Positions 1 through 32,000 of a stretch of DNA of 32,000 nucleotides are shown here, one piece after another. This DNA comes from Pirellula staleyi DSM 6068 (GTDB taxonomy: Bacteria; Planctomycetota; Planctomycetia; Pirellulales; Pirellulaceae): positions 2,400,001 to 2,432,000 of the forward strand of contig CP001848.1 of NCBI GenBank assembly GCA_000025185.1. Reading direction: 5' to 3'. The notes under the pieces were generated by a model. The model ran no database searches and was not told where the DNA came from. It worked only from the letters and a program-made list of their open reading frames with translations. Numbering within the stretch: the first letter of the stretch is position 1; the number at the start of each line of letters is the position of its first letter. The translations under genes and the position numbers were made by a program.

Positions 1-1
1 G

Positions 2-901
2 CCCGGCGCGATTCTCGCCTCGAACACCTCGACCCTGCAGATCAGCAAACTGGCCGAAGGACTCGCGCGACCAACCGATTTTTGCGGACTCCACTTTTTC
101 AATCCGGTCCGCCGCATGCAGCTGGTGGAAGTGATTCGTGGCGACAAAACAAGCGACCAGACCGTTGCGACCGCTGTGGCGTTTGCCAAACAGATTGGCA
201 AGATGCCGATCGTGGTGAAAGATGGCCCCGGGTTTCTCGTCAACCGGGTCCTCTCTCCGTATCTCAACGAGGCGCTGCAGCTGTTTGCCGACGGGGCCGA
301 GATCGATGCGATCGACGCCGCTGCGATTCGCTTCGGCATGCCACTCGGTCCGTTTCAGTTATACGACATGGTGGGGCTCGACACCGCGCTCTATGCTGGC
401 CGCACGATGTGGGAGGCGTTTCCCGAACGTGTGCTCGCCTCGCCGGTCATTCCGGCGCTCGTGAAAGCGGGGCGTCTCGGTCAGAAAAAAGGGGTCGGGT
501 TCTATACCTATCCCGGCAAAGGCAAGATGTCGCGGGTCGATGCCAAATCGCGCGAGATCGCGCTCCAGTATCGCCGCAAAGAATCGCGACTCGCTCCCGA
601 ATCGCTCGCCGATCGACTCTTGTTTCCGATGCTCCTCGAGGCAACGCGGCTGCTCGAAGAAGGGCGCGCTCGCGATCCACGCGATGTCGATCTCGGCGTG
701 ATCTTTGGACTCGGATTTCCGTCGAGTCGAGGGGGACTGCTCTACTGGGCCGATACCATCGGCGCGAGTGAAATTTTGCGCCGACTCGAGCCGCTGGCCG
801 ACATTGGTCCCCGCATGCAGCCGACCGAACTCTTGCGCGAAATGAGCCGGACGGGTAAGAAATTCTACGATCTTGTGACCACCCCACCGCTCCCCAGCTG
901 A
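2..901 (+). CDS. 3-hydroxyacyl-CoA dehydrogenase (FadB/FadJ-type beta-oxidation enzyme), C-terminal part; 5' end lies outside the window
   Basis: The frame of ORF 116..901 stays open back to base 2. It reads PGAILASNTSTLQISKLAEGL..FCGLHFFNPVRRMQLVEVIRG, the classic 3HCDH NAD-domain signature. A 3HCDH C-terminal domain follows (VNRVLSPYLNEA, FGLGFPSSRGGLLYWAD). A thiolase gene lies immediately downstream, as in fadBA operons. Confidence 0.9.
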   Translation, partial: PGAILASNTSTLQISKLAEGLARPTDFCGLHFFNPVRRMQLVEVIRGDKTSDQTVATAVAFAKQIGKMPIVVKDGPGFLVNRVLSPYLNEALQLFADGAEIDAIDAAAIRFGMPLGPFQLYDMVGLDTALYAGRTMWEAFPERVLASPVIPALVKAGRLGQKKGVGFYTYPGKGKMSRVDAKSREIALQYRRKESRLAPESLADRLLFPMLLEATRLLEEGRARDPRDVDLGVIFGLGFPSSRGGLLYWADTIGASEILRRLEPLADIGPRMQPTELLREMSRTGKKFYDLVTTPPLPS

Positions 902-944
902 GCGTGCTTTTGTGTCGCTGCCGCTTTCCTCGTGAGCCGCTTGC

Positions 945-2105
945 ATGCCTGCATCCGCCGTGATCGTCGATGCGATTCGCACTCCTGTCGGAAAAAGTTC
1001 CGAGAGTCACGGCCTCTATCGACAAACTCGCTCCGAAGATCTGGTGGTTGCCTGCCTGCGAAAGCTAGTCGAGCGCTGCGAACTCGATCCGCACAGCATC
1101 GACGATATCTACTTGGGCTGCACGCAGCAGCTCCGCGAGCAAGGGCTTAACATCGCGCGAATGGCTGCCCTTCTCGCAGGCTTTCCACCGACCGTGCCGG
1201 GAGCGACGATCAATCGCCTGTGCGGCAGCAGCCTCGAAGCGATTCGCATCGCCGCACAGCAGATCGAGCTTGGCGAAGCTGAAGCGATTCTCGCCGGTGG
1301 TGTCGAGCATATGCAGCATTTGCCGATGGAATCGACAGTCGATTTGCATCCGGAACTGGCGCGCTATACCTCCCGCGCGAGTGTGCGCATGGGAATGACA
1401 GCCGAGTTTCTGGCGGAGCGGTTTTCGATTACACGCGCGGAGCAAGATGCGTTTGCCCTGGAGAGTCATCATCGCGCAGCACGCGCTGCTGAGCAGGGCT
1501 GTTTCGCGCGCGAAATGGTGCCGATCTCGGGTCTCGATACAAGCGGTCAGCCAGTGCTGGCCACGCGCGATCAGCCGACGCGGGGGGATACATCGCTCGA
1601 GCATCTCGCAGCGCTCCCTGCTGCCTTTTGTCGCCACGGATCGGTGACTGCCGGCAACAGCTCGCCCCTTTCCGATGGGGCTGCGATCACTCTTGTGATG
1701 GACGAAGCGACGGCGAAAGCACGCGGACTTCAGCCCCTCGCGCGGATCGTCGGCAGCGCGGTGGCGGGGCTCGAGCCGTCGCTGATGGGGCTCGGACCTG
1801 TCGTCGCCTCGCGCAAGCTGCTCGCGAAGCAGAAGCTCGACGTCGCCGAGATCGATCGCTGGGAACTGAGCGAAGCGTTCGCCGTGCAGACACTCGCCTG
1901 CATCGAGCAGCTGGGGCTCGCGCCGCAGCGCGTGAATCTGTCGGGAGGTGGGCTCTCGATCGGGCATCCGCTCGGCGCCAGTGGTGCGCGAATGATGGCG
2001 ACCCTGGTGCATGGAATGGTGCGTGATCAAGTCGAGCTCGGTGTCGCGGCGATGTGCATCGGCATGGGGCAAGGGATCGCAATTTTAGTGGAGAACATCA
2101 CATGA
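945..2105 (+). CDS. fadA: acetyl-CoA C-acyltransferase / 3-ketoacyl-CoA thiolase
   Basis: 386 aa. The N-terminus is AVIVDAIRTPVGK and the active-site Cys motif is INRLCGSSLEAI. The C-terminal thiolase motifs NLSGGGLSIGHPLGASGARM and CIGMGQGIA are present. It is positioned after the fadB-like gene. Confidence 0.93.
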   Translation: MPASAVIVDAIRTPVGKSSESHGLYRQTRSEDLVVACLRKLVERCELDPHSIDDIYLGCTQQLREQGLNIARMAALLAGFPPTVPGATINRLCGSSLEAIRIAAQQIELGEAEAILAGGVEHMQHLPMESTVDLHPELARYTSRASVRMGMTAEFLAERFSITRAEQDAFALESHHRAARAAEQGCFAREMVPISGLDTSGQPVLATRDQPTRGDTSLEHLAALPAAFCRHGSVTAGNSSPLSDGAAITLVMDEATAKARGLQPLARIVGSAVAGLEPSLMGLGPVVASRKLLAKQKLDVAEIDRWELSEAFAVQTLACIEQLGLAPQRVNLSGGGLSIGHPLGASGARMMATLVHGMVRDQVELGVAAMCIGMGQGIAILVENIT

Positions 2106-3259
2106 AGCTGGGCGAAGTCGACGAAATCACAGGCCCGCGTGTGGCTCCTTATGCGGTGCACGACCTGTCGCAAATTCCCTCTCCCGCGCTGCTGCTGTTT
2201 CGCGAACTGATCGAGGCGAATATCGATGAAATGATTCGCGTCGCAGGTTCCGCCGCGCGACTGCGCCCCCACTGTAAAACACACAAGCTCGGGCCGATCA
2301 TCGCGCTGGAACTAGTGCGCGGCATCACAAAACACAAATGCGCCACCATTGCCGAGGCCGAGATGCTCGCCCTGGCGGGAGTGCGCGACATTCTGCTGGC
2401 CTACAACATCGTCGGCCCGAACATCGCGCGCGTGATTCAGCTCGTCGAGCAGTTTCCAGGACTCGAGCTGATCGTCACCGCCGATCATCCCCAGCCCGTC
2501 GCCGAACTGTCGCGCGCGATCAGCAGCCGCACGAGCGCAGTCAAGATCGGAGTGCTACTCGACCTCGATAGTGGCATGCAGCGTACCGGGCTGCCGCCTG
2601 GAGAAGCAGCGATTGCCCTCTACACGCAAATCAGCCAAGCGCCAGGGCTCCGCGCTGCCGGGATTCATCTTTACGACGGACAAAATCACCAGCGCGAAAT
2701 CGGCGAGCGAATCTCGGCTGTCACGCACTGCTGGAACCTCGCCAAGCAGTTTGCTGCGGAGCTCGAAAGTCGTGGGCTCGCGGTCCCAGCGATTGTCGCC
2801 GGAGGGACTGGTTCGTTTCCGGTGTATGCCGCAATTCAAGATGCACGGCTCGAGCTGAGCCCCGGCACCGTGGTGCTGCACGATCAGGGTTATAGCGAAA
2901 CGTATGCCGACCTGAAGTTCACTCCCGCAGCAGCGCTGCTGACGCGGGTGATCAGCCGACCGACCGAGCGCCGCGTCACATTCGACTTGGGCTATAAGGC
3001 AGTGGCTTCCGATCCTCCGATGGCCTCGCGGCTGATACTCCCCGCCCTTCCCGATGCCAAAATTGTGCTCCATAACGAGGAGCATTTGGTGCTCGAAACG
3101 CCGGGGATTTGCGACCTTCAGCCGGGGGATGCTTGCCTCGCGATTCCACGGCACATCTGTCCCACCACCGCGCTGCACGAAGTGGTGTACGTCATTAGCC
3201 AAGGGCGACTCGAGACCACCTGGCAAGTCGCAGCTCGTCGGCGAACGCTCTCGATTTAG
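2102..3259 (+). CDS. D-TA/DSD1-family PLP enzyme (D-threonine aldolase / D-serine dehydratase-like; alanine-racemase-N fold)
   Basis: The PLP-lysine motif RPHCKTHK is present. The C-terminal D-serine-dehydratase-like segment reads NEEHLVLE..LQPGDACLAIPRHICPTTALH. I place the start at ATG 2102 (MKLGEVDE), which overlaps the thiolase stop as ATGA. The longer ORF from 2054 lies inside the thiolase gene. Confidence 0.8.
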   Translation: MKLGEVDEITGPRVAPYAVHDLSQIPSPALLLFRELIEANIDEMIRVAGSAARLRPHCKTHKLGPIIALELVRGITKHKCATIAEAEMLALAGVRDILLAYNIVGPNIARVIQLVEQFPGLELIVTADHPQPVAELSRAISSRTSAVKIGVLLDLDSGMQRTGLPPGEAAIALYTQISQAPGLRAAGIHLYDGQNHQREIGERISAVTHCWNLAKQFAAELESRGLAVPAIVAGGTGSFPVYAAIQDARLELSPGTVVLHDQGYSETYADLKFTPAAALLTRVISRPTERRVTFDLGYKAVASDPPMASRLILPALPDAKIVLHNEEHLVLETPGICDLQPGDACLAIPRHICPTTALHEVVYVISQGRLETTWQVAARRRTLSI

Positions 3260-3399
3260 TCCAAATTGCACGCACACAACCGCTGGTCGTGGCGTGTTCG
3301 CTTCGGCTCGTGGCGTCAATTTTCTGGGTGCCTGTGTGGTACGCAGCTCAACAGAGTGTAAGTAGCGGCACTTGTCAGGCCGTGGATAAAACAGGCTGG

Positions 3400-6300
3400 C
3401 TACTCCATGGCTCGCATCGGAATGCGGACCGCTTCGAGCTTTTTGATTTCAGCGTCGAGCGTTTGACGTTCTTCGACCGAGAGTTCAATCGCGCGAAGCG
3501 TCTTGATCGCTGCTGCGGCCTGCTGCTGCTGGCCAAGCTCGATCAATTGCCGCGCGGCCTCGAGTAGTTGCTCGCGACTCTTGGGAGCCAGCTCCACGGC
3601 CCGCTCGAAACAGTGCACCGCTTCGGCGCTACGCTTTTGAGCTCGCAAAGCGCGACCGATCGCGAGGTACGAATCGGCTTCTCCCGCTGCGGTGTCGGCG
3701 ATCGAGTGTCGCGCGCGATCGGCAGACTGGGGGTCTTGCGACTGCTGATACAGCTCCGCAAGTTCGTCCCACCACAGCGTTTTACGAGGATGAATTTCCA
3801 GCGAACTATAGAGCTGCTCGCGAAGCTGCTCGCTCTCTCCAGCCGAGCGGAGCGCGTCGATCAGCTGCTGAGCGAGCGCTTCATCCTCGGGCGTAAACTC
3901 GATCGCGATACGCAGCTGGGCGATCGCTCCTTGCACTTCGCCACGCCGCTCGAGCTCCGTGGCAATTGCCTGCCGCAAGATCGGTCGATCCTGCGCACTT
4001 GCGGCGGTTTGCTTGTCGAGCCACGCGATATATGCGGGCAGATCCTGGCACTTTTCTAAAACCGTGGCGAGGGTTTTGCGAGTCACCTCTTGCTGCGCGG
4101 GATCACGCGCGGCGACCACCATGGCGCTTGCTGCTGCCTCAACAGCCTCTTGCGTTTGGCCGAGCTCGGCCAGCGCTTGGGCGTCCAGCTGGTACCACTC
4201 CGCCAGCAGCGCGTCTTCCCGCCCACCGGTGAGGGTCAATCGCTGCGCCACCAGTGGAGCGACTAGTTCGTGCGCTTCACGGCTCCAGCCGAACTCAACC
4301 GCCAGCCGCACGAGCTGATGTTGGTGATGTTGCGAGCGGTTTTTCTCTGCTGCCACTTGCTTGCGGAGCAGCGCGAAACGTTCTTTCGCACCGGCCACAT
4401 CCCCGGTGAGCGCGGTTGCGCGAATCCAGAGCCATTGGGGCTCGAACCACGTCGGCTTGTTTTCGATAATCGGACCGAGGATCGCCACAGCTTCGGCATA
4501 GCGACGATCTTCGACGAGCCAATCGGCCAATGTGTAGCTGCCGGAGTCGCTCAGCAACTTTCGCTCCCGAGCATTCACAAGCAAACTCACCGCTTCCGCG
4601 GGTAGATGAAGCACATCGCGAACATACGAGCCGCAGCGCAGGATGATCGCTTCGTCGCGACTTTGCCCCGCCAGCTCCTGCGCCACTTTCAGGAACTCGG
4701 CCTGCTTGGTAGCCCAGTAGTATCGGCCATCGCGATCGAAAAATTCGTGCGCTTCACCTGGCTCACGCCGCAAATAACGCATGAGTCGCGGCAGCACGGT
4801 CGCGAGCAATTTTTTCTCGAGATCAGCGCGAAGTTTCGTGCCTGGCTTGTTCTCGCCACTCTCTGCCGCAGCGATCGAGTCCTCCAGAGCGCTCCCCATC
4901 GTCCCCGCGATTTCGTCCCAGATCGAAGTCCCTTGCCACTGGCGAAACTGCGGTTCCTTTTCGAGGAGCAAGAGCCCCAACTCGATCGCCGGATTCACCA
5001 GGTGATGATCGGCAAAAATCGATAAGGCGCGCTCGGCCGGCTGATCCTGGTTGCTATGGACCCGCTCGACTACCCACGGAGCTACTTCGCGTAGTGTCGC
5101 CAAAGCAGTTGCTTCAGCGCCGGGCAAATTCAAATCGAGACCAGCCTCGAGCAGGCTTGTCAGTGCGGCGTACCATTCGAGTCGCTCTTGCTGACGGATC
5201 GCTTGGCGGAGCTCGGTGGTTTGATACACGAGGGCACTTTGGAACTGGGCACCGTCGCGACCGAGTGAAGTTTCACCGGCATCAGCTACAGCGCGGCCAT
5301 AAATCTGCGCGAGGAGCAGCTTCAGCCGATCTTGCAATTGGCTCGGCGATGTTTCCTTCAGGAGCTTGATAGCGCGCGTTTCGCTCGAGCGGAAATTGCC
5401 GACGTTCATCTCCTGTTCCGTCAGATTCTCGATCGCCGTGAGCATGAACTTCGCAGGCTTTCCGGCATTCTTAGCGAGTGCTGCATCAAGTTCAGCGGCG
5501 AGTAGCAGAGCTCCCTTTTCTTCACGATCTTGACGCGACAGAAAATCGGCCACATCGACTGCCAGCGATAAACGCTCGCGCGTACCCAGCTTTTCGGTCG
5601 CCAGGCAACGCTCTGCCGTGGCGATCCAGGCATCGACCAATGGCGCGTGGCTCGCAGCTGTTTGCACACCCAGGAGACGAATCACTTTTTCGGGATGTTC
5701 GATCGGCTGATCGGTCGGGAAAGCGCGCGTCCAGTGTTCCATCGCTTGAGTTGCATGCCGCGCGGCAGCTCCTTCAACCATCGCAGCTCGTGCTTCGGCG
5801 AGCATCATCCAAAGCTCGAGCGACCGCTGATCGTGCGGCGCTGGATGCTTGGTTTGCAGCTCGCGTGCGTAACGGACCATCTCGTCGGTCGATGCTTCTT
5901 CGTAGACATCTTCGAGGACCGATTGAAACGCGATCAACTGATCGATGGCGTCGGACTGATCGCGCCCGATGAGCGACTCGGCAAGGACCGACAACAGCCG
6001 GAAATCGCGCGATTGGCGATACGAGCGGCGAATTTCGTCCCCGATATTCCGGAGTGAGTTGGGCTGCTCGAGCACCACCCGCATCTTGTCAAGCGTTCGC
6101 TCGTCGGCCGTTTCTCCGGCGGGGAGGTTGCGAAGTTCGCTCTTCACCTGCTCGCTTAAATCGTACGAACTGGTGCGACGGTACTTGGCCAGCAGCGTTT
6201 GCTGAGAGGCGACTTGCTCGCCGAGCGCCAGACGCCAGCGGGCGACTTGATCGAGCTGAGATTCGTCGAGACTCTGCGCCGCTTCGAGCGGCTGAAGTGT

Positions 6301-9300
6301 AGCAATCGCCTCGCTCAGTTCCCCCACTTCAGCTTGCAACTGAGCGAGTTCCCAGCGCACGCGCGGGCTGGTCGGATCATCGGCCAGCAGTGCGCGAAGC
6401 ATCTGCTGTACCTCGCGCGAGCGATCAGCCGCCAGGAGTGTGAGGTACTCCAGATCGCGTCGCGTCGCGGCGTCGATCTCACCGGGCTGAGGCTTTTCAC
6501 GCAGCTCGGCGAGAAGCTGATCGACCGCAGCAGCGGGCTGTTTGTCGGCGGTCACCAGTTGTGCGGTGAACTGCAACGCCACTTGGTGCAGCGTCGCGCT
6601 CACCAGGAGCAGCGCTTCACGCTCGTCGTCTGCGAGCTGTTTATCGGCCGCGATCGAGGCCGCAATTTCCCGCGCTTCTCCGATCAACTTCCAGCCGTTT
6701 TTCACCAGCGCTGCCGACTCGCTACCGAACTGCTTCTCGAGCGCTGCCATCTTGAGCTGCAGCTGCAAATTCCAGAGCGGACGCTTGTCGGCCAGCTTTT
6801 CGAGTTCGCTGCGCAGTTTTTTACGCGCTGCGATCTTCGCGTCTTGTAGCTGCTGCGAGCGCTGGGTGCGCGTGAGCTTGGGATCACGCACAATGCGCTG
6901 TTGATCATTGGTATCGGCCTGTTTTTCGATTCTCTCAACGACTAGATCCAGCTCCTGCAGTTGATCGACCAGTTGCTGCGTGCCTGTCTTGGCTCGCGAC
7001 AGATTTTTGAGCTCGGGAAGGATCGCGTAGATCTTTTCAAGCTCGCTCGAGCCGCGCTGCTGCTCGATCCATTGCCGATGGAATTCGTCGCGCACTGGGC
7101 CCGTTGTCTTGGCAATGAGCAACTGCAAAATCGGCTTCCCTTGCAGGTCGGAGAGGCCCAGGGAAAGGATCGCTTCGCCGAGCGCCAGCTTCGCGCGGTC
7201 GCTCTGATCGGCCACAAGTCGCTCGAGCAATCGCTCGGCAATCGGCTCCGTCACTTTCTGCTCATCTTCGATCGCTGCAGGAAAGTTCTCGAGGAATTCG
7301 GCAAGCGTTTGGATCTCGAAAATCGGCAGCGTTTCGCAGCGGGCGAGTAGGTTGCGAAGAATCGTCTGCCGAATATGGCTCTGCACGGGCTCGCGAATTT
7401 GGTTGGAAACTGTCAGGTCATACAGTGCCATCCGCGGGCTTTCGCTGGCCGCTTGGGTGATTAGCGCTCGCGCCACTTGGTCTTCAAAACGATATTTTCC
7501 ATCGTTATCGGGCGTGTTAAACGACTGGAATCCACCGACGTTGTTGGCAATCACGCTCGAGGCTTGCGTGAGCTCGATTTCTTCAGCCCGCGTGAGCTGA
7601 CGATGATCGGCAGCAGCTGCGAGCGCCGCGCGAAGCCGCGCATCGAGCGCTTCCTTTTGCCCCATGCTGAGGAGGACGTAATACTCGATCCGTACGCGGC
7701 TATAGCTCGGCTCGGGAACCGCTTTCTTCCATTTTTCCAAGAGCTCGGCAGATTCGGCAATCGCACCATCGTCGACGAAAATCTGCCACGACTTGGCGAA
7801 CAGATGATCGAGGTTGCTGGTGCGCTTCAGTTGCTGCATGCGCTCGATGGCGCTGGTGATGATCTCATGCGCTGCGAGCGATTCTCCCTCGCGATGGAGA
7901 CGATCGGCGGCCACGAGCACTGCCTCGGTCGATTCGGGAAATTGCTTCACATTGTCGAGGTAAAGCTGAATTCCTCGGGCGTTATCGAGCTCGTACTCAA
8001 GTGCCGCTGCAGTCTCATGCCACTGATAACGATGGTACGACGTAGCGGGAGATCGCAGCACAATGGGGCGGGCCAATTCGTGCAGCTGTTGCTGCTGTGG
8101 GGTCGTGAGGATGTCTCGCGCGTATTGCTGCAGTTCTCCCATCAGCCGCAGTTCACCGGCGTGCGGCTGGGTGGCGAGTTGCTTCAGCATCGCTTCGAGC
8201 AGCGCCAGTGTGGGGCGATGGTCGCGATTGTGGCTTGCAAGCTGCAGCATCAGTAGCTGCCAGATCCAGTCGGCATGCGGCTCGTTCTTGAGCAGCTGCA
8301 CTTGGTCGGTCGTATCGCTGTAACGCTGATGTTCGATGAGTGTGCCGATCCAAGCGAGTCGATCGCTCGGAGTGAGTTTTCCCATCGGGGGAGCATTCAC
8401 GCGCAGCTCGCGGAGTGGAAGCTCGATGGCAAGCAGCCCTTCGCGAAGTTTCATCGAGGCTGCGAAATCGGCATCGAATTGCTCGGCCGTGCGGAGCTCG
8501 ATTGTTCGTTCTCGGCGCACTACCTCGCGACCTTCGTCATCGAGCGTCACTTCCACCGTCGCGAGCCACTGCTGACCCACCTGGATGAACTTTTCGAAGC
8601 GTGATGCCAGACGATAGGTGCCGTTGAACTTGGTCCAGAGCTCGACGATCGTGAGCCGCTTGGTATGCACCAGCAGCTTAACGCTGTGGCGTTCATCTCC
8701 CAGCGGATCGCGCAGTTCGAGCCAAACATGGTCGGGCTTGTCTGCCGGAACAAGCGCCGCGCGAAACTCCCGGTGGTGGTAAAGCAAATGCGCCTGCAGT
8801 TCGCTCGTCAGAATGACCGGCGGCTGTTCCAGATCACTTGCCGCAGCAGCGCGTGAAAGATGCAGTTGATACATCGGCCAGAGATAGCCTCGCGTGTCGC
8901 GCGTGCAGTAGTTCGTCTCGGGATTGCTCCCCTCCTGACGTACCAGCCAGGCCTTGGGCGAGAGCAGAATCCGCTGTTCGCTACTCAAGGTGAACCCAGG
9001 CTGCGACAGATCGCGGCGCGACTCCGTTTGACGAATCGCCACGCTTTCGGTCAGACTTTGTGGTTGCGCTGAACGCAACAACTGCTGCGCGAGCTGAAAC
9101 GCCTCCTGCGACCAAGTGGCAGGCTGCTTGTTGATCGAATGGAGCTTGCGCGGGCTCGCGGGAATCGCTCCTGCGATCATTCCGATCGGGTCGTGAATCG
9201 CATCCACATAGGGACGAGACCTAGTCTCCGCCAGCATTCCTCGCTCTTGGCCTTTTCGATCGGATAAGCGGCGGCCGGTGATCGCGAACGCTTGTCCTCT

Positions 9301-12300
9301 TCCCGTAATACCGCTCCCCGGAAAATTGCCAACACTAAGCATGAAATCATGCTCCGGCAGAGACTGTTCACCAAAATCGGTGAGGTCGACCGAGAGGGCA
9401 GAGCCGTCGACATCGGTTCCGAGCGACAGGGTATCGCCGAGGGCAAAATAGTTTTCGGTTTCTTTGAGTGCATTCAGGCTGAGGAGGGAATCGGTCACAT
9501 AGCGACGATTGTCGTCGATTTCCCCTCCAAACGGATCGCTCCCAAAGCCCCCGCCTATCCCGCCGCCCCCCAGTCCACCTCCACCCATGCTCATGCCACC
9601 ATAACGGCCAAGCATCTGTCCTGTGATGAAGTCAAAGGTGGTCAAATGGTCTTTATAGCCATCGCTAAAACCCCAACTCGAGCCCCCCGCCCACAGGCTA
9701 GGGATCATGGCAGCGCCGGTGGAACGGTAGATTTGATCGAGGTTCTCGCGCAAGTCTGCAAGCGTGGGTGGAGTGGCAAGCTGCGTGCGGGCCTGCGCCA
9801 TCAGCTGCGCGCGGAAGGCACGCGCGGCAATCATTTGCTGATAGCGGAGTGCTTCGCGCACCTTGGTTTGAGCATCGGCAAAGAATCGCTCTCCATCCTT
9901 CATCTGCATCGTCCGTTTGACTTTGAAGCGTGCCCGATCTTCTTCGGTCTCGAGCACGAGCAGCGATGTGTACGGAGTGATCAGGTGATACTCGGCCGAG
10001 AGGGCGATGATTTCGCTGACAATCTCGGCTGAATTTCCTTCGAGCAGCAGCTGATCGATATGCTGTTTGGCCCACAGCCGCGGCAGGAACGAGGCCTCGT
10101 CGGAGCTGGCGTCGCTTGCAGGAGCAGCCACCTCCACCGACTGGCGAAACTCGACAGGTTTGCCCGCTGAAGTGCCACGCACGATGATTTCGCCAGCGAG
10201 TTTTTCCCCTTCCGGCAAATAGCGGCCGACCACGATTTGCTGTGCTCCGGCGGGCAAATTGGGGAGCTGCCGAGGATAGACACGTGCCGTCCGAATGCCG
10301 CTGATTTCGAGCGTCAGATTCTGTAGCGCAGGACGTGTGATTTCTGTCAGCAGTTCAGCAGCCACTTGTGCTGGAGTTGCTTCCCCAGTTACCTCGCGAC
10401 GGCTTCCGCCACTACCGCGCGTGATCGCTTCGAGTAGCGTTGCATCGAGCAGGCTCGACGTGCTGATCGCATGCAGCACCACTTGCTTGCTCGCAGCCTG
10501 TTTCTGAACCTTGGCCGCGAGAGCACCGGTATCGACATGCGGCGCACTAGTGCGGAGTCCATCTCCCAGGTAGATCAAGTGCGAACTAGCGGCGGATCGT
10601 TCGATGGCGGTGGCGAGTCCTTGATCGAGATTCGTCCAGCCGAGCGCCGAGCGCGAGCTGATGAATCGCAGCAGCTTCTCGATCTCGGCTTCACTGGCGA
10701 CCACCGGTTCGTCGGATGCCCAGCAAGCGGAGGAGTCGATCGCTCCCAGCAGCACGCGATCGTCGGGGCCTAGCGAGCGGAGCAGGGCGGTGACCGTTTG
10801 CAGTTGCAAGCGACGTGCTTCGCCGCGCATCGAGGCGCTTGTATCAACCAGCAGCGTGAGCTGCAGTGGCGCGCTACTGGCCACTTCAGTGCGCCGCCAA
10901 GCAGCATCGCCACCTGGCGGATTGAGCAGCAAAAGAAAGTAGCCATCGTCGCCGCGTCGATGCGGAATGAGTGTCAGCGGAGATTGCTGCGGCGCTGTTT
11001 CGATCGTGAGTTCAAAATCACGTGTTGGTCGATAATTGGCCGCCGAGAATTCGGCCCGCGCGGTGAGGGGCGACTGCGAAACGCGGAGCGGATGCGTCGT
11101 GCTTGCGACCTTCGTCAGCGGCAGATGCGAAACGATGTTCGCCGTGATCTGCAAATCGGCAAGCGGGTTCTGCTGCAGCAGTTCACTCGCCAGGTTATAG
11201 CGGTAGCGAATCTGCTGGCCATGCTTGGGGAGGACCTGGGTATAGACGATCTTGATCCGCTTTTCCCCCTTCGCTGGAATCGGATAAACGCGGGCCTGGA
11301 ACTGATTTCCCGCTGTCCATTCGAGCAGCCCCGGGTCGCGTTTTTCGCGCAGGATCGTTTCGTAAATCTCGCGGGCTCGCTGCCGCTCGACAACATCGGC
11401 CTCGACCAGTTCGTCACCAATCCACATGCCGAATCCGGAGATCGAAGCATCCGCTGGGAGGGGAAAGTGGAACGTCCCTTCGAGTACCGCATCAGTTCGG
11501 TTGATGAACGACTCGACGATCGTGGTCCGCGCGATTTGATCGCGGATATCAATCGTCACGTGATGTGTTCCGACATCGAGCGAAATGCTTCGGCCATCGA
11601 CGTTGGCGATCAGCGAGCCGAGTAGTTGGTCGCTTCGTTTTCCCAAATAGGCGCTCAGCCAGAGGGGCGTTTTATCGAGTGCTTCTAGCGATTTTCCCGA
11701 TGCTCGCAGCAACTCGGTCCCGCTCAGTTTCGTCACCTTCTGGTCGGGGCCTGTGAGGGTAAGTTCGCGTTTGCCAGAAGCGGTTCGGATTTCTCCCGCT
11801 GTCAGCGTGATTGCCGTCGGACTCGTCAGGACAAGCTGCGCTCCTGGGCCAGCGATGAGCGACGAGTTGCCCGCGAGCGCGATCGCAACGGCGCTCCGGC
11901 TTTGGTCGTCGACCCGCAGCATATCGCCCGGGAAAAGCAACGTCAGATTGGTCAGCGGAGTCCAGCGCGTCGCCTCAGCCGACTTGATCCAGGCCACTCC
12001 AATCACATCAGTCACGTCCCCCACACGGCCGTCGGCTGTCAGCGTGTCGGAGACTCGCAGCAGCTGCGGATCGACTTTTCCTTGCAGCAGTTCGACGGTG
12101 AAGCTGCGGGGAATTTCGCCTGCATGACGTGGGACGATTTGAAACGTTTTGGGTACGACAGAGTCTCCCTCGAAACTGATTTGAAACGAAGCGAGCGACT
12201 GATCGGCGAGCGTGCGAGCGGTGCCGGACAGGATGCGCGGCTGTTGCTCGCGAGGAGCGCGCGGCTGATCGAGGGTGATCGTCGCGGGATCGAGTCCCAG

Positions 12301-12870
12301 CAGCGCGAGCGGATGCATGCCGGTGCTGGCGGAGGTTCCGAGCGTGACCTCGGTGGTTCGCGCGGCGCTTGTGGGAATTTCGATCTGCGACGAATCGAGA
12401 TGACGCGCCACGTTCTGCTGCTCATCGACTTGCCACAGATTGAGATCGTCTTTCACAAAGTACCGCTCGGGAGAAATGCTCAGCCGCAGATCGCTCGGGC
12501 CTTGCCCCACTACTTCCAGAATTTGGTCTCCCAGCTGAAGCTGACCACGATAGCTCGGCGCGTCGTGAATTTTGGCGATCGCTTGCTCGAGCGCGGTCGC
12601 GCTTTCGCCGGGACTACCGAGGTAGATACCGGCGGCGAGAATCAGCGACGCAGCCAGGGTGACGAGGAGGCGAATGGCAGCCATGGAAGTTCTTTCGCGA
12701 AGGTTGGGAGAGGAGTTCGCGCGGAGGTTGAATTGAGCAAGGGACTCGGATCGTAAACGGGCCAAGAGCGCACGATCGATCGGCGCAGCATCGCGGGCCA
12801 AGAGGCCGACGAGGTCGCGCAGGAGTTTGTCGGAGTCGTCAGGTGGAACTGGATGTGGTGAGCCGGTCAT
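3400..12870 (-). CDS. giant (3,156 aa) single-pass membrane protein: short cytoplasmic N-terminus, TM anchor, FecR-like, VIT and VWA domains, Gly-run, about 2,000 aa of helical/TPR-like repeats; candidate anti-sigma factor/sensor of the upstream ECF sigma
   Basis: A single uninterrupted 9.47-kb ORF. Its ATG overlaps the sigma-factor stop (ATGA at 12867-12870). Motifs are listed in the sub-features below. The post-VWA tail HLITPYTSLLVLETEED is typical of bacterial VIT-VWA proteins. The C-terminal about 350 aa have TPR-like A/L/Y/E periodicity (SYLAIGRALRAQKRSAEAVHCFERAVELAP). Confidence 0.85.
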   Translation of the reverse strand: MTGSPHPVPPDDSDKLLRDLVGLLARDAAPIDRALLARLRSESLAQFNLRANSSPNLRERTSMAAIRLLVTLAASLILAAGIYLGSPGESATALEQAIAKIHDAPSYRGQLQLGDQILEVVGQGPSDLRLSISPERYFVKDDLNLWQVDEQQNVARHLDSSQIEIPTSAARTTEVTLGTSASTGMHPLALLGLDPATITLDQPRAPREQQPRILSGTARTLADQSLASFQISFEGDSVVPKTFQIVPRHAGEIPRSFTVELLQGKVDPQLLRVSDTLTADGRVGDVTDVIGVAWIKSAEATRWTPLTNLTLLFPGDMLRVDDQSRSAVAIALAGNSSLIAGPGAQLVLTSPTAITLTAGEIRTASGKRELTLTGPDQKVTKLSGTELLRASGKSLEALDKTPLWLSAYLGKRSDQLLGSLIANVDGRSISLDVGTHHVTIDIRDQIARTTIVESFINRTDAVLEGTFHFPLPADASISGFGMWIGDELVEADVVERQRAREIYETILREKRDPGLLEWTAGNQFQARVYPIPAKGEKRIKIVYTQVLPKHGQQIRYRYNLASELLQQNPLADLQITANIVSHLPLTKVASTTHPLRVSQSPLTARAEFSAANYRPTRDFELTIETAPQQSPLTLIPHRRGDDGYFLLLLNPPGGDAAWRRTEVASSAPLQLTLLVDTSASMRGEARRLQLQTVTALLRSLGPDDRVLLGAIDSSACWASDEPVVASEAEIEKLLRFISSRSALGWTNLDQGLATAIERSAASSHLIYLGDGLRTSAPHVDTGALAAKVQKQAASKQVVLHAISTSSLLDATLLEAITRGSGGSRREVTGEATPAQVAAELLTEITRPALQNLTLEISGIRTARVYPRQLPNLPAGAQQIVVGRYLPEGEKLAGEIIVRGTSAGKPVEFRQSVEVAAPASDASSDEASFLPRLWAKQHIDQLLLEGNSAEIVSEIIALSAEYHLITPYTSLLVLETEEDRARFKVKRTMQMKDGERFFADAQTKVREALRYQQMIAARAFRAQLMAQARTQLATPPTLADLRENLDQIYRSTGAAMIPSLWAGGSSWGFSDGYKDHLTTFDFITGQMLGRYGGMSMGGGGLGGGGIGGGFGSDPFGGEIDDNRRYVTDSLLSLNALKETENYFALGDTLSLGTDVDGSALSVDLTDFGEQSLPEHDFMLSVGNFPGSGITGRGQAFAITGRRLSDRKGQERGMLAETRSRPYVDAIHDPIGMIAGAIPASPRKLHSINKQPATWSQEAFQLAQQLLRSAQPQSLTESVAIRQTESRRDLSQPGFTLSSEQRILLSPKAWLVRQEGSNPETNYCTRDTRGYLWPMYQLHLSRAAAASDLEQPPVILTSELQAHLLYHHREFRAALVPADKPDHVWLELRDPLGDERHSVKLLVHTKRLTIVELWTKFNGTYRLASRFEKFIQVGQQWLATVEVTLDDEGREVVRRERTIELRTAEQFDADFAASMKLREGLLAIELPLRELRVNAPPMGKLTPSDRLAWIGTLIEHQRYSDTTDQVQLLKNEPHADWIWQLLMLQLASHNRDHRPTLALLEAMLKQLATQPHAGELRLMGELQQYARDILTTPQQQQLHELARPIVLRSPATSYHRYQWHETAAALEYELDNARGIQLYLDNVKQFPESTEAVLVAADRLHREGESLAAHEIITSAIERMQQLKRTSNLDHLFAKSWQIFVDDGAIAESAELLEKWKKAVPEPSYSRVRIEYYVLLSMGQKEALDARLRAALAAAADHRQLTRAEEIELTQASSVIANNVGGFQSFNTPDNDGKYRFEDQVARALITQAASESPRMALYDLTVSNQIREPVQSHIRQTILRNLLARCETLPIFEIQTLAEFLENFPAAIEDEQKVTEPIAERLLERLVADQSDRAKLALGEAILSLGLSDLQGKPILQLLIAKTTGPVRDEFHRQWIEQQRGSSELEKIYAILPELKNLSRAKTGTQQLVDQLQELDLVVERIEKQADTNDQQRIVRDPKLTRTQRSQQLQDAKIAARKKLRSELEKLADKRPLWNLQLQLKMAALEKQFGSESAALVKNGWKLIGEAREIAASIAADKQLADDEREALLLVSATLHQVALQFTAQLVTADKQPAAAVDQLLAELREKPQPGEIDAATRRDLEYLTLLAADRSREVQQMLRALLADDPTSPRVRWELAQLQAEVGELSEAIATLQPLEAAQSLDESQLDQVARWRLALGEQVASQQTLLAKYRRTSSYDLSEQVKSELRNLPAGETADERTLDKMRVVLEQPNSLRNIGDEIRRSYRQSRDFRLLSVLAESLIGRDQSDAIDQLIAFQSVLEDVYEEASTDEMVRYARELQTKHPAPHDQRSLELWMMLAEARAAMVEGAAARHATQAMEHWTRAFPTDQPIEHPEKVIRLLGVQTAASHAPLVDAWIATAERCLATEKLGTRERLSLAVDVADFLSRQDREEKGALLLAAELDAALAKNAGKPAKFMLTAIENLTEQEMNVGNFRSSETRAIKLLKETSPSQLQDRLKLLLAQIYGRAVADAGETSLGRDGAQFQSALVYQTTELRQAIRQQERLEWYAALTSLLEAGLDLNLPGAEATALATLREVAPWVVERVHSNQDQPAERALSIFADHHLVNPAIELGLLLLEKEPQFRQWQGTSIWDEIAGTMGSALEDSIAAAESGENKPGTKLRADLEKKLLATVLPRLMRYLRREPGEAHEFFDRDGRYYWATKQAEFLKVAQELAGQSRDEAIILRCGSYVRDVLHLPAEAVSLLVNARERKLLSDSGSYTLADWLVEDRRYAEAVAILGPIIENKPTWFEPQWLWIRATALTGDVAGAKERFALLRKQVAAEKNRSQHHQHQLVRLAVEFGWSREAHELVAPLVAQRLTLTGGREDALLAEWYQLDAQALAELGQTQEAVEAAASAMVVAARDPAQQEVTRKTLATVLEKCQDLPAYIAWLDKQTAASAQDRPILRQAIATELERRGEVQGAIAQLRIAIEFTPEDEALAQQLIDALRSAGESEQLREQLYSSLEIHPRKTLWWDELAELYQQSQDPQSADRARHSIADTAAGEADSYLAIGRALRAQKRSAEAVHCFERAVELAPKSREQLLEAARQLIELGQQQQAAAAIKTLRAIELSVEERQTLDAEIKKLEAVRIPMRAME
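9520..9603 (-). other. glycine-run low-complexity linker (YGGMSMGGGGLGGGGIGGGFGSDPFGGE)
   Basis: Read directly from the translation. It lies between the VIT-VWA module and the C-terminal two thirds of the protein. Confidence 0.8.
10340..10869 (-). other. von Willebrand factor A domain with MIDAS-type DxSxS (approx. aa 668-843)
   Basis: LQLTLLVDTSASMRG carries D-T-S-A-S. It is followed by GPDDRVLLGAIDSS, WTNLDQGL and HLIYLGDG, which are typical VWA strand/loop motifs. Confidence 0.75.
11227..11570 (-). other. VIT (vault/inter-alpha-trypsin) domain (approx. aa 434-548)
   Basis: The sequence is VTIDIRDQIARTTIVESFINRTDAVLEGTFHFPLPADASISGFGMWIGDELVEADVVERQRAREIYE...GNQFQARVYPIPAKGEKRIKIVYTQVLP. 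This matches the characteristic VIT layout. Confidence 0.75.
11745..12036 (-). other. FecR-like beta domain (approx. aa 279-375)
   Basis: GRVGDVTDVIGVAWIKSAEATRWTPLTNLTLLFPGDMLRVDDQSRSAVAIALAGNSSLIAGPGAQLVLTSPTAITLTAGEI follows the FecR pattern: G.v..v.G.v......W.p......l..GD.l.t...s.a.l.l..gs.l.l.p.s.l.l.....l.l..G. Boundaries are estimated by eye. Confidence 0.5.
12616..12684 (-). other. transmembrane anchor of the giant protein (aa 63-85, MAAIRLLVTLAASLILAAGIYLG)
   Basis: This is the only long hydrophobic stretch in the protein. It is preceded by a 62-aa charged, helical-looking segment ending RERTS (positive-inside). Confidence 0.7.
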
Positions 12871-13451
12871 GGGAGCACCCTTTCTCCGGTGACGCGTGCC
12901 AATGCCGAGCGCAAGGCACGACGAGCGCGGGCCAGTTTGGACTGGAGTGCGGTGGTGGAGGTGGCGTCGCGGGCTGCCAGTTCGTCGAGCGATAGTTCAT
13001 CGAGATAGCGAGCCACGAGCAATTCTTCGTAGTCGAGCGGCAGCATGCTGAGCGCTTCGCGGACCGATTGAGCCGTCTCGGCGGCGCTCAGCAGATCGGC
13101 CGGAAGTGGCTCGCTCGTTTCGAGCTGCGCCGACTCGGCGTCGAACAGACTGGTTTCAAAACTGGGAGGTCGCGTTTGACGGCGTCGAAAGTAGAGTGCT
13201 GCTTGTCGCCGCGCGATTCCCGAGAGCCAGCCCCACAACGTTCCGCGCGACGGATCGAACGTACGGAGGCTTCCCGCCGCCGCCAGGAATGTTTCCTGCA
13301 CGATGTCGGCCACTTCATGCTGATGGGGTCCGACGCGCCGCGCCACCGATTGCCAAATGCGCGGCGCAAGGGTGTCGTACATCGACTCCCAGGCCGACGC
13401 TTGGCCCGCCAGAAGACCTCTGGCTATCGTGTGCTCGCTCGGCAGTTCCAC
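12867..13451 (-). CDS. ECF-type RNA polymerase sigma factor (sigma-70 family, group 4)
   Basis: 194 aa. Region 2 reads HEVADIVQETFLAAAGSLRTFDPSRGTLWGWLSGIARRQA. Region 4 reads LSMLPLDYEELLVARYLDELSLDELAARDATSTTALQSKLARARRALR. The start is GTG at 13451. The stop overlaps the downstream giant ORF start. Confidence 0.9.
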   Translation of the reverse strand: MELPSEHTIARGLLAGQASAWESMYDTLAPRIWQSVARRVGPHQHEVADIVQETFLAAAGSLRTFDPSRGTLWGWLSGIARRQAALYFRRRQTRPPSFETSLFDAESAQLETSEPLPADLLSAAETAQSVREALSMLPLDYEELLVARYLDELSLDELAARDATSTTALQSKLARARRALRSALARVTGERVLP

Positions 13452-13665
13452 GCTGATGGTCCGGGGCGGTGGTTGAAGTGCAGGGGGATCTCACCTAACT
13501 CTTTGCGCCCGAGGGTCGGCTGCTGTCGCCAATTCTCGAAAAAATTCGAGCTGTACGTCCGCTGTCGTAGAAACATCCCCCGGGGCCGACTGTGGCGATT
13601 GTGACGGAAGCCCCGCTTCGATGCGACTTGGAGAAAAGAACTGGCCATAGCAATTTGGCAATTTG

Positions 13666-13695
13666 TTGACCCTAGAGAAGTGGCGTAAGTATACT
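13666..13695 (+). promoter_or_regulatory. putative sigma-70-type promoter (TTGACC - 18 nt - TATACT) facing the 13808 gene
   Basis: TTGACC at 13666-13671 and TATACT at 13690-13695 lie in the divergent intergenic region, about 110 nt upstream of the ATG. This is a motif match only. Planctomycete promoter rules are poorly defined. Confidence 0.3.
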
Positions 13696-13807
13696 TCAGG
13701 GGTCGGTTTTCGCGCTGGATCGTCGTGCGCTCGTAGTATGCTTAGGTACGTGCGCTCGCCAATCGGCGCTCATCAGGCCCACGCTCGTCGCAATTCGAGG
13801 ATGGTTC

Positions 13808-14884
13808 ATGTCGACCCCAACCTGCTACCAGGCTCTTCAAGCTATGTGCGCAAAGTATTGCCAGGCTTTGTTTTGCGCTGCAATGGCCGCTAGCATTCTC
13901 GGCGCTGCCGCCAGCCCCGTGATGGCGCAATCGCCCGGTCCTGGACCTTCGCGACAGTTGGCTCCTGGCATTTTGACCGTCATTCCGCCGAAGCCGGAAG
14001 AAGAGGAAATGGTCAGCGGACCAACACTTCTTGCCGAAATTCCCGCCGAAATCAGCGAACTCGACTACACGCCGAACTTCACACCGAAATCGGCCACACT
14101 GCTCGAGCAGGCCAAAGCAGCCACGCTAAGGCGCACGATTTGGAACCTCGAATTCGCCTTCAAACCAATGCGGATGATCATCATCGATGTGCCGCAAACG
14201 AGCGGAAAAGCTCAAAAGAAGCTGATTTGGTACATGGTTTACCGGGTCAAGAACAACGGCGGGCACCTCTCGGCCAAAGAAGCGGTGGAAACCGTCACCG
14301 ATTCGATCGAGCACAAGCGGTTTGAAATCGAAAAGACGAACGAAGTGGAAGTGTTTGGCCGCAAGGGAACCAGCCTCCGTTTCTTCCCGCAGTTTGTGCT
14401 CGCCAGCCGCGAGTATGAAAAGTCGTATCTCGATCGGGTAATTCCGGCCGCCATGGCCCCGATTAAGGCCCGCGAATTCCCGGGTGATAAGCAGGTGGCT
14501 TTGTACGATTCGCTCGCGATCAGCGAAGTGAATATTCCTCTTTCGGACGCCATGAACGACCGAAGTGTATGGGGCGTCGTGACTTGGGAAGATGTTGACC
14601 CTCGTATCGACTACTTCTCGGTCTACGTGCAAGGGCTGACCAACGCCTATAAGTACGAAGACCCAGTGGGGGCCTTCACCAAGGGGAGTGCGCCGGGAAC
14701 CGGGCGGAAATTCACGACCAAGACGCTGCAGCTGAACTTCTGGCGCCCTGGCGACGCGGTGGCTCAGAACGAGGACGAAATTCGTTATGGGGTCCGTCTC
14801 GACTCCAACGAAGCCGAGCAGCAGCGAATTTTCGCGCTCTACGGGGTCTCAGGCCGTCTTGATCATCTCTGGCTCTACCAGTAA
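13808..14884 (+). CDS. secreted hypothetical protein (no family recognised)
   Basis: 358-aa ORF with GAGGA 6 nt upstream of ATG 13808. A signal-peptide-like segment reads AAMAASILGAAASPVMA|QSP; Met at 13844 is an alternative start. The rest has mixed composition and no motif I can name. Confidence 0.7.
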   Translation: MSTPTCYQALQAMCAKYCQALFCAAMAASILGAAASPVMAQSPGPGPSRQLAPGILTVIPPKPEEEEMVSGPTLLAEIPAEISELDYTPNFTPKSATLLEQAKAATLRRTIWNLEFAFKPMRMIIIDVPQTSGKAQKKLIWYMVYRVKNNGGHLSAKEAVETVTDSIEHKRFEIEKTNEVEVFGRKGTSLRFFPQFVLASREYEKSYLDRVIPAAMAPIKAREFPGDKQVALYDSLAISEVNIPLSDAMNDRSVWGVVTWEDVDPRIDYFSVYVQGLTNAYKYEDPVGAFTKGSAPGTGRKFTTKTLQLNFWRPGDAVAQNEDEIRYGVRLDSNEAEQQRIFALYGVSGRLDHLWLYQ

Positions 14885-15094
14885 ATTCTAGGATTCCTCG
14901 GCGGAGAACGTGCGCAAGCATGGAATCCCCGCCCCGGAACAGCCGACCTATTAATGGTCGACCGAATTTGCAAAGGTGAATTTGCTCCTGCCCCACAGCA
15001 TGGGCGTGGCTCTGCTGGCCAGTATCGCTAGCTTCGCTGCTCTTCCGCTGGCAGGTTTTTGTTATTGGTAATCGTTTGCTGAGGTACCGCAGTC

Positions 15095-15343
15095 ATGGCA
15101 CATAAGAAGGGTCAAGGTTCGACGCGTAACGGACGCGATTCGAACGGTCAACGTCGCGGCGTGAAGGTGTACGGCGGCCAGGCTGTGAAGGCCGGCGGCA
15201 TCATCGTCCGTCAGTGCGGAACCAAGTTCCGTGCTGGTGCCAACGTTGGTCAAGGCAAGGACTACACCCTGTGGGCACTCGTCCCAGGCCTCGTGAAGTT
15301 CGACTGCGAAGGTCGCCGCGTGAATGTGGTGGCTGCCAACTAG
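15095..15343 (+). CDS. rpmA: 50S ribosomal protein L27
   Basis: The translation is [65 protein letters not shown], a textbook L27 sequence. GAGG lies 9-12 nt upstream. Confidence 0.97.
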
Positions 15344-15472
15344 CTGGCTCAACTGGTTTTCGCCTCAGGCGTCTTCGCTCCGCAGTCTGCAGTTGCCCAG
15401 GCATCTGCTGTAAGCTCGGCTCCGAGGCGTGGCGGGACTAGTTCGAACCTAGCTGAGCTCGATACACTGACA

Positions 15473-15510
15473 GGGGTGTTCCCGACTTCAGGGAACGCCC
15501 CTTTCTTTTT
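15473..15510 (+). terminator. rho-independent terminator after rpmA
   Basis: GGGGTGTTCCC (15473-83), loop GACTTCA, GGGAACGCCCC (15491-501). This gives an 11-bp stem with one G-U pair, followed by TTTCTTTTT. Confidence 0.7.
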
Positions 15511-15590
15511 GCCTATCTCGTTTTTGATCTGTCGATTTTGATCCGGCGTGCGATGGACCAGCAGTCTTCGGCCGGCCGGGAGTTTGTCTG

Positions 15591-16790
15591 ATGTTCGTCG
15601 ATCGTGTGACAATTGAAGTGCAGGGGGGCCGTGGTGGCGACGGTTGCGTGAGCTTTCGTCGCGAAAAGTACGTTCCCAAAGGTGGCCCCGACGGCGGCGA
15701 CGGCGGCGATGGTGGCAGCGTGATTATTGTGGCCAAGTATGGCGTGAATAATCTGGCCTCCATGGCACATCACAAATTCTGGCGTGCCCCGAGCGGTAAC
15801 CATGGAAGTGGTTCGGGACGCTACGGCAAAGCTGCCGAAGATCTCATCATCGAAGTTCCCCCGGGAACGATCATCAGCGATGCTGCCGCAGGCTATGTAA
15901 TCAAAGATCTGGCCAACGATGGCGACACACTCATCGCTGCCAAAGGTGGTGGCGGTGGGCGAGGCAATCTGCGATTTAAGACCCCCACGAATCGCGCCCC
16001 GCGCGAAGCTACTCCTGGGGCCGAAGGTGAAAAGCGGCTGATCTCGCTCGAACTCAAAGTGATCGCCGACGTTGGTCTGGTGGGTAAGCCGAACGCTGGC
16101 AAAAGCACGCTGCTGTCGCGACTCACCCGCGCTCGTCCGCAGATCGCCGACTATCCATTTACTACCAAGCATCCGAACTTGGGAATGGTGCAAGTCGACG
16201 CCGATCGAACCTTCGTCATGGCCGATATCCCGGGTCTGATCGAAGGGGCTCACTCCGGCGCTGGGCTCGGTCATGAGTTCCTGCGTCACATCGAGCGTGC
16301 AGGGATTTTGGTCCATCTGGTCGAACCCTCTCCCACCGATGGAACTGATCCGCTCGACAATTTCCGCACGATTCGCTCGGAATTGAAACAGTACGACGTC
16401 AAGCTGTCGGAGCGTCCCGAGATCATTGTGGTCACCAAGGCCGAGCTTCCCAATGCGGAAGAGGTGCGGCAGATCATCGCCGCCGAAGCGGGGCTCCCTG
16501 TGCTGCTGATCAGTGCCGTGACAGGGCAGGGTCTCAACGAACTCACCCGCGCGATCACGCAAACCCTGGCCGAGCAAACGCAAAAGGTGGCCGCTGCTAC
16601 TGCTAAGTCGAAGTTCGTGCGACCTGTCTCGAACGAAGCGATTGCCGAGCATGGTTTGCACGCCGCCCAGCGCGAGCAGGATGACGCTCCAGCAGAGGAA
16701 GCTGCAGTGCCTGAAACTGCAGTGCCTGAAGCTGTGACGCCCGAAGTTCGCGCATCGGAAACAACCTCGCCGGATAGCGCCGAGTCATGA
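15591..16790 (+). CDS. obg: GTPase Obg/CgtA
   Basis: The N-terminus is MFVDRVTIEVQGGRGGDGCVSFRREKYVPKGGPDGGDGGDGGSV. G1 is GKPNAGKST and G3 is DIPGLIEGA. The TKAE element corresponds to the NKxD position. The C-terminus is a low-complexity acidic/Pro tail. Confidence 0.95.
   Translation: MFVDRVTIEVQGGRGGDGCVSFRREKYVPKGGPDGGDGGDGGSVIIVAKYGVNNLASMAHHKFWRAPSGNHGSGSGRYGKAAEDLIIEVPPGTIISDAAAGYVIKDLANDGDTLIAAKGGGGGRGNLRFKTPTNRAPREATPGAEGEKRLISLELKVIADVGLVGKPNAGKSTLLSRLTRARPQIADYPFTTKHPNLGMVQVDADRTFVMADIPGLIEGAHSGAGLGHEFLRHIERAGILVHLVEPSPTDGTDPLDNFRTIRSELKQYDVKLSERPEIIVVTKAELPNAEEVRQIIAAEAGLPVLLISAVTGQGLNELTRAITQTLAEQTQKVAAATAKSKFVRPVSNEAIAEHGLHAAQREQDDAPAEEAAVPETAVPEAVTPEVRASETTSPDSAES
16701..16745 (+). 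repeat. 3 x 15-nt tandem repeat encoding AAVPE-TAVPE-AVTPE in the Obg C-terminal tail
   Basis: GCTGCAGTGCCTGAA / ACTGCAGTGCCTGAA / GCTGTGACGCCCGAA, read directly. Confidence 0.8.
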
Positions 16791-17584
16791 GTGGCGGCGC
16801 GATGCTGGCGGCTGTGGACATCGGCAATTCGTCGACGAAAATCGGCTTGCTGGAGCTTCCCGTTGCTGCCGGTGTCGATGGTTCGATGCTGCCGCGTCAG
16901 CTGCTCGACTTTCCGACCGGTCAGCCACTCCCGGCCGCTGTTGCGGAGCGTTTGCTGTCAATCTCCGCGCCGCTGCGGTGGGAAATTGCGAGTGTGAATC
17001 GCGGCGGGACAGCCACTGTCGAGGCGTGGGTTCACGAGCATCGCCCGCAAGACACACTGCGTGTGCTCACTCGGCACGATCTCCCGATAGCGCTGCTGGT
17101 CGATCAGCCCGAGCGAGTGGGGCTCGACCGCATGTTGGTGGCGGTGGTGGCGAATCGCTTGCGAAGTCCGTCCCGTCCAGCAGTGGTGATTTGCGCTGGG
17201 ACAGCCGTCACGATGAACGTGGTGAATCGGCAGGGGGAGTTTCTCGGCGGCGCGATTCTGCCCGGCTTTCAGATGCAATCGCGGTCGCTGCGTGGCGGAA
17301 CCGATCAGCTGCCACTCACGGAAGTGATTCACGAGCAGCTGCCACCTCCGGCCATCGGTCGGAACACCGAAGAAGCGATTCGGAGCGGACTCTACTGGGG
17401 GATGGTCGGCGCGGTGCAGCAGCTGGTTGCTGAAACCGAGCGGACGCTTGGAGAGGCCCCCGAACTGTTTGTCACCGGAGGCGATCTCGATCGGCTCGCC
17501 GCGTTGTCGCTCGAGCAGGCCCGTTTTCTGCCGTCGATGGTGCTGCAAGGGATCGCCAGTTTGCATTTGCCTGCTGGGCATTAA
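16787..17584 (+). CDS. coaX: type III pantothenate kinase
   Basis: The ASKHA phosphate-1 motif is AAVDIGNSSTKIG. VGLDRM and FVTGGD motifs are also present. Length is about 260 aa. The ATG overlaps the obg stop (ATGA at 16787-16790); Met at 16802 is an alternative start. Confidence 0.8.
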   Translation: MSGGAMLAAVDIGNSSTKIGLLELPVAAGVDGSMLPRQLLDFPTGQPLPAAVAERLLSISAPLRWEIASVNRGGTATVEAWVHEHRPQDTLRVLTRHDLPIALLVDQPERVGLDRMLVAVVANRLRSPSRPAVVICAGTAVTMNVVNRQGEFLGGAILPGFQMQSRSLRGGTDQLPLTEVIHEQLPPPAIGRNTEEAIRSGLYWGMVGAVQQLVAETERTLGEAPELFVTGGDLDRLAALSLEQARFLPSMVLQGIASLHLPAGH

Positions 17585-17737
17585 GCCACTCGCTTTAACG
17601 GCCTGCTCGTTGCCGTCACCCACCTGGGAAAATGCCCCTGTGGTTGATATTCTGCTGCTAGTTCATCGCTGACCTGGATGTGGTCGTTCGGCTACGTCGT
17701 CTTGTCAGCTGCCCGCGCCTTCGACGGAGAGAATCTC

Positions 17738-19132
17738 ATGCCCCTTGCTGCTTCGAAAACTCTATCGCTCATCAAGGTTCTCAAGGGAATTGCCCCGCGG
17801 GAAGAACTTTCGCTGGCGGAATATCTCGGCTCCATTCCCAAGCTCGATTCGCTCAGCTCGCTCCCTTCGGGAACGCCGGTGCTGGTGCGTGGCGATGTCG
17901 ATGCCAAAGTCGGTGCGGAACTTGGCGAAGGAGACATTCGTCTTCGCAGCATGAAATCGACCCTGGAATTCGGCGTGAAGAAGGGTTTCAAACAGGTGAT
18001 TTTTGGTCACCTCGGACGGAAGCAAAAAGATAAGCCGATTGGCTCGCTGGCGAAGGTTGCCGCCCGAATCGGGAAGATTCTGGGGACCGAAGTGGCCCTC
18101 ATCACCGATTGGCTCGACGAAGCGACGTTCACCATTAAGCCAGCCGTCGAGGAGCAGATTGCAGCCGCCGCTCCGGGCAGCGTGCTGGTGCTCGAGAATG
18201 TGCGTGCCTACGACATCGAAACGGTGCTGTGGAAGGCCAAAGACGACGCTCTCGCACCGATTGCCGAAAACCTGACGACCCTTGCCAATTCGTTCGCCGA
18301 GCGGGTGGCCAAGGTGTATGTGAACGAGGCACTGTCGGCTGGCAGCCTCGACGCCAGCAGCACGATTATTCCCCTGGCGATGGAAAAGGTGGCCCTCGGC
18401 AACTACATCGCCAGCGAGTTTGAAGGTCCGATGATGGACTGCATGAAGGCCAAGATGGTGATCTTCAGCGGGATTAAGATCGACAAGCTCGACGACCTCG
18501 ATGCGATGATCCAGCGCGGCACGATCAGCACCATTATCTCGGCTGGTTCGCTCGCCATGGCCCTCAAGAAGGCCGACGCACAGCTGTCGGGTGGCGATTT
18601 CTGCCTCGGCGTGACCGAAGACCCAGCGCACAGCGACAAGCCATACTACATTCCGCCCGATCGCATCGAGCAAGCCAAGCGAATGATCGCGGCGGGCAAA
18701 GCGCAGGGAATTGAGTTCGTGTTGCCAGTCGATTTCAAACTGGCCGACGAAAGTGTCGTCACCACGATGAAGCCGGGGGATCAGCAGTTCGATATTGGTC
18801 CGGGAACGATCGCCCACTTCCAAGAGCGAATTGGCCAGTTTATTGCCGCCCAAGGTGGCAAGCCGGTGGGTGTGTTCCACAACGGCGTGTTTGGCATGTT
18901 CGAAGATCCACGCTTCGAAGCCGGCACGAAGGCCTTTATTGCCGAGCTGAACCGGATGACCAAGGCGGGGCTGAAGGTTTACGTCGGTGGTGGCGAAGGT
19001 GGAACCGCTCTCGAGCGCTACGGCCAGCCAGACTGGGTGACCCACTGCTTCACCGCTGGTGGAACGGTGCTGAATGCCCTGGGGAGTGAACCGGTGCCGT
19101 ATCTCGTGGCCCTACGTGCCGCCGCCAATTAA
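17738..19132 (+). CDS. phosphoglycerate kinase family protein, divergent (several signature motifs altered)
   Basis: It is collinear with PGK by eye: VLVRGDVD, GHLGRK, VLVLENVRA, FDIGPGT, NGVFGMFE, VGGGEGGTAL, FTAGGTVLNAL. The start is chosen at ATG 17738 (MPLAASK), which has GGAGAG upstream. The ORF-track start at 17678 adds 20 aa. Confidence 0.65.
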   Translation: MPLAASKTLSLIKVLKGIAPREELSLAEYLGSIPKLDSLSSLPSGTPVLVRGDVDAKVGAELGEGDIRLRSMKSTLEFGVKKGFKQVIFGHLGRKQKDKPIGSLAKVAARIGKILGTEVALITDWLDEATFTIKPAVEEQIAAAAPGSVLVLENVRAYDIETVLWKAKDDALAPIAENLTTLANSFAERVAKVYVNEALSAGSLDASSTIIPLAMEKVALGNYIASEFEGPMMDCMKAKMVIFSGIKIDKLDDLDAMIQRGTISTIISAGSLAMALKKADAQLSGGDFCLGVTEDPAHSDKPYYIPPDRIEQAKRMIAAGKAQGIEFVLPVDFKLADESVVTTMKPGDQQFDIGPGTIAHFQERIGQFIAAQGGKPVGVFHNGVFGMFEDPRFEAGTKAFIAELNRMTKAGLKVYVGGGEGGTALERYGQPDWVTHCFTAGGTVLNALGSEPVPYLVALRAAAN

Positions 19133-19204
19133 CCAACGCTTCGAACGCTGGCTCGGCTGATCGCTTTTCGATCGGCCCAGTAGTTCGGCGTGAATCTCGC
19201 TAGG

Positions 19205-19242
19205 AAAAAAAGGCCAGCTCCCCAGTGGGAGTTGGCCTTTTT
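19205..19242. terminator. bidirectional rho-independent terminator between convergent PGK-like and HPt genes
   Basis: AAAAAAA, then GGCCAGCTCCC (19212-22), loop CAGT, GGGAGTTGGCC (19227-37), then TTTTT. The 11-bp stem has one G-U pair and is flanked by an A-run and a T-run. Confidence 0.8.
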
Positions 19243-19264
19243 GTTGGGATCTCTGGAAGCTGGG

Positions 19265-19594
19265 TTATTGCGGCACGCCTGAGCGAACGCGGCTGCATAT
19301 ATCGACGAGTGTGGCTACAGCCGACTCGAGCGACGCGTCGTCGCTACCATGCCGGGCTAAGTCTTCGACAATCGCTGCTGGTTTGGTCATCTGATCAAAG
19401 CCGTGGCTGCCCCCAGCCCCTTTGATCTGATGGGCTAAGCGGCCCACTTCGGCCCAGTTTCTCTGCTGGGTTGCTGCGACGATGCCTTCAATACGCCGTG
19501 GAAGCTCTTCCACAAACATCTCCACGATCTCTGCCAAATCGGGATCATCGCCCAGCGATGAATAAAGAAGGGGACCCATAGTCAGGGCGGTCAT
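19265..19594 (-). CDS. stand-alone HPt (histidine phosphotransfer) domain protein
   Basis: 109 aa. The phospho-His motif is RLAHQIKGAGGSHGF (HxxKG....G), within a four-helix-bundle-sized protein. Confidence 0.85.
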   Translation of the reverse strand: MTALTMGPLLYSSLGDDPDLAEIVEMFVEELPRRIEGIVAATQQRNWAEVGRLAHQIKGAGGSHGFDQMTKPAAIVEDLARHGSDDASLESAVATLVDICSRVRSGVPQ

Positions 19595-20108
19595 TTGATA
19601 TTTCCTCAGTGCATGAAAGCGAACAAAGGGAGCGTCGGCTCGTTGGGGCAGAACTCGCAGACGCTGGCTGTGCTTGAAAACTACCTTACGAAACCTCCTG
19701 GGGCCGCTAGTGGGGGTGGCGTTCTCCTTGTCTTGCGCAAAGCCGCAAGCGGAAACCGCTCCCCGAGGGGTGCATGGGTGGGAAAATGCGGGCTATGCAT
19801 CAAATGCAAGTGATGCGTTGTGGTCTTACAACCGGCACTGTCGGCGCAGAAGTGTCAGCTTGTTTAAGCGGCCAGGGGGATTGGGGAAAATGAAAGTAAA
19901 AGTGCTGATTGGTGAAGAAGGGAAAGCTGCGGCGACGATAGCACTCTCCAGATCGGCAGCTTGAGTTGTCGGTTGGTCGCTCTGAGTTACACGCAACGGC
20001 CTATCGCATTTGCAACGCAATGCATCGCGAGGCCGGCGGTCCGGCGACTCGTTGTTTCGATGTTTCCGTTTCCGTCTCCCTCGTATTCCGGTTTTCAGGA
20101 GTTTTCCC

Positions 20109-20630
20109 ATGAAGAGTCGTGCTGTTGTTGCTGCGATCTTGGCTGCTGGTCTCGTGCTGTTCACCAGCGCCTCGGCCTCGGCTTTCGATCTCCTCGGTTG
20201 TGGTTGCGAAGCTGCCCCAGCTTGCTGTGCCCCAGCCCCCACTTGCTGCAAGCCAAGCCGCTGCTGCAAGCCAAAGTGCTGCCGCGTTCCACGTTGCTGC
20301 AAGCCAAAGTGCTGCAAGCCTGCTTGCGAGCCAACCTGTGGCGCTCCTGTGAGCTGCGCCGCTCCTGCTCCTACCTGTGCCGCTCCTGCTCCTAGCTGCG
20401 GTGCCGAACCAAGCTGCGCTGCTGCTCCTAGCTGCGGTTGCGAAGCTCCTAAGTGCTGCAAGCCAAAGTGCTGCCGTCAGCCACGCTGCTGCAAGCCAAA
20501 GTGCTGCAAGCCAGTTTGCTGCAAGCCAGCTTGCGAACCAAAGTGCTGCAAGCAACGCTGCTGCCGTCAGCCACGCTGCTGCAAGCCAGTTTGCTGCAAG
20601 CCAGCTTGCGAACCAACCTGCTGCGGTTAG
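20109..20630 (+). CDS. exported cysteine/proline-rich repeat protein (CC-K/R-x-x pentads; keratin-associated-protein-like composition)
   Basis: AGGAG at 20097-20101 sits 7 nt upstream of ATG 20109. The signal peptide is [25 protein letters not shown]|FD. The mature 148 aa contain 44 Cys and 27 Pro by hand count. A hairpin terminator lies downstream. The ORF-track start at 20010 adds an Arg-rich non-signal leader and is unlikely. Confidence 0.75.
20196..20627 (+). repeat. 15-nt-period coding tandem repeats (TGCTGCAAGCCANNN) in two duplicated blocks
   Basis: Block A (about 20196-20340) and block B (about 20440-20627) both start G/S-CGCEA and end [10 protein letters not shown]. Near-identical stretches such as CCACGCTGCTGCAAGCCA(AAG/GTT)TGCTGCAAGCCAG recur. 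Confidence 0.85.
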
Positions 20631-20705
20631 TCTGATTCATCAAGTGTGCAACGCCTGACGCACCACACCACTGCGACACAGGTAACGCACACTACTCAGA
20701 AATAA

Positions 20706-20739
20706 GAAGCCCCCTGCATCATCAGCTGGGGGCTTCTTT
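20706..20739. terminator. hairpin terminator between the convergent Cys-rich gene and lipoprotein gene
   Basis: GAAGCCCCC (20706-14) and GGGGGCTTC (20728-36) form a perfect 9-bp stem. The stem is extendable by GC/GC around a 7-nt loop. TTT follows, and the upstream flank is A-rich. Confidence 0.6.
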
Positions 20740-20815
20740 ACGTTCTTGACCATGCGATTGGCGCATCGACCACTGAATCGGTCAGTCGTCTCCAAGGTTC
20801 CAGCACCTCAGGCCT

Positions 20816-21232
20816 CTAACGACCAGGTGCCGGACTTCCAATCACCAGCGGAATCGAGCCATCGCTCGTGGGATACTGCACCACCAGTGGGGTCGCTTGC
20901 GGCGACGTATAGATCGGTGGCAAGAAGAGTGGCACACCAATCGATTCGAGCGTGAAGCGATACTCGCCCGGTTCGAGCACGAGTGGCCCTTCTGCCCCCA
21001 ACTTCACCAGCTCGAAACTTCCATCGGCCCGGGTATCCCCAAAGCCGATCTTTGTCCAGCTGCCGTTCGTATTTTGGTGCACCGAGATCTGAATCTCGCT
21101 CACCGGACTTCCTTGAATCACCAGCGAGCCGGCTGTTCCACCTTCCACCGGTTGGGGACGACACCCGCCCATCGCCGCCAGTAGGATCGCACCGCCGATC
21201 AGGCCTAGTAACTTACGCTGCGCGCTAGTCAT
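20816..21232 (-). CDS. small lipoprotein with carboxypeptidase-regulatory/transthyretin-like beta-sandwich pattern
   Basis: 138 aa. The signal has a lipobox-like LLAAMGG|C. The pattern GSLVIQGSPVSEIQISVHQ....GFGDTRADGSFEL......LEPGEYRFTL is typical of CarboxypepD_reg-like domains. The ATG overlaps the PepSY gene stop (ATGA at 21229-21232). Confidence 0.7.
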   Translation of the reverse strand: MTSAQRKLLGLIGGAILLAAMGGCRPQPVEGGTAGSLVIQGSPVSEIQISVHQNTNGSWTKIGFGDTRADGSFELVKLGAEGPLVLEPGEYRFTLESIGVPLFLPPIYTSPQATPLVVQYPTSDGSIPLVIGSPAPGR

Positions 21233-22659
21233 CGTTTTCCCTCCGTGGCGAGCACTCCTGCGGAAAGTTCTTCCGCGGTGCTAACCACCGGCACACTGCC
21301 GGGCTCGTCGAGCGACAGCCATTTGCGAGCGGCTGGGATGCGGCGAAGCACGCTCCACTCCAGCAGCAGCACGACGACGAGCGAGAGGCCAAAGAGTGGC
21401 AAGTAGATTCCGAGCGCGAGAATCACGAGCGCCAAAACGGTCGACCAGCGACTCGCGGTGAGCGCTTTCGGGGCCCCGAGCGATCCGGCTTCGCGACGTC
21501 GCCACCACATCACCACACCGCTCGCCCCCAGCAGCACTAAACCGGCCGCTGTGAGCAGTCCCAGCAGTTGATTGAGCCGTCCAAATAGGGCCCCTTCATG
21601 CAGCGCGATCCCGTAGCCCACCACCTGATCGACCCAGTGGCGATCGGAAAAATCTTCGCGGCTGACGATCGCGCCGGTCGAGCTATCGACCACGATGGTG
21701 GTTCGCAGCGGACGATTGGCGGCCATCGATTTCACCGTCCAGTTGGTTCCTCCTCGCTGCGGCGGGCTGATCAGCACCGGATGGGCCAGGTTCAAACCAC
21801 GCGCCACTTCCGCCACGCGATTCACCCCGGCAAGATCGACCGGCTTGTCTTCGCCGCGATTGCCCCGAGCACCTGTGTGCCCCTCGTGATCGCCACTGCT
21901 GCGCCGCGCTGCACGTTTTTCACTGCCGTTGCTCCAGTCTTGCTGCGTCACGGCGGTGCCGGTCAGCTGCCGCATTGTGCGGAAGTAGTCTCCCCAGAAT
22001 TTCGACCACGGAAGACCACTCACCAGCAGCAAGATGGCAAAGGCCGAGATCCACATTCCGAACACGCCATGCAGATCGCGCCAGAAAATGTTCTTCGCCC
22101 CCAGCAGTCGCGGATAGAGGACCCCGCCGAGTCCTTTTGCGTTCCGCGGCCACCATAGGAACAACCCCGAGAGAAGCATCACCAAGGTCCACGATGCCGC
22201 GAGTTCGACGAGATACGACCCGCGATCTCCGAGCATCAATTCTCCGTGAATGCGAAAGATCAATCGCATGAATCGATCTTGCTCATGCACTTGATGAATC
22301 ACCGCCAGCGACGTGGGATGCACATAGCAGCGATCGGTAACGCCGTGCTGCTTCACTAGCACGCGCGCGGCCGAGGTGATGGTGCGAGGCAATTCGTAAC
22401 TTGCAAACGTTGCCTCGGGGTTGGCTTTCAGGGCCGCTTCAATTTGCGCATCGACCTCGCGCGGCGCAGCGATATCGGTCAAATGGTTTTGTGAATACTC
22501 GATCGCATCTTCGATCTCTTGCTTGAACAGATAGATCGCTCCACTGATCGAAAGCACGATGACAAAAGGGATGCAAAACAGTCCGGCATAAAAATGCCAG
22601 CGCCACACCGCTCGGTAGTCGGGCCACGAGCGGCGTGGCGTCGGTTGTAGATTCGTCAT
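21229..22659 (-). CDS. PepSY-associated TM-helix protein (PiuB/FoxB-like putative di-heme membrane reductase)
   Basis: 476 aa. The N-terminus AVWRWHFYAGLFCIPFVIVLSISG is diagnostic of the PepSY_TM family. There are four TM-proximal His motifs: RWHFYAG, RIHGELMLG, RDLHGVFG and IALHEGALFG. Periplasmic PepSY-like segments lie between the TM pairs. Confidence 0.85.
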   Translation of the reverse strand: MTNLQPTPRRSWPDYRAVWRWHFYAGLFCIPFVIVLSISGAIYLFKQEIEDAIEYSQNHLTDIAAPREVDAQIEAALKANPEATFASYELPRTITSAARVLVKQHGVTDRCYVHPTSLAVIHQVHEQDRFMRLIFRIHGELMLGDRGSYLVELAASWTLVMLLSGLFLWWPRNAKGLGGVLYPRLLGAKNIFWRDLHGVFGMWISAFAILLLVSGLPWSKFWGDYFRTMRQLTGTAVTQQDWSNGSEKRAARRSSGDHEGHTGARGNRGEDKPVDLAGVNRVAEVARGLNLAHPVLISPPQRGGTNWTVKSMAANRPLRTTIVVDSSTGAIVSREDFSDRHWVDQVVGYGIALHEGALFGRLNQLLGLLTAAGLVLLGASGVVMWWRRREAGSLGAPKALTASRWSTVLALVILALGIYLPLFGLSLVVVLLLEWSVLRRIPAARKWLSLDEPGSVPVVSTAEELSAGVLATEGKR

Positions 22660-22682
22660 GAGCCGTCAGCTTCGTGGAGAGT

Positions 22683-23777
22683 TTAGTTTTGCGAGACTGC
22701 TTCGCCACCATTGCCGCTGTGCATAGCGCGATGAACGAGCAGGTCGATCGAATTGGGGAGGAGTCGCACGCCACCATCGGCGGTCATGGCCATCGCCCCA
22801 CCCGGATGAAAACTGCGCGGCGCAAAGAACCCGGTGAAGTGCGTCACGACGTCGGGAATGCGGCTGTTGGGGGTGCTATAGCCGTTGGTCAGCGTGCTCA
22901 TCGCGCCGCTGTGGGCCCACGACGTGCCACGGCCGCGCAGTGCCGCGCTGGCAGCTCCGCGCCAGCTCGTTTTCTGCGGCCAAATCGTCGCCAGGTCGGG
23001 ATTCTCGATCGATCCGCTGGGGCCATTACTCCAGCCGCCACCACTTCCCGACATCCCGGGAAAGGCTTGCAGCGTTGCAGTGACTCCCGACGAGCCGTTG
23101 AGCGTTGCTTGATACGGGGCCTTCGGAAGCTGACCTGCAGGGAGCGTGAAATCGGGACCCACGCTCCGCACCGTTTCGCTCATGAACACCGTGTTCGATG
23201 TTCCATCGGTCAGATCGGCAAAGCGGGCCCCCGAGTTCTCGTACACCACACCATCGGTGCGCCAGCGGAGGTCGTAGTTCGTACCGGTGCCACTGCCGAA
23301 ACTGACCATGTAGTTGATGCCCGAATAACGCGCGCCCCCCGCCCCTTCGTTAATGACCGGAGCAGGATCGCTTGGGCACAGCGCCACGGTGATCGGCTGG
23401 GCAAACGATGCCGCAAACGCGGGATTTGGAACGAGCGCATTGAACGGACCGGTGAACGCCGGCTGAGCAAAGTCGAGCGTGTTTTGGAGGTTCAGCTGTT
23501 CGATGAACGGCAGCAGTCGCGCTTGCGGCGAAAACCCCTGCGTGTTCGGCAAATAGTTCTGGGCATTCGTCATCGGAAATGCGCCGAACGTATCGTGGTA
23601 GTTATGCGCGGCGAGTCCCCACTGCCTGAGTTGATTCGAGCACTGGGTGCGACGCGCAGCTTCGCGTGCGGCTTGCACTGCCGGAAGTAGCAGCGCCACA
23701 AGCACGCCAATAATGGCAATCACAACGAGTAGTTCCACCAAAGTGAAACCTCGTCGACGGGAATAGGTACGGGACAT
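22683..23777 (-). CDS. DUF1559 protein with prepilin-type N-terminal cleavage/methylation domain (planctomycete pseudopilin-like family)
   Basis: The N-terminus is [61 protein letters not shown]. The C-terminus is [23 protein letters not shown]. Both ends are canonical for the family. Confidence 0.92.
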
Positions 23778-24070
23778 GATGATGGGAGTCTATGGAGTTG
23801 CTGGGAGGTGGTAGGTTGCTGAAGTCGGTGCGCGAAGATGCCGCGCATGCATCGGCTGCTGATGCGACGGAGTTTCCTCGCGACGCTGCCGAGTCAGTTG
23901 TTCGATTCCAGGTGCCCCCGCGCAACAGCGATCGTCACTTTGTGAGGAGCGAGCCACTTCTGGTGACGCGGAGGCGTGTGGAAGGTGCGATCGAGAAACC
24001 ACCCGCGCACAGGAATCGGTAGAGCCAGCCACTGGCTAGCCAAGCGAGACGCGCGCAAGGGGAGATCGCG

Positions 24071-24682
24071 TTAGAGAGCCACGCTTCTTGGTGGCGGAAC
24101 AGCTGGCGCGTAAGCCAAAGATGTTAGCGACTGGCGCGCGAGAAAGATCGGCTCACTCGTAGTGGTCGGGGCCACACTGAGCGGCAGTGGGGATACGTTG
24201 ATAGCGTGACCAATCGAGAGCCATGTCGAGGTTTTGCCGCGGCACTTGTCGTACGCAGCGATCGATGCCCACGAGAGTCGCAGCGTCGGCTCGTCGCTGG
24301 TGAGCTCGTCGGAGGCCGCATCGCAGCAACTCTTAGCAGTTGCACAGGGCTGAGGAGCCGCAGGTTTGTCGCAGCAAGACTTGCTGGCACTACAACAGCT
24401 TCGCGAGACGCCAGCTTCTTTCGCAGCGGCGGCCACTACATAGCTCGGCGGCTGCACGCCATGCTGCTTGGCCCAAGCCAGTTTTTGCTGGTTGGTGTGA
24501 CAGCAGCAGCTTCGCCAACAGGCATCGGCCGACATGCATCCGCACGCGCGATGCATACAGGGGAAGGGACGCGAGGTGTCCTTGGAAGTGATGTGGGCGA
24601 CAGGAACCCCGAAGCACGAGATCCCAAAAGCGCAGAGCAGAATCCCACTCAAAACGGACTGTATCCGTTTCGATCGCAGCAT
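24071..24682 (-). CDS. Cys-rich membrane-anchored/secreted hypothetical protein
   Basis: The start is chosen at MLRSKRIQSVLSGILLCAFGISCFGVPVA, a signal or anchor; the ORF track starts 11 codons earlier at 24715. It has 17 Cys, including FPCMHRACGCMSADACWRSCCCH and three SCC units (SRSCCSASKSCCDKPAAPQPCATAKSCCD). It lies on the same strand as, and 293 nt upstream of, the DUF1559 gene. Confidence 0.6.
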   Translation of the reverse strand: MLRSKRIQSVLSGILLCAFGISCFGVPVAHITSKDTSRPFPCMHRACGCMSADACWRSCCCHTNQQKLAWAKQHGVQPPSYVVAAAAKEAGVSRSCCSASKSCCDKPAAPQPCATAKSCCDAASDELTSDEPTLRLSWASIAAYDKCRGKTSTWLSIGHAINVSPLPLSVAPTTTSEPIFLARQSLTSLAYAPAVPPPRSVAL

Positions 24683-24886
24683 CGGGATTCTCACGCTAAA
24701 AAACACGGGGGCCAAACCTCCAACGGATAGTTCGGCTCACTCCTCACATCCGTAGCTTAGTCTGGCTCTCGCCGCACGACAACTGGCACCACCCCGATAT
24801 TCCGACTCGCGGCTGGCCACTTCTTTCACGCATCCCCAGAACGAAAACTTCGCCGTCAGCTTCCTCAGCCTTACCCCTCGCGCATG

Positions 24887-24918
24887 AAAAAAGCCCTCGA
24901 TTGCTCGAGAGCCTTTTT
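24887..24918 (-). terminator. hairpin terminator downstream of tRNA-Leu
   Basis: The plus strand reads AAAAAA-GCCCTCGA-TTGC-TCGAGAGC-C-TTTTT. Read on the minus strand, the imperfect stem (5 + 2 bp with one mismatch) is followed by a T6 run. Confidence 0.45.
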
Positions 24919-24950
24919 AGCATTCGCTTTACGTCCAATCTGCTCGTTAG

Positions 24951-25033
24951 TACCAGAGGTGGGAGTCGAACCCACACGCCCTTGCGGACACAGGATTTTG
25001 AATCCAGCGCGTCTGCCATTCCGCCACTCTGGC
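24951..25033 (-). tRNA. tRNA-Leu (anticodon CAA)
   Basis: The reverse complement is GCCAGAGTGGCGGAATGGCAGACGCGCTGGATTCAAAATCCTGTGTCCGCAAGGGCGTGTGGGTTCGACTCCCACCTCTGGTA. The GTGGCGGAAT.GGCAGACGCGC D-arm is typical of tRNA-Leu. The anticodon loop is TT-CAA-AA, there is a long variable arm, and the T-loop is GGTTCGA. The acceptor stem is 7 bp with G1-U72. CCA is not encoded. Confidence 0.9.
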
Positions 25034-25471
25034 GTGAAACTTGTCCCCTTCGCGAATGCTTTCGCAGGGGAGTTTGCTCACTGCTTTTCAGCCGGGGGTT
25101 AAGCCCCAGCCAAACCACGAGTATCGCTGGGGAAGAACTTTTTTTCAAGCGGCCCCAGCGGGTCGGAGAGGAGCTTCCTGCGAGGAAACGGCGCGCCGCT
25201 CCCCTCATAACCGGAATCGTCCCGGAGCGTTGTTGGGCTCGAGAGCTACTGACCTTCACAGGCCTCGGCTGGTTCACGCGCGCCATCGCCCAGGGCTCTG
25301 CAGCGGGAATAACTGCGGAATGATTGCGAGGGGGGCGGGGGTGCTCTATTCTAACGGGGGGTATGACAGCCGCTGTCCCTTCGAAGCAGGGCAGGGGTGG
25401 CATTATGGTGAGTTACTCGCCCGTAATCAGCAGCAATTGCTGGGATCATCGGGCGGCAGGGAGTGGATCAG

Positions 25472-28400
25472 ATGGCGAGTGCAGGTTCTGGAAGCAGCCA
25501 GCCGAGCGGCGCGAGCGGATTTGATCCCTATCACGAACTGCTCGGAATCCCCGCGATTGAACAGCCGCCGACCCACTATCGTTTGCTGGGACTGGCAGTT
25601 TTGGAATCGAATCCCAAGGTGATCGAGCGCGCCGCTGATCGGCAGATGCAGCACCTGCGCACCATGCAAACCGGCCCCTACGCCGCTGCCATTCAAAAGC
25701 TGCTCAACGAAATCTCGAAGGCCCAGGTCGTGCTGCTCGACCCCGCTGCCAAAGCCAAGTACGACACCCATCTCCAGGCCCAACTCGAAGCCACCCAGCG
25801 TGCCGCGACGGTTAGCCATTTAGAACCGCTTCAGCCGATGACCGAACTCTTGCCCACGGCCGACCCGCTTCTGGCTGGCTTCACAGCCCCAGCAACCACT
25901 CAATCTCCCGGCGTTGTGCGACCTGCAAAATCTCAGCACAACCTTTCAATGGTTTTCGTGGCAGGTGGTATCGGCGGACTTGCTGCAATAGTTGTGCTCG
26001 CCATCGTGGTTTGGCAAATGCAAAGTCCCCCCGCACCTGAACTCGCTACAGATACCACGAATAGCCAGGATCCTACGGCGGTCCCCTCTTCCACCGCCCT
26101 GCCTCCTCCGCTTCCTCTTCCACCACCTGCTCCGAGTTCAAGCGAACCACCCAAGCCGCCAGCTAATCCCGGGAAGAGTGCCGGTGAGCAATTAGCTTCC
26201 GAGAATGGTTCGACAATGTCGCCATCCATGGAGGGTCAGCCATCGACCACCGATCTGCCGACAGGTCCGAATGAAACGCCCGAAAACACTTCCGAGCCCG
26301 CAGCACCTTCAGGGACCGGCATCGAGGAAGATGTTCCACAGACTCCTAATGATCCGTCGGCCGCGCAGCTATCTCAAGAAACACGTGCCGAACTCGATCA
26401 AGCGAAGGCAGATCTTCGTGTTTACCCGAAGTTTGAAAAGTATTACACCCATCTCGATGCACACCCTGAGCAGTTGGCGACTAACGGTCCAAAGCTCGCG
26501 CAAATACTTTGGGACGAGGTGACGACAAATCAGATTATCGCCGACCACAAGCCTTCCTTTTTGGCGGCGATGGAAGAGGTCGAACGACTTGCGCTCGCGG
26601 GAGGGAACTATGAACTAGCGCTGCGGACGATCGATGCGCGGCTGGGGCAAAAGTCCAGCATTTTTCAGCTTCCCGAAGCTATGGCAACGAAGCTTAATGC
26701 GCTCGATGTCGCAACCGCAATGGCTGCCGCACCACGCGCCACCGCAGAAGTTCGCAAGGAAGTACAAGAGTCACTCCTCGCGGCAATCGAGGAAGTTATC
26801 GAGCAGCGACGTGCTCTCTCAATCGCTCCCTTGGTGAAAAATATTCTCGAAATCACTCGAACCTCACAGGATCGACTGGAAACCATTCCGCGACTACTGG
26901 CGATTGTTGATCGGGCGATAAGCCAAGCCGATCTCAGCTCGGCTGTGGCGTGCTTGGAGGGGGCTGATGAGCTGCTCAAAAAAGTGATCGGCAAAGAGCG
27001 TCTTGCCCTCACACAGCTGCGAGACCAAACCGACATCAGGCTCAAAAACTTTCAAGCGTTTGAAGTTGCCCAAGCGGACTTGAAACAGAATCCCACCAAC
27101 CCTTCTGCCAACGAGAAGTTCGGGCTGTTGCTGCTCGAACGGGGCAAGGTGGATGAGTCGCTACCGTTCCTGGTCCAGTCTGCGTCGCCTGAATTGAAGC
27201 AACTGGCGATGGCTACGAGCCAGGCGGGGGATGATGCCAGTAGTCTTGAAATGCTGGCTGATCGCTGGAGTGGCCTCGCCACGGCGGAGCGTGTTGGGCC
27301 TGCAATGATTGCGGAACAACTATTGCGGCGGGCGCTCGACCAAGAAGGTCTCAAGGGGCTCGCTCGCGCTGCTGTCGAAGTCAAGCTGCAACGCATTGAA
27401 AAACTCACGGAAGCAAGCAAGGCAAGCATCGCAGCGGCACCCACGTTACCCCTCCCGAACAATTCCGAACAAGGATCTCCATTACCTGGCTGGACCAGTT
27501 TGCCCAAGAATCGATGGTTCGAGGCACTTCCCCTGATCGACTTTTGCGACGATGTCGCCTGCGGATATTGGTACAACGACAATACCGTGCTCTGGGTCGC
27601 GCGCCAAGGGAAACCCATTTCCAAGATTGAAGTCCCCCTGCAACTCGGTGGTTGCGACTACGATTTGCAGCTCGATTTCGAGATCGTGGATGGCGAGGAT
27701 CGGATGGTGGTTCACTTTCCCTTGGGAACCGAATCGACCTACTTTGTGCTGGGGGACTATACCGATCTTGGTAAACGGACCTTCTTCTATCGTGGCCGCC
27801 CATCCGAGGAACTCAAATCCGACGAGTTTATCGAGGGTAATATCGTCAAGCTGAAGCAGCGCTATCGGCTGCTGCTCACTGTTCGGCAAAAAGAAGGCGG
27901 CGCAGAGCTGGCCTCGTTCCTCAACGATAAGCCGGTGCTCTCCACTTTCTTGCCTCACGAGCATGCGAAAAACGATGGGCCTTGGAATGCACGCGACCCG
28001 CAGCGGGTTGTGCTTACGTCGCTCGATGCCCAGTCCGTTTACTACAGTTTGCGCGTCAAGATGCTAACGGGAAATGGTCGCTATCAGAAACCGATCGCAT
28101 CTGACGAACGCTGGCCCCCCAAAATTCGCTCGCTCAAAACCTTGCCGCTGACATCCCTCCCATGGACCTCGATTCAAGCAAACTACGAGCCCGTGGGTAA
28201 CTCGAAAGATCCGTCCAAGCCTGTTGTTCCTGGCGTGAAAAAACCGGTGATCGACGGGAAGGAGTGCGACGACTTTATATTTGCACATGCCAAGTCGCGT
28301 GTGACCTACGACATCCCGCCGAAGGCAAAATATTTCACGTCGTACTGCGTGAATGTGAGATCGGTGTCGGCCTCTTTTTCCGTACGGATCGACGGGGTCG

Positions 28401-28543
28401 AGCTGTTTAGGACCGAGGGGAAGGCGATTTCGCGCTGCCTTGTCGAGATACCGCCGGGTAGTAAGACGATCGAGCTCATCTGCGGTGACATGGGAGACGA
28501 TTCCTTCGATCACACCATGTGGGCCTATCCGGCATTTCGCTGA
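25472..28543 (+). CDS. large membrane protein: J-domain-like N-terminus lacking HPD, TM helix, Pro-rich linker, helical region, jelly-roll-like region and C-terminal NPCBM-like domain
   Basis: The N-terminus is FDPYHELLGIPAIEQPPTHYRLLGLAVLESNPKVIERAADRQMQHLR...LLDPAAKAKYD. The TM helix is MVFVAGGIGGLAAIVVLAIVVW (25949-26014). The Pro-rich segment is PPPLPLPPPAPSSSEPPKPPANP. The C-terminal about 140 aa (KECDDFIFAHAKSRVTYDIP..YFTSYCVNV...FSVRIDGVELF...IELICGDMGDDSFDHTMWAYPAF) resemble the NPCBM/NEW2 pattern. ATG 25472 is preferred (GGGAG upstream); GTG 25463 is possible. Confidence 0.75.
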   Translation: MASAGSGSSQPSGASGFDPYHELLGIPAIEQPPTHYRLLGLAVLESNPKVIERAADRQMQHLRTMQTGPYAAAIQKLLNEISKAQVVLLDPAAKAKYDTHLQAQLEATQRAATVSHLEPLQPMTELLPTADPLLAGFTAPATTQSPGVVRPAKSQHNLSMVFVAGGIGGLAAIVVLAIVVWQMQSPPAPELATDTTNSQDPTAVPSSTALPPPLPLPPPAPSSSEPPKPPANPGKSAGEQLASENGSTMSPSMEGQPSTTDLPTGPNETPENTSEPAAPSGTGIEEDVPQTPNDPSAAQLSQETRAELDQAKADLRVYPKFEKYYTHLDAHPEQLATNGPKLAQILWDEVTTNQIIADHKPSFLAAMEEVERLALAGGNYELALRTIDARLGQKSSIFQLPEAMATKLNALDVATAMAAAPRATAEVRKEVQESLLAAIEEVIEQRRALSIAPLVKNILEITRTSQDRLETIPRLLAIVDRAISQADLSSAVACLEGADELLKKVIGKERLALTQLRDQTDIRLKNFQAFEVAQADLKQNPTNPSANEKFGLLLLERGKVDESLPFLVQSASPELKQLAMATSQAGDDASSLEMLADRWSGLATAERVGPAMIAEQLLRRALDQEGLKGLARAAVEVKLQRIEKLTEASKASIAAAPTLPLPNNSEQGSPLPGWTSLPKNRWFEALPLIDFCDDVACGYWYNDNTVLWVARQGKPISKIEVPLQLGGCDYDLQLDFEIVDGEDRMVVHFPLGTESTYFVLGDYTDLGKRTFFYRGRPSEELKSDEFIEGNIVKLKQRYRLLLTVRQKEGGAELASFLNDKPVLSTFLPHEHAKNDGPWNARDPQRVVLTSLDAQSVYYSLRVKMLTGNGRYQKPIASDERWPPKIRSLKTLPLTSLPWTSIQANYEPVGNSKDPSKPVVPGVKKPVIDGKECDDFIFAHAKSRVTYDIPPKAKYFTSYCVNVRSVSASFSVRIDGVELFRTEGKAISRCLVEIPPGSKTIELICGDMGDDSFDHTMWAYPAFR

Positions 28544-28565
28544 GCCACGGCGCGAGATTGCTCGT

Positions 28566-29174
28566 TTAGCGGCGGGTGCTCAGCAGCTGATCTTTGAGAG
28601 CAACATCCATCGGCTTTTTGCCGAACCAGATCGAAAAATAGGCCGAGGCAAATTCGGGGTCGCGCACGTTGCCGAGCATCTTGCCATTGAGCGTCAGCCA
28701 AGTGCCGACCCCTGGCAGGTAGGTCAGTGCGTAGCGATCGCCCGGTTTGATATCGCGATAGAAGCTGTGCAGCTCGTCGATCGCAGGGCGAAGTTGCTTG
28801 AGCTTGTCGGCCGGGACATTGTCGACGAGCAGTTTCTCTGAAGCGGCGACGATATCCTTCGCCTTGAGCGACCAGAAATACTCGATCTCGATCCGTTTGG
28901 GAACGTCGGCGAGAGGATCGCGCAGGTCTGCTTTTTCGTCGATGTAGAGCGCTGCGGCGAGCGCTTTGAACACGGTTTTGTAGTACATCAGCCCACAGCC
29001 TTGCAGCTGCAGATTGGTGTCGCCCGCTTTCAGCCGATCTTCGAAAGCCACTTTGTCGACTTCAGCACCGCCGAGTGGCGAAGTGATAGAGCCGACCACC
29101 ATAGCGCCAGCTAGTCCAAGGAAAGAGCGCCGCGCAAGTCTGCTGGGACGAGTCGAGTGATTGGTTGTGGTCAT
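28566..29174 (-). CDS. chalcone-isomerase-like domain protein with twin-arginine (Tat) signal
   Basis: The N-terminus MTTTNHSTRPSRLARRSFLGLAGAMVVGS contains an RR-x-F-L Tat motif. The CHI-like core reads LQLQGCGLMYYKTVFKALAAALYIDE...AYFSIWFG. The start is chosen at ATG 29174, which has AGGA upstream; the ORF track starts at 29237. Confidence 0.7.
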   Translation of the reverse strand: MTTTNHSTRPSRLARRSFLGLAGAMVVGSITSPLGGAEVDKVAFEDRLKAGDTNLQLQGCGLMYYKTVFKALAAALYIDEKADLRDPLADVPKRIEIEYFWSLKAKDIVAASEKLLVDNVPADKLKQLRPAIDELHSFYRDIKPGDRYALTYLPGVGTWLTLNGKMLGNVRDPEFASAYFSIWFGKKPMDVALKDQLLSTRR

Positions 29175-29338
29175 CACGTACATCCTGGGGCGTGAACGAT
29201 GGGGCCAAGCGCGGCTGGCGGACGAATCGCCGCGCACTATGTCACGATCTGTGATACGTTACCAGAGCGGCAAGGGATCAGTCCCCGCACTTGAGTTTTG
29301 CCGACCACTCGAAGCCTGTTTGGGAGGTGCTGCTAGCA

Positions 29339-30634
29339 ATGTTTCAACGTAGGCCTGCAGAGCGATTGACGGTGGCTGTTGACAGCGTGTTAAAGCTATT
29401 TCTGCTAGCGGCAATGCTGCTAGCTGCTCTCCCTATTGTGCTGATTGCAGAAGAGCCGCCAGCAGCTGCGCTGGAGCGTCCCGCCCCGGTGGTGATGACC
29501 GAGCGCGGCCGCGAAGTGCACCGCGCTGCGTGGGTGTTTGATGGTCACAACGATTTGCCGTGGGAGATGCGAACCACCGCCTCGAGTTCGTTCACCAAAC
29601 GGGACATCGCTCAGCCGCAGCCCGCGATGCATACCGATATTCCTCGACTCCGAGCTGGCAACGTTCGCGCACAGTTCTGGAGTGTCTATGTCCCGGCCGA
29701 AACTTCCAAAGCGGGAACCGCGTTCACCGATACGATCGAGCAGATTGATTTGGTCGACGAAATGGTGCGCAAATATCCCGCCCACTTTGCGTTTTGCACC
29801 AAGGTGTCGGAGATCGAGGCTGCTGTTCGCGACGGCAAGATTGCCTCGCTGATTGGGGTTGAAGGGGGGCATGCGATCGAGGATTCGCTGGAGAAGCTTC
29901 GGCAACTTCGCAAGCGTGGCGCGGCCTACATGACTCTGACGCACAGTGACACGCTTCAGTGGGCTGATGCAGCGACCGATAGCGCGAAGCACGATGGTCT
30001 TTCCCCGTTTGGCGAAGAGGTGGTGCTGGAGATGAATCGTCTCGGGATGCTCGTCGATCTGTCGCACGTATCCGACGCCACGATGCGCGACGCCCTGACG
30101 ATTTCTCGGGCACCGGTGATCTTTTCGCATTCGTCGGCCCGCGCGATTGCCAATCATCCGCGGAACGTCCCCGACGATGTGCTCAAGCTTGTACGCGAGA
30201 AACAAGCGGTCGTGATGGTCAACTTCTTTCCCGGTTTTGTTGTCCCCGAATCAGCCGAAATCATGAAGGAACTCTTCAAGGTATCGCGAGCACTGCGGGC
30301 TGAGTTTCCGATGGAAAGCGACTACCGCCGCGAACGCCGCAAGTGGGAAGCGACGCACCCTTATCCAGCGGGCGATATTCATCACGTGATCGACCACATC
30401 ATGCACTTGGTGAAAGTGGCCGGGGTCGATTGCGTCGGTATTGGGAGCGACTACGACGGGATTACGAAAGTGCCGAAGCAACTCGAAGATGTTTCGACCT
30501 ATCCGCTGATCACCGAGGCGCTGCTCGAGCGCGGGCTAGAGCCAGCCGATATCGAAAAGATCATGCACGGGAACGTGCTTCGCGTGATGCGAGCGGCTGA
30601 AGAAACGGCACGCTCGCTGAATGCGGCTCGCTGA
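29339..30634 (+). CDS. membrane dipeptidase, peptidase family M19 (renal dipeptidase-like)
   Basis: The motifs VFDGHNDLPWEMR, QFWSVYVP, LIGVEGGHAIEDS, MTLTHSDT, VDLSHVSD, IFSHSSARA and GIGSDYDG are the M19 metal-ligand/active-site blocks. An N-terminal hydrophobic anchor reads LFLLAAMLLAALPIVLIA. ATG 29339 is preferred over TTG 29291. Confidence 0.9.
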   Translation: MFQRRPAERLTVAVDSVLKLFLLAAMLLAALPIVLIAEEPPAAALERPAPVVMTERGREVHRAAWVFDGHNDLPWEMRTTASSSFTKRDIAQPQPAMHTDIPRLRAGNVRAQFWSVYVPAETSKAGTAFTDTIEQIDLVDEMVRKYPAHFAFCTKVSEIEAAVRDGKIASLIGVEGGHAIEDSLEKLRQLRKRGAAYMTLTHSDTLQWADAATDSAKHDGLSPFGEEVVLEMNRLGMLVDLSHVSDATMRDALTISRAPVIFSHSSARAIANHPRNVPDDVLKLVREKQAVVMVNFFPGFVVPESAEIMKELFKVSRALRAEFPMESDYRRERRKWEATHPYPAGDIHHVIDHIMHLVKVAGVDCVGIGSDYDGITKVPKQLEDVSTYPLITEALLERGLEPADIEKIMHGNVLRVMRAAEETARSLNAAR

Positions 30635-30661
30635 TGTTTAGAGAGCCGCAAGCGGTGCGAT

Positions 30662-32000
30662 TTATCGGCGCCGTTTGAGGACGCCGAGCGATCTATCTTC
30701 TGCAAGCAGATCGACGGCCCACTGGTCGACGTATGAAGCCAGCGAACTACTGCCACTAAGGGCGAGCCACTCGGCATCGTCGTCGGTTAGCGGAAGTGTT
30801 AGTTCGCTAGTTGCAGCCGAGGAAGTGACCGGAATCGCGAGGAGCAGATCATAAACCTCGGCCGAAGGTTCTCCTTCGCCAGCTGGTCCGCCGGGCAATT
30901 CGATGATCGTTCCGCTGGAACCACCACCCGACGATCCACCACCGCTACCCGAGCCACCATCTCCAGTGCCGCCTTCGCCTGTCCCACTGCCGCCGGTTCC
31001 ACCGTCGCCAGTTCCGCCGTCGCCAGTTCCGCCGTCGCCGGAACCGTTATTGCCACCTTCATCTGGCGGCTCTGATTCACCGACGATAGCCGGGGTCGAG
31101 CCATTGAGATTCAGGTGGTTGATCACCAGCAGAGCGTCGAACGGAGTGCAGCGACCATCGTTGTTGACATCGATGAAGTAGTTGCCGTCGGGCCGAATCG
31201 CTGGGAGTGTGGGGTTTTGACCGTACTGGTTGAGCCAGTTGATGACCAGCAGCGCATCGAACGGGGTGATGTAGCGATCGTCGCTGACGTTCAGTGGATC
31301 GAAAGGATTGGTCCAAGGATTGCCCGGAGGAGCAAAACCAAAGTTCACATCGCTCGTCGTTTCCCCGGCGCTCACGATCACTTCCGCTTCGGAGCCGAGA
31401 GCGGTAGTCGGTTCGTACGTGGGGAGAACTTCGATGGCAACGTTGAACGTTCCCGAAGGAAGGAGCGGCAGCACATACGCGCCGTTGGCGTCGGTGACTG
31501 TCGAAGTCGCCGGGCCCACTTCGAGCGAATCGAGCACCACTTCGGTACCCATGTGACCGCGAGCAATCACGTAGCTGATGTCGGCGTCGGGACGCTCGAT
31601 ACGCATCACTTCGCTGCTGCTGCCAGTGAGCTCGCTCGTGGTGTAACGTTCGATCAGCTTGCCGGTGGCGTCGTACGCTTCCAGGCGTCCGTAGCTGGCC
31701 GTTCCGCCGCTATAGGCCTTGATGCTGACACTCGACTGCGGAGTATCGAATTCGATTTTCAGAAAGCGGGTGGAGCTCCAGGTTTCGCGAACGTTGCCGA
31801 ACACGGCGCTACGTCCACCAAAAACCTTGCCAGCCGAGGGCTGAATCGTCGCCACCACCGCAGTAACATCGCGGTTCGAGGCGAGCGAATCGCCACCTTG
31901 AACGCTCAGGCGGATTCCGGCGAGCTGCGTCGACAGGACGTGGCTGTTGGCATAGTCGTTCGGCTCGAGCACGTGCGACAGCTGCAGCGGTTGACCTAGG
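30662..32000 (-). CDS. surface protein with dockerin-like repeats and Gly-rich tract; probably 5'-truncated by the window edge
   Basis: The frame remains open upstream of the GTG at 31972 to base 32000. It contains EPNDYANSH (PPC-like start), DANGAYVLPLLPSGTFNVAIEV (SdrD-B/Cna-like) and two dockerin-like units (ITPFDALLVINWLNQYG; DVNNDGRCTPFDALLVINHLNLNG). A tract GGNNGSGDGGTGDGGTGDGGTGGSGTGEGGTGDGGSGSGGGSSGGGSSG follows. Confidence 0.75.
   Translation of the reverse strand, partial: LGQPLQLSHVLEPNDYANSHVLSTQLAGIRLSVQGGDSLASNRDVTAVVATIQPSAGKVFGGRSAVFGNVRETWSSTRFLKIEFDTPQSSVSIKAYSGGTASYGRLEAYDATGKLIERYTTSELTGSSSEVMRIERPDADISYVIARGHMGTEVVLDSLEVGPATSTVTDANGAYVLPLLPSGTFNVAIEVLPTYEPTTALGSEAEVIVSAGETTSDVNFGFAPPGNPWTNPFDPLNVSDDRYITPFDALLVINWLNQYGQNPTLPAIRPDGNYFIDVNNDGRCTPFDALLVINHLNLNGSTPAIVGESEPPDEGGNNGSGDGGTGDGGTGDGGTGGSGTGEGGTGDGGSGSGGGSSGGGSSGTIIELPGGPAGEGEPSAEVYDLLLAIPVTSSAATSELTLPLTDDDAEWLALSGSSSLASYVDQWAVDLLAEDRSLGVLKRRR
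30996..31040 (-). repeat. 3 x 15-nt tandem repeat (GTTCCRCCGTCGCCR on the plus strand) encoding GDGGT units
   Basis: Three near-identical adjacent 15-mers read directly from the sequence. The flanks are degenerate copies. Confidence 0.8.

Follow-up and report, generated by a model that had tools for sequence, protein, structure and literature searches.

A conserved planctomycetal ECF sigma factor gene translationally coupled to the gene of a giant VIT-VWA membrane protein, a candidate anti-sigma/sensor

What controls an ECF sigma factor whose gene runs directly into that of a membrane protein of 3,156 residues? To our knowledge, almost no planctomycete ECF has a known input. ECF sigma/anti-sigma pairs constitute the third main type of signalling in bacteria, with 102 defined ECF groups unstudied (PMC8103513), and PMC7826278 gives about 40 ECFs per planctomycete genome. 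We analyzed a stretch of 32,000 nucleotides from Pirellula staleyi DSM 6068 (the window) that contains such a gene pair. A previous sequence-only reading had interpreted the pair as a FecI/FecR-like switch, with the giant protein as candidate anti-sigma factor and sensor.

A conserved and translationally coupled gene pair

The sigma factor gene (12867..13451; minus strand, as all features below) encodes 194 residues from a GTG start. Its reading frame matched Sigma70_r2 in region 2 (PF04542, E 9.4e-14; aa 25–92, 13176..13379), Sigma70_r4_2 in region 4 (PF08281, E 3.9e-8; aa 128–180, 12912..13070) and TIGR02937 (E 1e-21), and no Sigma70_r3 match was found in the Pfam/NCBIfam scan. With σ2 and σ4 present and region 3 absent, the protein is an ECF (group 4) sigma-70 factor. 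Region 2 was the most conserved block in the alignment of sigma orthologues, whose median identity was 44% (65 loci), and the closest solved structures were SigE, SigW, RpoE and CnrH. The sigma factor scored below the cutoffs of the planctomycete-specific NCBIfam subfamilies TIGR02989 (63 vs 124.55) and TIGR02984 (59 vs 183.75).

The giant gene, coding for the candidate membrane anti-sigma/sensor, follows at 3400..12870 with an ATG start. Its 3,156-residue product is 100% identical to ADB16569.1 of P. staleyi DSM 6068, which is annotated as a VIT-domain protein and nothing further. The sigma stop codon and the giant start codon share the sequence ATGA at 12867..12870, visible within CTCCCATGACCGGC, exactly as the sequence-only reading had described.

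In a scan of species-representative genomes, at least 257 species encoded a relative. Eighty-three loci were examined, i.e., 80 kept from the genome scan and three annotated loci. Pairing in related genomes, on which the earlier proposal had been staked, was kept: a close sigma orthologue lay directly upstream on the same strand in 65 of the 83 loci, scoring 100–193 bits with the window sigma alone as query. A divergent sigma was found upstream in six loci, and the remaining ones were mostly without upstream sequence. Of the 63 loci that could be evaluated, 48 had the giant start codon overlapping the stop codon of sigma, by 4 nt in 29 (26 ATGA, three GTGA) and by 8 to 17 nt in 19 more. In Zavarzinella, Symmachiella and Anatilimnocola, which represent three families, the sigma gene sits immediately upstream of the giant gene and the other neighbours are unrelated. 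No genes beyond the pair were conserved, and the window neighbours (thiolase, Obg, CoaX, PGK) are housekeeping genes that vary between genomes. Likewise, neither a protease nor a transducer nor any further partner gene was conserved nearby in the window and the three annotated loci, and a search for a terminator after the giant gene found none.

More than 700 proteins of about 3,000 aa are homologous to the giant protein; a chance origin of the module features is therefore ruled out. Family length is near-constant at ~3,100 aa, and conservation spans the full length in an alignment of 30 homologues. The sigma and giant genes are a conserved, translationally coupled two-gene module, and the coupling that had been claimed for one locus holds at most evaluable loci. 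Conservation of the pair extends over Pirellulales, Planctomycetales and Gemmatales, so that a core role in the planctomycetal cell envelope is probable.

A bipartite promoter-like motif, GGCGACAGCA-N-GGGCGCAAAGA (13500..13530), precedes the sigma gene and is, by conservation and PWM, a candidate autoregulated ECF promoter. The end of the motif lies 48 nt ahead of the sigma GTG, its CGCAA core begins 56 nt upstream of this codon, and the family consensus reads GCGACACATTT-N12-GCGCAAA(T/G)A. Among the orthologous loci, 24 showed a spacing of 21 nt from CGACA to CGCAA and five one of 20 nt. With a leave-one-out PWM the window site scored 16.3 bits, compared with 10.1 for the next best site in the 32 kb and a shuffle maximum of 12.6. 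Over 1.32 Mb of loci, the PWM gave 37 matches within 400 nt upstream of sigma and three elsewhere; a second site that might mark a regulon was not found in the 32-kb window. The motif differs from typical ECF −35/−10 elements and could be a transcription-factor site. It had been missed in the sequence-only reading.

Paralogous modules, here called type B, provided an internal comparison. Their sigma is ~30% identical to the canonical sigma, the cytoplasmic motif of the giant protein is replaced, and another upstream motif of the classic ECF type (GGTAAYTT-N16-CGTCTA) is found in the same place. Cytoplasmic motif A accompanied the canonical sigma at all 41 of 41 loci, and cytoplasmic motif B the divergent sigma at four of four. 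Sigma, cytoplasmic motif and promoter-like motif switch jointly in these paralogues, and the periplasmic 700 aa remain 63% identical, compared with 66% among canonical members.

Domain architecture of the giant protein

The first 62 residues (12685..12870) form a cytoplasmic N-terminal segment and candidate sigma-binding domain, for which AF2 predicted two helices at aa 11–26 and 33–51 with only moderate confidence (pLDDT 58–78). The family consensus reads LAxLLAA...DAAPPDxxFLxRLRxQSTxAF and is followed by a basic cluster. The segment contains no Cys and hence no HxxxCxxC, in agreement with the earlier claim, and is thus not a zinc-binding class I (ZAS) anti-sigma domain. Neither zf-HC2 nor another anti-sigma Pfam family matched the window N-terminal segment at E ≤ 10, with homologous segments also scanned. 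A profile of the N-terminus compared with all PDB sequences yielded chance-level matches only, and no solved anti-sigma domain was among them.

A single transmembrane helix follows at aa 63–85 (12616..12684), where it had been placed before. The strongest hydrophobic window lies at aa 64–82 (Kyte-Doolittle 2.16; the rest of the protein is at or below 1.3), the helix is kept in 120 homologues, and the AF2 helix spans aa 57–85. From the basic cluster before the helix we infer an N-in orientation. The membrane anti-sigma topology suggested previously is consistent with these features, i.e., a giant gene adjoining the sigma gene, a conserved short cytoplasmic N-terminus with its basic cluster, a single TM helix and an extensive extracytoplasmic portion. 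We also considered a Tat signal peptide, composed of the basic cluster and the TM helix, and rejected it as the principal interpretation, given the ~55 residues of conserved cytoplasmic motif ahead of the basic cluster.

Residues ~89–265 (12076..12606) are predicted to adopt the LolA-type open beta-barrel fold of the LolA/LolB/RseB superfamily. Foldseek matched this segment to LolA (8cgm, E 1.1e-4; 9azz; 4mxt), the E values for four LolA structures lying between 1e-4 and 4e-4, and also to RseB (2v43, E 1.5e-3). Pfam LolA matched three of 16 homologous N-terminal segments (E 7e-5) and did not match the window protein itself. The LolA-like insert is missing in five members, and the domain is absent from the Gemmatales members. 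In E. coli, RseB is a periplasmic module of LolA fold that responds to lipidic signals of the envelope and controls the proteolysis of RseA, the anti-sigma factor. Judged by predicted fold, the LolA/RseB-like domain points to an RseA/RseB-type envelope sensor at least as much as to FecR. Its position between TM helix and beta segment had gone unnoticed in the first description of the protein.

The following beta domain (aa ~280–400, 11671..12033) is highly conserved and predicted at pLDDT 90–96; by AF2 and Foldseek its fold is weakly FecR/PupR-like. Its best Foldseek match was the anchoring domain of an unrelated adhesin (5ix9, E 3e-3, TM 0.77). The C-terminal signalling domain of PupR (6ovk_R) ranked second with a probability of 0.99 but an E value of 0.37, and superposed over 89 columns at 2.8 Å (TM 0.40/0.32). 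Comparison of the beta-domain profile with PDB sequences returned no FecR or PupR chain, and MtxA alone at E 0.8. Pfam FecR (PF04773) was silent at E ≤ 10 in aa 1–435 and at E ≤ 1 in 16 homologous N-terminal segments. We hence rejected FecR family membership, and what is left of the claimed FecR-like segment is a weak, fold-level likeness to PupR. Neither a TonB-dependent transducer nor an STN partner turned up across the 32-kb window and the three related loci with full annotation; the earlier idea that the extracytoplasmic scaffold replaces the transducer input is therefore conjecture.

Profile searches agreed with the sequence-only reading on the VIT and VWA domains, as the hydrophobicity analysis had on the TM helix; among the proposed domains FecR was the exception. 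The VIT domain (aa 436–543, 11242..11565) matched PF08487 with E 3e-29 and 98.8–101.8 bits, compared with a gathering cutoff of 26.5. The VWA domain (aa ~670–822, 10405..10863) matched PF13768 VWA_3 (E 5.6e-11), above the cutoff of 27 with 43.2 bits when the VWA segment was scanned alone. It contains a complete MIDAS including the DxSxS pointed out before: D676, S678, S680 and D770 were invariant in 30 homologues and T746 nearly so. A conserved post-VWA region (aa 823–1000, 9871..10404) was delimited by TIGR03788 alignment and by invariant columns at aa 965–974, which contain the motif TPYTSLLVLE in the 30-homologue alignment; by sequence, it completes an ITIH-like VIT-VWA unit. TIGR03788, a family of marine proteobacterial sortase targets, aligned to aa 566–986 with 189.7 bits, far under its equivalog cutoff of 551.65, i.e., the giant protein is not a member and has the VIT-VWA unit alone in common with it.

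Downstream, a poorly conserved Gly-rich linker (aa ~1030–1235, 9166..9783) contains GGGGLGGGGIGGG and gave no consensus in the 30-sequence alignment. The Gly run reported after the VWA domain was located here, MSMGGGGLGGGGIGGGFG at aa ~1093–1110. The post-linker part comprises ~1,900 family-specific residues with TPRs at the end. Its middle region (aa ~1236–2140, 6451..9165) starts with mixed beta structure and then becomes helical, and no Pfam match was found in this region of the window protein. In three homologues a faint PF17131 LolA_like match (E 0.01–0.12) fell at the same middle-region position; an internal duplication of the LolA-like domain was considered and rejected (hhalign probability 0.1%, unrelated). 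A phmmer search with aa 1230–2400 against 1.84 billion representatives gave 307 matches, of which the best 150 were all collinear and in ~3,000-aa proteins or their fragments. The C-terminal region (aa ~2141–3156, 3403..6450) is helical and TPR-rich, with TPR_19 at aa 2145–2201 and TPR_1/2/8 at aa 3065–3097, and homologues carry many TPR families. The description of this part as ~2,000 aa of helical repeats ending in TPRs stands for the TPR matches; it does not hold for at least one conserved beta-rich stretch, at aa ~1380–1470, and aside from few TPRs no Pfam family was matched.

Proposed mechanism and alternatives

We propose, with a probability of roughly two in three, that the module is a self-contained, autoregulated ECF sigma factor with its cognate single-pass membrane anti-sigma factor, which carries a giant periplasmic sensor. 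Both genes would be transcribed together from the conserved promoter upstream of the sigma gene, and coupled translation would make both proteins in step. From synteny, coupling and the joint paralogue switch we infer that the two-helix cytoplasmic N-terminus (aa ~10–51) binds sigma and would keep it at the membrane. The ~3,070 extracytoplasmic residues would act as sensor and scaffold, beginning with a built-in cavity domain similar to LolA/RseB, a juxtamembrane beta domain resembling the FecR fold and the ITIH-like VIT-VWA unit. A flexible linker rich in Gly would connect these to ~1,900 family-specific and TPR-type residues that offer a surface for protein binding. The VWA MIDAS may bind a ligand via a metal ion. 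A change in the periplasm or envelope, e.g., ligand binding or loss, would release sigma, most plausibly via regulated proteolysis of the anti-sigma factor as for RseA or FecR, and freed sigma would amplify its own operon and turn on a regulon.

Conserved synteny, coupling, an anti-sigma-like architecture, partner specificity, the upstream motif and sensor-type domains count for this proposal. Against it, sequence comparison linked the N-terminus to no known anti-sigma domain in Pfam or PDB, and its ~45 structured residues fall short of the length of class I anti-sigma domains. AF2 confidence for the cytoplasmic helices was only moderate, and there is no conserved protease, transducer or partner gene nearby. 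Moreover, the constant ~3,100-aa length and full-length conservation would equally fit a mainly structural protein. Such a TM-anchored structural or adhesive envelope scaffold would be the main target gene of the sigma factor and would not sequester it. Adhesion and scaffolding are typical of VIT-VWA and TPR modules, the sole strong promoter-motif site in the window would drive the sigma/giant operon itself, and the undetected anti-sigma domain fits as well. A mere anchor, however, needs no conserved cytoplasmic motif of ~45 residues, and this motif is exchanged exactly with the sigma factor with the periplasmic part unchanged. Stop/start overlap at most loci also fits stoichiometric partners, and we consider the scaffold explanation unlikely.

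Partner-specific switching and architecture would be the same if the cytoplasmic N-terminus were a positive regulator ("pro-sigma") that activates or stabilises sigma after a signal. FecI activity is known to require the N-terminal fragment of FecR, and the beta domain resembles the FecR-family protein PupR at the fold level. We nevertheless regard positive regulation as still less probable than the scaffold, given that Pfam FecR did not match, no TonB-dependent transducer is nearby, and the sigma factor groups with ordinary ECFs (SigE, SigW, RpoE) and not specifically with FecI. Genuine FecI/FecR cell-surface signalling, with an outer-membrane transducer encoded elsewhere in the genome, is very improbable. 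A single-pass protein downstream of an ECF sigma and the second-ranked PupR match would suit it; Pfam FecR fails on the window protein and 16 homologues, the PupR match has an E value as high as 0.37, and none of the examined neighbourhoods encodes a transducer. In PupR, an STN-like subdomain after the FecR domain contacts the transducer, whereas here the VIT-VWA unit and 2,600 further residues follow.

Relation to known systems

The sigma/giant pair appears to be a novel variant on the known ECF sigma/anti-sigma theme, in which VWA- or TPR-bearing predicted anti-sigma factors have already been described. If our proposal is true, the giant protein would be by far the largest anti-sigma factor known to us, and would show how LolA-like, VIT-VWA and TPR modules can feed into transcription.

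RseA/RseB-σE of E. coli shares with the pair an ECF sigma factor and a co-transcribed, single-pass N-in anti-sigma factor, here a candidate, and aa 89–265 match LolA structures and RseB. Yet the LolA-like domain is built into the anti-sigma candidate, whereas RseB is a separate protein; the cytoplasmic segment has no similarity to that of RseA, the extracytoplasmic part is ~30 times larger, and no rseC, degS or rseP-like genes are linked. A bolder version of our proposal, doubtful when all its parts are taken jointly, would make the module the planctomycetal counterpart of the σE envelope-stress system, compressed into one giant polypeptide. Mislocalised lipids or lipoproteins would be monitored by the internal LolA/RseB-like domain(s). 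The VIT-VWA-TPR arm, of sufficient length to span the unusually wide planctomycetal periplasm, would signal whether the outer membrane or cell-wall layer is being touched, with sigma freed when contact is lost. The paralogous modules, each equipped with a sigma, a cytoplasmic motif and a promoter of its own, would then be insulated or cascaded channels, and the N-terminus a new class of anti-sigma domain.

As in FecI/FecR and PupI/PupR, a single-pass regulator, here a candidate, comes after an ECF sigma and carries a periplasmic beta domain close to the membrane. In contrast to both, the giant protein lacks PF04773 and an STN-contacting end, and no TonB-dependent transducer occurs at the examined loci; its cytoplasmic part has ~50 residues compared with ~85 in FecR/PupR, and it carries >2,700 extra residues. 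If the 62-residue N-terminus binds sigma, a new anti-sigma domain type would be added. Its two AF2 helices within aa 11–51 recall CnrY and NepR in size and helix count only, and their sequences are not similar. CnrY and NepR are class II anti-sigma domains, i.e., short two-helix sigma-binding segments, and CnrY is a single-pass membrane protein (PMC8103513).

An excerpt of PMC7826278 describes putative ECF289 anti-sigma factors with VWA fused to DUF3520 and FecR-like ECF267 anti-sigma factors with TPRs, which likewise have VWA or TPRs in the extracytoplasmic part; their contexts as given there differ, i.e., DUF3520 or protein kinases, and the excerpt mentions neither VIT nor a size of ~3,000 aa. 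Our literature search returned no work that connects giant VIT or VWA proteins with planctomycete ECF sigma factors. With the conserved promoter motif, any planctomycete genome can be searched directly for the regulon. Inter-alpha-trypsin-inhibitor heavy chains and the bacterial VIT-VWA proteins of TIGR03788 share VIT, VWA with MIDAS and the post-VWA region with the giant protein. In contrast, the giant protein has no sortase or PEP-CTERM sorting signal, and its VIT-VWA unit is part of a membrane-anchored, sigma-coupled protein of ~3,100 aa.

Two overlapping genes and their conservation

The giant protein is encoded on the minus strand by an ORF of 3,156 codons with an ATG start (3400–12870), preceded on the same strand by the sigma ORF of 194 codons with a GTG start (12867–13451). 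The ATGA in which the sequence-only reading had placed the overlap of sigma stop and giant start is present in the sequence. The small product had been called an ECF sigma factor, and Sigma70_r2, Sigma70_r4_2 and TIGR02937 were indeed matched, with region 3 absent; judged from its sequence, it is an ordinary ECF sigma factor, with SigE, SigW, RpoE and CnrH as the closest solved structures. The giant protein showed 100% identity over all 3,156 residues to ADB16569.1 / WP_012910832.1 of Pirellula staleyi DSM 6068, whose database name is 'Vault protein inter-alpha-trypsin domain protein' and nothing more.

Homologues of the giant protein numbered more than 700 in a search of 5.8 billion proteins. 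The best 120 of these were nearly all 2,900–3,270 aa long and came from Pirellulales, Thermoguttaceae, Planctomycetaceae and Gemmataceae. In Zavarzinella formosa, Symmachiella macrocystis and Anatilimnocola floriformis the sigma gene lies directly upstream of the giant gene, and the remaining neighbours are unrelated. A scan with one genome per species yielded 257 genomes with a relative of the giant protein, from which we fetched 80 loci. About 60 loci carried a sigma orthologue directly upstream on the same strand, scoring 100–193 bits with the window sigma as query. With a sigma profile, we found the canonical, i.e., window-type, sigma in 65 of 83 loci and a divergent sigma in six; most loci with neither are on contigs that end before the upstream sequence. 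The giant start overlaps the sigma stop in 48 of the 63 evaluable loci, by 4 nt in 29 of the 63, and 26 of these 29 overlaps read ATGA. The sigma/giant pairing is conserved across the class.

The window also holds a 358-aa ORF divergent from the sigma gene (13808–14884, plus strand) and a 211-aa ORF (19826–20461, minus strand), both lacking a Pfam match. Further neighbours are a PepSY_TM protein (21229–22659), a DUF1559/N-methyl protein (22683–23777) and the housekeeping proteins 3-hydroxyacyl-CoA dehydrogenase, thiolase, a D-Ser dehydratase-like protein, Obg, CoaX and PGK.

Domain architecture of the giant protein

The single TM helix, the VIT domain and the VWA domain with its intact metal site, all proposed from sequence alone, were recovered. 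Residues 64–82 reach a Kyte-Doolittle value of 2.16, and the rest of the protein never exceeds 1.3. Pfam VIT matched aa 436–543 (E 3e-29), and VWA_3 matched about aa 670–822 (E 5.6e-11, segment scanned alone). The MIDAS residues D676, S678, S680, T746 and D770 are invariant or nearly so in an alignment of 30 full-length sequences, in which TPYTSLLVLE is an invariant motif of the post-VWA region. Because TIGR03788 aligns to aa 566–986, with a score far under its cutoff, we regard VIT, VWA and post-VWA region as one ITIH-like unit. This is followed by a little conserved Gly-rich linker (about aa 1030–1235). The remainder had been described as helical repeats ending in TPR-like units. TPRs were found by Pfam at aa 2145–2201 and 3065–3097; an uninterrupted run of helices was not, as a conserved beta-rich stretch lies at about aa 1380–1470 (about 8461–8733). 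A phmmer search of aa 1230–2400 against 1.84 billion cluster representatives returned 307 proteins only, and the best 150 of these matches are all collinear, in proteins of about 3,000 aa or their fragments. This region is private to the giant-protein family.

An AlphaFold2 model of aa 1–440 (pLDDT 79) predicted cytoplasmic helices at aa 11–26 and 33–51, a TM helix at aa 57–85, an alpha/beta domain at aa 89–265 and a beta domain at aa 280–400. Met63 (12682–12684), directly before the TM helix, is kept in at least 90% of homologues, and many database gene models begin there and hence lack the cytoplasmic segment. Met63 may be a conserved internal start, giving an isoform without the candidate sigma-binding part, or mark a recurrent gene-calling error.

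The alpha/beta domain was overlooked in the sequence-only reading. In Foldseek, aa 89–265 matched LolA structures at E 1e-4 to 4e-4 and also RseB, which acts as periplasmic sensor in the sigmaE pathway, at E 1.5e-3; Pfam LolA matched the equivalent region in three of 16 homologues. In the Gemmatales-type homologues P0025, P0028, P0041, P0063 and P0067 the LolA-like domain (12076–12606 in the window) is wholly missing, and their N-terminal segment measures 265–272 aa compared with the usual 435 or so. We therefore regard the domain as an optional insert in the family. PF17131 LolA_like matched faintly in three homologues (E 0.01–0.12), in all three at a single position corresponding to about window aa 1400–1460. 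A second LolA-like domain may thus lie here, but hhalign found no relation of this middle stretch to the N-terminal domain.

The segment following the TM helix had been called FecR-like. Pfam FecR was absent from the window protein (E ≤ 10) and from 16 homologous N-terminal segments (E ≤ 1), so membership in the FecR family fails, and a beta-domain profile run against PDB sequences found no FecR or PupR chain. A separate AlphaFold2 model of aa 266–436 (pLDDT 83.7) was searched against the PDB. Its top match was 5ix9 (E 3e-3, TM 0.77, 68 columns, 1.3 Å), the retention domain that anchors the Marinomonas ice-binding RTX adhesin in the outer membrane. This ranked above 6ovk_R, the C-terminal signalling domain of PupR, an anti-sigma regulator of the FecR family; here the probability was 0.99 but E was 0.37, over 89 columns at 2.8 Å. 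The modelled structure thus gives a hint that the juxtamembrane beta domain may be FecR-like at the level of the fold.

The cytoplasmic segment and the candidate mechanism

The cytoplasmic segment, whose consensus LAxLLAA...DAAPPDxxFLxRLRxQSTxAF leads into a basic cluster and then the TM helix, is kept among proteins with only about 30% overall identity. A paralogous type B module with a divergent sigma was found in loci L014, L031, L039, L041 and L057 (in L041, for example, with the sigma at 1032–1584 and its giant gene from about 1590). It sometimes shares a MAG with a canonical module, and one MAG (CAZTPX...) holds two type B modules beside a canonical one. Type B sigmas are 27–31% identical to the window sigma and 57–84% identical among themselves, and their giant proteins carry a different cytoplasmic motif, LSGxLREAxExI...ARVLERARQ. 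Over a periplasmic stretch of 700 residues that starts with the beta domain, identity is 63% between type B and canonical proteins, compared with 66% among canonical ones. The canonical motif occurred with the canonical sigma in 41 of 41 loci and the type B motif with the divergent sigma in four of four. This co-variation is evidence for the N-terminus as the putative sigma-specific part of the giant protein.

The best-supported reading, to which we assign a probability of roughly 0.7, is an autoregulated pair of ECF sigma and anti-sigma factor. In this reading a novel, short cytoplasmic segment of two helices would keep hold of the sigma factor, with the giant protein presumably oriented N-in. 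Sigma release would depend on the giant sensor or scaffold outside the cytoplasm and probably proceed through regulated proteolysis, of the kind known for RseA or FecR. It counts against an anti-sigma factor that the cytoplasmic N-terminus showed no resemblance to any known anti-sigma domain. Alternatively, the giant protein could be mainly a structural envelope protein and merely a target of the sigma. This is improbable: joint replacement of sigma and cytoplasmic motif is what a cognate interface predicts, and is hard to square with an N-terminus serving as a mere anchor. A positive regulator in the style of FecR appears less probable still, and authentic FecI/FecR signalling with a transducer encoded far away very unlikely, given the absent Pfam FecR match and the lack of a TonB-dependent transducer in any examined neighbourhood.

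For the sigma/anti-sigma pair, the closest likeness in working is to RseA/RseB-sigmaE, except that here the LolA-fold sensor would be fused into the giant protein; FecR/PupR is partially alike. The cytoplasmic segment is comparable in size to class II anti-sigma domains, CnrY among them (for the classes see PMC8103513). The ECF reclassification (PMC7826278) includes predicted anti-sigma factors that bear a VWA domain (ECF289) or TPRs (ECF267); compared by description, the available parts of these group accounts do not mention a giant of about 3,000 aa with VIT and VWA domains. Among the papers that we could search, none connects a giant VIT or VWA protein with a planctomycete ECF sigma. The module is an uncharacterised form of a known type of system. 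P. staleyi probably belonged to the nine planctomycete genomes analysed in 2012; the window sigma has therefore probably already been assigned to an ECF group, and its giant neighbour may have been noted there.

A promoter-like motif upstream of the sigma genes

The sigma genes are preceded by a bipartite motif, GCGACACATTT-N12-GCGCAAA(T/G)A, with a CGACA-to-CGCAA spacing of 21 nt in 24 loci and 20 nt in five. The motif (GCGACA...N...GCGCAAA) is common to most orthologous loci. The window copy (13500–13530, minus strand) lies upstream of the GTG start, ending 48 nt from it, with the CGCAA core beginning 56 nt from it. When left out of the PWM, this site scored 16.3 bits, compared with 10.1 for the runner-up in the 32 kb and 12.6 for the best of 30 shuffles. 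Among sites of at least 14 bits in 1.32 Mb of fetched loci, 37 lie no more than 400 nt upstream of a sigma gene and three elsewhere. Type B loci have another motif at the same place, of the classic ECF type (GGTAAYTT-N16-CGTCTA). Positive autoregulation is expected to leave such a sigma-specific motif upstream, and 13500–13530 is a candidate ECF autoregulated promoter. As the 32-kb window holds no second site, it does not identify any regulon member; the PWM could locate the regulon genome-wide.

Upstream of the canonical sigma in L026 and L038 (and, with one mismatch, L053), the canonical motif overlaps a type-B-like element, GGAACTT-N-CGTCTAA, for example in GGAACTTTGCGACACATTTGGCGTCTAATGCGCAAATAG. 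The overlap hints at a cascade in some genomes, with the sigma of one module possibly driving the other as well. In L013 the motif (3991–4021, 34 bits) lies directly upstream of a giant ORF without its first helix, and a sigma gene is absent from the 4 kb upstream. In Symmachiella-type loci (L002:4650, L004:2650) some 780 nt separate the motif from the sigma gene downstream, and the motif precedes an additional ORF of 181 aa (L002:4791–5336).

Follow-up and report, generated by a model that had tools for sequence, protein, structure and literature searches.

The make-up of the SDS-resistant, protein-rich planctomycete envelope has been debated since the 1980s, and to our knowledge the YTV proteins are the sole Cys-rich envelope components identified so far. 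The locus described here lies in a window of 32,000 nucleotides of Pirellula staleyi DSM 6068 (contig CP001848.1, positions 2,400,001 to 2,432,000) and contains an ORF of extraordinary Cys content, raising the question of whether this ORF is a gene and, if so, what its product does. A conserved, probably abundant secreted protein with 20–30% Cys would be a new candidate for a cross-linking matrix, or for periplasmic metal or redox buffering.

The ORF runs on the plus strand from an ATG at 20109 to a TAG stop codon at 20628–20630 (20109–20630, 173 aa), and an AGGAG ribosome-binding site is located 7 nt 5′ of the ATG. Existing annotation offers some grounds for supposing that there is no gene here at all, the GC-rich repeat being open by accident or the true gene lying on the opposite strand. 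In GCA_002483025.1, a near-identical public genome, the ORF was left without a gene call, and on a Logan contig an antisense ORF (window 20001–20555, minus strand) was called in its place; a look-up of the exact product of the ORF returned nothing; moreover, 19 of the 21 loci keep one antisense frame free of stops. However, the plus frame is open in all 21 related loci, and a six-frame comparison gave the lowest dN/dS for the plus frame (0.14–0.32), compared with 0.26–0.48 for the antisense frame that shares its wobble position and values above 1 for the remaining four. The open antisense frame itself has a dN/dS above 1.5, and the codon-aligned antisense frame is interrupted by six stops in the low-GC locus L018 (47% GC). 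Orthologues differ by in-frame indels of entire repeat units, the start codon, Shine–Dalgarno site and signal peptide keep a conserved place in the plus frame only, and the terminator hairpin comes after the plus-strand stop codon. These frame tests refute the opposite-strand or accidental reading, which we regard as having next to no chance of being right. The ORF is a genuine gene, coding in the plus frame as the sequence-only reading of this DNA had held. The ribosome-binding site, Sec-type signal peptide and downstream terminator named in that reading were all located (Table 1).

Among genomes ~99.5–99.8% identical over the region, the Cys-rich CDS carries no SNPs, compared with two to six in its flanks. 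Chance does not explain the composition of the ORF: it contains 44 Cys codons, against 47 summed over 14 other genes of the window, its pentads are tandem DNA repeats and it has homologues. It is also an outlier in codon usage, with CCA and CCT making up 96% of Pro codons (15–42% in other genes) and GCT 68% of Ala codons (0–29% in other genes). This bias is lineage-specific, being common to L006 and L010 and absent from L004, L005, L007, L008 and L009, and it is thus weak evidence for abundance of the protein.

Table 1. Mapped and predicted features around the Cys-rich gene, in window coordinates
Feature	Position	Strand	Detail
Divergent single-domain Hpt phosphotransfer gene	19265–19594	−	Pfam Hpt, E = 9.7e-15
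Bipartite promoter-like motif TGAAG-N16-GACGATA	19913–19940	+	1 match in the window, 0.02 expected
Conserved leader core	19934–20052	+	GACGATAGC, P1 hairpin (19954–19971), long-range P2, P3, invariant GCGAGGCCGGCGGT (20027–20040)
Pyrimidine tract GTTTCCGTTTCCGTCTCC (20062–20079) and Shine–Dalgarno site AGGAG (20097–20101)	20062–20101	+	Both conserved in alignments
Signal peptide, residues 1–25	20109–20183	+	Predicted cleavage between ASA and FD; layout recurs in homologues
Mature Cys/Pro-rich cationic protein, 148 aa	20184–20627	+	Composition, tandem DNA repeats, plus-frame dN/dS
Block 1, opens GCGCEA	20196–20339	+	Layout of mature protein
Ala/Pro spacer	20340–20435	+	Layout of mature protein
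Block 2	20436–20627	+	Layout of mature protein
Terminator-like hairpin between convergent genes	20704–20738	+	−26.6 kcal/mol, z = −5.4

By inspection, the signal peptide consists of MKSR, a hydrophobic stretch and then TSASASA before the FD of the mature chain, and is of the Sec type; its layout and the Shine–Dalgarno site are kept across the family described below. We considered and rejected three other fates for the product. The MKSR start of the signal contains no twin-arginine motif, and Tat export was set aside. Inspection of the signal region found no acceptable lipobox, with D at −4 and charged residues preceding the first Cys (in relatives, E, D or R occurs after the hydrophobic region and ahead of that Cys), and the lipoprotein reading was dropped. 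Finally, a RiPP or SCIFF-type precursor does not agree with the lack of a nearby maturase, the length of the chain and the Sec signal.

The mature protein contains 44 Cys (30%), 27 Pro, 21 Ala, 17 Lys and 8 Arg, with no His, Trp or Tyr and a single Phe as the only aromatic residue. Our recount agrees with the hand counts of Cys, Pro, His and aromatic residues in the sequence-only reading, and the two blocks split by an Ala/Pro spacer that it described could be mapped (Table 1). Cys and Pro together make up 48% of the chain (Pro alone 18%), the net charge is approximately +18, and there are 16 CC pairs and 14 CC-x(1–3)-P-x units resembling those of keratin-associated proteins. These pentads are encoded by tandem DNA repeats (15 nt × 10 and 75 nt × 2.2), because of which the repeat number changes between close orthologues, whose lengths are 149, 165 and 170 aa at 83–85% identity. 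One Cys of a CC pair is sometimes lost among orthologues. Such drift in repeat number, together with the occasional loss of a paired Cys, looks like selection on a bulk property of the chain. Furthermore, 46% of 161 family members have an odd number of Cys, which leaves no room for a fixed map of intramolecular disulfides. AlphaFold2 predicted a helix in the signal peptide only and no fold (mean pLDDT 47.7), and we propose on the basis of this model that the mature protein is intrinsically unstructured.

To place the protein among known families, homology searches were carried out. Pfam at E ≤ 10 returned two keratin models only, both below their cut-offs (Keratin_B2_2, PF13885, the better, 23.4 versus 27 bits; Keratin_B2, PF01500, 10.9 versus 28.7 bits), while NCBIfam gave no match to the protein and a PDB profile search gave zero matches. 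This bears out the earlier statement that it is not recognisable as a member of any described bacterial family, in so far as it falls within no curated family. The protein is not an orphan, though. Members from cultured strains are already present in NCBI and UniProt under the name 'keratin-like protein', an automatic name that is backed by no Pfam or NCBIfam model. Literature searches for Pirellulales proteins described as keratin-like, metallothionein-like or Cys-rich gave no specific result, and no paper on the 'keratin-like protein' entries was found. Homologues were detected by phmmer down to E = 5e-20, and the profile search returned 325 cluster representatives at E ≤ 1e-3 (88 at E ≤ 1e-10) in Pirellulales. 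These matches make the protein the extreme member of a sizeable, apparently Pirellulales-specific family.

The family traits present in this protein are the signal peptide, an F-(E/D)-L-L start, CGC(E/D)AAPxC repeats, two basic segments around the Ala/Pro–Cys spacer and a last Cys located 1–2 residues from the end. Within the family, no motif is more conserved than CGC, and the acidic CGC(E/D) repeats are kept family-wide. At the place of the CC-K-P-x pentads, most relatives have amphipathic or His-rich basic segments, including amphipathic helices of the GLFxRLHxK type. His reaches at least 5% in 34 of 161 relatives (21%), where it adjoins Cys, as in RCHHHNRCC and HHRCHHRHHGCGC. The keratin-like pentads are thus a lineage-specific elaboration that came from tandem DNA duplication. 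The 'keratin-like protein' entries from cultured Pirellulaceae, namely Roseimaritima multifibrata WP_145352108.1, Rhodopirellula sp. SM50 PAY18465.1 and Stieleria neptunia QDV43093.1, are members of this family according to the profile search (E ~2e-13). They likewise have a signal peptide, CGCE repeats, two basic segments and a CGCG or CGCN end, but differ in having amphipathic GLLxKLF basic segments instead of CCKPK pentads and only ~15–20% Cys. As members occur in cultured strains (Stieleria, Roseimaritima and Rhodopirellula sp. SM50), direct tests are possible.

What, then, does the resemblance to hair proteins mean? The mammalian high-sulfur and ultra-high-sulfur keratin-associated proteins share with this protein the C-C-x-P-x pentads, ~30% Cys, high Pro, the absence of a globular fold and a repeat number that shifts by tandem duplication. 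They act as disulfide cross-linkers of a matrix, and by analogy the same role may be proposed here. However, mammalian keratin-associated proteins are cytosolic, whereas this protein is bacterial and Sec-exported, and its CGC(E/D)AAPxC repeats and Ala/Pro spacer are missing in them. Since no more than 2 of 18 family members gave any match to the keratin model and the pentads go back to local tandem duplication, the likeness is convergent rather than homologous, in line with the convergence suggested by the sequence-only reading.

Our favoured reading, held tentatively and with a little less than even confidence, is that the product is abundant, unstructured and cationic and becomes cross-linked by disulfides within the envelope. 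The unfolded chain would be exported by Sec and cut after ASA by signal peptidase I. In the envelope, its 44 thiols, some of them in CC pairs that are each followed by Pro and Lys or Arg, would oxidise to form mainly intermolecular disulfides, among the chains themselves and with other Cys-rich wall proteins, while the positive charge would favour binding to anionic envelope polymers. The envelope would thereby be hardened by a covalent matrix or glue, a functional parallel, without homology, to the keratin-associated proteins of hair and the OmcA/OmcB complex of Chlamydia. Expression would be driven from a dedicated, very conserved promoter-like element and pass through a long structured 5′ leader. 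Here we infer the cleavage, oxidation, cross-linking, wall location and abundance of the protein. Its conserved place, its upstream region and its outlier codon usage appear to fit a core, abundant product.

Two bacterial precedents for such a role can be compared. OmcA and OmcB of Chlamydia, in the same PVC superphylum, are also small, exported, Cys-rich envelope proteins, and they act by intermolecular disulfides as proposed for this protein. No Pfam model of chlamydial cysteine-rich outer membrane proteins matched at E ≤ 10, though; OmcA has a lipobox where this protein has a type I signal, and this protein also has roughly double the Cys density, in a repetitive chain. The YTV wall proteins are, like this protein, Cys-rich, secreted and from Planctomycetia. 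Wall preparations from planctomycetes are rich in protein, and the Cys-rich YTV proteins are among their constituents, having been found in SDS-boiled material (PMC8567305, PMC12673574, PMC5287468). In contrast to the YTV proteins, this protein has no Tyr and therefore no YTV motif, gives no YTV Pfam match, and is much smaller and far richer in Cys. As neither family's model was matched, the YTV and OmcA parallels are analogies only.

Several observations weigh against the envelope reading and open the way to its main rival. Cross-linking does not account for the His next to Cys in relatives, which seems to point towards metals, and no Dsb-type or wall-synthesis gene was found as a conserved neighbour. 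By composition alone (44 of 148 residues Cys, no His, Trp or Tyr, one Phe), the protein falls within an operational definition of metallothioneins, which the CGC and CC motifs and the Lys and Arg residues also fit. The rival, rather unlikely but still to be taken seriously, is an exported metallothionein-like metal–thiolate sponge, in which the unfolded chain, after Sec export, would wrap Cu(I), Zn(II), Cd(II) or similar ions, or As(III) or Hg(II), in thiolate clusters whose charge is balanced by Lys and Arg, so that soft metals are buffered or detoxified in the periplasm. Metallothioneins, including long modular ones, have the same ~30% Cys in CxC and CC motifs, are Lys-rich, lack aromatics, are disordered without ligand and are built of modular repeats; the prediction of no fold in the absence of ligand (AlphaFold2), the family-wide acidic CGC(E/D) repeats and the His of relatives would agree with this role. 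Neighbouring genes add to it: a YHS protein (TRASH-class, metal-binding) is encoded directly upstream in L004, L005 and L008, and a PepSY_TM gene is convergent to the Cys-rich gene in the window. There is also a precedent, as Csp1 of methanotrophs is an exported copper-storage protein and thiolate metal storage outside the cytoplasm exists; Csp1, however, has a Tat signal and a Cys-lined four-helix bundle, whereas this protein has a Sec signal and no predicted bundle (AlphaFold2).

Other evidence disfavours the sponge. No metallothionein Pfam model, including those of bacterial SmtA/BmtA, was matched at E ≤ 10, and the Pro content is unusually high for metallothioneins. After export by Sec, its free thiols would sit in a compartment in which the Cys-rich proteins of the wall are presumably joined by disulfides, and a freely drifting repeat number implies no fixed cluster stoichiometry. 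Among conserved neighbours there is no efflux pump, metal sensor or chaperone, and the YHS gene occurs in a single lineage. The Cys-rich gene keeps its synteny and seems to have been passed on vertically, in contrast to the patchy occurrence of resistance genes.

The conservation of CGC and the export of the protein could also be explained by a periplasmic thiol–disulfide redox buffer or catalyst, in which CGC and vicinal CC would cycle between dithiol and strained disulfide and aid oxidation and isomerisation of Cys-rich envelope proteins. The redox potentials of CXC peptides are near that of protein disulfide isomerase, and an AhpC/TSA-like protein of 867 aa is encoded near the Cys-rich gene in L001, L002 and L008. 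We consider this role improbable: neither a thioredoxin fold nor any other was predicted, there is no linked recycling partner of the DsbB, DsbD or VKOR type, and the AhpC-like match is under its Pfam cut-off (24.9 versus 26 bits) and, in L008, 7 kb away. More improbable still is a secreted antimicrobial or toxin-like peptide comparable to defensins, to which the cationic, Cys-rich and secreted chain and the amphipathic basic helices of relatives might point; with its 148 aa, 44 Cys and variable number of repeats, the chain has no defined knot, the surroundings contain no gene for immunity, processing or dedicated export, and the gene belongs to the syntenic core rather than to a variable island.

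The control of the gene also bears on the envelope reading. Both the chromosomal position of the Cys-rich gene and the region upstream of it are conserved, and the promoter-like motif, structured leader and Hpt neighbour found there are new in this analysis. Across the matching loci the motif reads TNAAG-N16-GACGATA, with a constant gap of 16 nt and no variation in GACGATA. It is single in 20 of 21 matching loci, lies 5′ of the Cys ORF in the loci checked and is absent from 131 other loci; a second match in L007, inside an unrelated coding region, was dismissed as chance. A scan for the sigma-70 consensus found no promoter. ECF-sigma promoters are bipartite, with −35 and −10 elements at a fixed spacing of 16–17 nt and AAC normally present in the −35 element. 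In the motif the spacing is 16 nt, but the −35-like element is TNAAG rather than AAC, and its reading as an alternative-sigma promoter is tentative.

Downstream of the motif, the transcript probably has a conserved, structured 5′ leader of ~170 nt. A covariance model of the leader found 16 loci at E = 2.5e-25 to 2.4e-10, each directly 5′ of a family ORF, with 80.7% of cells paired compared with 33–50% when the partners were slid, and six pairs change on both sides. RNAalifold independently recovers P1 and the inner part of P3, and for P2 four different complementary sequence pairs were seen by eye. Formal covariation support is only moderate owing to a one-column register shift of P2 in the alignment of L004, L005, L008, L010 and L143. 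Rfam 15 gave no match overlapping the leader core at E ≤ 1, and the matches that it did give were weak, at chance level, and fell on the ORF, 3′ of it or on its upstream edge. In a metagenome scan with GCGGGGCCGGCGGT-N-GTTTC, only 4 of the 120 motif matches parsed from 120 returned stretches were real, the hits being mostly due to chance in GC-rich DNA. Nearer the start codon, CTCC is paired with GGAG in all eight sequences folded by RNAalifold, a model that suggests occlusion of the Shine–Dalgarno site by leader pairing. A leader of this complexity and conservation suggests conditional rather than constitutive expression, which counts against the envelope reading.

The Hpt gene is the divergent neighbour of the Cys-rich gene in nine loci with differing outer neighbours. 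A more far-reaching version of the envelope reading, which we think doubtful, is that the family forms a major cystine- and proline-rich matrix component of the Pirellulales envelope and is regulated by a novel module of alternative-sigma promoter, riboswitch-like leader occluding the ribosome-binding site and linked Hpt phosphorelay protein. Such a matrix component would have been overlooked because gene callers skip the gene or call the antisense strand, and because trypsin yields mostly pieces of 2–5 residues or long, Cys-laden peptides; annotation pipelines do often overlook the family, and standard tryptic proteomics would mostly do likewise. Planctomycete gene regulation is nearly unexplored, and both the invariant promoter-like motif and the structured leader offer new points of entry.

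At the 3′ end, a simple terminator scan missed the hairpin between the convergent genes, probably, from our reading of its criteria, because the outer loop is beyond the allowed length and the T run is weak. None of 200 shuffled sequences folds as well as this hairpin.

The coding frame of the Cys-rich ORF (window 20109–20630, plus strand, 173 aa) had to be tested because one antisense frame is also open, the gene is uncalled in GCA_002483025.1 (L020 1779–3001, contig DLHC01000024.1), where the region is ~99.5–99.8% identical to the window, and a gene caller picked the antisense ORF instead on a truncated Logan contig (L022 1–531). The plus frame is the only one open in 21 of 21 related loci, and the codon-aligned antisense frame contains six stops in L018, a locus of 47% GC. 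Nei–Gojobori dN/dS for six orthologue pairs was lowest in the plus frame (0.14–0.32), compared with 0.26–0.48 in the antisense frame sharing the wobble position and values >1 in the remaining four frames. Start codon, Shine–Dalgarno site and signal peptide keep a constant position across all related loci, and near-identical genomes show no substitutions in the 522-nt coding sequence versus two to six in the flanks. The plus frame, which the sequence-only reading had taken as coding, is therefore the gene, and the ORF is real; that the stretch is not a gene, as the open antisense frame and the missing and antisense calls could be read, is extremely improbable given that the plus frame alone is open in every locus at such low dN/dS. 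The family appears able to be missed by gene callers.

Inspection of the sequence reproduced the earlier description of the ORF exactly. Its first 25 residues have the classical layout of the Sec-type signal peptide proposed there; Tat export was ruled out by the absence of a twin arginine, and a lipoprotein by the absence of an acceptable lipobox. The predicted mature chain of 148 aa contains 44 Cys and 27 Pro, as counted before, along with 21 Ala, 17 Lys and 8 Arg; His, Trp and Tyr are absent and Phe occurs once, which again agrees with the earlier description. CC pairs number 16 and CC-x(1–3)-P-x units 14, and the calculated pI is 8.8 (25 basic and 7 acidic residues). Since 14 other window genes combined have 47 Cys codons, compared to 44 in this ORF alone, and the pentads (CC-x-P-x units) are encoded by tandemly repeated DNA (10 copies of a 15-nt unit and 2.2 copies of a higher-order 75-nt unit), the composition is not due to chance. 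Codon usage is also a strong outlier, with CCA/CCT for 96% of Pro (15–42% in other window genes), GCT for 68% of Ala (0–29%), GGT for 86% of Gly (10–36%) and AAG for all Lys. This bias is common to the related loci L006 and L010 and absent in L004, L005, L007, L008 and L009; it may stem from translational selection, from avoiding CG-rich repeats or from the copying of repeats. AlphaFold2 with the family alignment gave a mean pLDDT of 47.7 and placed the sole helix in the signal peptide, so that the mature protein is most safely regarded as non-globular.

Features of the Cys-rich gene, its upstream region and neighbouring genes
Feature	Location	Strand	Remark
Single-domain Hpt phosphotransfer gene	window 19265–19594	-	divergent neighbour of the Cys-rich gene
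Bipartite motif T-N-A-A-G, 16 nt, GACGATA	window 19913–19940	+	upstream of the Cys-rich ORF
Conserved leader, ~170 nt	window 19934–20108	+	downstream of the bipartite motif
Proposed P1 hairpin	window 19954–19971	+	sequence varies by lineage, complementarity kept in each
Invariant GCGGGGCCGGCGGT	window 20027–20040	+	in the leader
Pyrimidine tract GTTTCCGTTTCCGTCTCC	window 20062–20079	+	3′ end CUCC
Shine–Dalgarno AGGAG	window 20097–20101	+	7 nt upstream of ATG
Predicted signal peptide	residues 1–25 of the ORF	+	MKSR, hydrophobic core, then ASA|FD
Block 1	window 20196–20339	+	mature chain; begins GCGCEA
Ala/Pro spacer with single Cys	window 20340–20435	+	between blocks 1 and 2
Block 2	window 20436–20627	+	mature chain
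Strong 3′ hairpin	window 20704–20738	+	-26.6 kcal/mol, z = -5.4
YHS-domain gene	L004 8577–9383, L005 8857–9603, L008 8719–9576		same strand as the Cys-rich gene

The uncharacterised family of secreted Cys-rich proteins to which the window protein belongs, as its extreme member, spans the Pirellulales. The sequence-only reading recognised no described bacterial family, and this stands for curated families, as Pfam returned only Keratin_B2_2, under its threshold, and NCBIfam and PDB searches gave no matches; relatives, however, are plentiful, with 25 found by phmmer (best E = 5e-20) and 325 cluster representatives at E ≤ 1e-3 (88 at E ≤ 1e-10) by exhaustive profile search. A genome scan gave 16 loci, 15 in Pirellulales or Planctomycetaceae MAGs and one (L016 4615–5886) in a MAG labelled 'uncultured delta proteobacterium', whose ORF continues into out-of-frame-looking sequence and could reflect mis-binning or a frameshift. 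The window itself is Pirellulaceae-like in its DUF1559 plus N-methyl gene and in Obg and PGK, which share 73–77% identity with their counterparts in a Pirellulaceae MAG. Family members share an order of signal peptide, mature start F-(E/D)-L-L(-D/N-R), acidic CGC(E/D)AAPxC repeats, a basic segment, an Ala/Pro spacer with single Cys, more repeats, a second basic segment and an end such as CGCGA or CGCN. Most members have basic segments that are either amphipathic (GLFxRLHxK, LLDRIFxC) or rich in His (RCHHHNRCC), and CC(K/R)xx(K/R) pentads take their place only in the window's sub-clade. Cys averages ~20% in the family, compared to 30% in the window protein, which is above all 161 members measured (maximum 26.5%). 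Because the keratin model hits just 2 of 18 members, the likeness to mammalian keratin-associated proteins (KAPs) is lineage-specific and, as had been proposed, convergent. Members in cultured strains (Stieleria neptunia, S. maiorica, S. magnilauensis, Rhodopirellula sp. SM50 and Roseimaritima multifibrata) bear the automatic name 'keratin-like protein' in NCBI and UniProt, for which we found neither an underlying HMM nor a paper on these members; their presence in culture makes the function directly testable.

On indirect evidence, the window protein could be a disulfide-cross-linked envelope matrix protein, a reading we favour tentatively. Sec export would deliver it to the envelope, where disulfide cross-linking would build the matrix. 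Cystine and proline were reportedly abundant in planctomycete walls in the work of Liesack et al. in 1986. We count for a matrix role the predicted Sec export, the Cys and Pro content (48% of the mature chain) with KAP-like pentads and no predicted fold, the outlier codon usage, and a core, syntenic locus whose expression signals are heavily conserved. The same applies to repeat number, which drifts in close orthologues (149, 165 and 170 aa at 83–85% identity), to CC pairs occasionally reduced to one Cys, and to the random parity of Cys, whose count is odd in 46% of members. Planctomycete walls are, in addition, protein-rich and contain the Cys-rich YTV proteins (PMC8567305, PMC12673574, PMC5287468). 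Digestion with trypsin, taken not to cut before Pro, would yield mainly pieces of 2–5 residues, besides one 48-mer that carries 10 Cys and three peptides of 14–26 residues with 5–7 Cys each; with the gene call also absent, the protein would therefore escape standard wall proteomics. An exported metal–thiolate sponge is possible but rather doubtful: the composition falls within the operational definition of a metallothionein, His reaches ≥5% and clusters with Cys in 34 of 161 relatives, a YHS-domain protein adjoins the gene upstream in one lineage and a PepSY_TM gene lies nearby in the window, whereas the Pro content is high, the Sec route leads to a presumably oxidising compartment, no metal-handling neighbour is conserved and inheritance looks vertical. 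A redox buffer based on CGC motifs is unlikely, and an antimicrobial peptide very unlikely.

The genes downstream differ by locus, with PepSY_TM/DUF1559 in the window and MIP, CitMHS, DUF1501 and others elsewhere. The divergent upstream neighbour is a single-domain Hpt gene in nine loci (window, L006, L007, L009, L011, L018, L143, L145 and L149), and since the outer neighbours beyond it vary among these (PGK, Lar_N or an unknown gene), the two genes form a conserved unit, which points to a pair with a common regulatory region. Convergent with the Cys-rich gene in the window is an operon (20816–23777, minus strand) whose products are a DUF1559/N-methyl protein, a PepSY_TM protein and a third protein, of 138 aa, that matches no Pfam family and has an N-terminus resembling that of a lipoprotein; other loci do not keep this arrangement beside the Cys-rich gene. 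The YHS (TRASH-class metal-binding) domain found directly upstream on the same strand in one lineage is C-terminal in a 268-aa protein. Further away, an ECF-type sigma factor gene (Sigma70_r2 and r4_2; window 12867–13451, minus strand) precedes, on the same strand, a gene (3400–12870) whose 3156-aa product combines a VIT domain with TPR repeats, and L017 carries a homologue of this sigma factor ~6 kb from its Cys-rich gene.

The promoter-like motif, the leader and the linked Hpt gene are newly described here for this family. The Hpt/Cys-rich intergenic region, 514 nt in the window, is more conserved than the coding sequence. T-N-A-A-G-N16-GACGATA matches once in the window versus 0.02 expected, is single in 20 of 21 matching loci (the remaining one has an extra match within a coding region), lies upstream of the ORF wherever the locus was checked, being invariant there in about 20 loci, and has no match in 131 other loci, which are unrelated; we read it tentatively as a dedicated alternative-sigma-factor promoter.

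The leader that follows is a candidate structured RNA. P1 contains G-U pairs on the plus strand, the candidate long-range helix P2 occurs as four different complementary pairs (GTCGC/GCGAC, TCATCAG/CTGGTGA, GCCAAA/TTTGGC and TGCCGAG/CTTGGCA), and the inner helix P3 shows one compensatory change; the CUCC of the pyrimidine tract can pair with GGAG of the ribosome-binding site. A covariance model of the leader core found 16 instances (E 2.5e-25 to 2.4e-10), each of them immediately 5′ of an ORF of this family. Paired cells make up 80.7% compared to 33–50% in slid controls, and six pairs change on both sides, with a covariation score reached by 18 of 500 shuffles. Support for the structure is moderate because the model alignment left a one-column register shift in P2. 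No Rfam 15 family matched the leader. Weak matches at the correct position were obtained in distant loci (L001, E = 0.006; L149, L150 and L018, E ~1.6), in which GACGATA and a CAGC...GCTG hairpin are discernible by eye.

Finally, one sub-family (P0016, P0017, P0027, P0043, P0062, P0179, L012 and others) is marked by the signal MKWNI...SQSFGFELLDRMLG and by a conserved tail at the C-terminus, PMPPAPVVDPSAF-x-P-x-QRRVV-x-AS...R, which may be a sorting or anchoring motif. The N-terminal ELLDRML motif reappears internally as LLDRIF-x-C.
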